Source: Epithemia pelagica (Eukaryota > Protista > Bacillariophyta). From it: a DNA stretch of 64,000 nucleotides. Below the pieces are notes generated by a model, which worked only from the letters and a program-made list of their open reading frames with translations, ran no database searches and had not been told where the DNA came from. A program made the position numbers and the translations under genes. Below are positions 1 through 64,000 of the stretch, one piece after another (within the stretch, counting starts at the first letter, position 1; each line of letters starts with the position of its first letter). The stretch lies in contig OX337228.1 in the NCBI GenBank assembly GCA_946965045.2, positions 248,001-312,000 on the forward strand. Reading direction: 5' to 3'.

Positions 1-1
1 G

Positions 2-247
2 CAACGGCACCAAGAAGAAGAAGCAGCAGCGTTCAATACCCAGACGACGACTTTCAAACCTCCGTCAAAACCCATCAAACGAGTTACAGTGACAGACGGC
101 CCACCCACGATTCTCAACCTGCACGAATGGTCGCCACCCCGACGACGATGGTCTTCCCGCAAACAACATCCACCACCACCACAATCCTCCACCAAACGTG
201 GTGGTGGTGTCCACAAATCCAAGCTTGCCCGACGGACTTCCTATTAG
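2..247 (+). CDS. Possible 3' end of a gene entering from the left edge (low-complexity, basic)
   Basis: Frame 2 is open from base 2 to TAG at 245-247 (QRHQEEEAAAF...KSKLARRTSY*). No recognisable motif. Confidence 0.3.
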   Translation, partial: QRHQEEEAAAFNTQTTTFKPPSKPIKRVTVTDGPPTILNLHEWSPPRRRWSSRKQHPPPPQSSTKRGGGVHKSKLARRTSY

Positions 248-750
248 TCATGGACACAACAAGACGAGCCATTCCCCATCCACACACAAACTGCTGCGAA
301 ACGAAGAAACACCATAGCTACCTCAAGAAAAGGTCGATTCATACGATATCTGCTGTAGACTGAGAGTGATCCTAGACTGAGAATTTTTCTTGTTCCCGGT
401 GGTCCTCCTCCAACCTTGAAGATCGACCAGCTACTATTATAGCGTAATCCTATTGCCCCTACGTAATATATCTACGATCTAGCTAGAATGGGAGACAACG
501 ATGGGGCCGCGTCCGTTTCGTCCTATGGAGACATATCGGTATTCGGTATTGCTTGTGGTTGATTGTGCAGAGGTGGTTATTTTATTTTTTGAGATCTCTC
601 CAGTCTCCAGAAAAGTGAGCGAGGCTTGCTTTTGGTTTGGATCCTCTGGCGAAATGTGACATGTCCTTGGGCCCGATGTCCCTGTTCGTGTTTATCCCTT
701 GATAGGCCCTTCGGGTTTAATTAGGGCGAAGATTTTTTGGTCAGATTTTT

Positions 751-1222
751 CTATGGGTCAAATGTCAACTGGTGTGGGTCCCAAATCCCAAATAGCAGAC
801 TTTTTGGTTGGAGCTGTACATGGATCATTAGACGATGCTGGATGCCTGTGCTTCTGATTGCCAACCAGATCTGACCGCTCGTGTCCTCCGATGGAAAGCC
901 CTTATCGTAGCGGTTTTTCCATCTTGCACATTTGGACTCTTCACTAAAATGGCATAAAGGATCTTTCCCCCTAAAGTCGAAGCACAAAATGACAAATCAA
1001 AACGATGGAAATCTTCGTGTTTACACGAGCGTCACGCAGGTTTGAACGGTTGAGAGCATCTTTCATCCTACAAACGCAAAAACGTCGAACGCCGAATTCA
1101 TTCGTTGGAGTAATCGAAACGACCTCCTTGTGGATATATCTTGTTCGGCTCCCAAAAGACACTTGGAGGAATCGACTCGGACGGGAATGCCAACGTCCAT
1201 TGGATGGAACATAGAGCATCAT
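751..1222 (-). pseudogene. Degenerate, frameshifted remnant of the nuclease-kinase gene
   Basis: Fragments NEFGVRRFCVCRMKDALNRSNLRDARVNTKISI and SEDTSGQIWLAIRSTGIQH match NEFGVQRLCVSMVEDALGCLNLAEARVNTEISI and SENTAGQIWSFLLAMRSTGIQQ of 5037-7058, in different frames. Confidence 0.8.
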
Positions 1223-1572
1223 TTCTCCTGCGCTGTGGAGTATATAGAGACTCTATAGTATAGTTGTGTGTTGTTATTCCACTTGGATGAGGGTCACAAA
1301 GCTATATAGTAGGAACCCATCCCGAAAAAATGAATCCATTTCCTGTCGTTCCTGGCAAATTCGGGTCATAGGACAAGGCGTGGATTCCATCGTCCAAACC
1401 TGGCACAAATGGATCCTTGGTACCCGGAATAATACTCCCATGGTCTTTTGTTGCGGTCCTTTTCAGACAGGCGACAAACCTATCCCTGAGTACCACAAGT
1501 GACCCCAACAACAACAACCAGAGAACGACAATGGTGCCAGTGGCTCTCCCGACAAGGAACCCTTCCACTCAC

Positions 1573-3996
1573 TCAGGAAGTGGGTGACGAGGGAGTTGGT
1601 TCGGCTGCCGTGTCACGGTCGGTATCCTGCGGATTGGGGTCTCTGCTGGGGTGTGCCGCACAGGCGGCAATCGCCGCCGCTTGCGCCGCCGCCAATTGCT
1701 CTTCCAATTCTTGGACGCGTTCGGCATAGGTTTCATTTTCGTGCGTCAATCGCGCCATGGACTTTTCATTCTTGTACACGGTTTCATTAAAGGTGCTTCG
1801 TACCTTGACCAACTCCGATTTGAGCGATTGAATTTCCTCTTGTTGTTGTTCCGTCAAACGTTCCAACTCGGCCATTTTTTTGAGATAGTGTTCGTCCGGT
1901 ACCACTGGTTCGTCCGAGGCTGGGTCCGCGTTGCTGGTTGTGGCGGCTGTCGCCGCCGCGGCGGCTGCCCCACCTCCGACAAAACTGGACAACCATCCTC
2001 CACTGGATCGTGGTCGTTCCGAGGCCAATTTGCGAGAGGAGACGGCTTGTTGCAACAATTGAGCTTGTCGATCCATCACGACACCACCACCATCGTCGCC
2101 ACCACTGCCGTCGCCCTGTTGCGTCGCCGCCACCACGGCCGCTTGAGCTTCTTCGGCATACTTGGTCTTGGCCTCCAAGAGTGCCGTCTTGTGTCGCATG
2201 GCGGCTTCCGTCATGATGCGTTCAAAATCCGCCTCGGCCTCCTCCAAGGCATCGTCGGCTTCGGCTGCCGCCTCCAAGGCTTGTTCGGCGCGCAATTCGG
2301 CCGCTTCCAAACTCTGTTCCGTCTTGGTCAAGTCCTCCTTGAGTTCTTCCGTCTCCTCTTGCAATTTGGACAATTGCAGTTCCATATCGGCACCGCGATT
2401 GACCCAATTTTCCACCTCTTCTTCCAACAAGACATTGCGGTCCTGTGATTCTTCCAATTGCGCATTCAACAAGCGCAATTCTTGTCGCAATTGATTCAAA
2501 TCATCATCGTCGTCGTCGTCGTCGTCGATCTCGTTTGTCCGAGACTGTGGTGGCGAGGGTTGCGATTGTGTGGAATCCGTCGTGTCGGGATCCGTTTCGG
2601 TGGAATCCGTCGCATGGGAGGGTTGATCGTGTTGTTGTTGTTGTTGTTGTTGTTGATGTTTCCACAATTCGTGTTGATTTTCATGCCGTGCCACATCATT
2701 TTTCAAATCTTCATTTTCCTTGAGCAAATCGGCAATGGCTTCTTCTCGTTCCTTGACCAAGGCCGAGGCTTGGTCGACCGTCTGTTGGAGTTCGGCCTGC
2801 AATCGATCCCGGTCCTGTTCCAATTGGACCAAGTGTTGGACCATTTCGACCGATTCGGCCGACGCCGAAATCAAGCGCTTGTTTTCGACCGAGGTTTCCC
2901 GAATTTCGAGCCGCAATTCTTGAATTTCCGTTTGCAATTGTTGAATCGTGGCCTCCTTTTCCTGCAAACTGTGTTGCAACGTCTGGACTTGCTCTTGGTG
3001 TTGTTGCAATTCCTCTTGCAAGGATTCCACTGGAGATTTGCCCTTGCTGTTCTTTTCCGTTCGTGATGTGGACGACGACGACGACGACAATTGTGCCTTG
3101 AGTCGCGAGAGTTCGGCTTGTTGGGCATCAATTTCCTGGGCCATGGCATCAATTTCCTGTCGTTTGGCTTCCAAATCTTTGCGCAATTGTCGTCGATCTT
3201 TTTGCACTCGTTTGAATTCTTCCTTGTACAAGGCATTTTTGACTTGCAATTGTTCAATTTTTTCCAACTTTGTTTTTTTGCTCCGCTTGCCCTGACTGGG
3301 ATCCTGGGAGGCCGTGTCGGGATTGCTGTTGTTGTGGGAAGCGTCGGGAGGAGTGGCATCGGCCGCCACCACTTCAGTCAAGGAGGAGACAATGGATGGT
3401 TCCGCGTTGGAGGCGACCGACAATTTGCCCAATCCACTCAGCGAGGTGGGTGGTTTGTCCTTTGGTTTCAAGAGATTGCGACTGCTACTGCCGGTACTGA
3501 GATTGTCCTTAGTGTCTTTCAAGTGGCGTAAGTGTCGTTGGGACAATTGTTTCATGGATCCCGCTTCCCGGCGAGACGGTCGACTCCGACTCCGGCGATT
3601 GGACGACGAAGAAGATGGTTTGGGCGAATGATTGGAGGAGGACGAGGATACTACTTTGGTGCTGCTGCCTTTGCCCGTTTTGGTGGATCGCGATCGAGAT
3701 CGCGTGGCTCGACTGGTCGTGGTGGTTTTGGATTTGGATCGAGACGATCGCGTACTGCCATTGTTGGTGGTGGTATTGTTCAGTTTGCTCGCCGAGTCCT
3801 GGTCCGGTTCTTCCTTTGCTTTTGTATTACTTGTCGTCGTGGTTGTCGTTTGGTCTTTTTCTCCAATGGCCAGTTGTTCGTACAAGTCATCAAAATCGGC
3901 ATCGTCGTACAAGGCATTGCTCCGATACAAGGCCGACACTGGACCGTCACCATCACCGACACCATTGGTTGCCGTTGTCGGTTCGTTGGTTGTCAT
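1573..3996 (-). CDS. Long coiled-coil protein (807 aa from first ATG) with S/T/R-rich disordered N-terminus
   Basis: The ORF track starts at TTG 4029; the first in-frame ATG (MTTNEPT) is at 3996. Extended E/Q/L/K heptad-like stretches; stop at 1573-1575. Confidence 0.75.
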   Translation of the reverse strand: MTTNEPTTATNGVGDGDGPVSALYRSNALYDDADFDDLYEQLAIGEKDQTTTTTTSNTKAKEEPDQDSASKLNNTTTNNGSTRSSRSKSKTTTTSRATRSRSRSTKTGKGSSTKVVSSSSSNHSPKPSSSSSNRRSRSRPSRREAGSMKQLSQRHLRHLKDTKDNLSTGSSSRNLLKPKDKPPTSLSGLGKLSVASNAEPSIVSSLTEVVAADATPPDASHNNSNPDTASQDPSQGKRSKKTKLEKIEQLQVKNALYKEEFKRVQKDRRQLRKDLEAKRQEIDAMAQEIDAQQAELSRLKAQLSSSSSSTSRTEKNSKGKSPVESLQEELQQHQEQVQTLQHSLQEKEATIQQLQTEIQELRLEIRETSVENKRLISASAESVEMVQHLVQLEQDRDRLQAELQQTVDQASALVKEREEAIADLLKENEDLKNDVARHENQHELWKHQQQQQQQQHDQPSHATDSTETDPDTTDSTQSQPSPPQSRTNEIDDDDDDDDDLNQLRQELRLLNAQLEESQDRNVLLEEEVENWVNRGADMELQLSKLQEETEELKEDLTKTEQSLEAAELRAEQALEAAAEADDALEEAEADFERIMTEAAMRHKTALLEAKTKYAEEAQAAVVAATQQGDGSGGDDGGGVVMDRQAQLLQQAVSSRKLASERPRSSGGWLSSFVGGGAAAAAATAATTSNADPASDEPVVPDEHYLKKMAELERLTEQQQEEIQSLKSELVKVRSTFNETVYKNEKSMARLTHENETYAERVQELEEQLAAAQAAAIAACAAHPSRDPNPQDTDRDTAAEPTPSSPTS

Positions 3997-4420
3997 TCTG
4001 CTCGAAAATGATGATACCTGGAGTGGCAAGTCACAAACGTGGAGGCTGGAACAGCAAGGTCAATCCCTCCGAGAAACAAAAAGAAGACACCCAGCGAGAC
4101 AGCAACTGCCAACAACCAATGATGACCCAAACAAACTCGAACTACACAAAGAGAGAGAGATGGTGTATTACAGGTAGCAGAACAACACCACAACGAGACT
4201 CTCTCGTCTTGCTCAATCTCTCATGGGGCAAATAAAAAATGGGGTTCGTGGGATGTTTCACGGGACGCGATGAATGAGGTATCGTGATGGAACCGGAGCA
4301 AAGTCTTTGGGGGCCATTTTGTTTATTTCGGGGTAGGGGAACTTTCTGTTGTGACGTGTCTTCGATTGGACACTACGAGTACAGTCAGTACAAAGTCACA
4401 ACCGGCAACTCCTCTTCCGA

Positions 4421-4583
4421 ATAGGGATACAGAGGGGTATTACCCCCATTAAATGGGGGAGAGGAAACGTGACCGTCCGTCGAGCCAGCCAATCGTCCGT
4501 GGGCGCGCACAACGGACCGTTGGCTGGTCTGACCGCTCTTCTACATCCATCCACAGGGTATATATGCAAAGGTGTATCCCTCT
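4421..4583. mobile_element. MITE-like element, copy 1 (diverged)
   Basis: Ends ATAGGGATACA and TGTATCCCTCT are an imperfect inverted repeat. Internal hairpins GGGGTA-T-TACCCC and CCCCCAT-TAA-ATGGGGG. Homologous to copies at 24971, 31707 and 38285. Confidence 0.6.
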
Positions 4584-4692
4584 AAAAAAAATTCAATTTC
4601 GCTGCGCCAATTGCAACCATGCCACCGACCGACCATCAAGACAGATGCAAAATATTAGAGGTAGGACACAAACAGAACAAAACAAAAGGAAA

Positions 4693-4819
4693 ATGGCTGC
4701 TGACCTTAGTGCCTACCTACAAGACACCCTCTTGATCAAAGAACATGTGGTCAGGTCGGCCCTCAACTCACAGGGCCTGGAGTCATTTGCTGACTTGGAA
4801 GCGATCTCAGAGAACGACA
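4693..4819 (+). pseudogene. Truncated copia-type gag 5' fragment, copy 1
   Basis: MAADLSAYLQDTLLIKEHVVRSALNSQGLESFADLEAISEND matches the start of the longer gag at 47503; homology stops after AISE(N/K)D. Confidence 0.75.
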
Positions 4820-5036
4820 GCGTTGTGCGTCTTCCCCTCAAAAAGGAATACTTGAGCCTCCTCAAGTTGATCCTATCGATATTACCAACTATTGTATATC
4901 CGTAATAAGACAAAGAGAATGCTCAGCTTTACTCTCCTTCGTAATCTAGTGTGTTCCAGCGCAACACAAGTGGTCTTCTCACGGGCCGAAACGAGACGTT
5001 GGTAAATGTTGTCCAATAATCGGAATCACACAGAAT

Positions 5037-7058
5037 TCAAGAGTGAGAAATATTCTTTGGCATCAAAATGGCCATTTGCTTGTCGACAATGGCTTGCAAC
5101 TTCTTATGCGTGGTTTCCTCTCGATGCTCTTCGAGTGATCCCAAGCCACTCAGAAATAATTCGCCTTTGGAATCTACGAGCACGTGTCGCCAGCGAATGT
5201 CGTCATTTTTATACCGATAGCCTTGTTTGGCAAATCGATACAATTCTTGTTTCACCTTTGTTTTGAATGAATCGCGACGCTTGACCTGCTTTCCATAGGG
5301 CATCACCAAACAAGGGCGTCCGCCCAGATCCACCGCATTGACATCAGGAAATCGATCCTTGTAGAGCTCTCCCCAACGGACAGCCTCCCCGTCTACCATT
5401 TCTCGAAGTTTCTCAACCGTCCTGTTTTCCTCCTCTTCCCTTGCCGGTTCGGTGGATTTTTGGGAAGGCTCAACATGAAAACACTTCAATGCGCAAACCC
5501 GGCAACTGGAATTGCAGGCAAGAATCACCGATGCATGGCTTCCAACTCCCAGTTCACCCAAGAGGTAGAATATCTGCGACGAAGGAGGCGGAAATTGCAT
5601 GCAATCGGCAGAGAACGGTTTCGTCGTATTCTTAATGCAGGAAGGTGTCTGGACCCAATCGTAGAAGTTCTTGCCAACCTTACAAACAACCCTTTTTCCG
5701 AGATACTCACCATGGTCAATGTCTGGGATATCGGTAGCAACGTTGGACTGAACTTTTTGGAAAGCCATTTCAATGGCTTGAAGAAGAAAAGGAAAGACAT
5801 ATCCATTCTCAAATACTTGTGAGTAATAAACAACTGGGTCCACCTGTTTTTCTTTGTAAGCCTCCTTCTTAGTGTCATCGGCGTCTTTCAAGAACTTCGA
5901 GGCAGAAAAGGTCTCGCGAATTGGGCTAAAGGTCTGGTCTTTGCAATTTTCAGGAACTTTCTGCATTCTGGGAGGCGGCTTTTTGTTCGTAGAAAGTGTT
6001 GTCTTTACTTTTTCCAGAATCTCCTTATGCGCACTGTCATTGTCAAAACTCTCCAATGAAGCAAGAACCATCTTGTTGTACGTCATGACTGCCCCAAGGG
6101 GTTGCTGGATGCCTGTGCTTCTCATTGCCAGCAAGAACGACCAGATCTGACCGGCCGTGTTCTCGGATGTAAAGACCTTATCGTTGTGGTTTCCATCTCG
6201 CGCATCCGGACTCTTCACTTCAACGGCAAATAGTATCTTTCCCTTGATTCGGAGCACAACAACAATGTCCGGTTTCATCAAAAAAATTGAAATCTCCGTG
6301 TTCACACGAGCCTCAGCCAGGTTTAAACAGCCGAGAGCATCTTCAACCATGCTCACACACAACCGTTGAACCCCGAATTCGTTGGAGTAATCGAAATTAT
6401 CTCCTTGTCGATATCGAGATCTTGAGGCTCCCAAGACACTTGGAATCAGTTTATTGTCGGCATTGTCGGTACAGACGGGAATGCGAACGTGAGATGGATG
6501 CACATAGTGTCCATTATGGACCAAAATCTTGGCCTTTGGTATTTTTAGATACCCATCGACACTTCGTCGGTTTTTCTTGTCATAATAATTTATTTTTCGG
6601 GAGTTTCCCGAGACACTGGGTGTCACGTTATTGTTCAAGGTCAGACCAGGAAGCCTAAAGTTTTTCTTCGTATCAAGGTACGTTTGCTCGATGGACGTTT
6701 GACGAAGGTCTTCGGTTGCTGCCACTTCCTTATCTTTTTCTGCAATTGCCACTTCCAGATGCAAGTTTCTTTGCATTATTTCATCGTTTCTTTGCATTAT
6801 TTCATCGTTTCTTTGCATTATTTCATCGTTTCTTTGAATTATTTGATCCATTTTTATTGTCTCGCGCAATGTATGTATCTTCCAACGTAGATTTTCTACT
6901 TCGTCAAGGACGCCACAAATCTCACTAGTGAGCAACCCCCGTGTCTCTGCCTCGCTCCAAAGCTCTTGATACAGTTTCCGTTTCTTTGCCATCTCCTCCG
7001 CCTCGCCGTCGCTTGGGTAGTCTTTTTGCACGCGCTTTGCCCCATTTGTTTCGCTCAT
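5037..7058 (-). CDS. Coiled-coil + PD-(D/E)xK nuclease + protein kinase-like protein, copy 1 (673 aa; DFG-equivalent Asp replaced by Gly)
   Basis: Nuclease motif KPDIVVV...FAVEVKS. Kinase motifs LGELGVGSHA, ALKCF, LVMPY, NDDIRWRHVL and SGLG (SDLG in other copies). The track start at 7250 is TTG; the first ATG is at 7058 (MSETNG). Confidence 0.8.
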   Translation of the reverse strand: MSETNGAKRVQKDYPSDGEAEEMAKKRKLYQELWSEAETRGLLTSEICGVLDEVENLRWKIHTLRETIKMDQIIQRNDEIMQRNDEIMQRNDEIMQRNLHLEVAIAEKDKEVAATEDLRQTSIEQTYLDTKKNFRLPGLTLNNNVTPSVSGNSRKINYYDKKNRRSVDGYLKIPKAKILVHNGHYVHPSHVRIPVCTDNADNKLIPSVLGASRSRYRQGDNFDYSNEFGVQRLCVSMVEDALGCLNLAEARVNTEISIFLMKPDIVVVLRIKGKILFAVEVKSPDARDGNHNDKVFTSENTAGQIWSFLLAMRSTGIQQPLGAVMTYNKMVLASLESFDNDSAHKEILEKVKTTLSTNKKPPPRMQKVPENCKDQTFSPIRETFSASKFLKDADDTKKEAYKEKQVDPVVYYSQVFENGYVFPFLLQAIEMAFQKVQSNVATDIPDIDHGEYLGKRVVCKVGKNFYDWVQTPSCIKNTTKPFSADCMQFPPPSSQIFYLLGELGVGSHASVILACNSSCRVCALKCFHVEPSQKSTEPAREEEENRTVEKLREMVDGEAVRWGELYKDRFPDVNAVDLGGRPCLVMPYGKQVKRRDSFKTKVKQELYRFAKQGYRYKNDDIRWRHVLVDSKGELFLSGLGSLEEHREETTHKKLQAIVDKQMAILMPKNISHS
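6765..6844. repeat. 21-bp in-frame tandem repeat (~3.8 copies) encoding QRNDEIM heptads
   Basis: GTTTCTTTGCATTATTTCATC at 6765, 6786 and 6807, partial at 6828. Also present in the copies near 27470 and 34200. Confidence 0.9.
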
Positions 7059-7550
7059 AATGGTAGTTGTTCTTGTGCGAGTCGGATCGCAAGGCTCAAC
7101 CTCCAACGTTTGCTGCTGCGGAGAAGAAGGTTGATGATGTGATAATTCTCTTCTGTACAAACACACGCACACACACACCACACACACATTTAGTGGGGTG
7201 GAGGCATCAGGCCAATGCTTACAAGCTGCCAATCCAATCTGGAGCGCCAATTGGCTAGAAAGGGGATGAGCTGCCGCGCCTACCCGCTAGCTACAATAGG
7301 GTACGGTCGACCGACTGCCCTGGCTCGGAATAGAAGTTACTCCGTATAACCTTACCAATCCAAAACAAGAACCCGCGCTGCCCCCCGCCAAGACCCCCAC
7401 CACTCCCCCCAAATGTACTTCGTACTAAATCTGTTTGAAAGAGAGACATGCCGTTTACTCTCATTAGAGTTAGGGGGACCGTTGTACTCGAACGCCGGCC
7501 TGCCTAATTCGAAACTCTACAGGCATATCTCTATTGTACACTTTTTTAGA

Positions 7551-7680
7551 CGGATTGGGGACAGCCAATCCTGGATTGGCTGAATCCGGAAAGCCAAATA
7601 CCCGGATGTGTGACGTAAAGATGACGTTCTATGATGACGCGTAACGCTCACGGATTGGATTGGCTACGTGTAAGCAATGG
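7551..7680. promoter_or_regulatory. Putative bidirectional promoter core with CCAAT boxes and TGACG motifs
   Basis: CCAAT/ATTGG at 7554, 7565, 7575, 7664 and 7669; TGACG at 7611, 7622 and 7635. Lies between the two divergent genes and is largely conserved in units 2 and 3. Confidence 0.5.
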
Positions 7681-7705
7681 CCTCAGTCTCTCCGTATTGT
7701 GGATA

Positions 7706-8325
7706 CTCCCTCCGGCTCTTTTTTATCGCACGAATTTTTTTTCTAAAAATCAGTCGCATAAACACCCGTCGTAGGACCTGGTACATTTCTACAGGAGGAT
7801 GGCCGGCTCATTCGGAGTCGAATTTTAGAGATGAACATACACTGTGACACGTGCCACAAAATCTATCCATTCCTTCAATCTTCACTCCTCAACGGTTCAG
7901 CAATCTCCCTCCACCAAAAAAAACCACGAATAGCAGCAGCAACAACAACGCAATACACAATGATCTATCCTATGGGTACAATCATTGGCCGTAGCCCCTG
8001 GTTGCCTCCTTGCTCAATTGGAGGTCAACCAGGTATTCTGTAGGACTAATAGGATTAGTTTCTACTCTTGCAGATTGCTGCTTGTAGGGCTGGAGAGAGC
8101 GTCTGTGACTTGCAGCACATGGGGAAGCTCCCCCCTTCTCTCCATGCCCTGTTTGTTCATATGTGGAATCTTGTAGTCATTCCCTCCTTCCTGTTCAATT
8201 ATTTGATTGAAACAGGACTGGAGGGTTAGCCATGTGTGGTTCAGTTTCTGTCTATGGTATGAAGCAAAGGCAGACTGCACCGACTCAATCAGTTGCCCTT
8301 CGCTTGACCCAACAATCAAACTATG
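7706..8325 (-). mobile_element. One-ended Tc1/mariner remnant (plant-type/DD39D-like) with transposase C-terminus
   Basis: TA then CTCCCTCCG (Stowaway/mariner-type TIR start) at 7704-7714. The minus frame encodes SAFASYHRQKLNHTWLTLQSCFNQIIEQEGGNDYKIPHMNKQGMERRGELP. Absent at the homologous site in units 2 and 3. Confidence 0.8.
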
Positions 8326-8416
8326 AGTTTGTAGAGTGGTGAAGAAAAGAGGGGGAGGGCAGAAGTTTGGGGCAATTGGGGTGAAGAATCGATTTAGCAG
8401 CGAAACAGGCCGCCTT

Positions 8417-8604
8417 TTTCGCGGCTCCAATGGCAACCATGCACCCGAAAGTCCTTTGCAGCAAACCAGTGAATGTGGAGCATTCTCCGGAAATCCCCAA
8501 AAGCGCCAAAAGCGCCAGAAGCGTGGCTTACAATTGTCTTCCACGTTGACGGGTGGGTCATCCAAGCACCCACACAAGCCTACCGTTGATCACCGACCAA
8601 GACA
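8417..8604 (+). repeat. Shared ~185-bp leader found upstream of both NTPase genes and gag fragments
   Basis: TTTCGC..CCAAT(G/T)GCAACCATGC..AAGTCCTTTGCAGC..GTGGAGCAT..GTGGCTTACAAT..GTCATCCAAGCA..CACAAGCC..CAAGACAG. Also at 28492-28689, 35217-35414, 25154-25336, 31890-32072, and split at 38468-38500/47292-47454. Confidence 0.8.
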
Positions 8605-8613
8605 GGAGTCGAA

Positions 8614-8885
8614 ATGAGTCCCAAAAAGTACGAGAATAAAGACCAGATGGTTCTTGAATCTTTGAAGCAAAATCTTGAATATTTGAAGAAAAAAGGAATG
8701 CACAATGCTGTGGCCCAAGTCATGAATACTATAGCGGCGGAATCCAAAGAATCATCTCAGAAGGTAGATGAGAAGGAATCGCATAGTCCGGGCGAAACGA
8801 ATGCCCGAGAGCGATTTCTCCAAGAAAATGACGACAAGGCTCGAGCTGAATGGGGTAAACCGGATACGAAGAACCTGCAGCGACG
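8614..8885 (+). pseudogene. NTPase-nuclease gene copy 1, 5' part (interrupted by a copia insertion)
   Basis: MSPKKYENKDQMVLESLKQNL...NLQRR matches the start of 28698 and 35423; the sequence resumes at 15909. Confidence 0.9.
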
Positions 8886-9054
8886 TGAAAAGGGTGCGAC
8901 CTAATGGAGACTAGCCTAGAGCTGACTCACAAGGTCCTACGTCACCTTACCCAACCAGCCTCACACTTGGACTGACGCACTACTTGCATATCTTTTAGGA
9001 ACGTACGAACTAGTTAATCTTCTATCATAATTTTCCCAATTCATCCCCTTTTCA
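8886..9054 (+). repeat. 5' LTR (169 bp)
   Basis: TGAAAAGGG...CCCTTTTCA (9-bp terminal inverted repeat). One mismatch seen against the 3' LTR (9021 T vs 15875 C). Confidence 0.97.
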
Positions 9055-9066
9055 GGTTATGAGCCC
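9055..9066 (+). other. Primer binding site of half-tRNA(iMet) type
   Basis: GGTTATGAGCCC directly after the LTR is complementary to the GGGCUCAUAACC anticodon-arm sequence of initiator tRNA-Met. Confidence 0.8.
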
Positions 9067-9248
9067 AAGTATCACGCAATAAAGCCTGTTGCGAGAAGAC
9101 CATAACGATTTCGGTGGACCAGTTCAAGCGTTCGACGTTGAGGAAATCCGTCTGAACGGCCGTTGAAGTCCAAGACCTACCAGTTTCGATAGCCAGTGTT
9201 GCATCGAAGAAGCAAGAACCAGGTGGTTTCGTTGCGATTTTCCAGTGA

Positions 9249-10817
9249 ATGGAAACGATAGCTGACTTCCTCAGACTTGGAGCAGCTGCTAACAAAGAAG
9301 ACTCTGACTCTTCAAGAATTCCAGGCTGGTCCTCTGACGAATCAAGCTTAAGTAGTATTGAAACAATGAGTACTAAGGTTGTTATAAACGGAGAAGAGGT
9401 TGAAGTGAACACCAGTGCCACTCCGTCCCAAGATGTGGAAACAGCCCTGTTCAAGAAAGAAGACCGTGAAGGAATGGGCGCAGAGAAGCGCCAAGAACTG
9501 TTCTCGAAGGCTGCCGCTTCGACCCCTGCCAAATTCGATCTGCTCTCAGCCAATATCACAGACGTGAAACAGCTGGAAGAGTGTTATAATCTTAACTTGA
9601 TGGTTTCCCGTCTTAAGAGTCAACATATCATCTATGATATGCACGACGTGTTCACGATTGTTACCCCCGATGGTACAGGACCAGACCTCAAGTCAGACGC
9701 TCCTCCGAAAGACTTATATACGTACTATGGAGAGCTTTCTGAAGAAGACGTTGCTGCCAGTAATGAATGGTACTCAACTTGGCCAAGAAAGTCCTGGTAT
9801 CGTGAAAATTTGATGCTCACGGCGAAGCAACTTGAAGCAAGCATGAAAAATGCCCTTTGGACGAAAGTCTATGAACGGTATAAACGGTATAAAACCGAGC
9901 AACAAGGAGGTCCCTTACTTTTCGTCATCATGATGAAACTACTTGTTACCCACTCGGAACAAGCTACGAAGACGCTAGTAGATACTGTTGAGAATCTTAA
10001 GATCTCTAAAGTTCGCGGTGAGAACGTCTCGAAAATTGTGAGCCTTATCCTTGGCGCACACGAGCGATTGGAAGCTATTGCGAATGTCCCCGACGACTTC
10101 TCTAAAACTGTTCTAAAAGTCCTACAGACTAGTTCTGTGGATCAGTTCAACAAAGTCTTTGAACTAATCGAGAGTCAAGCACGAATCGCCGGTGCTCTGT
10201 CACGATCTACACCCTCTACCCAAGCTCAATTCGAGATCCCTTCTGTTGAAGCCTTGTTGGATCTAGCCGAACAAGAGTACCTCTCATTGTGCCGTTCCAA
10301 CGACTGGACGGGCATCAAGACACGAGGAAGTCCCTCGACTTTCACAGCTGGTGGTACCAAGACTGATTCTGGTGGCCGCAAGTGGAAGCCCGTCTGTTGG
10401 AACTGCGGTGGCGAGCATACGATCAAGGACTGTCCCAAGCCCAAAAATGAAGCCTTGATCGAAGCCAACCGCCAGAAGTACAATGCCAAGAAGAAAGCTC
10501 GCGAGAATGGATCGGGTGATCGTTCTCGCACCTCCACCAAATGGCGACCCCCATCGTCCGACGAGAACGGCAAGCGAGTCATTGATGGCAAGACCATGTA
10601 CTGGGATGCCTCTTCCAAGCGTTGGAACAAGACTCAAGGGAATGTCGCGACTGATGGCGACACCACTTCAACCGACAAAACCACCCAAGTGCGAATTGCT
10701 GGCGCTACTGCCAATGTTGCCTCCACTGGAACCACAGGAACGACGAATGCCCAATCTCGTCGCGTACTTGAACGCACCCTGGAGTCTTTGATGACCCAGG
10801 TGCAAAACCTCTCTTGA
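9249..10817 (+). CDS. gag: Gag of copia element 1 (522 aa)
   Basis: ATG at 9249; CCHC knuckle CWNCGGEHTIKDC; lies between the PBS and pol. Confidence 0.85.
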   Translation: METIADFLRLGAAANKEDSDSSRIPGWSSDESSLSSIETMSTKVVINGEEVEVNTSATPSQDVETALFKKEDREGMGAEKRQELFSKAAASTPAKFDLLSANITDVKQLEECYNLNLMVSRLKSQHIIYDMHDVFTIVTPDGTGPDLKSDAPPKDLYTYYGELSEEDVAASNEWYSTWPRKSWYRENLMLTAKQLEASMKNALWTKVYERYKRYKTEQQGGPLLFVIMMKLLVTHSEQATKTLVDTVENLKISKVRGENVSKIVSLILGAHERLEAIANVPDDFSKTVLKVLQTSSVDQFNKVFELIESQARIAGALSRSTPSTQAQFEIPSVEALLDLAEQEYLSLCRSNDWTGIKTRGSPSTFTAGGTKTDSGGRKWKPVCWNCGGEHTIKDCPKPKNEALIEANRQKYNAKKKARENGSGDRSRTSTKWRPPSSDENGKRVIDGKTMYWDASSKRWNKTQGNVATDGDTTSTDKTTQVRIAGATANVASTGTTGTTNAQSRRVLERTLESLMTQVQNLS

Positions 10818-10907
10818 TGGTGTGGCCGTCGACGTCCTGTCGATGTAGGCCTCTTTTTCCCGATAACCTCATCTCCCAGGAGGGATACCTGGGTTGATTT
10901 AGTTTGG

Positions 10908-13900
10908 TTGTTGTTTTGTGTTTTTTTGAGCGTGTTTTTCTCCTTGCATTTCTGTTCAATGATGCCCTTGGCCTTATCTTTCGTCGCAATCTGGTTGCGA
11001 GAGGGAGGTCCGCGTGGTGGCTATTCTTCCTTCCCTTATGCCACCTTTGGTCCCAACCAGATGCAACGACGACGACGGCGTTACAAGACTCGAATTTATC
11101 ACGTGCGACGCCGGTTTACTACTAATATAATGGCCTTTGACTGCACAACGGATTCAACGGTTACATGGGCTGGTATGATTGACTGTCAACGGACCCCTTT
11201 TACTAAGGCCCGAGTGCCCTCTGTCCGAAGACGCGCGAGGCGAGACAAGAAACGAGCGCGAAGGCGACACAAGAAAACTACCAGACCAAAGAAAACTACG
11301 CATGACACCTATGATTTCAACTTCCAAGGCATCTATGTCCCTACAACATGGACAATACAAGACGAGCCGCCTCTAGATCCAACATCAGAGCGACTATCTC
11401 GTTGGTTTGGGTCAGCTGAGGAGCTTCAGTCTGCAATTTGGAAGCCATGGCTGAGCAAGGGGCCGGATCCATTGGCCCAGTTTCGTGCCATTCGAGCATT
11501 GAGTGGCTCCACATTCTCAAGATCTCGATCACCAAAGCAACGAATGCAGCAAGCAATGATTGCCGCTGCCAAGTTAACCGGAAACTTGCCTCTTCGAACT
11601 GATCCTGAGTCCTTGTTGCCACCAGCATTGCAGCATCGCATGTCTGTCTATCTCAATGCAGCAGACGATGCAGACCTGCCCGTGGTGATCGATACAGGAG
11701 CATCCACATCGTTGACTCCTCGACTAGAAGACTTTGATGGACCACTCAAAGAGTGTGAGACCACTGAGCTGAATGGTTTATCCAGCACAACAGCCGTGGT
11801 TGGAGTAGGAATGGCTGCCTGGACGTTAAGGGACGTGTTTGGTGTGGTCCGAACCATCCGAACACGGGCCTACTACGTTCCAGAGGCGCAAATACGCCTG
11901 TTTAGCCCCCAAACGTACTTCCAAGAGCAAGCTAAAGGCGAATTGTTGGTAAATGCCTTTCGTTCTCGATTGACTCTTCACGATGGGAGCGAACTGGAGT
12001 TCCCCTTTCATCCCAACAGTAACCTCCCTTTGATGCTCTCTGGACGGCAAACCAAGATGGGCCTTGCCTTCGAAGACGTCATGGCCTTATCCAAAGAGTT
12101 TGATTGTCGTGGTCTCATGTCAGTGGCGGATGAAACAAATCAGAATGTCACCCAGGCACAGAGAGAGCTATTGACCTGGCACTGGAAGTTAGGTCACGCT
12201 AATTTTGAGTGGATCCAGGATTTGTGTCGCGATCCTAAAACGGATCGACGTCGAATTCTCCACACGAAGCATCGACAAGTGTCAAGTTGTCCTGTCAATG
12301 GTTTGCGTTGCGCAGCTTGTCAATTGGGCAAACAGAGGCGTCGTGGTGCTAATACCCAACATACGAACACGAAGGATGGTCGTCACATGGTCACTCGGTC
12401 AGAGAATCTTCGACCAGGTGACTGCGTTAGCCTTGACCAGTATGACTCGACGCTAACTGGCCGTCTCCCTCACACCAGAGGAAAGGAACCCAAGAAAGAT
12501 CAGTACACTGGCGGTACATTGTTTATAGATCATGCTACAGGATTAATGCATTGTGTACATCAAGTCTCCCTAAACACTGGTGAAACCATCGAAGCCAAAC
12601 TTCAATTCGAACGGTTTGCACAGGACCATGGAGTTACAGTCAAGTCGTATCTGGCGGATAATGCCCCTTTTGGCAATACCAAGTTTGTGGACGCAGTGAA
12701 ACATGCTGGTCAGTCCCTGTCGTTTTCTGGTGTGGGGGCCCATCACCAAAATGGTGTGGCCGAGCGTGGCGTCCGTACAGTAACCTCTTGGGCCCGTACT
12801 ATGATGCTGCACGCAGTATTGCATTGGCCGGAGCACGCCCATGACCTAAGTCTATGGCCCTTTGCTCTCAATCATGCTATCTGGTTGTGGAATAATCTTC
12901 CCAAGCGAGGTTCCTTTATTGCCCCGCTGGAATTATTTACCGGAACAGTCTTCCCTACCTTGGCCCATCTACATCGGAGCCATGTTTGGGGTTGCCCAGT
13001 GTACGTTTTGGACCCGAAGATCCAAGACGGGAAGAAACTTCCCAAGTGGTCGCCTCGTGCCCGTCGAGGGCAATATCTCGGAGTCTCTCCCGACCATTCT
13101 AGCACGGTGGGCTTAATTCTCAATATTTCTACCGGCTATGTGAGTCCGCAATATCACGTCGTCTACGACGACCTCTTTTCAAGTGTCCCTAACGCCGAAA
13201 CTGGCGGTGTCCTACAACAAGACATGTTCACAGGGTCCTTTTGGGACCATCTTGTGGCCTCTGGTCTGGAGCGGATTGACGATGGCGATTTTGACGACGA
13301 ACAGCCGCAGCCACCATCCCTTCACCACGACTGGCTCACCCCTGAGGAAGCCGATGCTCTTCTCCATCAACAAAACGACGCAGCTCGGATCAATCCCTTA
13401 CCTTTGCCTCCTCCCCCCATCCCTGTTCCAGAGGGAGCTGCTGCTCCAGAGGGAGCTCTGGTGCCCTTGGCTCCAGAGGGAGATGACGACAGTGAGATTC
13501 AACTGGATGGAGACCCCATTTTCCCTCACCTCTTTCCTTTGGATAACGTGGAGCCAAATCCACCAGCCGCTCCTCCAGATGACTTGATTCAACCTTTGGT
13601 GGTGGATGGAATGTGGGACGGTCCCAACAACTCCACCATCGACTCTGGAGACGAAATTGTAATCTTTGAGCACGAGGAACAGGATGAGGAAGACCCAGTT
13701 CGCGCACAAGAGAAGTCAAGACGTGCGCAACATTTGGAACAACCAGACGAGATGCACTTTGGTCGTGGAAAGCGCGCACGCAAACCTAATCCTAAGTACG
13801 CCTCGTACTCGCGTGAACGTTGGAAGGAGCACGCGTTCTTTGGTCATGATGATTATGCGCGACTAAAGGTAAAGCGTGACTGCTTAAACGATTCATTCCT

Positions 13901-15669
13901 GGCAGGACTTGACTGGAATTCAACCATCCGTGATCTCAAATCCACACAGTCAACGCTGATGAGTCGCATGATGGACATGAACACCAACCCTAAGACAGGA
14001 ACTGTCGAGGCTATGCATCCAATGGTACTGATCACCAAGGCCGATGCAGCAGATAACCCCAGATGGAATGAAGCCATGAGCGGTCCAGATGCCGCTGGCT
14101 TCATGGAGGCATGTAAAAAGGAAATAGACACGCTATTCCGCCTCATGAAGGCTTGGATAGTCGTCGATCGCCAACCTTGGATGAACGTAATCCCATCTAC
14201 ATGGGCCTTCAAAAGGAAGCGATTCCCTGACGGCTCTGTCAAGAAACTAAAAGCAAGATTTTGCGCTCGAGGAGACTTTCAAGTGGAAGGAGTGGACTTC
14301 TTCGATACCTTTGCCCCAGTGGTAAACTGGACCACAGTCCGCTTGATGCTCATCCTATCTATTATCCTAAACCTCGCCACAGTGCAGGTAGACTACACCG
14401 CGGCATTCCTTCACGCCCCAATTGATCGTGATCCCAAATGGGACTCAATGACACGTCAAGAGCGTGAAAGAAGCGGTGTCTACGTCGAGATGCCCAGAGG
14501 ATTTGGACAAGACGGAAAGGTACTAAAACTACAACGATCACTGTACGGGCTGAAACAAGCCCCACGGAATTTCTTCCAACATTTCAAAGGGCAGTTGGAA
14601 CGAGTCGGCTTTGTTGCCCAGGACTCGGTTGATCCCTGCCTATTTATCTCAGACAAGGTAATAGCGGTAGTCTATGTCGACGACACGCTATTTTACAGTC
14701 CCAAAAGAGAGTACATCGATGAAGTACTTGATAAACTCAAGAAACAAGAGAACGCTTAGCTCGATGTTGAAGACAGCGTGGCTGGATTCTTGGGCGTCCA
14801 TATCGAACGTGACGAGACCCAAGGAACAATCAAATTGACCCAACAAGGTCTGATTAAGAGAATTCTAACTGCCTTACAAGTTGGTGACTTGGACCGAAGC
14901 TGTACCCCAGCTTTATCTAAGCCCCTTGTAGAAGACAAGAATGGAGATCCCCCACAAGGTAGATACAACTACGCAAGTGTGATTGGGATGCTTCAGTATT
15001 TACAAGCGCACAGTCGCCCCGACATCACCTATGCGGTGAGTCAATGTGCACGCTTTGCCTTTAGCCCAAAGAGGTCACATGAGCAAGCCGTTGAAAAGAT
15101 TGGTCAGTACCTTAAGCACACGCAAGATCAAGGACTGATCCTTAAGCCCTCCACGAATCTGGACATCGACTGTTTCGTCGACGCCGATTTCGCTGGTTTG
15201 TGGCCCTATGAAGAAAAATTGGATTCGACCTGTGTGAAAAGTCGCACGGGATTCGCTATCTGTTTGGCAAATTGCCCCATGGTCTGGACAAGCAAATTAC
15301 AAAGTTCAATTGCCTTGAGCACGATGGAGGCCGAATACAACGCATTGAGTGAGTCGTTGAAGTCGGTCCTACCATTACGAGAGCTGTTGACCCACGTTGC
15401 AGAAGGAGTTGGGCTCAGCAAAGAATATACAACAACATTTAAGACGACAGTCTGGGAAGATAACATGGGAGCCTTGACTTTGGCCAACCTAGAACCTGGA
15501 CGGATCACACAAATACTACGCAGTGAAGATGCATTGGTTTCGACAACATATTAGCGATCGGTTGCGAGTCGTCAAAGTTGATACGACACAACAGCGCGCC
15601 GACATTCTGACCAAAGGTCTCACCCAATCCACGTTTGAGCACATTCGGAAGCTCCTCTGTGGATGGTGA
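10908..15669 (+). pseudogene. pol: Pol of copia element 1 (protease, integrase, RT, RNase H), with a premature stop and a frameshift
   Basis: IDTGAS, WHWKLGH/CAAC, HHQNGVAER, KARFCARG, YVDD, DADFAG, STMEAEY. In-frame TAG at 14757-14759 inside RT. Frameshift at ~15510; the shifted frame continues KYYAVKMHWF...ADILTKGL...CGW* to 15669. Confidence 0.92.
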
Positions 15670-15730
15670 CCACCAAATCTATTCTCACAATTCACACCTT
15701 TAAAGTCCATTATCTCATCCGTGTTCGGCT

Positions 15731-15739
15731 GAGAGGGAG
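15731..15739 (+). other. Polypurine tract
   Basis: GAGAGGGAG immediately 5' of the 3' LTR. Confidence 0.8.
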
Positions 15740-15908
15740 TGAAAAGGGTGCGACCTAATGGAGACTAGCCTAGAGCTGACTCACAAGGTCCTACGTCACC
15801 TTACCCAACCAGCCTCACACTTGGACTGACGCACTACTTGCATATCTTTTAGGAACGTACGAACTAGTTAATCTCCTATCATAATTTTCCCAATTCATCC
15901 CCTTTTCA
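15740..15908 (+). repeat. 3' LTR (169 bp)
   Basis: Near-identical to 8886-9054. Confidence 0.97.
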
Positions 15909-17938
15909 CGACGGTTTCACTCGCTTCCACCACCTACGGAACCGCAGCAATGGATTGGTCGAGCTTCGGCCGAACGAGTCGTCAGTGAAGTTGTTTTGCG
16001 AAATTTCCATCAACGATCATCGACGAATCATGCCGATTTCACATTCCTGGTCGCCTAGGGGCATGTCCGGAGTGGGAAGACTCGCACCGGAATGGAAACA
16101 CCCCGAATCGTCCAGAATTTTTGCGAGGAGGAGCTCACTCGCAATACGAACACCGCAAAGCCAGTCTACCTCCGAATTGATTTCCTCAATGGTGCTCGAT
16201 TTAACAGGCAGTTTGACTCCCCTTCTCGGTCCATCAGCGAGGCACTCGGGGCTCGTCTCATTTCGGCCTTTTATGAAACAAACGCGTTGCAGAACGGTGT
16301 GACTCACGATGTTGCGCTCCAGCACATTGTCACGCACATTAGAAATACTCACCCAGATCGTAATTTGATTGTCCCGATTGTGATCCACTTTGATGAGCAT
16401 GGGGCTTTTATTGACGACATGAACAAGGTTGTCTCGAATCGCGGTCAACCTGGAAAGGACTATTTTCTTGGTATGCTCCAGTTGATTGGATCTGCCGCAA
16501 CTACAAATGAAGGATATCTCTCTGCCTATCACAAAATGGGTGCCTATTTTCTTGTTCCGATTACGACAGGAACCTCTTATTCGGCTGCAACTTTTGATAG
16601 AGCGAGCCGCTACAAGATTTGGCCAGTCCCCCTACCTGTATTCCGATTACGACAGGAACCTCTTATTCGGCTGCAAATTTTGATAGAGCGAGCCGCTATA
16701 AGATTTGGCCAGTCCCCCTACCTGTATTGACATTTGACGAATCCCTGTTGTTGGCAAACTCTTGTTTGGAAGTGACGGGCCTGGAGCCTGACGAGATTCG
16801 GACCACGTTGAACGACGCCATGTTCCGAATCGCGTTGGGTGACACGGGTGGGCTTCCGGGCCTCGTTTTCTTCTTATCGACTAGGAAGCTACGAGACCTA
16901 TCATACGTGGAGCACCTACACAATCGAACCAAGTCTTACATTGCCGGAAATTGGAATCATCGGTGGGCAGCTCTAACCTCAGTCTGCTTGGCACGACCGC
17001 GCGTGACAAATACAACGGTCCTCATGACAGAATACAAGCACCCAACTTTAGCAAGCGTCTTGTACGGCACGAGAGATGATTTTCTAAAAGTGCATCCAAG
17101 TTTAAATCCTGACATGGCTGCGATTGCCTACACTGTTCAAGACGCTTTGGATGGAGGGACAGTATTTTGGCAAGCGGATGGAGAAATCGGCCTAGCACCA
17201 GCTCTTCTTTCCAAATTCAATGGCGGAGAAGGAATGTTCAACCCAATCCTCACTCGACAAATATCGTCGTCACAAGAATGGACATGGCAATATTTTGAGT
17301 CGGCCCATTTGCTCTACCTTGCCGCGATCATGGCCGCTCTTGTGAAGGAAAGGAGACGTTTCAGCAACATTACACTTGGAACGCTTCTTCGAAGTTCGAG
17401 TCCCCGTGAGTCCAGTATCCTCTCTGAAGCGTTGCAGCTACCAGATAATTTTAATGGCGGCAATGTCACAAAGGACGGAACGCAATGCATCCCAAGAAGC
17501 AATGCAAAGAAAGGAAGCCAAATGAAGGTTTCTCTCGACGATTTTGAAACTGTACATCTGGCCATGGAAGGGACACCAATTGTCGACGGCTACCTTAATT
17601 TACGTCTTGGGGCAGCGTTATCATCGGACATTGCCACCAAGACATTGTTTATTCAATACAAGCACAACGGACTTGAGAGTCAATCATCCGCCGTACATAT
17701 TTCACATATGAATCGCGAAGTCAACAAGCTGGCGGTCCGTCTGAATAAACATGGATGGCCGCAGGGCCGAGGGTGGATCTTTCTGTGGGTCACAAACCGG
17801 AATGTTGTACAAGACTGTGTTCCAGATCAACGTCTTCTTTGGGTGGACAAGACCTCGCTCTCGAAACATGCCCCTTTGCTAGGAACTCGAGGCTTGGTGC
17901 CCTTGCAACAGCTACGGGACGTGGATCACAAGGAATGA
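15909..17938 (+). pseudogene. NTPase-nuclease gene copy 1, 3' part (frameshifted by an 86-bp duplication)
   Basis: Colinear with 28698-30890; ORF pieces at 16092-16730 and 16619-17938. Confidence 0.92.
16555..16726. repeat. 86-bp tandem duplication causing a frameshift
   Basis: TTCCGATTACGACAGG...CCCTACCTGTA at 16555-16640 and 16641-16726; single-copy in the other paralogs. Confidence 0.95.
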
Positions 17939-18067
17939 AATCAATCGCTTGGAGATTAAATCTATCTGGTTTGCTCCCCACTGAGATTGTCCTTGTTGTC
18001 TTTCAAGTGCCCCAAGTGTCGTTGCGACAATTGTTTTATGGATCCAGCTTCCCGACGAGACGGTCGA

Positions 18068-18346
18068 TGTTGGAATCTTCAATTGAGTCGCTCTTCATGT
18101 CGTGGTCCCGAATCAAGTCAGTCGCACAACGAGACATTGGGATGCAAACCGCATGGGAGGCGGTTATAGTTCATCTAGGTCTTGGACCATCTCGATCTCA
18201 TCTGGCATAACAACATCCTCATAATCCTAGTCGTAATGCTCACTCTTTCTAAATCACTCAGTTTCGAAACCCTTTTGCATTACTTCTACGATTACCTTGC
18301 TTCTGTGCACAGAGGAGACCATCAGGGCCAATCTAGTGATCCAACA
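18068..18346 (+). repeat. 5' LTR (279 bp)
   Basis: TGTTGGA...TCCAACA termini. Confidence 0.97.
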
Positions 18347-18567
18347 TACTAGCTAGTATCGGTGATTGCTTCATTGGTCCCCTTATCGATCGAAAGAGCG
18401 AAACTCGTGAGCTCGGGATCAAGAAATCTGACGCTGTTGAATTGCTGAATCGAAAATCGGGACAGGAGTCTATCAGAACCACCAAGGTTTGAGCTCTCTG
18501 ATCGTGTGTTGTTGCTTTGTCGATTGTTTAACTGACATCATATCTATCTCATATCAATCATATCAAA

Positions 18568-21500
18568 ATGGATCTTTCAAGTAGCGACAAGACCTCAACT
18601 GCGATCAAGGTACCAACCTTTTCGGGAAAGAAGGCCGATTACCCCATTTGGTGGATGCGCTTCCGTTCTCATGCTCGTGTCCACAACTTCATCGGAGCTT
18701 TGTCCGATGCACCAGAGAAGGAACTCCCAAGCACCGAACACGAATCAATTGACGAGTCGACAGACAGCGGAAAAGCCTCCAAGAAAGCACTGAATCGAAA
18801 CGCTATGGCTGTTGCTTGCCTTAGCATGGCACTCCAAGCCGATGACGATTTGAAACTCGTAATGAAATCCATCACATCTGACTGGCCAGGTGGTCGTGCT
18901 CACATCATCGTGAAAGGATTGTTCCGAAACTACAAAAGCGAAAACATTGCCGCCAAGATGCGAATCCGACAAGATGTGAACAAGATCTCCATGAGCAATA
19001 CCATGAACCCCAAGATTCTTCGCAAGAAGATATCGCAGATTGAGAATCGCCATAACCATGAATTGGCTGACGACGATCTGGTAGCTATCGTGATTGAGAA
19101 AGCCGCACCGATCTACAGCACCATTGTTGCAACCGAACAGCGAGCAAAGGGAAGTGCCCTCACTGCAGATGACCTCATAGACGCGATGATGACTCAATGG
19201 AATCTACATCACGACGAAGATGATGATGGCGAGGATGGCACTGAATCAAGTCTCGATCAGTCCGCCAGTGGTGGATTGTCACTTCAAGTCACTCAAACAA
19301 ATCCCGTCTGTCAAGCAGTTGGCGATCCCAATAGTGTTCCTCCACAGCCATTTGTTGTGTGCAATTTCTGCCAAGAACCAGGACATGGGTATTATCAATG
19401 CCCTCTTCGATCCCAAGCATCACAACAAGGAACCGGTACTGCATTGGCCGTTGGACCAGGACAGCAACAATACCAGCAACAACAAGGATATCGCCCATAC
19501 AACGGACAACAACAAGGCCAATGGCGACAGCCATATCAACAAGGCGATCGTCCACGTCCATACTGTGAGGATTGCAAAGTGTACGGCCATTCAACGCAGC
19601 GTTGCTGGGAGAATCCAGCTAATGCGCAATTTCGCCCACCCAATTGGACAAGTCGTCGCAATCGCCCTCAACAGGCTCCATCTCCAAGTCCTCCAACCAG
19701 TACACCAGCTCAAGACATCGCTACTGTTGTTGCGTCTAACACCACAACACGTCCGACAACTCCAACCACTCCCAATGGACAGTCGACCCCATCATCAGAA
19801 ACCCGTGTTGAGATGCTCATGAGCGGCATCGAATTTCCACATGACTTACAACTCCTTCGTGATCCCAACATCTGGATCGCGGATACTGGTGCTACACAGC
19901 ACATGACTTCTCATACTCGTGGAATCATCAATCTCCGACGACCAGAAGATCCTGTCAGTCTTGTTATGGCCAATGATACCACAGAGAGCGCAACGGTAAT
20001 CGGTGACTTACCAGGCATATGCTGCAACAAATACGGCTGCGAATTGCGGTCTGGTCAAATGTCCGGTGTCAATATCTTACCATCTGCTGCTTTCAACCTG
20101 TTTAGCATCTCCAAGATGCTTAAACAGGGATGGTCCTTGAGTGGTTCGTCTGAAGCAATCATAATCACCAAGGGAAGTATGAGTGTGACGTTCGACATTG
20201 TAATACCGACACCTGACGGAATGATTTTCTGTTTGTATTTCAAGCGCAAACAAGAACTTACCGATCATGAGATTTTCGGAGCATTGCCTGACATCGGTCC
20301 CAAGAAACGACAAACCATGTCACTCCAGGACGCCCATGACAAACTTGGCCACATTGACATCCGCAAGATCAAACCAATAGTGGAACACCTTGGTTTTCAG
20401 TTGCAATCTGGAGAGATGGAGAAATGTGCTGCTTGTGCTGCTGGCAAAGCTCGTCGTAAGAATCTTCCTCGCTCTGACACTCATGCAAATTCCGAACCAG
20501 AAGATCCAAACATCAATCGCATATACCTCGACATGAGTTCTGTCCGTCCCATCAAATCGCATCCAACACCACGCAAGAATCAATGGCGAATGATTGTTCA
20601 TGGCAGGACTCAACTAAAATTCTCAGCATTCTACGAGTCTAAGAAAGCAATGGTCGAACCGACTTGTGAATTTCTTCATCGATGGGAATCTAATGGGCTT
20701 GGGGCGACTCATGTGCGTCTCGATAATGCCGGTGAAAATATTCTTCTTCAGTCGCGTAGTCAGTCTGCCGACTGGAAACTGAACCTTAACTTCGAATTCA
20801 CTGCGCGTAATACCCCGCAACAGAACTCGCTTGCGGAAGTTGCAATTTCTACCATTGCTATGCGAGGTCGAGCCATGATGCATCGAGCAAATGTACCTAT
20901 GGAATATCGCAGTCTATTGTGGACAACTGCCTTCGACACTGCCACATTATTAGATGGACTTGTAGTAATCGAACTGGATGGAGTCTCTAAAACACGATAC
21001 GAGCACTGGAGTGGGCAATTGCCCCGATTTGCGCATCATCTACGCACGTGGGGAGAAGCCGGAACTGTCAAAACTGCTACGGATACTACACAGAAGCTAG
21101 AAGACAAAGGGACCCATTGTATCTTCGTCGGCTACTGTCGCGATCATGCCGGGGATGTTTACCGCATGTTTAACCCCCATACCAAGAAACTTCATGTGAC
21201 TCGCGATGTAATCTGGTTGCGACGGATGTATTTTCTCCCACCGGAAAATCCACCACACTTGATGATCACTCCTCTACTACCTCCTAATTCCGACTGTGAT
21301 TCAACGTTGCACCTCGAAGGCGCAGACGACGCATCTAATCGATCTAAGCCCTTTATTGAAGAGATTGAAGACGATTCTCCCAACCAAAATATCGAGGACA
21401 CTCCAATGGTCGAGACCATTGATCAAGCGACCGACGCAGATGAAAATGTGAGCGCAATCACTTCTGCTACACCTCGACAACATCAAGTCACACGCACAGG

Positions 21501-23700
21501 TCGTCATATTCGTCCACCACGACGTCTAATTGAAGAGTATCAATGTGCTGGGATCAACTATAATGAGTTATCCCTTACACAGTCGGAGATCAACTACTAT
21601 TCCTCCATGGCCGAACTAGGCCACGAAGACTCAGACTTCAGTGAGCAGCCTGAATCCTACGACTCACATGACCACCATGACTCAAGCGACGATGATTCAA
21701 GTAGCTACGAGGAGATCCAAGAGGAATCGAACCTTGACCATCACTCCGACATCAGTGCAGCCTTTCTTCATGCCGACCTTGTGACCGACATTCGCAATGC
21801 GTACCAACAAGTGCCTCTTGACCCCGAATACCAAGCTCCTGAATTCCCTGTTGATTGTGAAGCATCTGGCTTGAGCCCCAACTCATCACCGTTTGCCCGA
21901 GAATGTGCACTCGTCGGTGCAGGATTGGGCGGAGGAATTCAAAACACCCGAGAGCTCCATGTTTTGACATACGAGGAAGCCATCAATGGACCCGAGCGTG
22001 ATCAGTGGCTTGAGTCCATTGAACAAGAATATCAAAGGATGATCGCCAATGGTGTCTTTATCCCCTGTGATCCTGCCGAAGTCCCAGCTGATGCCAAGAT
22101 TCTTACCAATGTGTGGGCCATGAAAAAGAAAGCAAGTGGTGCGTTTCGCGCACGATTAAATGCCCGAGGATACGAACAGGTCGATGGGGAGCACTATGAC
22201 AGTCATGCCACGTTTGCTCCAGTGGCCTCCGAAATGACCATTATGATCATTTTTGTCTTGATCATATTAGCGAATTGGGTAGTCCATGTCATGGACGTCA
22301 AGGGCGCATTTCTGCTTGGCGACTTCGAAAAGGATCGGAAGATGTGGATGACCATTCCGAAAGGAATGGAGTCCAAATATCCTCCTGGTTGGTTGATCTT
22401 CCTTGGCAAGACTCTTTATGGCACAAAGCAAGCCGCTCGTGCCTTTTGGAATAAGGTCCAGGAAGTCATGAAGCTTATCCACTTCTTGCGCAACCGTGCT
22501 GATCCATGCCTCTACTTCGCATGGACTGCATTCGGCCTCGTCATTTGGCTCTCGTGGGTGGATGATTTCTTGGTCTGTGGGTCCGAAGCAGGCGTCCTTC
22601 ACTCCAAAGCAGCTATGAAGGAACACTTCGACTGCGACGATTGTGGTGAATTGACCGAGTATATCGGTTGTAAGGTTGATCTCGACCGCGAACAGCGCAC
22701 GTGTAAGTTCTCGCAGCCCGTCTTGCTGCAGAGCTTTTCCGACGAGTTTGATGTGCCTTCCACAGCGCAGAAGTATGCTACACCTGCAGCTCCTGGTGAA
22801 GTTCTCAAGAAGGACGATGGCACGGATGATTTGAACGCAACACAGCAGTCCATGTATCGGAGCGGCGTCGGTAAATTGTTGCATCTCATGAAATGGTCAC
22901 GTCCCGACATTTTGAACTCGGTCCGCGAACTCTCCAAATTCATGAAACAAGGTACTCAGCATCATCTCAAAGCCATGTATCGGGTGATGCGTTACTGCAT
23001 TGATACTCCATCGTGCAGCAAGATTCTGCGCCCGGTTGGTTGTTGGGACGGTACCAAGGAAGGATTTGAGTTTGTCATTCGAGGCCGAAGTGATTCCGAC
23101 TTTGCCAAAGACCCCGACAAGCGTCACAGTGTCTCAGGAATATCTGTTTTTCTCCAAGACGCGCCAATTTCCGAGTCCAGTCGGATGCAAGATTGCGTTA
23201 CTCTTTCCGTTAGCGAAGCCGAAATTGTCGCTGCTGTGGAAACAGGCCAACGCATGCTTTTCGGTATGCGCGTCCTCGAACAGATGGGACTGACCGTGCA
23301 AAAACCAATGATCTTGCAGATGGATTGCAAAGGTGCCATTGCTCTGACACACTCGTGGAGCGTTGGTGGCCGCACTCGACACATCGATGTGAAATGGCAT
23401 TTTCTTCGTGAGATGAAGGAGGAAGGCATTATTCATACCGTTTGGCTGCACTCACCTGACAATTCTGCTGATCTGTTCACCAAGAACCTGCCTGGTCCAG
23501 ATTTCCGCAAGCATGTCTCTGTCTATTGCTCCAATCTTGATCCTGCTTGTAATGCCGACGACGATCCTGTCACTCCGACCACCAACAATCAAGGCGCTCA
23601 CGTTGAACCGCATCATGGATCCGAAACCGCCATGCTTGTTTACCAAGGTCCTCTTCCATTTTGGCTTAAATGCTTTCTTCACACACGATCATCCAAGTGA
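18568..23700 (+). CDS. gag-pol: Copia gag-pol polyprotein (1710 aa), uninterrupted
   Basis: Two CCHC knuckles (CNFCQEPGHGYYQC, CEDCKVYGHSTQRC); ADTGAT protease; HDKLGH/CAAC; RLDNAGEN and PQQNSLAE integrase; WVDD RT; SDSDFA/SEAE/RHIDVKWHF RNase H. Confidence 0.97.
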   Translation: MDLSSSDKTSTAIKVPTFSGKKADYPIWWMRFRSHARVHNFIGALSDAPEKELPSTEHESIDESTDSGKASKKALNRNAMAVACLSMALQADDDLKLVMKSITSDWPGGRAHIIVKGLFRNYKSENIAAKMRIRQDVNKISMSNTMNPKILRKKISQIENRHNHELADDDLVAIVIEKAAPIYSTIVATEQRAKGSALTADDLIDAMMTQWNLHHDEDDDGEDGTESSLDQSASGGLSLQVTQTNPVCQAVGDPNSVPPQPFVVCNFCQEPGHGYYQCPLRSQASQQGTGTALAVGPGQQQYQQQQGYRPYNGQQQGQWRQPYQQGDRPRPYCEDCKVYGHSTQRCWENPANAQFRPPNWTSRRNRPQQAPSPSPPTSTPAQDIATVVASNTTTRPTTPTTPNGQSTPSSETRVEMLMSGIEFPHDLQLLRDPNIWIADTGATQHMTSHTRGIINLRRPEDPVSLVMANDTTESATVIGDLPGICCNKYGCELRSGQMSGVNILPSAAFNLFSISKMLKQGWSLSGSSEAIIITKGSMSVTFDIVIPTPDGMIFCLYFKRKQELTDHEIFGALPDIGPKKRQTMSLQDAHDKLGHIDIRKIKPIVEHLGFQLQSGEMEKCAACAAGKARRKNLPRSDTHANSEPEDPNINRIYLDMSSVRPIKSHPTPRKNQWRMIVHGRTQLKFSAFYESKKAMVEPTCEFLHRWESNGLGATHVRLDNAGENILLQSRSQSADWKLNLNFEFTARNTPQQNSLAEVAISTIAMRGRAMMHRANVPMEYRSLLWTTAFDTATLLDGLVVIELDGVSKTRYEHWSGQLPRFAHHLRTWGEAGTVKTATDTTQKLEDKGTHCIFVGYCRDHAGDVYRMFNPHTKKLHVTRDVIWLRRMYFLPPENPPHLMITPLLPPNSDCDSTLHLEGADDASNRSKPFIEEIEDDSPNQNIEDTPMVETIDQATDADENVSAITSATPRQHQVTRTGRHIRPPRRLIEEYQCAGINYNELSLTQSEINYYSSMAELGHEDSDFSEQPESYDSHDHHDSSDDDSSSYEEIQEESNLDHHSDISAAFLHADLVTDIRNAYQQVPLDPEYQAPEFPVDCEASGLSPNSSPFARECALVGAGLGGGIQNTRELHVLTYEEAINGPERDQWLESIEQEYQRMIANGVFIPCDPAEVPADAKILTNVWAMKKKASGAFRARLNARGYEQVDGEHYDSHATFAPVASEMTIMIIFVLIILANWVVHVMDVKGAFLLGDFEKDRKMWMTIPKGMESKYPPGWLIFLGKTLYGTKQAARAFWNKVQEVMKLIHFLRNRADPCLYFAWTAFGLVIWLSWVDDFLVCGSEAGVLHSKAAMKEHFDCDDCGELTEYIGCKVDLDREQRTCKFSQPVLLQSFSDEFDVPSTAQKYATPAAPGEVLKKDDGTDDLNATQQSMYRSGVGKLLHLMKWSRPDILNSVRELSKFMKQGTQHHLKAMYRVMRYCIDTPSCSKILRPVGCWDGTKEGFEFVIRGRSDSDFAKDPDKRHSVSGISVFLQDAPISESSRMQDCVTLSVSEAEIVAAVETGQRMLFGMRVLEQMGLTVQKPMILQMDCKGAIALTHSWSVGGRTRHIDVKWHFLREMKEEGIIHTVWLHSPDNSADLFTKNLPGPDFRKHVSVYCSNLDPACNADDDPVTPTTNNQGAHVEPHHGSETAMLVYQGPLPFWLKCFLHTRSSK

Positions 23701-23999
23701 CTCAGCCCCAACAGAAATCCAGTACACCACAGTGAAACGCCCATTGCCGAACACACATCAAAATTCAAGCAAACACCACTATCATCAGTCAGAAATCAAA
23801 ATCAGCAAATCGAATCCAAATCACATCAACATTTATCACTTACACATCATCACGAACATCCGAATCAGGCAGGGCATCACTTTCATCATTCCAAATACAC
23901 TCACACCATGCACACAAGACGATCTTTCAGAGTTTATGACATCAAGGACACTGAAGAATTTGGTTTCTATGGACATTCGAGCGACACAATTAGGCAGGG

Positions 24000-24278
24000 T
24001 GTTGGAATCTTCAATTGAGTCGCTCTTCATGTCGTGGTCCCGAATCAAGTCAGTCGCACAACGAGACATTGGGATGCAAACCGCATGGGAGGCGGTTATA
24101 GTTCATCTAGGTCTTGGACCATCTCGATCTCATCTGGCATAACAACATCCTCATAATCCTAGTCGTAATGCTCACTCTTTCTAAATCACTCAGTTTCGAA
24201 ACCCTTTTGCATTACTTCTACGATTACCTTGCTTCTGTGCACAGAGGAGACCATCAGGGCCAATCTAGTGATCCAACA
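24000..24278 (+). repeat. 3' LTR (279 bp)
   Basis: Identical by eye to 18068-18346; preceded by a weak PPT AGGCAGGG. Confidence 0.97.
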
Positions 24279-24283
24279 GTCGA

Positions 24284-24617
24284 CTCCGACTCCGGCGATT
24301 TGACGACGAAGATGGTTTGGGCGAATGATTAGAGGACGACGATACTTTGGTGCTGCCTTTGCCCGTTCTGGTGGATCGCGATCGGGATCGCGTGGCTCGA
24401 CTCGTCGTGGTGGTACTGCCATTGTTGGTATAGTTCAGTTTGCTTGCCGAGTCCTGGTCCTGTTCTTCCTTTGCTTTTGTCGTTGTCTTTTTGTCTTGGG
24501 GTTGTCATCAAAATCGGCATCGTCGTACAAGGCATTATTTCGATACAAGGCCGACACTGGACCATCACCATCACCGACACCATTGGCCGTCGTTGTTGTC
24601 GTTTCGTTGGTTGTCAT
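24284..24617 (-). pseudogene. Duplicated, frameshifted 5' fragment of the coiled-coil gene (continues at 17980-18067 across the retroelement)
   Basis: MTTNETTTTTANGVGDGDGPVSALYRNNALYDDADFDD matches the N-terminus of 1573-3996, then shifts frame and stops. Confidence 0.85.
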
Positions 24618-24970
24618 GTTAGCCAGAATGATACCTGGAGTTACAGTCACGAACGTGGAGGCTGGATCAGGATGGTCAATCCGAGAAACAAAAAGAACAA
24701 ACCCAGCGAGACAGCAACTGCCAACAACCAAAGAAGACCCAAACAAACTCGAACTACACAAAGAAAGAGAGATGGTATTACCGGTAGCAGAACACCACAA
24801 CGAGACTCTCTCTTCTTCTTCAATCTCTCATGGGGCAAATAAAAAAGGGGTTCTCTGCCGTGATGGAACAGGAGCAAAGTTTTTGGGGGCCATTGTGTCT
24901 ATTTCGGGGTAGGGTAACTTTCTGGTGTGACGTGTCTTCGATTGGACACTAGACTCACGACCTCTTCCGA

Positions 24971-25142
24971 AGAGGGATACAGAGGGGTATTACCCCCATT
25001 AAATGGGGGAGAGGAAACATGACCCTCCGTCGAGCCAGCCAATCGTCCGTGGGCGCGCACAACGGACCGTTTGCTGGTCTGTCCGTTCTTTTACATCCAT
25101 CGAGAGCGTAGATGCAAAAGTTACTCCTAGGTGTATCCCTCT
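24971..25142. mobile_element. MITE-like element, copy 2 (172 bp)
   Basis: Perfect 11-bp terminal inverted repeat AGAGGGATACA / TGTATCCCTCT. TSD not clearly recoverable. Confidence 0.65.
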
Positions 25143-25384
25143 AATTTATTCAGTTTCGCCGCGCCAATTGCAACCATGCCACCAAGTCCTTTGCAGCGAA
25201 CGTGGAGCATCCTCCGGAAAACCCCAAGCTCCAGAAGCTAAGGTGGCTTACAATACTTGTCTTCCACTTGGACGGGTCGCGGGTCATCCAAGCAGGACAT
25301 CACCAACACAAGCCAACCGACCGACCAGCAAGACAGATGCAGAATATTAGAGGTAGGACACAAACAGAACAAAACAAAAGGAAA

Positions 25385-25511
25385 ATGGCTGCTGACCTCA
25401 ATGCCTACCTACAAGACACCCTCTTGATCAAAGAACATGTGGTCAGGTCGGCGCTCAACTCACATGGCCTGGAGTCATTTGCTGACTTGGAAGCGATCTC
25501 AGAGAACGACA
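25385..25511 (+). pseudogene. Truncated gag fragment, copy 2
   Basis: Same 42-codon fragment and same breakpoint as 4693-4819. Confidence 0.75.
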
Positions 25512-25728
25512 GCGTTGTGCGTCTTCCCCTCAAAAAGGAATACTTGAGCCTCCTCAAGTTGATCCTATCGATATTACCAACTATTGTATATCCGTAATAA
25601 GACAAAGAGAATGCTCAGCTTTACTCTCCTTCGTACTCTAGTGTGTTCCAGCGCAACACAAGTGGTCTTCTCACGGGCCGAAACGAGACGTTGGTAAATG
25701 TTGTCCAATAATCGGAATCACACAGAAT

Positions 25729-27749
25729 TCAAGAGTGAGAAATATTCTTTGGCATCAAAATGGCCATTTGCTTGTCGACAATGGCTTGCAACTTCTTATG
25801 CGTGGTTTCCTCTCGATGCTCTTCGAGTGATCCCAAGTCACTCAGAAATAATTCGCCTTTGGAATCTACGAGCACGTGTCGCCAGCGAATGTCGTCATTT
25901 TTATACCGATAGCCTTGTGTGGCAAATCGATACAATTCTTGTTTCACCTTTGTTTTGAATGAATCGCGACGCTTGACCTGCTTTCCATAGGGCATCACCA
26001 AACAAGGGCGTCCGCCCAGATCCACCGCATTGACATCAGGAAATCGATCCTTGTAGAGCTCTCCCCAACGGACAGCCTCCCCGTCTGCCATTTCTCGAAG
26101 TTTCTCAACCGTCCTGTTTTCCTCCTCTTCCCTTGCCGATTCGGTGGATTTTTGGGAAGGCTCAACATGAAAACACTTCAATGCGCAAACCCGGCAACTG
26201 GAATTGCAGCAAGAATCACCGATGCATGGCTTCCAACTCCCAGTTCACCCAAGAGGTAGAATATCTGCGACGAAGGAGGCGGAAATTGCATGCAATCGGC
26301 AGAGAACGGTTTCGTCGTATTCTTAATGCAGGAAGGTGTCTGGACCCAATCGTAGAAGTTCTTGCCAACCTTACAAACAACCCTTTTTCCGAGATACTCA
26401 CCATGGTCAATGTCTGGGATATCGGTAGCAACGTTGGACTGAACTTTTTGGAAAGCCATTTCAATGGCTTGAAGAAGAAAAGGAAAGACATATCCATTCT
26501 CAAATACTTGTGAGTAATAAACAACTGGGTCCACCTGTTTTTCTTTGTAAGCCTCCTTCTTAGTGTCATCGGCGTCTTTCAAGAACTTCGAGGCAGAAAA
26601 GGTCTCGCGAATTGGGCTAAAGGTCTGGTCTTTGCAATTTTCAGGAACTTTCTGCATTCTGGGAGGCGGCTTTTTGTTCGTAGAAAGTGTTGTCTTTACT
26701 TTTTCCAGAATCTCCTTATGCGCACTGTCATTGTCAAAACTCTCCAATGAAGCAAGAACCATCTTGTTGTACGTCATGACTGCCCCAAGGGGTTGCTGGA
26801 TGCCTGTGCTTCTCATTGCCAGCAAGTACGACCAGATCTGACCGGCCGTGTTCTCGGATGTAAAGACCTTATCGTTGTGGTTTCCATCTCGCGCATCCGG
26901 ACTCTTCACTTCAACGGCAAATAGTATCTTTCCCTTGATTCGGAGCACAACAACAATGTCCGGTTTCATCAAAAAAATTGAAATCTCCGTGTTCACACGA
27001 GCCTCAGCCAGGTTTAAACAGCCGAGAGCATCTTCAACCATGCTCACACACAACCGTTGAACCCCGAATTCGTTGGAGTAATCGAAATTATCTCCTTGTC
27101 GATATCGAGATCTTGAGGCTCCCAAGACACTTGGAATCAGTTTATTGTCGGCATTGTCGGTACAGACGGGAATGCGAACGTGAGATGGATGCACATAGTG
27201 TCCATTATGGACCAAAATCTTGGCCTTTGGTATTTTAAGATACCCATCGACACTTTCTCGTTTTTTCTTGTCATAATAATTTATTTTTCGGGAGTTTCCC
27301 GAGACACTGGGTGTCACGTTCTTGTTCAAGGTCAGACCAGGAAGCCTAAAGTTTTTCTTCGTATCAAGGTACGTTTGCTCGATGGACGTTTGACGAAGGT
27401 CTTCGGTTGCTGCCAATTCCTTATCTTTTTCTGCAATTGTCACTTCCAGTTGCAAGTTTCTTTGAATTATTTCATCGTTTCTTTGCATTATTTCATCGTT
27501 TCTTTGCATTATTTCATCGTTTCTTCGAATTATTTGATCCATTTTCATTGTCTCGCGCAATGTATATATCTTCAAACGTAGATTTTCTACTTCGTCAAGG
27601 ACGCCACGAATCTCACTAGTGAGCAACCCCCGTGTCTCTGCCGCGCTCCAAAGCTCTTGATACAGTTTCCGTTTCTTTGCCATCTCCTCCGCCTCGCCGT
27701 CGCTTGGGTAGTCTTTTTGCACGCGCTTTGCCCCATTTGTTTCGCTCAT
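25729..27749 (-). pseudogene. Nuclease-kinase gene copy 2, with a 1-bp deletion separating the kinase C-part
   Basis: GAATTGCAGCAAG at ~26209 versus GAATTGCAGGCAAG in copies 1 and 3. A real lesion or an assembly error. Confidence 0.8.
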
Positions 27750-28697
27750 AATGGTAGTTGTTCTTGTGCGAGTCGGATCGCAAGGCTCAACCTCCAACGT
27801 TTGCTGCTGCGGAGAAGAAGGTTGATGATGTGATAATTCTCTTCTGTACAAACACACGCACACACACACCACACACACATTTAGTGGGGTGGAGGCATCA
27901 GGCCAATGCTTACAAGCTGCCAATCCAATCTGGAGCGCCAATTGGCTAGAAAGGGGATGAGCTGCCGCGCCTACCCGCTAGCTAGGGTACGGTCGACCGA
28001 CTGCCCTGGCTCGGAATAGAAGTTACTCCGTATAACCTTACCAATCCAAAACAAGAACCCGCGCTGCCCCCCCCAAGACCCCCACCACTCCCCCCAAATG
28101 TACTTCGTACTAAATCTGTTTGAAAGAAAGACATGCCGTTTACTCTCATTAGAGTTAGGGGGACCGTTGTAGTCGAACGCCGGCCTGCCTAATTCGAAAC
28201 TCTACAGGCATATCTCTATTGTACACTTTTTTAGACGGATTGGGGACAGCCAATCCTGGATTGGCTGAATCCGGAAAGCCAAATACCCGGATGTGTGACG
28301 TAAAGATGACGTTCTATGATGACGCGTAACGCTCACGGATTGGATTGGCTACGTGTAAGCAATGGCCTCAGTCTCTCCGTATTGTGGATAGTATTGTAGT
28401 TTGTAGAGTGGTGAAGAAAAGAGGGGGAGGGCAGAGGTTTGGGGCAATTGGGGTGAAGAATCGATTTAGCAGCGAAACAGGCCGCCTTCCGTTTCGCGGC
28501 TCCAATGGCAACCATGCACCCGAAAGTCCTTTGCAGCGAACCAGTGAATGTGGAGCATTCTCCGGGTCCCCAAAAGCGCCAAAAGCGCCAGAAGCGTGGC
28601 TTACAATTGTCTTCCACAATGACGGGTGGGTCATCCAAGCAGCAGGACACCACCCACACAAGCCTACCGTTGATCACCGACCAAGACAGGAGTCGAA

Positions 28698-30890
28698 ATG
28701 AGTCCCAAAAAGTACGAGAATGAAGACCAGATGGTTCTTGAATATTTGAAGAAAAAAGGAATGCACAATGCTGTGGCCCAAGTCATGAATACTATAGCGG
28801 CGGAATCCAATGAATCATCTCAGAAGGTAGATGAGAAGGAATCGCATAGTCCGGGCGAAACGAACGCCCGAGAGCGATTTCTCCAAGAGGATGACGACAA
28901 GGCTCGAGCTGAATGGGGTATACCGGATACGGAGAACCTGCAGCGACGTTTCCACTCGCTTCCACCACCTACGGAGCCGCAGCAATGGATTGGTCGATCT
29001 TCGGCCGAACGAGTCGTCAGTGAAGTTGTGTTGCAAAATTTCCATCAACGATTATCGACGAATCATGCCGATTTCACATTCCTGGTCGCCTCGGGGCATG
29101 TCCGGAGTGGGAAGACTCGCACCGGAATGGAAACACCCCGAATCGTCCAGAATTTTTGCGAGGCAGAGCTCACTCGCAAAAATGTAAACACTGCAAAGCC
29201 AGTCTACCTCCGAATTGATTTCCTCAATGGTGCTCGATTTAACAGGCAGTTTGACTCCCCTTCTCGGTCCATCAGCGAGGCACTCGGGGCTCGTCTCATT
29301 TCGGCCTTTTATGAAACAAACGCGTTGCAGAACGGTGTGACTCACGATGTTGCGCTCCAGCACGTTGTCACGCACATTAGAAATACACACCCAGATCATA
29401 ATTTGATTGTCCCGATTGTGATCCACTTTGATGAGCATGGGGCTTTTATTGACGACATGAACAAGGTTGTCTCGAATCGCGGTCAACCTGGAAAGGACTA
29501 TTTTCTTGGTATGCTCCAGTTGATTGGATCTGCCGCAACAACAAATGAAGGATATCTCTCTGCCTATCACAAAATGGGTGCCTATTTTCTTGTTCCGATT
29601 ACGACAGGAACCTCTCATTCGGCTGCAAATTTTGATAGAGCGAGCCGCTACAAGATTTGGCCAGTCCCCCTACCTGTATTGACATTTGACGAATCCCTGT
29701 TGTTGGCAGAATCTTGTTTAGAAGTGACGGGCCTGGAGCCTGACGAGATTTGTACCACGTTGAACGACGCCATGTTCCGAATCGCGTTGGGTGACACGGG
29801 TGGGCTTCCGGGCCTCGTTTTCTTCTTATCGACTAGGAAGCTACGAGACCTATCATACGTGGAGCACCTACACAATCGAACCAAGTCTTACATTGCCGGA
29901 AATTGGAATCATCGGTGGGCAGCTATAACCTCAGTCTGCTTGGCACGACCGCGCGTGACAAATACAACGGTCCTCATGACAGAATACAAGCACCCAACTT
30001 TAGCAAGCGTCTTGTACGGCACGAGAGATGATTTTCTAAAAGTGCATCCAAGTTTAAATCCTGACATGGCTGCGATTGCCTACACTGTTCAAGACGCTTT
30101 GGATGGAGGGACAGTATTTTGGCAAGCGGATGGAGAAATCGGCCTAGCACCAGCTCTTCTTTCCAAATTCAATGGCGGAGAAGGAATGTTCAACCCAATC
30201 CTCACTCGACAAATATCGTCGTCACAAGAATGGACATGGCAATATTTTGAGTCGGCCCATTTGCTCTACCTTGCCGCGATCATGGCCGCTCTTGTGAAGG
30301 AAAGGAGACGTTTCAGCAACATTACACTTGGAACGCTTCTTCGAAGTTCGAGTCCCCGTGAGTCCAGTATCCTCTCTGAAGCGTTGCAGCTACCAGATAA
30401 TTTTAATGGCGGCAATGTCACAAAGGACGGAACGCAATGCATCCCAAGAAGCAATGCAAAGAAAGGAAGCCAAATGAAGGTTTCTCTCGACGATTTTGAA
30501 ACTGTACATCTGGCCATGGAAGGGACACCAATTGTCGACGGCTACCTTAATTTACGTCTTGGGGCAGCGTTATCATCGGACATTGCCACCAAGACATTGT
30601 TTATTCAATACAAGCACAACGGACTTGAGAGTCAATCATCCGCCGTACATATTTCACATATGAATCGCGAAGTCAACAAGCTGGCGGTCCGTCTGAATAA
30701 ACATGGATGGCCGCAGGGCCGAGGGTGGATCTTTCTGTGGGTCACAAACCGGAATGTTGTACAAGACTGTGTTCCAGATCAACGTCTTCTTTGGGTGGAC
30801 AAGACCTCGCTCTCGAAACATGCCCCTTTGCTAGGAACTCGAGGCTTGGTGCCCTTGCAACAGCTACGGGACGTGGATCACAAGGAATGA
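28698..30890 (+). CDS. P-loop NTPase + C-terminal PD-(D/E)xK-like nuclease, copy 2 (730 aa, intact)
   Basis: Walker A GHVRSGKT after a hydrophobic strand (FTFLVAS); Walker B IVIHFDEHG; C-terminal PIVDGYL...LFIQYK followed by WIFLWVTNR. Confidence 0.8.
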   Translation: MSPKKYENEDQMVLEYLKKKGMHNAVAQVMNTIAAESNESSQKVDEKESHSPGETNARERFLQEDDDKARAEWGIPDTENLQRRFHSLPPPTEPQQWIGRSSAERVVSEVVLQNFHQRLSTNHADFTFLVASGHVRSGKTRTGMETPRIVQNFCEAELTRKNVNTAKPVYLRIDFLNGARFNRQFDSPSRSISEALGARLISAFYETNALQNGVTHDVALQHVVTHIRNTHPDHNLIVPIVIHFDEHGAFIDDMNKVVSNRGQPGKDYFLGMLQLIGSAATTNEGYLSAYHKMGAYFLVPITTGTSHSAANFDRASRYKIWPVPLPVLTFDESLLLAESCLEVTGLEPDEICTTLNDAMFRIALGDTGGLPGLVFFLSTRKLRDLSYVEHLHNRTKSYIAGNWNHRWAAITSVCLARPRVTNTTVLMTEYKHPTLASVLYGTRDDFLKVHPSLNPDMAAIAYTVQDALDGGTVFWQADGEIGLAPALLSKFNGGEGMFNPILTRQISSSQEWTWQYFESAHLLYLAAIMAALVKERRRFSNITLGTLLRSSSPRESSILSEALQLPDNFNGGNVTKDGTQCIPRSNAKKGSQMKVSLDDFETVHLAMEGTPIVDGYLNLRLGAALSSDIATKTLFIQYKHNGLESQSSAVHISHMNREVNKLAVRLNKHGWPQGRGWIFLWVTNRNVVQDCVPDQRLLWVDKTSLSKHAPLLGTRGLVPLQQLRDVDHKE

Positions 30891-30931
30891 AATCAATCGC
30901 TTGGAGATTAAATCTATCTGGTTTGCTCCCC

Positions 30932-31353
30932 ACTGAGATTGTCCTTGTTGTCTTTCAAGTGCCCCAAGTGTCGTTGCGACAATTGTTTTATGGATCCAGC
31001 TTCCCGACGAGACGGTCGACTCCGACTCCGGCGATTTGACGACGAAGATGGTTTGGGCGAATGATTAGAGGACGACGATACTTTGGTGCTGCCTTTGCCC
31101 GTTCTGGTGGATCGCGATCGGGATCGCGTGGCTCGACTCGTCGTGGTGGTACTGCCATTGTTGGTATAGTTCAGTTTGCTTGCCGAGTCCTGGTCCTGTT
31201 CTTCCTTTGCTTTTGTCGTTGTCTTTTTGTCTTGGGGTTGTCATCAAAATCGGCATCGTCGTACAAGGCATTATTTCGATACAAGGCCGACACTGGACCA
31301 TCACCATCACCGACACCATTGGCCGTCGTTGTTGTCGTTTCGTTGGTTGTCAT
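30932..31353 (-). pseudogene. Duplicated, frameshifted 5' fragment of the coiled-coil gene, unit 3
   Basis: Same as the unit 2 fragment, without the retroelement. Confidence 0.85.
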
Positions 31354-31706
31354 GTTAGCCAGAATGATACCTGGAGTTACAGTCACGAACGTGGAGGCTG
31401 GATCAGGATGGTCAATCCGAGAAACAAAAAGAACAAACCCAGCGAGACAGCAACTGCCAACAACCAAAGAAGACCCAAACAAACTCGAACTACACAAAGA
31501 AAGAGAGATGGTATTACCGGTAGCAGAACACCACAACGAGACTCTCTCTTCTTCTTCAATCTCTCATGGGGCAAATAAAAAAGGGGTTCTCTGCCGTGAT
31601 GGAACAGGAGCAAAGTTTTTGGGGGCCATTGTGTCTATTTCGGGGTAGGGTAACTTTCTGGTGTGACGTGTCTTCGATTGGACACTAGACTCACGACCTC
31701 TTCCGA

Positions 31707-31878
31707 AGAGGGATACAGAGGGGTATTACCCCCATTAAATGGGGGAGAGGAAACATGACCCTCCGTCGAGCCAGCCAATCGTCCGTGGGCGCGCACAACG
31801 GACCGTTTGCTGGTCTGTCCGTTCTTTTACATCCATCGAGAGCGTAGATGCAAAAGTTACTCCTAGGTGTATCCCTCT
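31707..31878. mobile_element. MITE-like element, copy 3
   Basis: Same 11-bp TIRs; identical by eye to 24971-25142. Confidence 0.65.
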
Positions 31879-32120
31879 AATTTATTCAGTTTCGCCGCGC
31901 CAATTGCAACCATGCCACCAAGTCCTTTGCAGCGAACGTGGAGCATCCTCCGGAAAACCCCAAGCTCCAGAAGCTAAGGTGGCTTACAATACTTGTCTTC
32001 CACTTGGACGGGTCGCGGGTCATCCAAGCAGGACATCACCAACACAAGCCAACCGACCGACCAGCAAGACAGATGCAGAATATTAGAGGTAGGACACAAA
32101 CAGAACAAAACAAAAGGAAA

Positions 32121-32247
32121 ATGGCTGCTGACCTCAATGCCTACCTACAAGACACCCTCTTGATCAAAGAACATGTGGTCAGGTCGGCGCTCAACTCACA
32201 TGGCCTGGAGTCATTTGCTGACTTGGAAGCGATCTCAGAGAACGACA
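32121..32247 (+). pseudogene. Truncated gag fragment, copy 3
   Basis: Same fragment and breakpoint as copies 1 and 2. Confidence 0.75.
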
Positions 32248-32464
32248 GCGTTGTGCGTCTTCCCCTCAAAAAGGAATACTTGAGCCTCCTCAAGTTGATC
32301 CTATCGATATTACCAACTATTGTATATCCGTAATAAGACAAAGAGAATGCTCAGCTTTACTCTCCTTCGTACTCTAGTGTGTTCCAGCGCAACACAAGTG
32401 GTCTTCTCACGGGCCGAAACGAGACGTTGGTAAATGTTGTCCAATAATCGGAATCACACAGAAT

Positions 32465-34486
32465 TCAAGAGTGAGAAATATTCTTTGGCATCAAAATGGC
32501 CATTTGCTTGTCGACAATGGCTTGCAACTTCTTATGCGTGGTTTCCTCTCGATGCTCTTCGAGTGATCCCAAGTCACTCAGAAATAATTCGCCTTTGGAA
32601 TCTACGAGCACGTGTCGCCAGCGAATGTCGTCATTTTTATACCGATAGCCTTGTGTGGCAAATCGATACAATTCTTGTTTCACCTTTGTTTTGAATGAAT
32701 CGCGACGCTTGACCTGCTTTCCATAGGGCATCACCAAACAAGGGCGTCCGCCCAGATCCACCGCATTGACATCAGGAAATCGATCCTTGTAGAGCTCTCC
32801 CCAACGGACAGCCTCCCCGTCTGCCATTTCTCGAAGTTTCTCAACCGTCCTGTTTTCCTCCTCTTCCCTTGCCGATTCGGTGGATTTTTGGGAAGGCTCA
32901 ACATGAAAACACTTCAATGCGCAAACCCGGCAACTGGAATTGCAGGCAAGAATCACCGATGCATGGCTTCCAACTCCCAGTTCACCCAAGAGGTAGAATA
33001 TCTGCGACGAAGGAGGCGGAAATTGCATGCAATCGGCAGAGAACGGTTTCGTCGTATTCTTAATGCAGGAAGGTGTCTGGACCCAATCGTAGAAGTTCTT
33101 GCCAACCTTACAAACAACCCTTTTTCCGAGATACTCACCATGGTCAATGTCTGGGATATCGGTAGCAACGTTGGACTGAACTTTTTGGAAAGCCATTTCA
33201 ATGGCTTGAAGAAGAAAAGGAAAGACATATCCATTCTCAAATACTTGTGAGTAATAAACAACTGGGTCCACCTGTTTTTCTTTGTAAGCCTCCTTCTTAG
33301 TGTCATCGGCGTCTTTCAAGAACTTCGAGGCAGAAAAGGTCTCGCGAATTGGGCTAAAGGTCTGGTCTTTGCAATTTTCAGGAACTTTCTGCATTCTGGG
33401 AGGCGGCTTTTTGTTCGTAGAAAGTGTTGTCTTTACTTTTTCCAGAATCTCCTTATGCGCACTGTCATTGTCAAAACTCTCCAATGAAGCAAGAACCATC
33501 TTGTTGTACGTCATGACTGCCCCAAGGGGTTGCTGGATGCCTGTGCTTCTCATTGCCAGCAAGTACGACCAGATCTGACCGGCCGTGTTCTCGGATGTAA
33601 AGACCTTATCGTTGTGGTTTCCATCTCGCGCATCCGGACTCTTCACTTCAACGGCAAATAGTATCTTTCCCTTGATTCGGAGCACAACAACAATGTCCGG
33701 TTTCATCAAAAAAATTGAAATCTCCGTGTTCACACGAGCCTCAGCCAGGTTTAAACAGCCGAGAGCATCTTCAACCATGCTCACACACAACCGTTGAACC
33801 CCGAATTCGTTGGAGTAATCGAAATTATCTCCTTGTCGATATCGAGATCTTGAGGCTCCCAAGACACTTGGAATCAGTTTATTGTCGGCATTGTCGGTAC
33901 AGACGGGAATGCGAACGTGAGATGGATGCACATAGTGTCCATTATGGACCAAAATCTTGGCCTTTGGTATTTTAAGATACCCATCGACACTTTCTCGTTT
34001 TTTCTTGTCATAATAATTTATTTTTCGGGAGTTTCCCGAGACACTGGGTGTCACGTTCTTGTTCAAGGTCAGACCAGGAAGCCTAAAGTTTTTCTTCGTA
34101 TCAAGGTACGTTTGCTCGATGGACGTTTGACGAAGGTCTTCGGTTGCTGCCAATTCCTTATCTTTTTCTGCAATTGTCACTTCCAGTTGCAAGTTTCTTT
34201 GAATTATTTCATCGTTTCTTTGCATTATTTCATCGTTTCTTTGCATTATTTCATCGTTTCTTCGAATTATTTGATCCATTTTCATTGTCTCGCGCAATGT
34301 ATATATCTTCAAACGTAGATTTTCTACTTCGTCAAGGACGCCACGAATCTCACTAGTGAGCAACCCCCGTGTCTCTGCCGCGCTCCAAAGCTCTTGATAC
34401 AGTTTCCGTTTCTTTGCCATCTCCTCCGCCTCGCCGTCGCTTGGGTAGTCTTTTTGCACGCGCTTTGCCCCATTTGTTTCGCTCAT
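32465..34486 (-). CDS. Coiled-coil + PD-(D/E)xK nuclease + kinase-like protein, copy 3 (673 aa, intact, SDLG)
   Basis: Same motifs as copy 1; open frame from ATG 34486; retains Asp at the DFG-equivalent position. Confidence 0.82.
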   Translation of the reverse strand: MSETNGAKRVQKDYPSDGEAEEMAKKRKLYQELWSAAETRGLLTSEIRGVLDEVENLRLKIYTLRETMKMDQIIRRNDEIMQRNDEIMQRNDEIIQRNLQLEVTIAEKDKELAATEDLRQTSIEQTYLDTKKNFRLPGLTLNKNVTPSVSGNSRKINYYDKKKRESVDGYLKIPKAKILVHNGHYVHPSHVRIPVCTDNADNKLIPSVLGASRSRYRQGDNFDYSNEFGVQRLCVSMVEDALGCLNLAEARVNTEISIFLMKPDIVVVLRIKGKILFAVEVKSPDARDGNHNDKVFTSENTAGQIWSYLLAMRSTGIQQPLGAVMTYNKMVLASLESFDNDSAHKEILEKVKTTLSTNKKPPPRMQKVPENCKDQTFSPIRETFSASKFLKDADDTKKEAYKEKQVDPVVYYSQVFENGYVFPFLLQAIEMAFQKVQSNVATDIPDIDHGEYLGKRVVCKVGKNFYDWVQTPSCIKNTTKPFSADCMQFPPPSSQIFYLLGELGVGSHASVILACNSSCRVCALKCFHVEPSQKSTESAREEEENRTVEKLREMADGEAVRWGELYKDRFPDVNAVDLGGRPCLVMPYGKQVKRRDSFKTKVKQELYRFATQGYRYKNDDIRWRHVLVDSKGELFLSDLGSLEEHREETTHKKLQAIVDKQMAILMPKNISHS

Positions 34487-35422
34487 AATGGTAGTTGTTC
34501 TTGTGCGAGTCGGATCGCAAGGCTCAACCTCCAACGTTTGCTGCTGCGGAGAAGAAGGTTGATGATGTGATAATTCTCTTCTGTACAAACACACGCACAC
34601 ACACACCACACACACATTTAGTGGGGTGGAGGCATCAGGCCAATGCTTACAAGCTGCCAATCCAATCTGGAGCGCCAATTGGCTAGAAAGGGGATGAGCT
34701 GCCGCGCCTACCCGCTAGCTAGGGTACGGTCGACCGACTGCCCTGGCTCGGAATAGAAGTTACTCCGTATAACCTTACCAATCCAAAACAAGAACCCGCG
34801 CTGCCCCCCCCAAGACCCCCACCACTCCCCCCAAATGTACTTCGTACTAAATCTGTTTGAAAGAAAGACATGCCGTTTACTCTCATTAGAGTTAGGGGGA
34901 CCGTTGTAGTCGAACGCCGGCCTGCCTAATTCGAAACTCTACAGGCATATCTCTATTGTACACTTTTTTAGACGGATTGGGGACAGCCAATCCTGGATTG
35001 GCTGAATCCGGAAAGCCAAATACCCGGATGTGTGACGTAAAGATGACGTTCTATGATGACGCGTAACGCTCACGGATTGGAGTAAGCAATGGCCTCAGTC
35101 TCTCCGTATTGTGGATAGTATTGTAGTTTGTAGAGTGGTGAAGAAAAGGGGGAGGGCAGAAGTTTGGGGCAATTGGGGTGAAGAATCGATTTAGCAGCGA
35201 AACAGGCCGCCTTCCGTTTCGCGGCTCCAATGGCAACCATGCACCCGAAAGTCCTTTGCAGCGAACCAGTGAATGTGGAGCATTCTCCGGGTCCCCAAAA
35301 GCGCCAAAAGCGCCAGAAGCGTGGCTTACAATTGTCTTCCACAATGACGGGTGGGTCATCCAAGCAGCAGGACACCACCCACACAAGCCTACCGTTGATC
35401 ACCGACCAAGACAGGAGTCGAA

Positions 35423-37639
35423 ATGAGTCCCCAAAAGTACGAGAATAAAGACCAGATGGTTCTTGAATCTTTGAAGCAAAATCTTGAATATTTGAAGAAA
35501 AAAGGAATGCACAATGCTGTGGCCCAAGTCATGAATACTATAGCGGCGGAATCCAAAGAATCATCGCAGAAGGAAATAGATGAGAAGGAATCGCATAGTC
35601 CGGGCGAAACGAATGCCCGAGAGCGATTTCTCCAAGAGGATGACGACAAGGCTCGAGCTGAATGGGGTATACCGGATACGGAGAACCTGCAGCGACGGTT
35701 CCACTCGCTTCCACCACCTACGGAGCCGCAGCAATGGATTGGTCGATCTTCGGCCGAACGAGTCGTCAGTGAAGTTGTGTTGCAAAATTTCCATCAACGA
35801 TTATCGACGAATCATGCCGATTTCACATTCCTGGTCGCCTCGGGGCATGTCCGGAGTGGGAAGACTCGCACCGGAATGGAAACACCCCGAATCGTCCAGA
35901 ATTTTTGCGAGGCAGAGCTCACTCGCAAAAATGTAAACACTGCAAAGCCAGTCTACCTCCGAATTGATTTCCTCAATGGTGCTCGATTTAATAGGCAGTT
36001 TGACTCCCCTTCTCGGTCCATCAGCGAGGCACTCGGGGCTCGTCTCATTTCGGCCTTTTATGAAAAAATCGCGTTGCAGAACGGTGTGACTCACGATGTT
36101 GCGCTCCAGCACATTGTCACGCACATTAGAAATACTCACCCAGATCGTAATTTGATTGTCCCGATTGTGATCCACTTTGATGAGCATGGGGCTTTTATTG
36201 ACGACATGAACAAGGTTGTCTCGAATCGCGGTCAACCTGGAAAGGACTATTTTCTTGGTATGCTCCAGTTGATTGGATCTGCCGCAACAACAAATGAAGG
36301 ATATCTCTCTGCCTATCACAAAATGGGTGCCTATTTTCTTGTTCCGATTACGACAGGAACCTCTCATTCGGCTGCAAATTTTGATAGAGCGAGCCGCTAC
36401 AAGATTTGGCCAGTCCCCCTACCTGTATTGACATTTGACGAATCCCTGTTGTTGGCAGAATCTTGTTTGGAAGTGACGGGCCTGGAGCCTGACGAGATTT
36501 GTACCACGTTGAACGACGCCATGTTCCGAATCGCGTTGGGTGACACGGGTGGGCTTCCGGGCCTCGTTTTCTTCTTATCGACTAGGAAGCTACGAGACCT
36601 ATCATACGTGGAGCACCTACACAATCGAACCAAGTCTTACATTGCCGGAAATTGGAATCATCGGTGGGCAGCTATAACCTCAGTCTGCTTGGCACGACCG
36701 CGCGTGACAAATACAACGGTCCTCATGACAGAATACAAGCACCCAACTTTAGCAAGCGTCTTGTACGGCACGAGAGATGATTTTCTAAAAGTGCATCCAA
36801 GTTTAAATCCTGACATGGCTGCGATTGCCTACACTGTTCAAGACGCTTTGGATGGAGGGACAGTATTTTGGCAAGCGGATGGAGAAATCGGCCTAGCACC
36901 AGCTCTTCTTTCCAAATTCAATGGCGGAGAAGGAATGTTCAACCCAATCCTCACTCGACAAATATCGTCGTCACAAGAATGGACATGGCAATATTTTGAG
37001 TCGGCCCATTTGCTCTACCTTGCCGCGATCATGGCCGCTCTTGTCAAGGAAAGGAGACGTTTCAGCAACATTACGCTTGGAACGCTTCTTCGAAGTTCGA
37101 GTCCCCGTGAGTCCAGTATCCTCTCTGAAGCGTTGCAGCTACCAGCAAAATTTGATGGCGGAAAATTCACAAGGGACGCAACGCAATGCATCCCAAGAAT
37201 GAATGCAAAGAAAGGAAGCCAAATTAAGGTTTCTCTCGACGATTTCGAAACTGTACATCTGGCCATGGAAGGGACACCAATTGTCGACGGCTACCTTAAT
37301 TTACGTCTTGGGGCAGCGTCATCATCGGACATTGCCACCAAGACATTGTTTATTCAATACAAGCACAGCGGACTTGAGAGTCAATCATCCGCCGTACATA
37401 TTTCACATATGAATCACGAAGTCAACAAGCTGGCTGTCCGTCTGAATAAACATGGATGGCCGCAGGACCGAGGGTGGATCTTTCTGTGGGTCACAAACCG
37501 GGATGTTGTACAAGACTGTGTTCCAGATCAACGTCTTCTTTGGGTGGACAAGACCTCGCTCTCGAAACATGCCCCTTTGCTAGGAACTCGAGGCTTGGTG
37601 CCCTTGGAACAGCTACGGGAGGTGGATCACAAGGAATGA
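35423..37639 (+). CDS. P-loop NTPase + PD-(D/E)xK-like nuclease, copy 3 (738 aa, intact)
   Basis: Same motifs as 28698-30890, with a variant segment PAKFDGGKFTRDATQCIPRMN. Confidence 0.8.
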   Translation: MSPQKYENKDQMVLESLKQNLEYLKKKGMHNAVAQVMNTIAAESKESSQKEIDEKESHSPGETNARERFLQEDDDKARAEWGIPDTENLQRRFHSLPPPTEPQQWIGRSSAERVVSEVVLQNFHQRLSTNHADFTFLVASGHVRSGKTRTGMETPRIVQNFCEAELTRKNVNTAKPVYLRIDFLNGARFNRQFDSPSRSISEALGARLISAFYEKIALQNGVTHDVALQHIVTHIRNTHPDRNLIVPIVIHFDEHGAFIDDMNKVVSNRGQPGKDYFLGMLQLIGSAATTNEGYLSAYHKMGAYFLVPITTGTSHSAANFDRASRYKIWPVPLPVLTFDESLLLAESCLEVTGLEPDEICTTLNDAMFRIALGDTGGLPGLVFFLSTRKLRDLSYVEHLHNRTKSYIAGNWNHRWAAITSVCLARPRVTNTTVLMTEYKHPTLASVLYGTRDDFLKVHPSLNPDMAAIAYTVQDALDGGTVFWQADGEIGLAPALLSKFNGGEGMFNPILTRQISSSQEWTWQYFESAHLLYLAAIMAALVKERRRFSNITLGTLLRSSSPRESSILSEALQLPAKFDGGKFTRDATQCIPRMNAKKGSQIKVSLDDFETVHLAMEGTPIVDGYLNLRLGAASSSDIATKTLFIQYKHSGLESQSSAVHISHMNHEVNKLAVRLNKHGWPQDRGWIFLWVTNRDVVQDCVPDQRLLWVDKTSLSKHAPLLGTRGLVPLEQLREVDHKE

Positions 37640-37988
37640 AATCAATCGCTTGGAGATTAAATCTATCTGGTTTGGGTTTGTCCCGCAATGGAACCATTAT
37701 ATATACAATGGACATTGATAGCTTGAGCCAGGCGTTTGCGGATACTTGGAGCCGTGGAAAGTGGAACTATGGGAGAACGAGAGAGGCAAAGATTGGCAAG
37801 AGAGCACGGTGGCACTCGAAACGGTCTCGACGATAGATGCCAATGGAAAGGATCTTTATATAGAGTTCTATCCTATACTTCCAAGGACACAAGGAGGGAT
37901 GGACGACAGAGAGTGAGAAGGAATTGGGATTGTTCTAGTACCTGTTTTGGTTTTCTTGTGTTTGTTGCCTGGTGTGGTTTGTATTGTA

Positions 37989-38283
37989 TTAGGACGTGGC
38001 ACACGCACGACCACTAATACTCCCACTAATACTGGGACTGACTTGGCGAACCGAACATTGTCCCAACACGGGTGTCTGTGTCTGATGGTGATGATGATCA
38101 TGAGTGGTGGTTGTAGTCAAGGCGACGGTAGTTGTGGTCCTGGTCGTTGGTGTGGCACTCGCATCGTTGGGGGTGCTGTTGGTGGTTCCTCGTTCGCTTT
38201 CCGGTGGTGTGGTGGTGGCGGTGGAGGAGGAGGTACTCCTAGTATTAGTGCTAGGTGCATTGTCGGGACTCTTGTGGTGGGGG
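37989..38283 (-). pseudogene. Duplicated 3' end of the E2F/DEL gene
   Basis: 37640-38283 matches 50248-50888, including the E2F stop codon and C-terminal codons. It ends abruptly at the MITE terminus. Confidence 0.9.
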
Positions 38284-38284
38284 A

Positions 38285-38456
38285 AGAGGGATACAGAGGG
38301 GTATTACCCCCATTAAATGGGGGAGAGGAAACATGACCGTCCATCGAGCCAGCCAATCGTCCGTGGGCGCGCACAACGGACCGTTTGCTGGTCTGTCCGC
38401 TCTTTTACATCCATCGAGAGCGTAGATGCAAAAGTTACTCCTAAGTGTATCCCTCT
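38285..38456. mobile_element. MITE-like element, copy 4
   Basis: Same 11-bp TIRs. Confidence 0.65.
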
Positions 38457-39431
38457 AATTTATTCAGTTTCGCCGCGCCTATTGCAACCATGCCACCAAG
38501 AAGGGCGTAGGAGAGGTCAGAGAAAAAGGGGTAGGAAGAAAAGATTCCAGGGAAGGCGAAAGCAGAAAGCCGTTGGTAGTAGAGCGGCGAAGAACAGGGG
38601 GAGGGAGGAAACTTTCGGGGCAGTGGGTGAAAAAGAAAGAGATCGATAGAGAAGATCAAAGCTGTACTCCTACTGGGTAGGAGTAGAAAGTAGGAAGGCA
38701 TTCGTAAGGTTAGTATATGTAGTGTGCATGATGAAGGAAACACTACGTAAATTGTACAGCTACCTACTCCAAATTACTCCTAGGAGTACCTTGTAGAGTT
38801 GCTCATTTTTTCTGTCTAAGCTATCATTAATAAAGTCCACATAGGCAGCACTTCGTATCCCAAGTCGCACGCATGCACCACTTTCATGCCGTCGCGACCA
38901 TCTCAGAAACCCAAAAACTCACTATAAGCCAAACAGTGGAAAGAGTTTTTGGTTAAATAACAGGGTCGTTTGGCATCAAATTTCACTCTTGAGCATCTCT
39001 TCTCCATTGGAAGCCCAAAACGGAGTCCATATCATGTATGTAACTCTGATGTAAGTATGCAAAAACTTTCTTCTATGTATCCAAATTGGATCCCCGACCT
39101 TGCATCAGAGTTACAATATTGTTTTTCATGCCCGTAAGTCCAACTGAAACTGCCTCCAAATTATGAGGAAAAAACCCATGTCACGCTCGGCTTCCGTCCG
39201 AGATGGCATACTCACAATATTAATATTTCTACGTCTACGAATGTAGTATTACACAGTAGTTGCATGTTAATCGACAATTCCAAACTCTCCCTTCGACTCA
39301 ATGAGATTGGGCCTCTCTCATCTTTTACAAGACGTCTCTTTATTTTGTAATGACCCGATTGACACATCCATCCAATCAATCGTCCCACTTTATCATAACG
39401 AGCCTCACGGTTTGATTGTGTCGACAGAGCC

Positions 39432-42400
39432 ATGAGAACTCGATCTCAAGCCACGACGAAACTAGGGGAAGAACCAGCAGCCACTCCAACAGAACCTGAG
39501 ACCCCTCCACCTCCTCTTCGCCGCTCCTCCCGAATTGCTAAAGACCCTCCACCTCCCAAGGAACCTCCAGTCCCTTGCAAGGAACCTCCAACCCCTTCCG
39601 AAGATCCTCCAGCACCTCCCAAAGAGCGTCCTGTCCCTCCCAAGGACCTCCCGCCCCTTCACACCCTCTTTGCCGATCGTCCCGAATTGCTGAAGACTTA
39701 CCACCATCTCCCAATCTTCAAACTCGAGCCACGCGCCTGAACAAAGGCACGACGGTATCCAATAGTTATGTCGAAAGGGAAAGGATTGCCAAGATTCGTA
39801 AGCAATTCAAACACCACTACAAGAAGCCGTGCTCCGTTTTTGGTCTCGAAAGAGAGGCCCGTTATCGCGGTGGTTTTTTTTTTCTGTCTAAATTGCGAAT
39901 ATGCGGATAACAAGGAGCGTGCCCAACCACAACTCAAGGTCAATAGGTTCTCTGGTCTTTTTGGATGTGTTGCCGAGCACAAGAATGACATTTATCCAAC
40001 CGACCGAATGGTGGATTAGAAAAAAAAGGAGACTCAAGAAACTTGCAGAACAACAGCGACAGAAAAAAGCCAAAGCCGACAAGGAAGCGCAACAAGAGAT
40101 TTGTTCTCTTCCAAATTCGGATTCCTTGGAACCAGAATCCAAGGAATCAACACATGATCTCTCCACCGAACCTTCTCACTCCAATGAAGCACCACCATGT
40201 AACCCACTTCAAGACATCAAACCTGACGAATCCAGCAAACCCCCTTCACAAAAGTCCATTACGATGACAGTTCATACCAATGAACCAAATCTCACATGGA
40301 CTCAACCTGAAGTAGCGAATTTCCCCTCTCAGTCCACGAAGCATCCTCCCAATCCTCATGAAGACCAGGAATTTGCCAGTAGCCCGAAGAAACCCCCTCC
40401 TGTCCCAACCACCGATGCTCCATCCACCCAGACACTCATTCCACCCCCGGACGACGACGGCGAAGAGTCTGACCGTATACCTGAAGACGACGGCTTCGAA
40501 GACACAATAGATAAGTCTATAACCCCCCGTAGTAGAAACCACCCTTCTGTGGATCTCAATCGCGGACTGACGATTCCGGAGATCCTTGATCGCTCTGACG
40601 CAACTTCTGAAGCGGCCACAACATCAAGGGAAGAAACAGAAGAAGAGAAGAAACAGTACACTGTTTCGTTGGTTAATGGACTATTGATGCAAGTCGAGTC
40701 GCTTAAAAAGAAGCTTTCGAAAGAAGGACAAAAAAACGCAACTCTCAAGCGTCGTCTTTCGGAGCAGCGGGCAAAAAACAAGTCGAGACTGGATCGTATC
40801 TACTATCTCCAGAAAAAGATAGAAAAATCTGGTCCAGAGGGGATGGCTTCGCTTCCTTTGACTTGTTCCAAAGAAGAAAATGCCGAGATGATTGTCCGAC
40901 ACATCAAGGAAGTCATTCAATCTTCCGTGAAGAATCATCAAGTTGGTAGCCAACGGTCCCATAAGTTTTTTCGAATGCTAACCAATATGCTCATGAGCGA
41001 CAACTTACATGGAACGCAAGTGCGTGACATCATTGTTAAGGCAGTTTCAAACTACCTTTGTCAAACTTGTTTCTCACCATTCCGTTTTCTTCGCGAAATG
41101 GATACAACCGGTGGCGTTCTGAGTCTGTCGGGTCTGGAAATTTTGCGGAAGTGTGAGTCCGATGGGAGGAAGGGAGCCCATACAATGATCCCCAGTTCGG
41201 CTGCCATGAAAAAAGCCCAACAAGAAATAGAACGGTTTGCCGACACAATAGTTCCCTTCCATACCATTCGCAATACGAAAGACGGGTCGGAAGGTTTCAT
41301 CTTTCGTGGGGCAGATAGTATGAAAGGTGTTCTGAGATCCAATAACGCATTGGAGGGCGAAGCGAAAGAAAGAGAACATACAGTCGCTTCTACTATGGAT
41401 GGTGCCAGTCTTACAAAGTCATTGGACCATACACTGGGTGGATTCAAGTACAATGACATCTCCAATCCACTTCAACGGTCCCAGGCCGCTTGTGTCCCAA
41501 CCTGTTGTGTAATTGGTCGGAAAAAGAAAAAACACTGTACGCGATTATTCTCTAGAATGTTGAAAGAGAATAAGGAAGCCGCCGAGACAGTACTCCCGAA
41601 AGCTTTCGGAATAAAAAAAGTGTACAATCCCCTCAAAGCCGACATGTCGTGTGATTTCAAAGTTTCAGACAAGGGAGGTGCGGTCAAGGTTGCGAAATTT
41701 CCATGTGCTAAGTGTCACATTTCAAGCGACAACTTAACAAAGGGCCTAGAATCGCCGGACGAATGCAAATGGTGTGATCACTGGGACTATACATCCACTG
41801 AAGATGGGTGGATGTGTCGCCACTTTCCTATTTGCACGGATGACTGCGTGCAAGTCCGTCAAGAAGAAATGAAAAAATTCGAGAAGGACATGCCCCAGAT
41901 CAAGGACAAGATTAAAGAGATATGGGGCCAGTCGAAGATTGCAATGAACAAGACAATGGACCCGAGAATGCCAGTGGACGAGATTCAGCTGACCACCGTA
42001 ACTTCAATTCACTTCGATGTTACGAAAGCATCAGCAACTCTACAAAAGAGGTATTCTTCTTGGCTCAACAAGGATTTGGGTTTACGGAATCTGTCACTAG
42101 ACGGCAATGTGTTGGAGTGGCAGGATCGTTTACGACGCCAACTTATTTCGGAGTGGCAGTATGTTGATTGCACGGATTGTATCCGATTGTTCGGAGAAGG
42201 GAAGGTCAGCACGGCACTGGTTATGGTGATGGATTCTATTCCGTGCATTCTCCACATGGATATGCGAATGGGACAGAAGATTTTGACCATGTGCTTCCGC
42301 ACTGGGCTTATGAATGCCAAAAACAATCTACTTCCTTGGATCACTCGGTCCAACCGTTCGTCTGTCGAAAAAAATGCAAGTCCTTCCTTCGAGGAATCGA

Positions 42401-43268
42401 GCAATGTATCAATTCTGAGATACTTGGAACTGGAAATCTCGCGTTCCAATTCCAGATTCCGTTTGAAGATACAACAAAGACCATCGGTGTGGTTCAGATG
42501 AGCAATGTCCAGATACGTCGTATGATTGCCGACATCGAGAAACTTGTGGACAAGTGCATTGTCGATGAGGATGACGTATTCTTATGGAAGAGGGCCATGC
42601 AACACTACTCAGCCTCGTTCCAACTGCTGAGAATCAGGGAACCAATGACGAACAACCAAATATTTGAGTACCAAAAACATGCGGATCTGTTCTATCGTGA
42701 TTGGATTGAGTTATATGGGGACGATGGAATTACAAATTACGCACACTACATTGGTAGTGGGCATATCGGGGAATATCTCTTACACTGGCGCAACCTCACG
42801 AACCATTCCCAGCAAGGCTGGGAAGCGTTCAACTCCGCGTTTAAGAGCTTCTATTTCAATAGAACCCAAGGCGGAGGAGCAGTGAACAGAGGGCAAGGGG
42901 CTCGATCAAGGTTACGTCCCATGGTGCGATGGATCCAACGCCACATGGTTTTCATGCTGGGCTATGACCTGGAAACCATGCGAGCTGAAATGGATGCCAG
43001 GACGCCAGAGGAGGAAGAAAAGTTCAAAACTTGGGTGAGAGACAACGGTGGAACGATCGAATTTGGGCAGCTAGTTCGACACAACAAGACAGCCAATGAC
43101 AAATCCAAGGATGAAGAAGATGAAGATGAGGATGGGGTAAAGGAATATGAGTTCGACTGGGATGTGGGAGTGGAGATTCTCTATGATCCTCGCTTGGATG
43201 ATTCAAATGATCTCGATGCAGACTCAGAAGACTCGACAACTACTGAGGAAGAGTACGAATCAGAGTAG
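39432..43268 (+). pseudogene. RAG1/Transib-like (CCHH-type) DDE transposase, disrupted
   Basis: STMDG (41398), KADMS (41641), CAKC (41704-41715), PCILHMD (42253), GITNYAH..GH (42729-42764), SQQGWEAFN (E at 42822). Inferred lesions: TGA at 39738, ACCG duplication at 39999-40006, A7 run at 42368-42374. Confidence 0.7.
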
Positions 43269-43707
43269 ATAAGAAAGATACTAGTCAATATATAATGAGA
43301 TTTGCTTCAGAGATTGCACTACTTGTCTGCTTGAACGAGACTGTTTGCTTCCACGAGACTTGCAATGAAAGGAATGTCCATATGGAAATCCATTTCCTGA
43401 ATTCCGTCCTGTATGTCCGGCTTGAATCGATCACCACCAACAACAACACAGCCGATGGACCAAGATTTTGAGGGAAGTAGTGTCCCTACCTATTCTATAC
43501 CCTCGATTCCTCCGACTTGGTCATATCTCTCAGGATCATTCTAGTGAAAATTGATTCGTCGTGTTTGTCACGAAGAACATATTGTTTCTTGTCGGACGGT
43601 GGGAAATAGACAGAGACTTGGAAAGTGGACCCTTCGTGCTCATATTGGTCACCAAGAGATACCAAACAATCTGGGGGAGCCTAAGACCGAGGTGAAGCAT
43701 CTCTGTA

Positions 43708-44964
43708 TCAAATCTCGGGGGTAGGAGAGCTATCTGGTGTCGAAAGATCAGTGGACGAGTCAGGTGACGTGACTTTTGGAGAAACGAGTGCCTCAGATGA
43801 AACAGGAAAGGGACGGAATTTCTTGTCATCCAATGGGAATGGCTTGGCAAGTAGAACACTTTCTAGATGGTCCGTTGGAGGATCGACCTTGAATTTACCC
43901 CCTCGACTCTTGTCATAACGGTACCGCTCAAAGTTTACTGAAACCTTGTCTTGAAAAGGCGAGAAAACTATGTCGATGCGTTGGCCAAGGCATCGGCATT
44001 TAAACTCCGGCTTTTCTGTCGGGCCTCGGATCACTGTCAGAAAATGGCCTCGCTTGAGGGTCACACCAGCAGCACCATCTTTTAAAGTTGGTCGAACTTC
44101 GCTCGAACCGTACACTGCTGCAAAACCAAGGAAATTTCGGACAATGTCCAACTCTTCTTGTGTTTCAAAGCGTAGGATGCCATTCTGACAGCTCATCCGA
44201 ATTTTACGGCGCGTGAGTTTGGCATCTAAGTCTTGATAGGTCTCAGAACCGTCGATATAATGACAGAAGACACATTTCAGGTGAGAATTGAGAAGGACAT
44301 GCAAGTAATTAAATGTTTTGGAGGGGATGTTACCGATGGTGACTGTCTGGAAGTCACGTTTCTCTGCATGCCCGCCTCGTTTGTTAAGAATCTTGATTAG
44401 AGCCTGGCGTAGTAGGAACAGGCCGTGCCAAGTGTTTTTGTGGAAACAGCGTGGAGGAGCAATCAGTTGTTCGTTTGGTTTCACTTGATCCATGGGGAAG
44501 CAGGTAAATTTCGACTCGTCTATTGGCACTAACTTGTTCTCCCGTACTTGCTTGAACCGTACTACGTAAACGTTTTTGATACCTTCCGCCCATCTGTTCA
44601 ACGGAGATTTCAGTTGCTTCTGTGTGAAACAAAATGCAGGATATCTGATGCAAATATCTTGTGCTTGAGCTTCGTACTGGTGAATCGAATCCCAGGATTC
44701 GTAGAGTTCGATTTGACGAGAGCCAGTTTCTTCTTCGAGGGGATCGAAATCACACTTCAGAATGGAGGGATGGCATTTTAGATTCTTTGGGGGGAATAAC
44801 GGGTAGAACAATTTCAACATGACATTGCCATCAGTATGTTTGTTCAGCTGGCATATGGTGGTTGAGTGTTGATCTTGATCACTCAATTTGACATGCACAA
44901 AAGTTCCCACCTGAAAGACATCATTGAATAGCGGAACATAAACCGGCCCTTCGTTTTCATACAT
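43708..44964 (-). CDS. Hypothetical protein (418 aa), convergent with the transposase; N-terminus possibly BAH-like
   Basis: Intact ATG-to-stop ORF of normal composition. VGTFVHV..ICQL..LFYP..ELYES..VYVVRF loosely follows BAH spacing. Confidence 0.6.
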   Translation of the reverse strand: MYENEGPVYVPLFNDVFQVGTFVHVKLSDQDQHSTTICQLNKHTDGNVMLKLFYPLFPPKNLKCHPSILKCDFDPLEEETGSRQIELYESWDSIHQYEAQAQDICIRYPAFCFTQKQLKSPLNRWAEGIKNVYVVRFKQVRENKLVPIDESKFTCFPMDQVKPNEQLIAPPRCFHKNTWHGLFLLRQALIKILNKRGGHAEKRDFQTVTIGNIPSKTFNYLHVLLNSHLKCVFCHYIDGSETYQDLDAKLTRRKIRMSCQNGILRFETQEELDIVRNFLGFAAVYGSSEVRPTLKDGAAGVTLKRGHFLTVIRGPTEKPEFKCRCLGQRIDIVFSPFQDKVSVNFERYRYDKSRGGKFKVDPPTDHLESVLLAKPFPLDDKKFRPFPVSSEALVSPKVTSPDSSTDLSTPDSSPTPEI

Positions 44965-45255
44965 GATGCCTTGTTTCTATGGTCAATCAATGGGAGACAA
45001 AGCAGTCGTTTGGGTATGTGGACAAAGGGAAATGAAGTATCAAGAATCATCCTTCACCATTGGCATGGTATCGTCCAAGCAACGGATGATTGCTTCCGAG
45101 TGAGCAGTGCCGTATAAGAATTCGGTACTAATGTGTGACATTCTCTGAGGAAAGGAATTAATTAGAAAATTTAAAGTGGTCATGAAGTTTTGTCGCAAAA
45201 ATGGGGGTATTTATTGTCGCCGGCAGGTCGTGTGTGTGCAAGTGTGTGGCGGGCG

Positions 45256-45777
45256 GGCTCGAAAAGCATGTTTTGTGGGAATGGATGGGATCCAAAGTGC
45301 TCCTTACGAGCCAGTCAATCGACTCATCCGTGTGCCATTAGGGAAATTTGGAATTAAGAAAGGCAATTCAAGCCCAAATTTGATGGTTGATTTCAGTAGG
45401 ACCTCAAACGCCTGTCATGAATGCCATGCGCATGAGGTCGAAGTTGTCGGCAAGGATCAAGGATGTGATTCATTGCTCTCATCATTCGAAAATGTTGGCC
45501 TGGATTGTAATGAACTGGCTCGAAAAGCATGTTTTGTGGGAATGGATGGGATCCAAAGTGCTCCTTACAAGCCAGTCAATCGACTCATCCGTGTGCCATT
45601 AGGGAAATTTGGAATTAAGAAAGGCAATTCAAGCCCAAATTTGATGGTTGATTTCAGTAGGACCTCAAACGCCTGTCATGAATGCAATGCGCATGAGGTC
45701 GAAGTTGTCGGCAAGGATCAAGGATGTGATTCATTGCTCTCATCATTCGAAAATGTTGGCCTGGATTGTAATGAACT
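45256..45777. repeat. 261-bp tandem duplication (2 copies)
   Basis: GGCTCGAAAAGCATG...AATGAACT at 45256-45516 and 45517-45777; two mismatches seen. Confidence 0.95.
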
Positions 45778-47502
45778 ACACCTAACTCTTTGCCCCGATA
45801 ACAGGATAACAAGACTTGTTTTCTATGTGCAGTCCATTGGGTGACCCAGCACCCAGCCCTTAATTAGAATGGCAATTGCATTATAGTCATCTGATGATAG
45901 CACTCATAGGTTTGTCCACCAGCGCAGTAGTCAAAATAAAGGTAGGAAGTGTCAGTCTCTTTCTTTTGTTTGTTTGCTGTTCCTGTTATCCTGCTTGCTA
46001 CTTGCAACAATTGGTCCTCATCATCGCATACTGCACATCTGAGGAGGTACAATGGGGTCTGGTGCATTAAAAAGGCCAACATAACAGGCTCTTCTTAGCC
46101 GACTTCTTAGCTGTTTTCCGTAGAGAGTCCTCGTACTCCCAGCTATTTTCTGCTTACTCCTTATTCCTGTCTCTAGCTAGCCATATTTTTTCTTGCTTCT
46201 TTTCTTATCGCATCTTACTCGTAGTAGCTCAGTTCTCTACTCTCTACCCATGCCTCTCCTCTAGCTCTTTCATGCCTGTTTTCTACGCGCCTAGCTCTGT
46301 TTTTGCGCCCCCTCTTTTTTAGGTTCAACGTACCCCATTTGTTGAGTTTTAATCGCCCCCATCCCTGATATAATACAAGTCACACAAATTTTGCGCGTCT
46401 GTGAGTCTGTCTTTCACCCTGTCACACATGCTCCTCTCACAAGTCACAAGCCAGTCTTGTTTTGTCGCCTGCATGAAATCCAACCGACGTACTCCCTATC
46501 TCTCTCATAATACACTTTCCTTTTTAATCTTGCCGCAGCCCCAGCAAAATTTCCGTTTTGTTCTTTATCAGACTGATTCTTCTATGGCCTGAACTCGAAG
46601 TAATCGTGGGTATGCAAGTTTTTGATAAGAGTACAAGACAAGTTTGTTGATCGAAGTACACTCTATCGGGATATCTCTTGCACCCTTCCAATTCCAACAG
46701 CGACCAACAATTGAAAAACTGAGACTGGGGTAACGTTCTCGAACCACCATGGCACGCCGGCAATAAATTCAAAGTGGCAGTTCGATAACTATATCAATCT
46801 ACCCACATTGTCCTCTTGAGATCATCCATATTCGTAGCTGCCTTTTTGACTAACATGTCTCTACCCATTTGTTACCATCGTCTATTACAACGTTCTTTCC
46901 TGCTAAAGTTTTGGTAGTCTGCTCGCTTTCTTCCTTCGATTTTTTTCACCACATACAACAGTCAAGAGTCGTCTTCTCCTCCAACCCCGTATGCTCACAC
47001 TAACAACCACTTTTCTCCTCCTGCTTCCAACTTTTCCATACGTAGCCTTCTTCTAACCAACATTCTTTTCATCCGATCCTACTAGACGCCATAAAAGCAA
47101 TACCTAAATCATGTTCGTCCGATGCTGTTGATCATCGTAAAAGTTGCCTATGTAATCACAAAATTAGAAGCGACGTTTTTCCCGTAAGAAGATTTCAGAT
47201 AGAAAATTTTTGATTTTTGAAGTCGCTGATAGGGCCCCTACCCCAAGACGCTCCGACATTGCGGGGCGATCCACGCGGTCGCACCCCGTATACCAAGTAG
47301 TTTGCAGCGAACGTGGAGCATCCTCCGGAAAACCCCAAGCGCCAGAAGCTTGCTAAGGTGGCTTACAATACTTGTCTTCCACTTGGACGGGTCGTGGGTC
47401 ATCCAAGCAGGACATCACCAACACAAGCCAACCGACCACCGACCAGCAAGACAGATGCAAAATATTAGAGGTAGGACAAAAACAGAACAAAACAAAAGGA
47501 AA

Positions 47503-50247
47503 ATGGCTGCTGACTTTAATGCCTACCTACAAGACACCCTCTTGATCAAAGAACATGTGGTCAGGTTGGCGCTTAACTCACAGGGCCTGGAGTCATTTGC
47601 TGACTTGGAAGCGATCTCAGAGAAAGACATCGAGCAGATCGCCACGGACATCCGCAGGCCTACTGGAACAATGCCAAACCCTGATCATGATCAAGATGCA
47701 CCGGTTGCCGGAGTCCCCGAGACCATTCCCAATCCAGGGGTTTCCTTCGGCCGCATCTACGAGAAACGCTTAAAGATGTTGAGGTACTTCATCCTTCACC
47801 TCAAGAAGATTCAACGTACCTTCAACGCGGCTACTGCCACTCTAGATCGCTTGAGCGATATGTACGAAGAAGAAGAAGAGTACGACAACGACGTGACTGT
47901 CCCCGAGAAGCTCACCAGCGTAGAATCCCTGCGGTCCACCCTTGAGGCCCTCGATTACTACTTGGAACGCAAGCGCGGTGTTACAGGAATTCCCCTTGCC
48001 GCATACACACGTGAGGATGTTGAGTTGCCAGCGGCTGCTGACGACGAGGGTATTGGGCAGCCATCCATCTTAGAAGAGTTAATCCGACGCGCCCCCCATA
48101 CCGGTAGCACCTACCGCCAGGACAATGCACTTGTTTGGATTGCGATCCGCCAGATCACCCACGAAGGGCCATGCTGGGGTTGGGTACAAGAGTACTCACA
48201 CAACATGAACGGTCGGGGCGCCTATCTTTCTCTCAAAAGCCACTCTCATGGAACTGTATTCCAAGAAAGCCTACGTGTACCGGATACTGAGAACCTGCAG
48301 CGACGTTTCCACTCGCTTCCACCACCTACGGAACCGCAGCAATGGATTGGTCGATCTTCGGCCGAACGAGTCGTCAGTGAAGTTGTGTTGCAAAATTTCC
48401 ATCAACGATTATCGACGAATCATGCCGATTTCACATTCCTGGTCGCCTCGGGGCATGTCCGGAGTGGGAAGACTCGCACCGGAATGGAAACACCCCGAAT
48501 CGTCCAGAATTTTTGCGAGGCAGAGCTCACTCGCAAAAATGTAAACACTGCAAAGCCAGTCTACCTCCGAATTGATTTCCTCAATGGTGCTCGATTTAAC
48601 AGGCAGTTTGACTCCCCTTCTCGGTCCATCAGCGAGGCACTCGGGGCTCGTCTCATTTCGGCCTTTTATGAAAAAATCGCGTTGCAGAACGGTGTGACTC
48701 ACGATGTTGCGCTCCAGCACATTGTCACGCACATTAGAAATACTCACCCAGATCGTAATTTGATTGTCCCGATTGTGATCCACTTTGATGAGCATGGGGC
48801 TTTTATTGACGACATGAACAAGGTTGTCTCGAATCGCGGTCAACCTGGAAAGGACTATTTTCTTGGTATGCTCCAGTTGATTGGATCTGCCGCAACAACA
48901 AATGAAGGATATCTCTCTGCCTATCACAAAATGGGTGCCTATTTTCTTGTTCCGATTACGACAGGAACCTCTCATTCGGCTGCAAATTTTGATAGAGCGA
49001 GCCGCTACAAGATTTGGCCAGTCCCCCTACCTGTATTGACATTTGACGAATCCCTGTTGTTGGCAGAATCTTGTTTGGAAGTGACGGGCCTGGAGCCTGA
49101 CGAGATTTGTACCACGTTGAACGACGCCATGTTCCGAATCGCGTTGGGTGACACGGGTGGGCTTCCGGGCCTCGTTTTCTTCTTATCGACTAGGAAGCTA
49201 CGAGACCTATCATACGTGGAGCACCTACACAATCGAACCAAGTCTTACATTGCCGGAAATTGGAATCATCGGTGGGCACCTATAACCTCAGTCTGCTTGG
49301 CACGACCGCGCGTGACAAATACAACGGTCCTCATGACAGAATACAAGCACCCAACTTTAGCAAGCGTCTTGTACGGCACGAGAGATGATTTTTTAAAAGT
49401 GCATCCAAGTTTAAATCCTGACATGGCTGCGATTGCCTACACTGTTCAAGACGCTTTGGATGGAGGGACAGTATTTTGGCAAGCGGATGGAGAAATCGGC
49501 CTAGCACCAGCTCTTCTTTCCAAATTCAATGGCGGAGAAGGAATGTTCAACCCAATCCTCACTCGACAAATATCGTCGTCACAAGAATGGACATGGCAAT
49601 ATTTTGAGTCGGCCCATTTGCTCTACCTTGCCGCGATCATGGCCGCTCTTGTCAAGGAAAGGAGACGTTTCAGCAACATTACGCTTGGAACGCTTCTTCG
49701 AAGTTCGAGTCCCCGTGAGTCCAGTATCCTCTCTGAAGCGTTGCAGCTACCAGCAAAATTTGATGGCGGAAAATTCACAAGGGACGCAACGCAATGCATC
49801 CCAAGAATGAATGCAAAGAAAGGAAGCCAAATTAAGGTTTCTCTCGACGATTTCGAAACTGTACATCTGGCCATGGAAGGGACACCAATTGTCGACGGCT
49901 ACCTTAATTTACGTCTTGGGGCAGCGTTATCATCGGACATTGCCACCAAGACATTGTTTATTCAATACAAGCACAGCGGACTTGAGAGTCAATCATCCGC
50001 CGTACATATTTCACATATGAATCACGAAGTCAACAAGCTGGCTGTCCGTCTGAATAAACATGGATGGCCGCAGGACCGAGGGTGGATCTTTCTGTGGGTC
50101 ACAAACCGGGATGTTGTACAAGACTGTGTTCCAGATCAACGTCTTCTTTGGGTGGACAAGACCTCGCTCTCGAAACATGCCCCTTTGCTAGGAACTCGAG
50201 GCTTGGTGCCCTTGGAACAGCTACGGGAGGTGGATCACAAGGAATGA
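47503..50247 (+). CDS. Chimeric ORF: copia Gag N-terminal ~258 aa fused in frame to NTPase-nuclease (914 aa)
   Basis: Gag-like motifs DIRRPTG, RLKMLRYF, GIPLAAY, RAPHTG..YRQDN..VW, W.W....NGRGAYLSLKSH. The junction at ~48278 (TACCGGATAC) leads into PDTENLQRRF and the rest of the paralogs' sequence. Confidence 0.85.
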   Translation: MAADFNAYLQDTLLIKEHVVRLALNSQGLESFADLEAISEKDIEQIATDIRRPTGTMPNPDHDQDAPVAGVPETIPNPGVSFGRIYEKRLKMLRYFILHLKKIQRTFNAATATLDRLSDMYEEEEEYDNDVTVPEKLTSVESLRSTLEALDYYLERKRGVTGIPLAAYTREDVELPAAADDEGIGQPSILEELIRRAPHTGSTYRQDNALVWIAIRQITHEGPCWGWVQEYSHNMNGRGAYLSLKSHSHGTVFQESLRVPDTENLQRRFHSLPPPTEPQQWIGRSSAERVVSEVVLQNFHQRLSTNHADFTFLVASGHVRSGKTRTGMETPRIVQNFCEAELTRKNVNTAKPVYLRIDFLNGARFNRQFDSPSRSISEALGARLISAFYEKIALQNGVTHDVALQHIVTHIRNTHPDRNLIVPIVIHFDEHGAFIDDMNKVVSNRGQPGKDYFLGMLQLIGSAATTNEGYLSAYHKMGAYFLVPITTGTSHSAANFDRASRYKIWPVPLPVLTFDESLLLAESCLEVTGLEPDEICTTLNDAMFRIALGDTGGLPGLVFFLSTRKLRDLSYVEHLHNRTKSYIAGNWNHRWAPITSVCLARPRVTNTTVLMTEYKHPTLASVLYGTRDDFLKVHPSLNPDMAAIAYTVQDALDGGTVFWQADGEIGLAPALLSKFNGGEGMFNPILTRQISSSQEWTWQYFESAHLLYLAAIMAALVKERRRFSNITLGTLLRSSSPRESSILSEALQLPAKFDGGKFTRDATQCIPRMNAKKGSQIKVSLDDFETVHLAMEGTPIVDGYLNLRLGAALSSDIATKTLFIQYKHSGLESQSSAVHISHMNHEVNKLAVRLNKHGWPQDRGWIFLWVTNRDVVQDCVPDQRLLWVDKTSLSKHAPLLGTRGLVPLEQLREVDHKE

Positions 50248-50594
50248 AATCAATCGCTTGGAGATTAAATCTATCTGGTTTGGGTTTGTCCCGCAATGGA
50301 ACCATTATATGTACAATGGACATTGATAGCTTGAGCCAGGCGTTTGCGGATGCTTGGAGCCGTGGAAAGTGGAACTATGGGAGAAAGAGAGAGGCAAAGA
50401 GTGGCAAGAGAGCACGGTGGCACTCGAAACGGTCTCGACGAGAGATCCCAATGGAAAGGATCTTTATATAGTTCTATCCTAAACTTCAAAGGACACAAGG
50501 AGGGATGGACGACAGAGAGTGAGAAGGAATTGGGATTGTTCTAGTACCTGTTTTGGTTTTCTTGTGTTTGTAGCCTGGTGTGGTTTGTATTGTA

Positions 50595-53500
50595 TTAGGA
50601 CGTGGCACACGCACGACCACTAATACTCCCACTAATACTGGGACTGACTTGGCGAACCGAACGTTGTCCCAACACGGGTGTCTGTGTCTGATGGTGATGA
50701 TGATCATGAGTGGTGGTTGTGGTCAAGGCGACGGTTGTTGTGGTCCTGGTCGTTGGTGTGGCACTCGCATCGTTGGGGGTGCTGTTGGTGGTTCCTCGTT
50801 CGCTTTCCGGTGGTGTGGTGGTGGCGGTGGAGGAGGAGGTACTCCTAGTATTAGTGCTAGGTGCATTGTCGGGACTCTTGTGGTGGGGCAATAAGGGTGA
50901 GACATGATGGGACTGGGGCAGTACTACAGGGGGTGAGCATGATGATGAGGATGATACTGTGTGCGTTGCTTGTTGCGGTGGCTGGCATCCTCCAATGACA
51001 CTGGGTGGATAGATCGAACCACGAGGTGTTTCGGTCACCAACGGGGACACGGAAGAAGAAGCAGAAGTGTCCCCGGACGGCTGTGAACGGGGAATCATGG
51101 ACAAGAGAGACGGTCCAGTAGTAGGAGCCGAAGGATAAAACGTAGTGACCTGGGGTGGGTAGAGCTGACACACCATGGGCGTCGTTGTCGTGGTCGTGGT
51201 CACTGTGGTGGGGGCATCCGGTTCTTCATGTCGTTGTCGTTGTTCGTGTCGTGCTGGAAGGAGAGTTTGGATGGAGGGTACGGATGCGGTCAAAGAGACA
51301 GTAAAGGGACAGGTCTGATGCAAGGGCAATCGTTGACCAATTTGTCGAATTTGGTGAAAGTCCAGTTGATACACCCACTTGTAGTAGGGCCGTCGATGAT
51401 GGTATCCAAACATGGCATCCGTACTGGTTGCAGTGCCACCATCTTCCATGGGGCAAGCCGCGGAATCCACCTCTTTTTCCACCGACAATGCCGACAAACT
51501 ATTCGTAGTACAGGGTCGTGCCGGTGGATCATCCACCTTGGTCAAATATCCCGTCGCCGTCAAGACATTGGCAATGTCGTAGAGTCGTCGAATTTTGGTC
51601 TTGAGACCACGAGCGGCCAGCCGATGCAACAGTTCCGGATCCTTGGGAAGCGTACAAGGACCGTCCGGGGACTGCTTGTGATTGTTGTGGTTGTTGTTGT
51701 TGTGGGGGTCGCTACTACTACTCATTCCTCGGGCACCCAAGGTGGCCAATTCCGTCACGGACGTGACCGTCCCATGAATTTTATCCGATGCATCGGCCAA
51801 GGAGACAATGGGATTGCCGGCCAAAAAGACTTGAAGAAATTGCTGCGACAATCGACTCAGCGATTTGGCTTGACGTTCGGTGGTCGTATTATTGCTGTTA
51901 CCGTCACTGCGGCGTTTCGAGTTGGGACTCTCTCCTTCTCTGTGACCGCCTTGGTCGCCAGTCCCATTGGTTGCTGCGGCGGATGCATCATTTTCCTTTT
52001 CGTCGTTGTCGTCGTCTTGGGGTTCCCCCACAATCAATCCCGCCGCTTGAGCATCGTCTGGATACTCGTGACAGGCTTGTCGTTGCAAAATGGCAAAGTA
52101 GGTGGGCAAATGATGGGTGCCCATCCAATGATAGGTATTCTTGCCCTTTTTGACCACGAGTTTGACCGCTTCCAAAATATTCACGACATCGTAGATGCGC
52201 CGACGTTCCACACCCAATTCGTGCGCCAACACATCAATCACGGCCAGCGTTCCGGGGGGCGAATGCCGGTGTTTGGCCAAAAAGGTTTCGGCCAAGACAC
52301 CCAAGGACTTTTTCTTGCGACTGTACTGTGCTTCACACGACGACGTAATAGTAGTACTAGTGGAAGTTTCCAGTGGTGGTACAGGAGTGGTTCCTATGCC
52401 GTGACTCATGGTCCGGGAGATGGATTGTGTACTCGGAGTGGATGTTGTCATTGTGGATGTTGTTGTCGTGGGCGTTTGCGAAACGGCGGGAGGAACAGGG
52501 ACCAATGGCTTGTGAGGATGGGCCATGGGCGTTTGTAGTGTGGTGGGCTGGGGACGAACCGGGGGTTGTTGTTCTTGTCGTTGTTGTTGTGGCGGATTTG
52601 GGACCGTCCCACCAGCCACAGCAGTCGTCGTTGTCGCTGTCGCCTGTGGTGGTTGGGGAGGACCGGTCGTCGTCGTCGTGTGAACCGGCCCTATTGTAGG
52701 ACCCGTAGCACAGCCAGAGGCATTTGGACGATTCTTGGTCCAGCTGCCGTGGATGGTATTCGTTGCCTGTTGAGGAGGGGATGGTGTCGCAGTACTATTA
52801 TTCGGAGACGGTTGCTATATATATATAGAGAGAGAGAGAGACAACCAGAGACCGACCGGGAACATCACAAAACACACAAAGGAAAACAACACAAATGAGA
52901 GAATCCACAGACAAACAAACAAACAAACAAACACACGACCAAAGGCAGTCGTTGCCGTAAGAAATCGTACCGACTGTTCTTGCGACAATGTGTGCCGAAT
53001 GATGGGTGCTTGCGGGGGTGGTGGCACGGATTGGGACTGTGCGGGTGCCGGTTGGGCGCCTCCGTTCACCACCAAGGGTGTGGGTGGTACTCCAGCCTTG
53101 TGGTTGTTGTTGTTGTTGTTGTTGGTAGGTGGAGAGGGGGTGGTAATGGTTGGTGTGGGACGGAATCGTGTGCCGCCGGATGCCTGGTGATGAGAATGAG
53201 AATGAGGATAGTAATACGGATGGTGGTGATGATGGTGATAATGAGGAGGAATCGAATGGTAGAAAGGATACACGGTCCGGGAAGGAGGAGGAGCCGTGCC
53301 CCACCAGCGAATGGGCGTTGTTGTGGTTGTGGTTGTGGTTGTTTTGGTAGTGGATGTGGGACCATTCGTGGCCGTGTGAGAATGAGGGTGAGCCGGATGG
53401 GGGACTGTCTGTGGTTGTGGATGATGGTGTGGTTGAACCCGTGGATGCGCAACTGATGAGTGTGGTGGTTGGGACTGCTTTTGTGGTTGTTGTGGTGGTG

Positions 53501-54851
53501 GTGGGCCAGAATGGCCAGGATGCTTTTGTTGTTGTTGTGGTTGTGATTGTGATTGTGGTTGTGGTTGTGGAGGCGACGAATGGGATGGTACTGGTGGTTG
53601 CTCCGCTGGGTGATTGGGTGTTGGATGCGAATGCGTGGTGGTGGTGGTGCTGCTGCTACTACTCATACTCGGGAGTGGTGTTGGCGGTGCCGCAATACTC
53701 TTAGGGTTCGTAGTATTAGGAGTAGTACCCGTGTTTGTACCAGCACCAATGGCAGACGACGAAGAAGAAGACGAAGGAGCATATCGTTGCTGTGGTGGTC
53801 CGGAGGGATGATGCGACATCCACGGAATGTGACCTGGATGATAGGATGGGGGATAGCCAAAGGAATGACCGTGTAATAATAATGGCGCAGTTGTGTTGTG
53901 GTTGTTGTTGTCGTTGTTGGTATTCCGCAGGGACAAGGAATGCAAAATGGGAGGACCAGCACCAGTAGCACCAACAACCGAAGGAGGAGGAGGAGGCGGA
54001 CCACTCGAATGGTGATGGTAGCCGGTCGTCGTCAGGGGCCTCCGACTCGTCGTCCAACCAACTCCCGCAAGTGTCGTAGTAGGTGCTGTTGTGGTCGCCG
54101 TCGTAGTACTAGGTGCCGTATGGTTCTGGGTGTGGGGGCCGCTCGTGTTGGGATGTTGATGGGTCTTGTTGTTGTGGTTGGAAGAAGTCGAGGACGAGAC
54201 AGGATTCCTACCGTTGGACTCTCGAGGATTCTCCTCCGTTTCCTTGCGTGTTGTTGTTGTGGTTGTTGGTTCGTTGGTTGGCAACCGACTCTGCTTGTTC
54301 TTGTCGTCGTCGTTCGTGGCAGTCTCGGACGTTGTCCCAGTTTCGGGGTGATGGTTGCCAAGGGAGGATGGTGAAGCGGCCGAGGAGGAGGAGGAGGAAC
54401 TGGCAAAGGAAATGGTTCGTTGGGGTTGATTTTGGTTTTCGGGCACTCCTGCTCCGGATGTTTGATGACAAATGCTACTCAAGGCAATGGCCGCCATGGA
54501 TCGTGGCGAAAAGACACTTGGTGGTTCCAAGCTGCTGCTGTTGCTGCCAATAGAAGAACCATTCTTGTTCTGGTTGTTGTTCACCGGGTGAAGGTTGCAG
54601 GAGTCTTCCTTGTCTTTTTGTGGGAAGACTCGAGGTGCCAATGCCGTCTTTTTCGGGGCCGGTTCCTCCACGACAACTTCTACGGACGGTAGTTCGGTCC
54701 AATACTCGGCTGGATCTTGATAGGCCACACCCAAGGGAGGTTGTTGTGGTGAAGATGCTGCGGCGGTTTTTCGTTTCTTGCCACCCTTTACCCGTTGTTT
54801 CGTCTTCTTCTTGGTGTGGTTCGGGGAGTCGTTGGGAGCGACAACTGTCAT
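50595..54851 (-). CDS. DEL: Atypical E2F (E2F7/8 / DEL type) with two DNA-binding domains; predicted exons 54851-52971 and 52814-50595
   Basis: SRKKKSLG..ERRRIYDVVNILE..KNTYHWMG and KSLSRLSQQF..KIRRLYDIANVL. A GT-AG intron at 52970-52815 joins the two ORFs in phase 0. The exon 1 start is less certain. Confidence 0.85.
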
Positions 54852-56480
54852 GGTTTCTTGGGGACAAACGGTTCTCCACACACACACTAGCAGCTGTATG
54901 ATTCTCTCCAACACACACAACAAGAAAACGAGAGAGACAGAACACACACACACAACAAGACAACTGGATCGATGAATGCGACAAGGTTGTTGCAACAATC
55001 ACAAATGCCAATCCGTCTTGTGTTCTTGTTTTGTGGGCCACCCCAAAAAGTGCGCGCCTCGGTCCAAAAAGTGTGGACGTACTTGCCGCCGCCACCCGCC
55101 AGGCTTGGATGCTATCGCGCGCCCGAATACCGTTTCGATTTGGAAGTATTCGTTAGAGATCGACCATGCCGTGCATGCGTGCCACGACCGCGCCCCTCGT
55201 TCTGGCGCGACGGGCCTGCGCGAATGGAACGTGGGGCGACTGTTTGTCGTTTAAATTTCGAGAACCGGGCCACACACTCCGTCCACAGAATCCATATCTC
55301 CACAGAGAATCCATAGATCTCCTACTAGGAGTATCTCGTGTCGCTGCGTAGAATATGGTCTCTCTCGATCTCGAGGAGACGAGAGGCTTGCACTGGTATA
55401 GAGCCGTAGTAAGAGCAACCCTCTTCTCACCTTTGGAAAAAAAGACTCTGCGACGGCCACCCTGTCGTACCCCGGACAAACACTACTTGTTCCAAGAAAA
55501 AAAGGAAGAGGACGAGTGATGACTTGGAACGTTGGACGGACGGAACAACCACAATCACACACACAAGAGGAAAATTCCATTCCGACGGAACCATGCCATG
55601 GTGTTCGATCCTTGTCCAACCTTTTTTCCAAGGTCGAATCTGTCCGGAACAATATGACTTTTTTGTATGGTTCCGGATGAGACAACCAGTGGAATCGTGG
55701 AATACCCAGATACAACCAACTTATATAGAGTCATTCCCCACGATACTTTTCATAGAGAGGTGTCGATTCTCCCGCCGGGTATGAAAAAAACGAGAGGTAC
55801 TACTCCATGCATACTAGGAGTAAACTACCTACGCATACTTACTCTCAAGGCGTCTAAATGGCGAATAGTCTATACTCGTGAACGATGGTTGGATGCCTAG
55901 CGCCTGACCCATGGACGGACAGTCCCTTTGAAAAGGGGGCGGGGGCATGGAAAAGTTTTGTGGGGAGGAACCAAAGGGAATGGTGGAGAAGAACAAACTG
56001 TGGTGGCATTGCCACCGAACCAGAACCAAGAAGCCTCATTCATACAGGCGGGCTCATCGAACAAAGTGTTTCATCTACTATTAGTGAAGAACGAGTTGTG
56101 TGTGTGTCCAGACAAAAGAGCATTGATTGTTTGGTTGGTTGGTTGGTTCTTTTGGAGACGACCAAAAGAAGAAGGCAACAACAACAAAAGAAGAAGAACG
56201 ATACACAACGACGACAAACGAAGGAGTTCACCCACCCACACGTTTCGTCGTTCCGTTGTGGTGGATTCGTGCTCGTTCTTTCTCGGCGCTTTCTTTCTTG
56301 TTGAGTTCCTTGATACTTCTGCTGCTGCTGCTGCAGTGTCTCTCTCGAGGACCTTTGTTTTCCAAAGTCTTCCGAGTGCCAGTGTAGTTCCTCCTCCTTC
56401 TGCCATTTTCTGGATTGTTGTTCTCTCCAAAGTCACACCACAAAAAGGAAAACACCAAGCATTGAATATTCTCCGTCATC

Positions 56481-58561
56481 ATGAGTTCGTCTGAGAACGA
56501 CCATGAGGAATTGGTGTCGCAATTCCTGGCCATTACGGGCAGTTCCGATGCCAGTACGGCCCGCACCTATTTGGAAATGAGTGGGACCAATTTGGAAATG
56601 GCCATTGGCTTGTTTCTCGAACACACGGGGGGCAGTGGTGGTGGCAGTACCAACACAGCGACGACAACAACCAATGCTGCTGCTTCCAGCAGGGGAGGCC
56701 ATTACGACACGGATGCCGATGCGGCCTTGGCGGCTTCCTTGGCGGCCCAGGACGACGAAGCGCACGAAATTCGTGCGCCGGATGCGACTCGGACCATGCG
56801 ACTCATGGAAGATGGCAGTAGTTCCTTTCATCCCGCACTCTTGGCGGCCGCCGATCCATCGATTCGCATGATGCATGAAATGATGATGATGCCCCAACCC
56901 CAAGATCATCATCGACCCTCGGCCTTTGCCGATTCGCCCATTGTCACGAATCGACGATCGGCCCGACAAGCACTCGATGCCGCCATGGCAGCGGCGGCTG
57001 GTGAAACCAAACACGACGACGATGACGACGATGATGGCATGGGAGAGGATGAGGATGGCGAACAAGACTATCAATACGACGATGCCGACGACGATGAGGA
57101 TGATGACGTGGATATGCAACAAGCGGACGACGACGATGATGACGACGAGCGTCCCTCGGCCGCCACCGCACCGCGCTTGTCCGACATGTTTGCCGCACCG
57201 CATCATTTGTTGTATCGCGCCGGTGGCTTTCAAGGCGCTCGGCAAATGGCCAAGGATTCCAAACGATGGTTGCTCGTCAATTTGCAACGCGATTCCGAAT
57301 TTTCCTGCCATGCCCTCAATCGCGATGTTTGGAGGAACGATTTGGTGGAAAATTTGATTCGAGAAGGCTTTATTTTTTGGCAAGAAGTGAGTACGACTCC
57401 AATCCGGAGAAGGAACCAACCACCAAGAGAAGCGCGCGCTATGTTGTATGGTTTCTAACACTTGTGGTGGTTCCTTTGGTGTTTCTGGAATGTGTGTGAA
57501 TGATTGTGTTGTGCGTTGTTGGTTCTTTTGTGTTTCTCGCTTCTTGATTGTTTCTTTTGTATGTTTGTTTGTTCCCCATCATCATTACCATATACACAGG
57601 ACGATGCCTCGATGGAGGGTTCGCAATTTGTCCAACGCTATCATGTGCAAGCCTTTCCGCACATTTCCATGATTGATCCTCGAACGGGACGATTGTTGTG
57701 GAAACGGGAAGGATGGACGCAGGAAAATCCCATGACGGCCCAAGCCTTTGCCGAATTGGCCATGGATTTTTGTTCGCGCAATTCCCTGGACAAACCACCG
57801 CAGGCACCCAAACCACCGTCGCAACAGCAATCGCAGTCGCAGTCACAGTCACAATCGCAACATCAACAGTCCTTGCCCAGTGATCCCGATGCCATGACGG
57901 AAGAAGAACAATTGGAAGCCGCCGTGCAGGCTAGTATGATGCAACAACAACCCAACAGCACGGACGGCAATGATGATGATGATGACGACGACGAAGTCCA
58001 ATTTGTGGGTCATTCAGCAGCCGAAGCTCGGGCGGCCACCAGTCCCGTGGCTCCCACTGCTGCTGCAGCAACGCCCACTGCAACAACGGCAGCCGCAGCA
58101 GCTCCCACGCCCGCTCTGTCGTGGATGCAAGACTTGTGGAATGTCGAGGTGACACCCGAATCCACTACTGATGGTAGTACTGCTCGTCTGTCCTTTCGCA
58201 TGCCCAATGGCTCGCGTGTCGTACGGTCCTTTTCTCCCTCTGATACAGTCCAAATGGTCTATGCCTTTGTCGCGGTACGTACATACTTTTGTTTGTTGGT
58301 TTTTGCGAGTGGAATTTGTGTTTCTCATAAGAATGTATTCTTGTGTGTCGTTTTTGTGTCTTTTCGTGTTACAATGTACATGATTGATGTTTTGTGGCGG
58401 TACAGCAATCGCTCCGGGATGGTGACCAGGAGGACGAGTTGGTATCGAAACAATTTGCCCTCAAGGTGGGATTTCCACCTCGCGATTTGGCGTCGCAAAT
58501 GGAACAAACCATTCAAGAGGCCTCCTTGCATGGAGAAGCCGTCACGGTACGATGGATGTAA
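56481..58561 (+). CDS. UBXN7: UBA-like + UIM + UAS + UBX protein (p97/Cdc48 adaptor); exons 56481-57386, 57600-58274, 58406-58561
   Basis: ELVSQFLAITG..YLEMSGTNLEMAIGLF; KRWLLVNLQ..FSCHALNRDVW; EEEQLEAAVQASM; RMPNG..RSF..GFPPR. Two GT-AG introns keep the frame. Confidence 0.9.
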
Positions 58562-58894
58562 ATAAACCACCACGACAACGAGACAGGTACATGCCTGGAC
58601 TCCCCTATATGCGCACACACAGTGGTAGTTCCTCTAGAGAGAATCGTATATAATATAAAGTGGTGTGTGTGAGTCTGTTGTTGTTGTTTGTGCACGCCCT
58701 TTTGTTGTTCCAACACACACACGCCTCTAGTTTTTTCTTTCTGCATTTCTATATTATGTGCATCCTTGATATCATACTGGTACGGGTCTGACTTGTTCAT
58801 ACAACTAGCTAGAGGAGTAGCTACCAGTTCCGCACCAGAAAGAGGAGAGGGCGTCGACGGGCGTGGACCTATTACGAGCGTGCCATGTCCACCA

Positions 58895-58904
58895 TTTTGG
58901 CGCG
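58895..58904 (+). promoter_or_regulatory. Candidate E2F binding site upstream of MND1
   Basis: TTTTGGCGCG matches the TTTSSCGC consensus, ~210 bp before the MND1 ATG. Confidence 0.45.
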
Positions 58905-59115
58905 CAGAGCGGCCCACGGAAGAAAACTTGCATCCAACAAATCAAGACGCGCATTGCTTGTCCCCCGGATCATCCAAAGAGGAAGCAATAGACCAAACAC
59001 CAGAAACACCAACCCGAGAGCAGCAAATCGTTCTTCTTTGTGCGCAAGACACACAACAGAGAAAAAGACAGACAGTCGGCGTAGGGGAGGATCCGAAAAC
59101 GGCAGTACATCCATC

Positions 59116-60268
59116 ATGGGTGGTTCGACGAAACGCATGTCCATGGACGAAAAGCGCAAGGCGATTTTGGACATTTACCATAGCAGCCAATCGGTCTATA
59201 CGGAAAAGGAAATTTTGGCCTTGGCCGCCAAAGCGGGTGTCAATGCGAGCACGTACGTGACGATTCGAAACGGGTGATAATGGTGAATGCATACAAGTGT
59301 GGAACAAAGAAGAATCTGGAGTCTCGTACCAACCAGTCATGCTCTCGTTCCACCTCGTACTCATCCTTCTCCTTGTGTCATGTGTGTGTGTGTTTTGTGG
59401 TTGGGACGGTCCCCCATTCCTCCTTTTCTTGGTACAAACGAATGTATATACACAGCGTCGGTGACATTCACACGGGATTGGTGGACGATGGGTTGGTGGA
59501 CAAGGAAAAGATTGGAGGATCCAATTATTTTTGGTCCTTTCCCTCCAAGGCCGATCGACAGGCCCAATTGGAACATGAACGGGTCCTGGTCGAACTGGAA
59601 CAATTGAAACAGGAATTGGAACAAGCGGAACAAGCCTTGGCTTCGGCCAAGCGAGGACGCGAAGAAGAAGAAGAAGACGAAGAAGAAGACGAACAACAAG
59701 TGGAGGGCGAAGCCACGAACCAGGAGAACCAAGCAGCAGCCCCACAGGATCCACAAGAGGAGACGACAACAACGAATGCCGACACCACCAAGCCAGTCGA
59801 CAAGAACGACGACGACAAGGATGAGATTCCTCGTCGACGATCCCACAAATTGGCCCGATTGTCCAGTTTGACACTGGAACGGACCGCCTTGGAGACCGAA
59901 TTGGCATCTCTCAAGGAAAATGATCCCCAAGCCTTGGCCGATTTGCAACACGAACTGAATCTCGTCATTCAAGGCGCCAATCGATGGACCGACAATATTT
60001 ACAATTGCCAAACCTACCTGGTCAAGAAACGAGGCATGAACAAAAAAGATGTGGTACGAACGAACGAAATGAACGAACGAACGACATGTTGTGGACTTGT
60101 ACCAATACCGTTGATGTCTCACATGTGTGCGTTTGTTGTGCCGTGTGTTTGGGTATGATCTTGTTTTGTTCTTGTTCTTGTTGTTGTTGTTGTTTGTATG
60201 CACAGAATCGCATGTTGGGTATTACCGATGCCTTTGATTACCCCGAAGACAAGATTCCAAAAAAGTAG
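59116..60268 (+). CDS. MND1: Meiotic nuclear division protein 1; exons 59116-59252, 59456-60053, 60206-60268
   Basis: MSMDEKRKAIL..YTEKE; LVDDGLVDKEKIGGSNYFWSFPS; ANRWTDNIY. GT-AG introns preserve the frame. Confidence 0.93.
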
Positions 60269-60694
60269 TACTACTAGTAGCGCAAGGGGAAGACATTCTG
60301 TTGGAGCATGGATATGGCCGTTTGTTGGATATGGTGGGAGTATCACAGAGCTCCACGAGAGTGCTGTGACGATTCACAGTGAATGGGACCGTCGCACGCC
60401 ATTGTCTACAACCGGCAATCTTCTTCGATCCTACCGTTTTTGATGGACAATCGACAGTCGGTATTTGTGGGGGATGCTTTCTCATCAATACATTCATAAT
60501 AATGGTCTACACACTGCTGCAATGGTCCCTACTCTATACTGCTTAGTATATTGCCAGAGATTCTACATGGCACCAGAGTGATATTAGAGGATTGGAACGT
60601 GTGCCGTCTCGGACCCAACCAACAGTAGGAACAACAACACCAAGGAGGAGGAGGAGGCCTCGAATATCGCTCGTACATTGTAGCAGAGAGGCAC

Positions 60695-62524
60695 CTATTG
60701 GTTTGAAATTTTGGATGCTTGCTGTTGCAAGAGTTGAATCATTTCACGGAGTGCTTGCGTCAAGGTCCGTTCGGGTTCCTGGAGAAGGAATGAGAGTGTG
60801 TTGTTGTTGTTGTTGGTACTCGTCGTGTTGGTGCTGTTGCGGAATGTGGAGGGTCTCGGTAGTAACAAGTGTCGTAATTTGGGAGTATCGAGTGCCGTGG
60901 TGTGGGGGGCAAACTGTGCCGTACTGGTATTGGTATACGTCAGGACGGGGGCCGTCCAATACGGGTGATACAGACGTTGCAAATCGGCATGCACCACGGC
61001 TGGTATCTGATAGGCGACCGCTTGACTGAGAAAGCCCGTCAATCGGGAATGCGAGTTGAGTCCAAAATACTGGGGTGTCGTCTGGGGATCGACGAGGAGC
61101 AACAAGACCTGACACTGTGTGGCAATGCTCCGTTGAAAGTCGACAAAATCATCGTGTTGCACGACCGTGACACGATCCGGACCCCACACTGTTTTGGCAT
61201 AGTCGTGTGGCAAACCGGAATACATTCGAGCATGCAACAAGACACGAAAGGTTGGATGTTGTTGCTGCTGTTGTTCTTCCTGAACCAATTGGTTCAAGGC
61301 ATGTACCAAGGCGGTTTGTTTCTTGCTTCCACTGGGACATAGCGTAATAGTGGTTTTGTTCTTCTTGTTGTTGTTGTTGCTGCTGCTGTTATTGGTTGTA
61401 CCGATTCTTGTGGAAGTATCAAATTGCGGCAAATCGACCGTCGGAAAATGACAGGCAGGTTCGAGAGGCGAGATCCAACAGACTTGTCGTGTGGCGGGTG
61501 CGACGTGTGCGGGTGAACATCGACTACAACTGGTATGCATGAGACAAAAATGCTGGTTCGGTGCCTGCTTCATCCACTTCGTAAAAGACTGGTACCTGGC
61601 CGCATCGCAACTAATGCCAATCTTGGCACGATAGTTGCGATCGTAGGCCGTATAGCGGACCATGCGTCCAAATTGGGCCAGTGTGCCATCGGCTCGGCGC
61701 CGAATCGTTCCGGCCAAAGTGGTATTGAAATACCGGGAAAAACTCGTCTTGGACACGGAACTGCCATTGGCATATTGCTGTTTGTGGAAGGAATGGTCTT
61801 CGGCCAGGGCAACGTCAAAGACAATTGGCTGTGTACCCGTACTGCAATTGATACGATGCCACGGTAAGGGATATCGCAATATAGTACTTTCGATCACTTC
61901 GTAATGATAATCGGCCTTGTTTTCTAACGCCACACTGCATGGAGGAGCGCCCGGAGTTCCCAGTTCCAACAAGGGTTGCTGTAACAAGGCGGCGCGGTCG
62001 GCCGCCGATTGCACCAACAGTGGTGCGTCAACCTCAGCCGCTGAACTGGATGAAAATTCGGTCGACGACAAGGACGATTCGGTCGACGATTGCACGATCA
62101 GTGGGGGAGCATCGACCGTCGATGACGATACTGACGACAAGGATGATGATTCGGTCGACGATTCAGGGAGGGACGACGATGGTGGCTTGGGAATCCAGGG
62201 TTGTGCATCGTAGTGCGGGGAATGACTGGCCGTACTGGAAATGGTGGTACTGTGGGAAATCGACCACAACGTAAAAGTCAGCACGAGCAGCATCGACAAC
62301 CATGTCCGGATGAACAAGTGGTGTCTCGTTGCCCCCGCAGAAGTAGACGAACCGGAGGAGGATGGAGAATCCTCTTCCAGTTTCGTGGCATGGCGGTTTT
62401 TACTGTTGATGATGGCGAGTGGCTGTCGTTGTCGTTGTCGTCGTCCAGCTAGAATAGTATATTGTGCTTCTTTCTGTCCAGTCTCCGAGTCGACGACAAC
62501 GACATCTCCATGCTGATGGGACAT
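60695..62524 (-). CDS. Hypothetical type II membrane protein (609 aa), possibly glycosyltransferase-like
   Basis: One N-proximal hydrophobic segment (LFIRTWLSMLLVLTFTLWSI), a Ser-rich stem, then a globular Cys-containing region. The function is a guess from topology only. Confidence 0.65.
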   Translation of the reverse strand: MSHQHGDVVVVDSETGQKEAQYTILAGRRQRQRQPLAIINSKNRHATKLEEDSPSSSGSSTSAGATRHHLFIRTWLSMLLVLTFTLWSISHSTTISSTASHSPHYDAQPWIPKPPSSSLPESSTESSSLSSVSSSTVDAPPLIVQSSTESSLSSTEFSSSSAAEVDAPLLVQSAADRAALLQQPLLELGTPGAPPCSVALENKADYHYEVIESTILRYPLPWHRINCSTGTQPIVFDVALAEDHSFHKQQYANGSSVSKTSFSRYFNTTLAGTIRRRADGTLAQFGRMVRYTAYDRNYRAKIGISCDAARYQSFTKWMKQAPNQHFCLMHTSCSRCSPAHVAPATRQVCWISPLEPACHFPTVDLPQFDTSTRIGTTNNSSSNNNNKKNKTTITLCPSGSKKQTALVHALNQLVQEEQQQQQHPTFRVLLHARMYSGLPHDYAKTVWGPDRVTVVQHDDFVDFQRSIATQCQVLLLLVDPQTTPQYFGLNSHSRLTGFLSQAVAYQIPAVVHADLQRLYHPYWTAPVLTYTNTSTAQFAPHTTALDTPKLRHLLLPRPSTFRNSTNTTSTNNNNNTLSFLLQEPERTLTQALREMIQLLQQQASKISNQ

Positions 62525-63558
62525 TTTCCAAGTTTTTTTTCAGATGAGAGAAAAATGAGGATGAGGATTGAGGATGTTCCAACCGAGTGGAAAGGTAAGA
62601 CGGGTAAGTTTTGGGGAATAGGGAAATGAGGGACTTTTAGAGGAACATATAGAAGGACTTTCGGATAAATAGTTTTTTTGGTTGCTTCGAAATCCTCCAG
62701 TTGATTGCCGTGTGTCCTTGCCGTTGCTCTCCTACGCCTCATCCATCCATACCAAAGCATCCATTGTCGTCCCTCCCTGCAATCTTCGTTCGTTCCATCG
62801 TAATCCATCTCCAATGACGATCATCTCGTCGCGACCTTCCACCCCCAAAGTGGAAGTCTTTCCAAATGTTCTTGTAGGTCGATCAAACTCGCCAACTCAA
62901 TGCCGCCCTTTTCACCCATCACGGTACACTTGATTCTGAAGACTCCTTGATGGTCGGAGGAGTGCAAGGACCTTTCGTTGGAGGTGCACACCGGCTTGAG
63001 TGTGCCATTGTGGTGTTATGCAGTGCAAAATGACCGTAGTGGTCTTCCTACGATACGAAAATAGAATCACTATAGAGAAAACAGTGGAGGCCTTGAAAAG
63101 CACGGGCTACTGCTGTAACAATGTCAGTCCGGTGGAGCTCGTAAGTAGTATTGTGCCCACAATTCGTTGCTGGTTGGGTTCATTATATAGTAGTGTACGG
63201 GGATCAAAAGTTTTCCCGAAAGTCTCTCAAAAAGCTATCCTAAAACTCCGAACGTCTCTCAAAAAGCTATCCGAAAGTCTTTCATTTGACTTTTTCAGGC
63301 CTTTATAGCGAAATGAGAGACATTCGGGGAAACTTTCGTTTTTAGGGATAGGGTTAAACTTTGGAATGCAGTTGAAGTGGCACTGACAAGACAACTAGGG
63401 TCATTTTCTTTAAGAAGAGTCAATATGGAAGAGTAATGGAGACATCGACGGTCACTGGATGGTCTGTCCGAATGTCAGTCTAATTTTTGAAAGTTTCTCC
63501 GAACGTCTGTCATGAAAGTCCCTCATTTCACTCCTCTCTAAGGGGGTATGTTATCGGG

Positions 63559-63667
63559 CGCGCGGAGCATGGGCGGAGCATGGATATGGGGGGAGCAATG
63601 CATGCTCCACGATGCATGCTCCGCGCGTCTATATTATCGGTGGGCGGATGCAGAGATGCGGAGCATG
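63559..63667. repeat. GC-rich cluster of GGAGCATG motifs with a 13-bp perfect inverted repeat
   Basis: CGCGCGGAGCATG (63559-63571) / CATGCTCCGCGCG (63615-63627); further motif copies at ~63575, 63601 and 63660. Confidence 0.7.
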
Positions 63668-64000
63668 CGCGGCGCGCGCGCTCAAAATCCTCGACCGTCA
63701 CGGAAACGCGTATGGGTCGCCTTAAGTATGGAATCGAAAAGGAAGGAGAAGAGCAACTTTGGGAAGACGATGGCAAGCAAAGGGGTGGTTTCCGGACACA
63801 ATAATCATTCCCTTTATAGACTACTTATCATTTAGAGTATCCATTGGATATTTCACCTGTTGTTCTGTTGGCCCTACGAGCTCATGTGGGAAAGACACGT
63901 CAATTTCCATGCTCTACGGAAACACAACCTCCACCATGAGGATGGAAAAGACTCCTAAAGAGCAAGGCAGCAACAGTTGGCCGACTATATGTACTTGTCT

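Follow-up and report, generated by a model that had tools for sequence, protein, structure and literature searches.

The array described here is probably a young, decaying tandem segmental duplication of two neighbouring but unrelated conflict-type genes in a transposon-rich part of the chromosome, and not a new two-gene system. On this explanation the two genes, which we call A and B, each belong to their own lineage-expanded family of intracellular, NTP-regulated “conflict” nucleases. The array lies in a 64,000-nt window of the Epithemia pelagica genome, which is the whole stretch of DNA that was analysed. Its 6.74-kb unit (period 6736-6749 bp by self-BLAST and a repeat finder) is repeated in tandem as three full units (units 0 to 2) and the remnant of a fourth (unit 3), which together span positions 3496-50888 (Table 1). 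A preliminary description was right that a tandem array exists and that a head-to-head intronless pair was amplified three times, but the range given there, 24284-37675, takes in only two units.

Table 1. Features of the A/B array and its surroundings (positions within the window).
Feature	Position	Strand	Remark
Diverged A-like fragment, pseudogene remnant	836..1167	-	75% nucleotide identity to 33531-33872
Left edge of unit 0, diverged copy of inter-unit spacer	3496..4626		77-89%; self-comparison
Gene A, unit 0	5037..7058	-	673-aa ORF, intact
620-bp dispersed repeat in A-B intergenic region, unit 0	7706..8325		present in at least 40 copies genome-wide
Gene B, unit 0, first ~93 codons	8614..8885	+	truncated by retrotransposon
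Copia-type LTR retrotransposon inside unit 0 B	8886..15908	+	
Gene B, unit 0, rest	15909..17938	+	pseudogene, with a single in-frame stop (TAG) and a shift of frame
Copia-type LTR retrotransposon	18068..24278	+	exactly at unit 0/unit 1 junction
Gene A, unit 1	25729..27750	-	frameshifted by 1-bp deletion at nucleotide 1541, otherwise identical to unit 2 copy
Gene B, unit 1	28698..30890	+	intact, 730 aa
Inter-unit spacer	31012..32464		B and A 3' ends converge
Gene A, unit 2	32465..34486	-	intact, 673 aa
Divergent intergenic region, unit 2	34487..35422		936 bp
Gene B, unit 2	35423..37639	+	intact, 738 aa
Second junction type	37675..38282		copy of 50283-50888 (flank of last B copy, overlapping E2F/DP 3' end)
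Unit 3 remnant, spacer piece	38283..38500		97.7% identical to 31705-31922
981-aa open frame	47302..50247	+	repeat ORF fused in frame to B

Two intronless genes lie head-to-head in each unit, A on the minus strand and B on the plus strand, and the units are mutually 98.4-98.9% identical. Unit 1 (24276-30925) and unit 2 (31012-37674) agree at 98.9% over 6.7 kb (self-BLAST, repeat finder), and in the upstream unit 0 the segment 4614-7705 corresponds to 32040-35117 at 98.4% (self-BLAST). Further pieces of unit 0 are 8326-8885, which matches 35125-35697, and 15909-18067, which matches the B gene and the unit end. Three insertions break up the array, namely two Copia LTR retrotransposons and a 620-bp dispersed repeat. 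The retrotransposon at 8886-15908 has 170-bp LTRs (99% identical), TG..CA ends, a 5-bp target-site duplication (CGACG) and an RVT_2 ORF at 10908-14759; that at 18068-24278 has 279-bp LTRs (100% identical), the target-site duplication GTCGA and a 1710-aa gag-pol ORF. Unit 3 survives as pieces at 38283-38500, 47292-47632 and 48275-50888; behind the first piece, foreign sequence extends for ~8.8 kb (38501-47291). The 981-aa frame draws its first 324 residues from a repeat ORF with more than 120 genomic matches, and continues with B residues 82-738 (48275-50247, 99% identical to unit 2); the partial copy placed at 48278-50247 in the preliminary description is this one, while of the other, placed at 751-1222, only the short A-like fragment listed first in Table 1 could be upheld.

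Only unit 2, the “unit 3” of the preliminary description, retains both genes intact, as had been claimed. The decay is independent for the two genes: in unit 0 it is B that is destroyed, with A still open, and in unit 1, A is frameshifted (leaving ORFs at 26178-27941 and 25729-26181) and B is intact. The ATG-to-ATG distance is 936 bp in unit 2 and 947 bp in unit 1, in keeping with the ~0.9 kb reported earlier, but 1,555 bp in unit 0, where the 620-bp insert is included. Similarity between the units is mosaic, since the A genes of units 1 and 2 are the same but for 1 bp, while in their B C-termini units 0 and 1 group together, as do units 2 and 3, a pattern compatible with gene conversion or unequal exchange. 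The junctions following B are of two types, and the one between units 2 and 3 repeats the sequence flanking the last B gene, with the E2F/DP 3' end included, as is characteristic of plain segmental duplication and unequal exchange. The earlier proposal that the nucleases promote their own amplification finds no support. The duplicated segment probably held two head-to-head neighbours by chance, with the array then formed and reshaped by unequal crossing-over and gene conversion and not by the activity of its own genes.

A and B are neighbours only here, which argues for an ordinary, decaying segmental duplication rather than a new two-gene system. In profile HMM searches of this genome and other diatoms, the two occur together at none of 12 other B-family and 26 other A-family loci, and no conserved divergent pair was found in diatom genomes outside this array. 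This genome holds 54 A-family matches by protein search, or 45 by Pfam DUF5898, and about four other B loci, none of which adjoins an A. No B accompanies the nearest paralogues of A (63-71% identity; C1:556-601 kb and C7:2.99 Mb), and the divergent neighbours of B homologues in other diatoms are unrelated genes, such as those for a Tle1-like lipase and a cullin. The A family is often found in tandem arrays with varying partners, and this is seen in Nitzschia inconspicua too, where tandem copies of an A homologue lie head-to-head with another partner, an integrase-like one.

These distributions bear directly on the idea of a genuine two-gene system made up of A and B (toxin and regulator, or sensor and effector), driven by a bidirectional promoter and amplified for the dosage of the pair, which we consider unlikely. 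The pair does have the look of co-regulation, being head-to-head in units 1 and 2 around a shared promoter region of ~0.94 kb and copied as one block. Contigs from run X3 cover both ORFs of unit 2 and leave 34653-35014 uncovered, as would fit divergent transcription of both genes. Moreover, both proteins combine a nuclease domain with a regulatory NTP-using domain, and a young, lineage-specific partnership of two conflict-type genes would look alike. Against this stand the 38 loci without linkage, the paralogues and homologues in other company, and the loss of each gene without the other within the array. The “fixed, co-regulated two-gene module” of the preliminary description is not supported, given the first and last of these observations.

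The A protein of unit 2 consists of a coiled coil (residues 17-127), which probably serves dimerisation, a PD-(D/E)xK nuclease domain (~220-340), a disordered linker (366-402) and a minimal kinase domain (495-670). The nuclease motif residues are E227, E255, D264, E280-x-K282 and Q304xxxY308, and those of the kinase are G504xG506, K525, E558, D620, H625 and D638; of these, D264, K282, K525 and E558 are invariant across the A family. The structure model is of moderate confidence (pLDDT 70), and in it the nuclease best matches the BpuSI nuclease domain (Z 12.1, rmsd 2.8 Å, 145 residues), and the kinase resembles OspG (Z 10.9) and more broadly OspG/RIO kinases (Z 10-11), with RIO2 also recovered by Foldseek (E 8e-6) and by sequence profile (E 5.7e-5). 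A scores 49.5 bits against DUF5898 (cut-off 28.9), which is a member of the Pfam PKinase clan (PMC9758233), and all 19 A paralogues scanned match this family. The nuclease-kinase assignment made earlier is thus borne out, although the enzymatic activities of both A and B are predicted from models.

Nuclease plus kinase (REase+kinase) and NTPase plus nuclease (NTPase+REase) are the two commonest Crinkler C-terminal architectures (Zhang et al. 2016, summarised in PMC5289972), as the preliminary description had stated, and the former, CRN8-type arrangement makes up about one sixth of CR C-termini (PMC5289972). In A, likewise, a protein-kinase-like domain comes after a PD-(D/E)xK nuclease, the likeness to CRN8 being by description. 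Unlike the CRN8 type, A has no header, and its kinase is a minimal RIO/OspG-like domain (DUF5898) and not full-size; no whole-body structural match of A to any Crinkler cluster was found. Neither a signal peptide nor a Ubl Crinkler header is present in A or B, in agreement with the earlier account. Both proteins start with long helical or coiled-coil segments, and since some CR headers are alpha-helical according to the same review (PMC5289972), “no header” needs this caveat.

A second known system that A recalls is the spore killer SPOK of Podospora, one form of which, SPOK3, requires its nuclease to kill and its kinase to confer resistance (Vogan et al. 2019, PMC6660238). A might accordingly be imagined as a SPOK-like selfish gene (a killing nuclease with a protective kinase), or as otherwise self-propagating, with arrays as a by-product of its spread or of breaks; we regard this as improbable. 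The order of parts is that of SPOK3 (coiled coil, PD-(D/E)xK domain with QxxxY, disordered linker, eukaryotic-like kinase), the kinase catalytic aspartate is shared, and both families occur in many copies, evolve fast and are found in association with mobile DNA. Residues 215-673 of A have a feature score of 0.91 to a cluster with SPOK2_N in 44% of its members, although such a language-model score is only a lead. Also compatible with selfish spread are the clustering of DUF5898 matches (27 of 45 lie less than 50 kb from another), the integrase-like partner in N. inconspicua, the existence of paralogues that have lost the catalytic residues of nuclease and kinase alike, and the copy in unit 0, which lacks only the DFG aspartate. 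That copy differs from unit 2 A by 19 nonsynonymous changes, including D638G in the DFG-like motif, and one synonymous change (P = 0.05). However, the SPOK cysteine cluster before the kinase is absent from A, a match to the SPOK N-terminal domain was not seen, the breakpoints of the array resemble those of plain segmental duplication, any fast-evolving family commonly clusters in tandem, and drive is not known from diatom genetics. We therefore treat the match in layout between A and the SPOK spore-killer proteins as a lead, not a result.

The B protein of unit 2 has a helical N-terminus (residues 8-80), an ORC/Cdc6-like AAA+ ATPase (Walker A G141-T148, Walker B D253-E254), a winged helix ending at ~500 and a C-terminal domain. 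In the model (pLDDT 81.6) the latter has an alpha-beta-beta-beta-alpha-beta topology with invariant D622...Q645-x-K647. It is probably a PD-(D/E)xK-like nuclease domain, although a fold search with this domain by itself did not confirm the nuclease fold, and Q takes the place of the usual E or D before the lysine. The earlier reading of B as a P-loop NTPase with a probable nuclease domain is supported. Both Walker motifs and D622/Q645/K647 are conserved among 18 diatom homologues. No Pfam family matches B at the sequence level, and the Ubl header (Pfam Crinkler) is absent from B and 38 members of its family.

B shares with the Crinkler NTPase + HTH + REase type, to which trypanosome RHS is related, the order of P-loop ATPase (AAA+), winged helix and PD-(D/E)xK-like domain, and its family is likewise expanded and fast-evolving. 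Over residues 75-731, B aligns structurally with a fungal (Mucoromycota) cluster annotated as Crinkler (TM 0.60 over 567 residues; language-model feature similarity 0.95), which supports the Crinkler likeness claimed earlier. Unlike Crinklers, B has a helical N-terminus in place of the Ubl header, lacks a signal peptide and is encoded by a free-living diatom, and its third motif residue is Q and not E/D. The core also matches ORC2 (Z 13.9) and the archaeal Walker ATPases 2qen and 2fna (Z ~12). Prokaryotic proteins of the latter type (Pfam ATPase_2) are often fused to Hjc- or Mrr-type nuclease domains, and a feature search with B recovers prokaryotic clusters joining ATPase_2 with Hjc or Mrr_cat (0.87). 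B differs from these in being eukaryotic, in its additional helical N-terminus and in a sequence similarity that Pfam does not detect. STAND/NLR immune ATPases such as bacterial Avs3 (Z 10.8) and the plant NLR ZAR1 (Z 12.6) have a core of similar fold, but B has no repeat-type sensor domain and carries its nuclease at the C-terminus, and ORC/Cdc6-type AAA+ proteins outscore NLRs.

Under the segmental-duplication explanation, A and B would each work on their own within the cell, as regulated enzymes that cut DNA. In the case of B, the AAA+ and winged-helix domains may assemble on nucleic acid in an ATP-dependent manner and so license the nuclease. For A, the kinase may restrain or tune the nuclease, as has been proposed for Crinkler REase-kinase proteins and shown genetically for SPOK. 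The two genes would be likely either to defend against DNA that is invading or selfish, or to behave selfishly themselves.

The array is not an obvious artefact, as the units differ by private transposon insertions, indels and substitutions. Markers confined to single units include the two different LTR retrotransposons, each with its own target-site duplication, the 620-bp insertion, the 1-bp deletion and indels of 21 and 3 bp. Short-read contigs from four runs, which may be those behind the assembly itself, contain post-B junctions of both types (the loose end at 37674 reads as the sequence after 30925). That haplotypes of a single-copy locus were collapsed or expanded in assembly is very improbable given these markers and junctions and a contig of 6.98 Mb in an assembly of 23 contigs, even though the units are 98-99% identical and the short-read contigs, which break at each variant, do not span a whole unit.

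The inter-unit spacer contains a low-complexity ORF of 195 aa (31061-31648), which is unlikely to be a gene and whose frame is not maintained in the diverged copy. Further along the spacer, 31917-32250 corresponds to a piece of a high-copy repeat ORF.

The tandem array had been placed at 24284-37675 in the preliminary description of the window (C1:248001-312000, where C1 is contig OX337228.1 of the 60.5-Mb, 23-contig genome). Its repeated unit contains two head-to-head genes, a nuclease-kinase gene of the DUF5898 type (gene A) and a gene of Crinkler type for an AAA+ ATPase with a putative nuclease domain (gene B). The array is real, and it is larger than this. Self-comparison gives a head-to-tail repeat with a 6.74-kb unit, in which 24276-30925 (unit 1) and 31012-37674 (unit 2) match at 98.9%. 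Upstream is a fragmented unit 0, of which 4614-7705 matches 32040-35117 at 98.4%, and the remainder is found at 8326-8885 and 15909-18067. Together with the downstream remnant of a further unit (unit 3), these fragments extend the array to approximately 3.5-50.9 kb of the window, and the coordinates first assigned to it were too narrow. The features of the array, including the mobile elements that interrupt it, are listed in the table.

Features of the A/B array and adjoining sequence (positions in the window)
Feature	Position	Strand	Description
Gene A, unit 0	5037-7058	-	ORF open
620-bp repeat	7706-8325		at least 40 copies in genome
Copia-type LTR element in unit 0	8886-15908		170-bp LTRs, TG..CA ends, TSD CGACG, RVT_2 ORF
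Gene B, unit 0		+	ORF split by retrotransposon; stop also present
Second Copia element	18068-24278		279-bp LTRs, 100% identical; TSD GTCGA
Gene A, unit 1		-	1-bp deletion leading to frameshift
Gene B, unit 1		+	intact, 730 aa
Gene A, unit 2	32465-34486	-	intact, 673 aa counted from first ATG
Gene B, unit 2		+	intact, 738 aa
Unit 3 remnant, downstream	38283-38500, 47292-47632, 48275-50888		~8.8 kb of foreign DNA between
Remnant B fusion	47302-50247		open 981-aa frame: 324 aa of repeat ORF and in-frame B residues 82-738
E2F/DP family gene	50595-52619	-	two E2F_TDP domains, E 6e-32; adjoins array downstream

The junctions between units are informative with respect to how the array arose. At the uninterrupted junction (31000-31040) the sequence GTCGA occurs once, whereas it is duplicated around the Copia element at 18068-24278. 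Between unit 2 and the remnant, the junction (37675-38282) duplicates 50283-50888, the sequence after the last B copy. As 50283-50888 reaches into the 3' end of the E2F/DP gene, this 3' end is also present as a copy in the unit 2/3 junction. The breakpoints are thus arbitrary and lie in flanking host DNA, and the anatomy of the array points to ordinary duplication; the earlier suggestion that the pair drives its own amplification is unsupported by junctions of this kind. Similarity among the units is mosaic, in that the A genes of units 1 and 2 differ by only 1 bp, while the C-termini of the B genes pair as units 0 and 1 versus unit 2 and the remnant. Judged from these sequence relationships, the mosaic fits unequal exchange combined with gene conversion. 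Two further features lie in the ~8.8 kb of foreign DNA within the unit 3 remnant: an 866-aa ORF with no Pfam match (39901-42501), and a 261-bp unit present as two tandem copies that are 99% identical (45256-45777).

In every unit, two long ORFs without interruptions point away from each other. Their start codons are separated by 936 bp in unit 2 and 947 bp in unit 1, and by 1,555 bp in unit 0 because the 620-bp repeat is inserted there. A and B have been lost independently of each other within the array, as can be seen from the state of the individual copies in the table. The repeat portion of the 981-aa frame in the remnant belongs to a repeat ORF of ~500 aa, which matches the genome at more than 120 places and has no Pfam match. 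The spacer also contains a 195-aa ORF (31061-31648). It was rejected as a candidate third gene, being of low complexity, with no family match and with a frame that is broken in the diverged copy.

The A protein matches Pfam DUF5898 with 49.5 bits (curated cut-off 28.9), and the same family is found in all 19 of the 19 paralogues scanned; DUF5898 is a member family of the Pfam PKinase clan (PMC9758233). The AlphaFold model (pLDDT 70) has a long N-terminal coiled coil (residues 17-127) and two further domains. The first is an alpha-beta-beta-beta-alpha-beta domain, for which the best match in the fold search is the nuclease domain of BpuSI (Z 12.1, rmsd 2.8 Å, 145 residues), with a weak additional match to Cas4 (E 5e-4). 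It combines the core fold of PD-(D/E)xK nucleases with the E...PD...(D/E)xK residues, here E227, E255, D264 and E280-x-K282, which are followed by Q304xxxY308. For the C-terminal domain, the same search gives minimal kinases as matches (Z 10-11), namely OspG (Z 10.9) and RIO2, a sequence profile of the A family matches Archaeoglobus Rio2 (E 5.7e-5), and the corresponding kinase residues are G504xG506, K525, E558, D620, H625 and D638. Across the A family, D264, K282, K525 and E558 are invariant. The search for A homologues, for which residues 215-673 were used as the query and the coiled coil was left out, gave 27 matches. The nearest protein relatives of the window genes are those of raphid pennate diatoms (Bacillariaceae, Cylindrotheca, Nitzschia and Seminavis), and the MMETSP transcriptomes of other diatoms include members of the A family.

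For gene B, there is no Pfam match to the protein or to parts of it, even at E values up to 10. In the predicted model (pLDDT 81.6), residues 87-504 form an AAA+ ATPase with a winged helix, and the fold search places this core closest to archaeal ORC/Cdc6 (Z 13.9) and to the “archaeal Walker ATPases” 2qen and 2fna, with TnsC, NLRs and Avs3 ranking below these. Eighteen diatom homologues share Walker A (G141-T148) and Walker B (D253-E254) with B, and also a C-terminal D622...Q645-x-K647 motif, which is positioned on an alpha-beta-beta-beta-alpha-beta core. On the basis of this motif and topology, the C-terminal domain is a putative PD-(D/E)xK nuclease. The fold-search lists for B are filled by the ATPase domain. 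One B homologue has a weak TnsA-like match (E 0.07), and the feature similarity of the C-terminal domain to unnamed and RHSP clusters (0.83-0.92) provides a weak hint. A sequence profile of the B family gave only P-loop-level matches against the PDB. STAND/NLR immune receptors have sensor repeats joined to the NTPase, whereas no repeat-type sensor domain (LRR, TPR, WD40) is present in the B model or detected by Pfam. Relatives of either family were not found among the viral contigs scanned.

The two proteins had been likened to the C-terminal modules of Crinklers (Zhang et al. 2016), and the architectures attributed to that study agree with a review (PMC5289972), which gives NTPase + HTH + REase as over a quarter, and REase + kinase as about one-sixth, of Crinkler C-termini. 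The domain reading and the likeness are sound for A and B, given the predicted folds, the motifs and, for B, the match to a Crinkler-annotated cluster. Thus B has the architecture of the NTPase + HTH + REase module (Walker A/B, ORC-like AAA+ with winged helix, D...QxK), and its residues 75-731 superpose on a Mucoromycota “Crinkler family protein” cluster with a TM score of 0.60 both ways over 567 residues. The Pfam Crinkler header is found in 45% of the members of this cluster, which is also a near neighbour of B in feature space (0.95). A, in contrast, resembles the REase + kinase module in architecture only, and no Crinkler cluster was recovered for it. The absence of a header and signal peptide, also part of the preliminary description, holds as well: by Pfam, the Crinkler Ubl header (PF20147, LxLFLAK) is absent from A, from B and from 38 of 38 B-family members, and no signal peptide is visible at the N-terminus of A or B. 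The N-termini of both models are helical and may stand for a non-Ubl header; alpha-helical headers occur in some CR proteins (PMC5289972). A and B are new header-less diatom members of the DUF5898 REase-kinase and Crinkler-type NTPase-REase kinds, respectively. In the searchable literature, neither family is described for diatoms, and DUF5898 is mentioned by a single paper, which merely lists it among kinase families. The only PF20147 match in the genome is marginal (C6:3199530-3199682 (-), on another contig; 26.4 bits, positions 9-54 of 106), and sits in a 606-aa ORF away from all A and B matches.

The pair was initially taken to be a fixed, co-regulated two-gene module. When all fetched loci were searched with profile HMMs, B-family members stood without A at 12 loci and A-family members without B at 26. 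Within this genome, B occurs without a nearby A as a pseudogene on contig C9 (75-81% identity) and as copies on contigs C11 and C2 (~38%), and the many other A loci have no B close by, the A family having 54 matches in the protein search and 45 in the DUF5898 search. The genes next to B homologues of other diatoms are unrelated, as seen on a 37-kb metagenome contig, in Cylindrotheca, on a 444-kb contig and at a further homologue, which lies beside a cullin gene, and A homologues without B occur in Nitzschia inconspicua, in Seminavis robusta and on three metagenome contigs. A metagenome scan with B gave three further loci, in which the upstream flank is too short for a linkage reading. With the pair absent from these 12 and 26 loci, and with its copies lost independently in the array, the idea of a fixed module finds no support, and on present evidence A and B are not a system. 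On the 37-kb metagenome contig, the divergent neighbour of the B homologue (7965-9260, -) has a T6SS Tle1-like phospholipase domain (E 6e-31).

Four sequencing runs of the same organism contain the stretch; all are stored as contigs, and in such runs read depth gives neither copy number nor expression level. In one of them (X3, with 39 Mb of contigs of up to 19.6 kb), both ORFs are covered at high word depth, and there is no contig across 34653-35014, which lies between A and B. This gap over the promoter region suggests an RNA library with divergent transcription, a pattern that is only suggestive because the reads of all near-identical copies are pooled.

We consider that the locus probably arose when a segment with two independent genes for intracellular, NTP-regulated nucleases was recently duplicated in tandem, and that the array, which lies in a region rich in transposons, is already decaying. 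If so, it would be a clear case of two nuclease-bearing “conflict” families expanding and decaying in diatoms, and a free-living alga would possess the two commonest Crinkler-type enzymatic bodies, both devoid of the Crinkler header. Since that header is lacking in a free-living organism, A and B presumably act inside the cell. The two families are candidates for a role in diatom innate immunity against viruses or transposons, or for selfish genes.

Arrays of A-family genes also occur elsewhere. In this genome, 27 of the 45 DUF5898 matches have a neighbouring match at most 50 kb away, and C6:3356225-3481315 is a second tandem array of this family, with seven DUF5898 matches that have identical scores and 494-aa ORFs; their spacing is 14-18 kb, but the seventh follows the sixth at 46 kb. 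In Nitzschia inconspicua (GCA_019154785.2), the genes for an A homologue (780-801 aa) and for a 684-aa protein alternate in head-to-head orientation at a distance of approximately 0.87 kb; the period is ~6.45 kb, and JAGRRH010000031 and JAGRRH010000011 each have at least 3-4 units. The layout is like that of the window, but the partner is different: the 684-aa protein has only a weak integrase zinc-binding (H2C2)-like stretch, and is not B. A-family genes are thus often arranged in tandem, with a varying partner.

These arrays might alternatively record selfish spread, with the DUF5898 genes being the diatom counterpart of the SPOK single-protein toxin-antidote elements, a reading that we regard as improbable. 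SPOK proteins consist of a coiled coil, a PD-(D/E)xK domain with QxxxY, a disordered linker and a eukaryotic-like kinase, and in SPOK3 killing needs the nuclease lysine and resistance needs the kinase (PMC6660238). Compared with this description, the order of parts in A is alike (coiled coil 17-127, Q304xxxY308, D620, D638), and a feature-space neighbour of A (0.91) carries SPOK2_N, which is the sole link to SPOK beyond the layout. For the cysteine cluster that SPOK proteins have ahead of the kinase, no conserved Cys/His cluster is present in A residues 403-495 or in the family alignment. A SPOK-like A would be a selfish killer or an abortive-infection-like guard whose kinase restrains its own nuclease; its neighbours would be arbitrary (B here, the integrase-like gene in Nitzschia), and B would be either a passenger or a partner of recent recruitment. 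The layout common to A and SPOK leads to a concrete hypothesis, that of a toxic nuclease and a protective kinase.

Returning to the duplication of two independent genes, the copies show signs of rapid divergence, a pattern typical for conflict-related families. Between the A genes of units 0 and 2 there are 19 nonsynonymous differences versus 1 synonymous (P = 0.05); most lie in the coiled coil, and one, D638G, replaces the DFG-like aspartate. The B genes of units 1 and 2 differ at 34 codons, of which 10 are within residues 575-601 (37136-37225; 30402-30482 in unit 1), just before the putative nuclease core, and nine of these 10 changes are nonsynonymous; this stretch was picked after inspecting the data, and its very small P value is descriptive only. 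The same residues are variable across the diatom homologues. The C9 pseudogene was considered as a gene-conversion donor for this hot spot and was rejected, as it has a third variant. In a group of A paralogues at C1:556-583 kb (63-64% identity), the replacements E280L, D620Y and D638G remove the nuclease glutamate and both kinase aspartates, so that these proteins appear doubly inactive; of the three replacements, the A copy of unit 0 in the window has D638G alone.

Follow-up and report, generated by a model that had tools for sequence, protein, structure and literature searches.

Within the 64,000-nucleotide window, the whole stretch of diatom DNA analysed here, a stop-free reading frame of 914 codons runs from an ATG at 47503 to a stop codon ending at 50247 and joins Gag-derived codons to the body of an NTPase gene. 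The first-pass annotation had described such a frame, free of stops and frameshifts, with Gag codons in place of the NTPase N-terminus, and both points are confirmed: 258 Gag-derived codons stand where the closest paralogue has its first 82. The fusion is composed as follows.

47503–48276, + strand: Gag-derived codons 1–258, comprising an N-terminal domain and the first capsid lobe, whose last helix is interrupted by the join; 49–56% identical to ORF1 proteins of long terminal repeat (LTR) elements with an RVT_2 Pol, and mapping to residues 1–288 of the Gag-family ORF1 protein P0027
48274–48277, + strand: junction between Gag-derived and NTPase-derived DNA, placed by alignment with three paralogues and identical in L006 (contig ctg1332l)
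48277–50247, + strand: codons 259–914 and stop, encoding a diatom STAND/AAA+-like NTPase, its conserved core complete, with a C-terminal PD-(D/E)xK-like motif region; 99.5% protein identity to 35669–37636

An in-frame fusion on two haplotypes

The 5′ end of the frame depends on the caller: a mechanical open reading frame (ORF) call starts at TTG 47302, and the source's gene caller recorded a 930-aa product from an in-frame upstream ATG at 47455. An exact protein look-up of the 914-aa form returned no record, and the 930-aa form was found via the protein cluster listing. In the alignment of the fusion with three paralogues, their similarity starts at GT(G/A)TACCGGATAC. The first-pass annotation had placed the join at a short tract shared by both parents; its position holds at 48274–48277, but TACCGGATAC is the first stretch of NTPase-derived sequence, and demonstrable microhomology amounts to at most 2–3 bases, the parent Gag copies ending at codon 43. 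Mapped onto structural models, the Gag-side break falls at residue 288 of P0027, inside helix 281–297, and the NTPase-side break coincides with the end of a low-confidence N-terminal region (residues 44–84, pLDDT <50).

This junction also occurs on another contig of the assembly, ctg1332l, which is syntenic and which we take to be the other haplotype; 921 of 930 residues are identical between the two products. The two copies of the fusion are separated by ten nucleotide differences, nine nonsynonymous and one synonymous (seven and one, respectively, in the NTPase part), and the contigs also differ by a 6.9-kb insertion. Because the junction recurs on a syntenic contig that carries point differences, we reject an assembly chimera and place the junction before the haplotypes split; the in-frame Gag::NTPase chimera is real in this diatom genome. 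Tandem units and several LTR elements make the region rich in repeats, and it might be thought prone to misassembly or to retro-capture of a template-switch chimera inside a retroelement. Yet either origin is extremely improbable given the two contigs, the lack of any LTR, Pol or poly-A associated with the fusion, and a duplicated block that carries 644 bp of 3′ flank, including the tail of a convergent E2F gene, and is collinear with the genomic unit. The E2F tail and the collinearity indicate an event at the DNA level. The first-pass annotation had proposed looking for the junction in related strains; our search yielded no orthologue in the collections searched: among proteins of 503–1600 aa, only the two alleles cover both parts, and all members of their protein cluster come from one ENA assembly, ERZ21939226, the source of contigs ctg1325l and ctg1332l.

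The Gag and NTPase parent families

Codons 1–258 belong to a very large ORF1 family. In six LTR elements (L001–L006), homologues from this family are immediately followed by a Pol whose reverse transcriptase is of copia type (RVT_2). In L003, RVT_2 occupies residues 811–986, in the C-terminal half of a 1319-residue Pol. LTR pairs of 112–153 bp with 99–100% identity were found in L003–L006, the four elements scanned, L001 and L002 being short contigs outside the scan. The parent family is thus characterized by short LTRs, a separate ORF1 of ~450–520 aa and an RVT_2 Pol, and is abundant in the same assembly.

No Pfam family matched the Gag piece at E values up to 10, with the whole protein and each half scanned, and no Pfam Gag profile (Retrotran_gag, UBN2, TYA and similar) matched any of 83 Gag-family members. 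PADLOC and NCBIfam had no match to either half of the fusion, and PDB sequence-profile searches gave nothing useful for the Gag or the NTPase family. The model of P0027 (pLDDT 86.6), by comparison with known structures in Foldseek, resembled the Copia capsid 8vvw (probability 0.97, TMt 0.49) and the Ty1 capsid C-terminal domain (CA-CTD) structures 7nlh and 9rxx (probability 0.98–0.99, TMt ~0.7), at weak E values of 0.01–1.3, and its top matches in BFVD were retroviral Gag and caulimovirid coat proteins. Position and predicted fold together support the N-terminal part as the Gag of a copia-type (RVT_2) LTR element family. The label of copia-like Gag given in the first-pass annotation therefore stands on gene order and capsid fold and has no Pfam Gag profile behind it; that annotation had counted a lack of matches to Gag profiles against the label, and the lack found in Pfam is outweighed by synteny and structure.

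We considered several sources for the Gag piece. It does not derive from the window's own two copia elements, because hhalign comparison with their Gag regions returned nothing and the sequences are unrelated. On the other haplotype a 6.9-kb LTR element lies a short way 5′ of the fusion; this too was rejected as parent, its Gag being only 34% identical. At least eight other Gag-family lineages are present in the assembly, and word searches over proteins of 142–1600 aa together with an exhaustive profile search found no Gag above 56% identity; the piece was therefore not copied recently from an active element. In a search for an LTR or primer-binding site upstream of the fusion, comparison with the full elements L003–L005 revealed no alignable LTR. 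The piece also departs from its family at three highly conserved positions (G54T, Y248S and L249H).

The P0027 model has a two-lobed, all-helical capsid fold, only the first lobe of which, itself cut, is kept in the fusion. The second lobe (P0027 helices 309–387) and the basic tail have no counterpart. This second lobe is the part that matches Ty1 CA-CTD and probably represents the CA-CTD itself, the domain that acts in Ty1 p22 and Drt2 restriction (PMC10951436). Two functional proposals of the first-pass annotation are affected. Packaging of a nuclease in self-assembled particles is unlikely because the second lobe and basic tail are lost, and a decoy acting by a CTD-type mechanism is excluded since the lobe matching Ty1 CA-CTD is missing.

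In the NTPase-derived part, residues 259–914 share 99.5% identity with the paralogue at 35669–37636 and 96.8% with that at 28920–30887, and at the DNA level 48275–50891 is 99.1% identical to 35667–38285. In the family alignment the conserved core begins at a Trp two residues before the junction, and the Walker A (G-x4-GKT) and Walker B (h4-D-E-H-G) columns are invariant across 15 sequences including the fusion. For the NTPase with its helical arm, a model (pLDDT 75) had 97 PDB matches in Foldseek at E ≤ 1e-3, led by ORC2/Cdc6, Apaf-1, CED-4, NRC2/3/4, Avs3 and archaeal ATPases, with ZAR1-type resistosomes also among the hits. Neither curated STAND profiles (NB-ARC, NACHT) nor a repeat sensor domain was detected in it with Pfam, NCBIfam and PADLOC, and a PDB profile search gave spurious armadillo matches only. 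The family is diatom-specific and STAND/AAA+-like; in homologues of 570–816 aa from other diatoms the N-termini vary and are not Gag, and a conserved Trp stands immediately ahead of the junction point. The fusion lacks this Trp as well as the N-terminal NTPase arm, which is disordered or coiled. These homologues reject the fusion as the ancestral state of the family and, by this comparison, mark it as derived.

For the C-terminal region, the nuclease assignment of the first-pass annotation is weakened to nuclease-like. One strand opens with an invariant Asp (D622 of the closest paralogue, P0008), the following strand closes with a Q-Y-K stretch, and the predicted secondary structure around them suits an alpha-beta-beta-beta-alpha-beta core, so that a D...QxK motif in a suitable context is all that suggests this activity; no profile or fold match confirms it. 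The motif deviates from PD-(D/E)xK in that the acidic residue is Gln in most members and the Lys is not invariant.

Probable origin by tandem duplication, joining and gene conversion

The fusion lies in one copy of a tandem duplication, 12 kb downstream of the closest intact paralogue. The following features bear on its origin.

47292–47502, + strand: 5′ module 'U', upstream of the Gag start and holding the in-frame ATG 47455; matching 31917–32120 and its unit-2 counterpart at ~97% of aligned bases, with three indels
50248–50891, no strand assigned: 3′ flank 'Y', duplicated with the NTPase body and overlapping the 3′ end of the minus-strand E2F ORF; 2.0% diverged from 37640–38285
35423–37639, + strand: unit-3 NTPase (P0008, 738 aa), the closest intact paralogue and the probable partner in duplication and gene conversion
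31917–32250, + strand: truncated U and first 43 Gag codons of unit 3, ordered and oriented with respect to the NTPase gene just as they are in the fusion
38283–38500, + strand: 218-bp spacer piece at the start of the second tandem copy, 97.7% identical to 31705–31922
38501–47282, no strand assigned: 8.8-kb segment between the 218-bp piece and U, with ORFs of unknown family and ACCAAG at both sides; present in both haplotypes

With gaps counted, the match of U over the whole 341 bp of 47292–47632 is 94%. U is 75–80% identical to the regions directly upstream of the NTPase ATGs (35212–35394, 28487–28669 and 8417–8585), and is absent from the 5′ untranslated regions of L003–L005. Within the window a full counterpart of Gag residues 1–258 is absent; only the 5′ region and the first 43 codons recur, in unit 3, in the same form in unit 2 (25181–25514) and partly deleted in unit 1 (4628–4822), with no 3′ LTR remnant found after these truncated starts.

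Both copies of the duplicated segment share a collinear order (218-bp piece, U, Gag start, NTPase from codon 83 to its end, and Y), and the duplication junction between Y and the 218-bp piece lies at 38285. An E2F/DP ORF (50595–52619, − strand) is complete only at the fusion-side copy. The neutral parts are evenly diverged between the copies (218-bp piece 2.3%, U 3.0%, Y 2.0%). The NTPase body is diverged by only 0.41%, with four of its eight differences in the first 60 bp after the junction, leaving a tract of 0.2% divergence flanked on both sides by sequence diverged by 2–6%. Synonymous divergence inside this tract is far below that of the flanks, which protein selection alone cannot explain, and we infer that the NTPase body was homogenised by gene conversion after the duplication. 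Fixed differences between fusion and paralogue are mostly synonymous, which would fit purifying selection if conversion were not the cause.

These observations probably describe a young chimeric gene, produced by tandem duplication, illegitimate joining and gene conversion and most likely without a selected function as yet. A segment comprising the 218-bp piece, U, a Gag ORF, the NTPase gene and Y would have been duplicated in tandem beside the E2F gene. In the copy lying downstream, Gag codon 258 would have come to adjoin NTPase codon 83 through deletion or illegitimate joining, in frame by chance; in the upstream copy the Gag ORF would instead have been cut at codon 43. This implies a history of two deletions from a longer ancestor, which itself is not observed. 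Later, conversion from the intact paralogue would have homogenised the NTPase body over most of its length. Were it expressed from U, which is retained, the gene would yield an NTPase paralogue with a foreign N-terminal domain, forming no particles. The first-pass annotation had offered a neutral recent recombinant as its fallback, and this is the reading that best fits the data. No sign of selection or constraint on the fusion is detectable so far in the sequence comparisons. All 258 codons of the Gag part are open in both alleles, and we roughly estimate the chance of this under neutrality at only ~0.1–0.2, using indel and substitution rates from the copy divergences, a point against the neutral reading.

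It is rather unlikely that the gene is instead an expressed NTPase paralogue, neutral in function or mildly deleterious, that is becoming a pseudogene and is kept open mainly by conversion from its intact neighbour rather than by selection of its own. The low-divergence tract between diverged flanks, with synonymous divergence too low for protein selection alone, and the ratio of seven nonsynonymous to one synonymous difference between the NTPase-part alleles would suit such decay; the Gag part, however, has no conversion donor and is nonetheless open. This account largely coincides with that of a young chimera; its one distinct prediction is decay.

A functional, newly domesticated chimera is also unlikely, if somewhat less so. 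Here the Gag N-terminus would serve as an integrated sensor or decoy, binding Gag of the matching copia lineage through N-terminal-domain or first-lobe contacts and recruiting or activating the STAND NTPase and nuclease-like domain against the retroelement, and perhaps also poisoning capsid assembly. The NTPase has a STAND fold common to NLRs and Avs3 with its full conserved core retained, the N-terminal module is exchangeable in such proteins and N-termini vary within the family, and the native upstream region U, related to that of the paralogues, is kept. In addition, the frame is intact in both haplotypes, no intact copy of the parental Gag lineage survives in the assembly, and restriction factors derived from Gag form an established class of genes (Drt2; PMC10951436). 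Against this, the putative CA-CTD, which matches the domain behind Ty1 p22 and Drt2 restriction, is missing and the first lobe breaks off inside its last helix, conserved Gag positions are substituted, the allelic differences are nine nonsynonymous to one synonymous, and proteins of 503–1600 aa include no orthologue of the same architecture. Very unlikely, in our judgement, is the specific form in which the NTPase took up the Gag N-terminal domain and first lobe as an integrated bait that recognises assembling Gag of that lineage and switches on the NTPase and nuclease, the lost parental Gag copies being its footprint; were it true, the gene would be a Gag-guided restriction factor of new architecture. 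Even a neutral chimera would be informative, as the locus displays the stepwise birth of such a gene, from tandem duplication through an illegitimate in-frame join to gene conversion preserving one half, and the two haplotypes provide a natural comparison.

Relation to known Gag-derived genes and STAND receptors

Most of the known host genes derived from retroelement Gag belong to animals and yeast, and these retain either the entire capsid or only its C-terminal domain. Arc, PEG10 and Fv1 are such genes, in which Gag-derived coding sequence is kept as a complete two-lobed capsid conserved under purifying selection. The diatom fusion likewise carries Gag-derived coding sequence in a host gene but, unlike these domesticated genes, has neither a complete capsid domain nor the putative CA-CTD: its first lobe is truncated, it has no orthologue in the collections searched, and its alleles differ by nine nonsynonymous changes to one synonymous.

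The parent family shares short LTRs, a separate ORF1 and an RVT_2 Pol with the diatom CoDi-like Ty1/copia elements (PMC2806351); the fusion retains only ORF1 codons 1–258 and no LTR or Pol. It resembles Drt2 and Ty1 p22/p18 (PMC10951436) in being a Gag piece of the Ty1/copia superfamily, detached from Pol and open in a host genome, in a region where structural variation and retroelement insertions concentrate. Drt2 and p22/p18, however, consist of the capsid C-terminal domain, whereas the diatom gene lost what is probably the corresponding lobe, has its Gag piece joined to an unrelated enzyme and is known here from sequence alone.

As in plant NLRs with integrated domains and bacterial Avs proteins, a STAND-like core is combined in one chain with a foreign domain, here from the structural protein of a genetic parasite, and with a nuclease-like domain. 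Unlike these receptors, the fusion matches neither NB-ARC nor NACHT in Pfam and has no repeat sensor; its nuclease-like part is C-terminal, and the integration is very recent. To our knowledge, neither capsid-derived restriction factors nor NLR-like receptors with integrated domains have been described in diatoms. A STAND-type NTPase bearing the N-terminal portion of a Gag would represent a new architecture and, if functional, would link these two classes in diatoms.

The fusion frame and its second locus

The fusion reads through 914 codons without a stop, from the ATG at 47503 to a stop ending at 50247; the mechanical ORF start is a TTG at 47302, and a start at the in-frame upstream ATG (47455) would lengthen the product by 16 codons. 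A tblastn search of the product against the window gave a clean two-part split. Residues 259–914 matched 35669–37636 (99.5%), 28920–30887 (96.8%) and a broken copy at 15903–17935, and residues 1–42 matched three short sites; residues 43–258 had no other match in the window. At the DNA level, 48275–50891 corresponds to 35667–38285 (99.1%) and 47292–47632 to both 25181–25514 and 31917–32250 (94%). When the junction is aligned with the paralogues, similarity begins at GT(G/A)TACCGGATAC, and paralogue codons 1–82 are the part replaced in the fusion. The in-frame fusion described in the first-pass annotation is thus borne out by the open frame, the split and the exchanged N-terminus, but the shared tract it placed at the junction is not demonstrable, because no parental Gag copy extends that far.

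The 90% cluster of P0008, the intact NTPase paralogue of unit 3, contains two 930-aa fusion proteins (counted from ATG 47455): P0181 on a 788-kb contig and P0185 on the 930-kb contig ctg1332l. Their sequences agree at 921 of 930 residues and share the same junction. The second locus (L006 and L007) is syntenic with the window, having the same 8.8 kb upstream, the E2F neighbour and the spacing to the intact paralogue, and differs in unit number (one at the L007 locus versus three in the window). We read the two contigs as two haplotypes; the evidence for the junction would stand unchanged if they instead reflected a segmental duplication, large and very recent. The presence of the fusion in the organism is confirmed and, between the two haplotypes, unit copy number is polymorphic (three versus one).

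L006 also carries, at 2893–9771, a hemizygous 6.9-kb copia-type LTR element whose 153-bp LTRs show 100% identity. Its insertion point corresponds to an empty site at window 47229–47232, ~270 bp 5' of the Gag ATG, and overlapping match coordinates imply a target duplication of 4–5 bp. This element could alter expression of its allele; it is ruled out as the Gag parent because its Gag is only 34% identical to that of the fusion.

Identity of the two portions

Residues 1–258 had no match in Pfam even at E = 10. Word searches found relatives at 44–56% identity, which at five loci (L001–L005) are ORF1, immediately 5' of a Pol. In L003–L005, located on three contigs of ENA assembly ERZ21939226, which apparently also includes the window, the Pol matches Pfam RVT_2, with RT within the C-terminal half, and LTR pairs of 112–114 bp (99–100% identity) lie ~6.15–6.19 kb apart; in L001 and L002 the Pol ORF is partial and, by BLASTP, homologous to these Pols. 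An exhaustive profile search found 5921 representatives of this ORF1/Gag family at E ≤ 1e-3, usually 450–520 aa long, and none of 83 members matched Pfam Gag models. The AlphaFold2 model of one relative, P0027 (83 sequences, pLDDT 86.6), matched with high probability, and with weak E-values, Drosophila Copia capsid (8vvw), the Ty1 capsid C-terminal domain (7nlh, 9rxx) and Drt2 (9rxy) in the PDB. Eight of its nine best BFVD matches (all but rank 8) were lentiviral or endogenous-retrovirus Gag and caulimovirid coat proteins. ORF1 position and predicted fold together identify residues 1–258 as the Gag of a copia-type element family, so the earlier label of copia-like Gag holds though Pfam gives no match. 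Another chimeric ORF, P0007 (188 aa, on a 346-kb ENA contig), has ~60 Gag-family residues followed by a Pol piece and looks like an internally deleted element; its Gag stretch is 66% identical to fusion residues 147–202.

Fusion residue 258 aligns with P0027 residue 288, within helix 281–297. The fusion therefore keeps the well-ordered N-terminal domain (helices to about P0027 residue 199), four first-lobe helices (219–279) and half of the fifth, and lacks the second lobe (helices 309–387) together with Gag's disordered basic tail and its terminal helix. The Copia capsid match covers ~220 columns and the Ty1 CA-CTD matches about 95–100 (target, 90 residues); from these spans, which are column counts and not residue ranges, we infer that the CA-CTD corresponds to the second lobe. 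Of the strongly conserved Gag-family positions, 30/36 are retained, with departures at G54T, Y248S and L249H. As the putative CA-CTD is absent, particle formation is unlikely, and with it the proposed packaging in retroelement-like particles; the proposed decoy is excluded in its CTD-type form.

The NTPase family occurs in diatom data only, with members of 570–816 aa, none of which carries Gag except the fusion. Its alignment has variable N-termini, a conserved core whose first residue is a Trp two positions ahead of the junction, and invariant Walker A and Walker B columns. In the P0008 model (pLDDT 75) the N-terminal arm is of low confidence, residues 44–84 falling below 50, so the break falls where a flexible stretch ends and leaves the core whole. 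At E ≤ 1e-3 Foldseek returned 97 PDB matches, with archaeal ORC/Cdc6, Apaf-1, CED-4, plant NLR resistosomes, Avs3 and archaeal ATPases at the top, and by predicted fold the C-terminal 656 residues are a STAND/AAA+-like NTPase. The original 'NTPase-nuclease' designation therefore stands for the NTPase, from fold and Walker motifs; the putative 'nuclease' comes from an invariant Asp and, on the adjacent strand, a Q-Y-K stretch, in a region that no sequence profile matched. Just before it, the unit 2 and unit 3 NTPases differ at eight amino acids within 19 codons (30377–30431 versus 37126–37180; codons 751–769 in fusion numbering), a cluster that might reflect either conversion from a different paralogue or a rapidly evolving surface.

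Neighbourhood and origin

The window is eukaryotic; it contains copia elements, long ORFs that lack introns and an E2F/DP gene, and its proteins have relatives in diatoms (a Bacillariaceae MAG and Cylindrotheca closterium). The fusion and an intact unit are collinear on both sides, through a 218-bp piece (38283–38500, equal to 31705–31922), the 5' module U (47292–47502), the Gag start, the NTPase from codon 83, and the 3' flank Y (50248–50891, copied at 37640–38285).

Features around the fusion (window positions)
4614–37674: tandem array of ~6.7-kb units starting at 4614, 24276 and 31012
Each unit, minus strand: 737-aa gene with a Cas4-like match just under the Pfam cut-off and a DUF5898 domain
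Each unit, plus strand: NTPase gene (730–738 aa), in a divergent pair with the 737-aa gene
8885–15908: copia element 1, 170-bp LTRs with one base different, interrupting unit 1
18068–24278: copia element 2, 279-bp LTRs 100% identical, single 1710-aa Gag-Pol ORF, interrupting unit 1
37990–38285: E2F/DP tail copy (last ~97 codons) after unit 3, marking the end of the duplicated block
38501–47282: 8.8-kb segment, ACCAAG at both sides, between the 218-bp piece and U in the fusion copy only (the two are contiguous in units)
50595–52619, minus strand: whole E2F/DP gene, complete only beside the fusion

Neither copia element has a Gag region related in sequence to the fusion's Gag part, which rejects both as its source. 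In the unit 1 737-aa protein only (5037–7250, minus strand), residues 85–146 gave a weak Pfam Arc C-lobe match (E 0.008, below cut-off) in a coiled-coil region, probably spurious. In the 8.8-kb segment, ORFs 866, 366 and 418 aa long matched no family, a perfect two-copy 261-bp tandem repeat lies at 45256–45777, and no terminal repeats were found. Directly 5' of the NTPase ATGs lies a ~190-bp module (35212–35394, 28487–28669 and 8417–8585) that is 75–80% identical to the region 5' of the Gag ATG (47292–47502 and 31885–32055), so two unrelated ORFs have a related 5' region; other Gag-family elements lack the module in their 5' UTRs.

Divergence between copies
218-bp piece: 2.3%
U (non-coding): 3.0%
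Gag codons 1–43: 5.4%
NTPase coding: 0.41%
Y: 2.0%

Y includes the final ~97 codons of the E2F ORF, which is convergent, and, because this ORF is complete only beside the fusion, the join of Y to the 218-bp piece at 38285 looks to be where a tandem duplication created a new junction. Of the eight NTPase differences, four fall within 60 bp after the fusion junction, and over the remaining NTPase body synonymous divergence is far under that of the flanks; since selection on the protein cannot account for this, gene conversion of ~1.9 kb probably acted there. In the simplest history, a longer ancestor, itself not seen, would have been duplicated once, and each copy would then have undergone a deletion of its own: the upstream copy would have been cut starting at Gag codon 44, and the downstream copy would have lost Gag codon 259 through NTPase codon 82. 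Conversion from the working neighbour would later have kept the NTPase half intact. The Gag piece could instead have been brought in from elsewhere.

Selection and possible function

The alleles show 10 differences in 2790 bp, nine nonsynonymous and one synonymous, against a neutral expectation of ~77% nonsynonymous; at dN/dS 0.2, a binomial estimate from allele site counts gives ~0.002 for at least 9/10 nonsynonymous. Two nonsynonymous and no synonymous differences fall in the Gag part. Among proteins of 142–1600 aa, no Gag is >56% identical to that of the fusion despite the many other Gag-family lineages in its assembly, which argues that the piece is not a fresh copy. The chance of 774 bp staying open, estimated from flank indel and substitution rates, is 0.1–0.2, making the open frame a suggestive but not significant hint of constraint. 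The best explanation for the fusion is a young chimera formed at the DNA level, most likely with no selected function yet, whose NTPase half is kept intact by conversion; less probably, the Gag part might serve an NLR-like NTPase as an integrated module that binds Gag.
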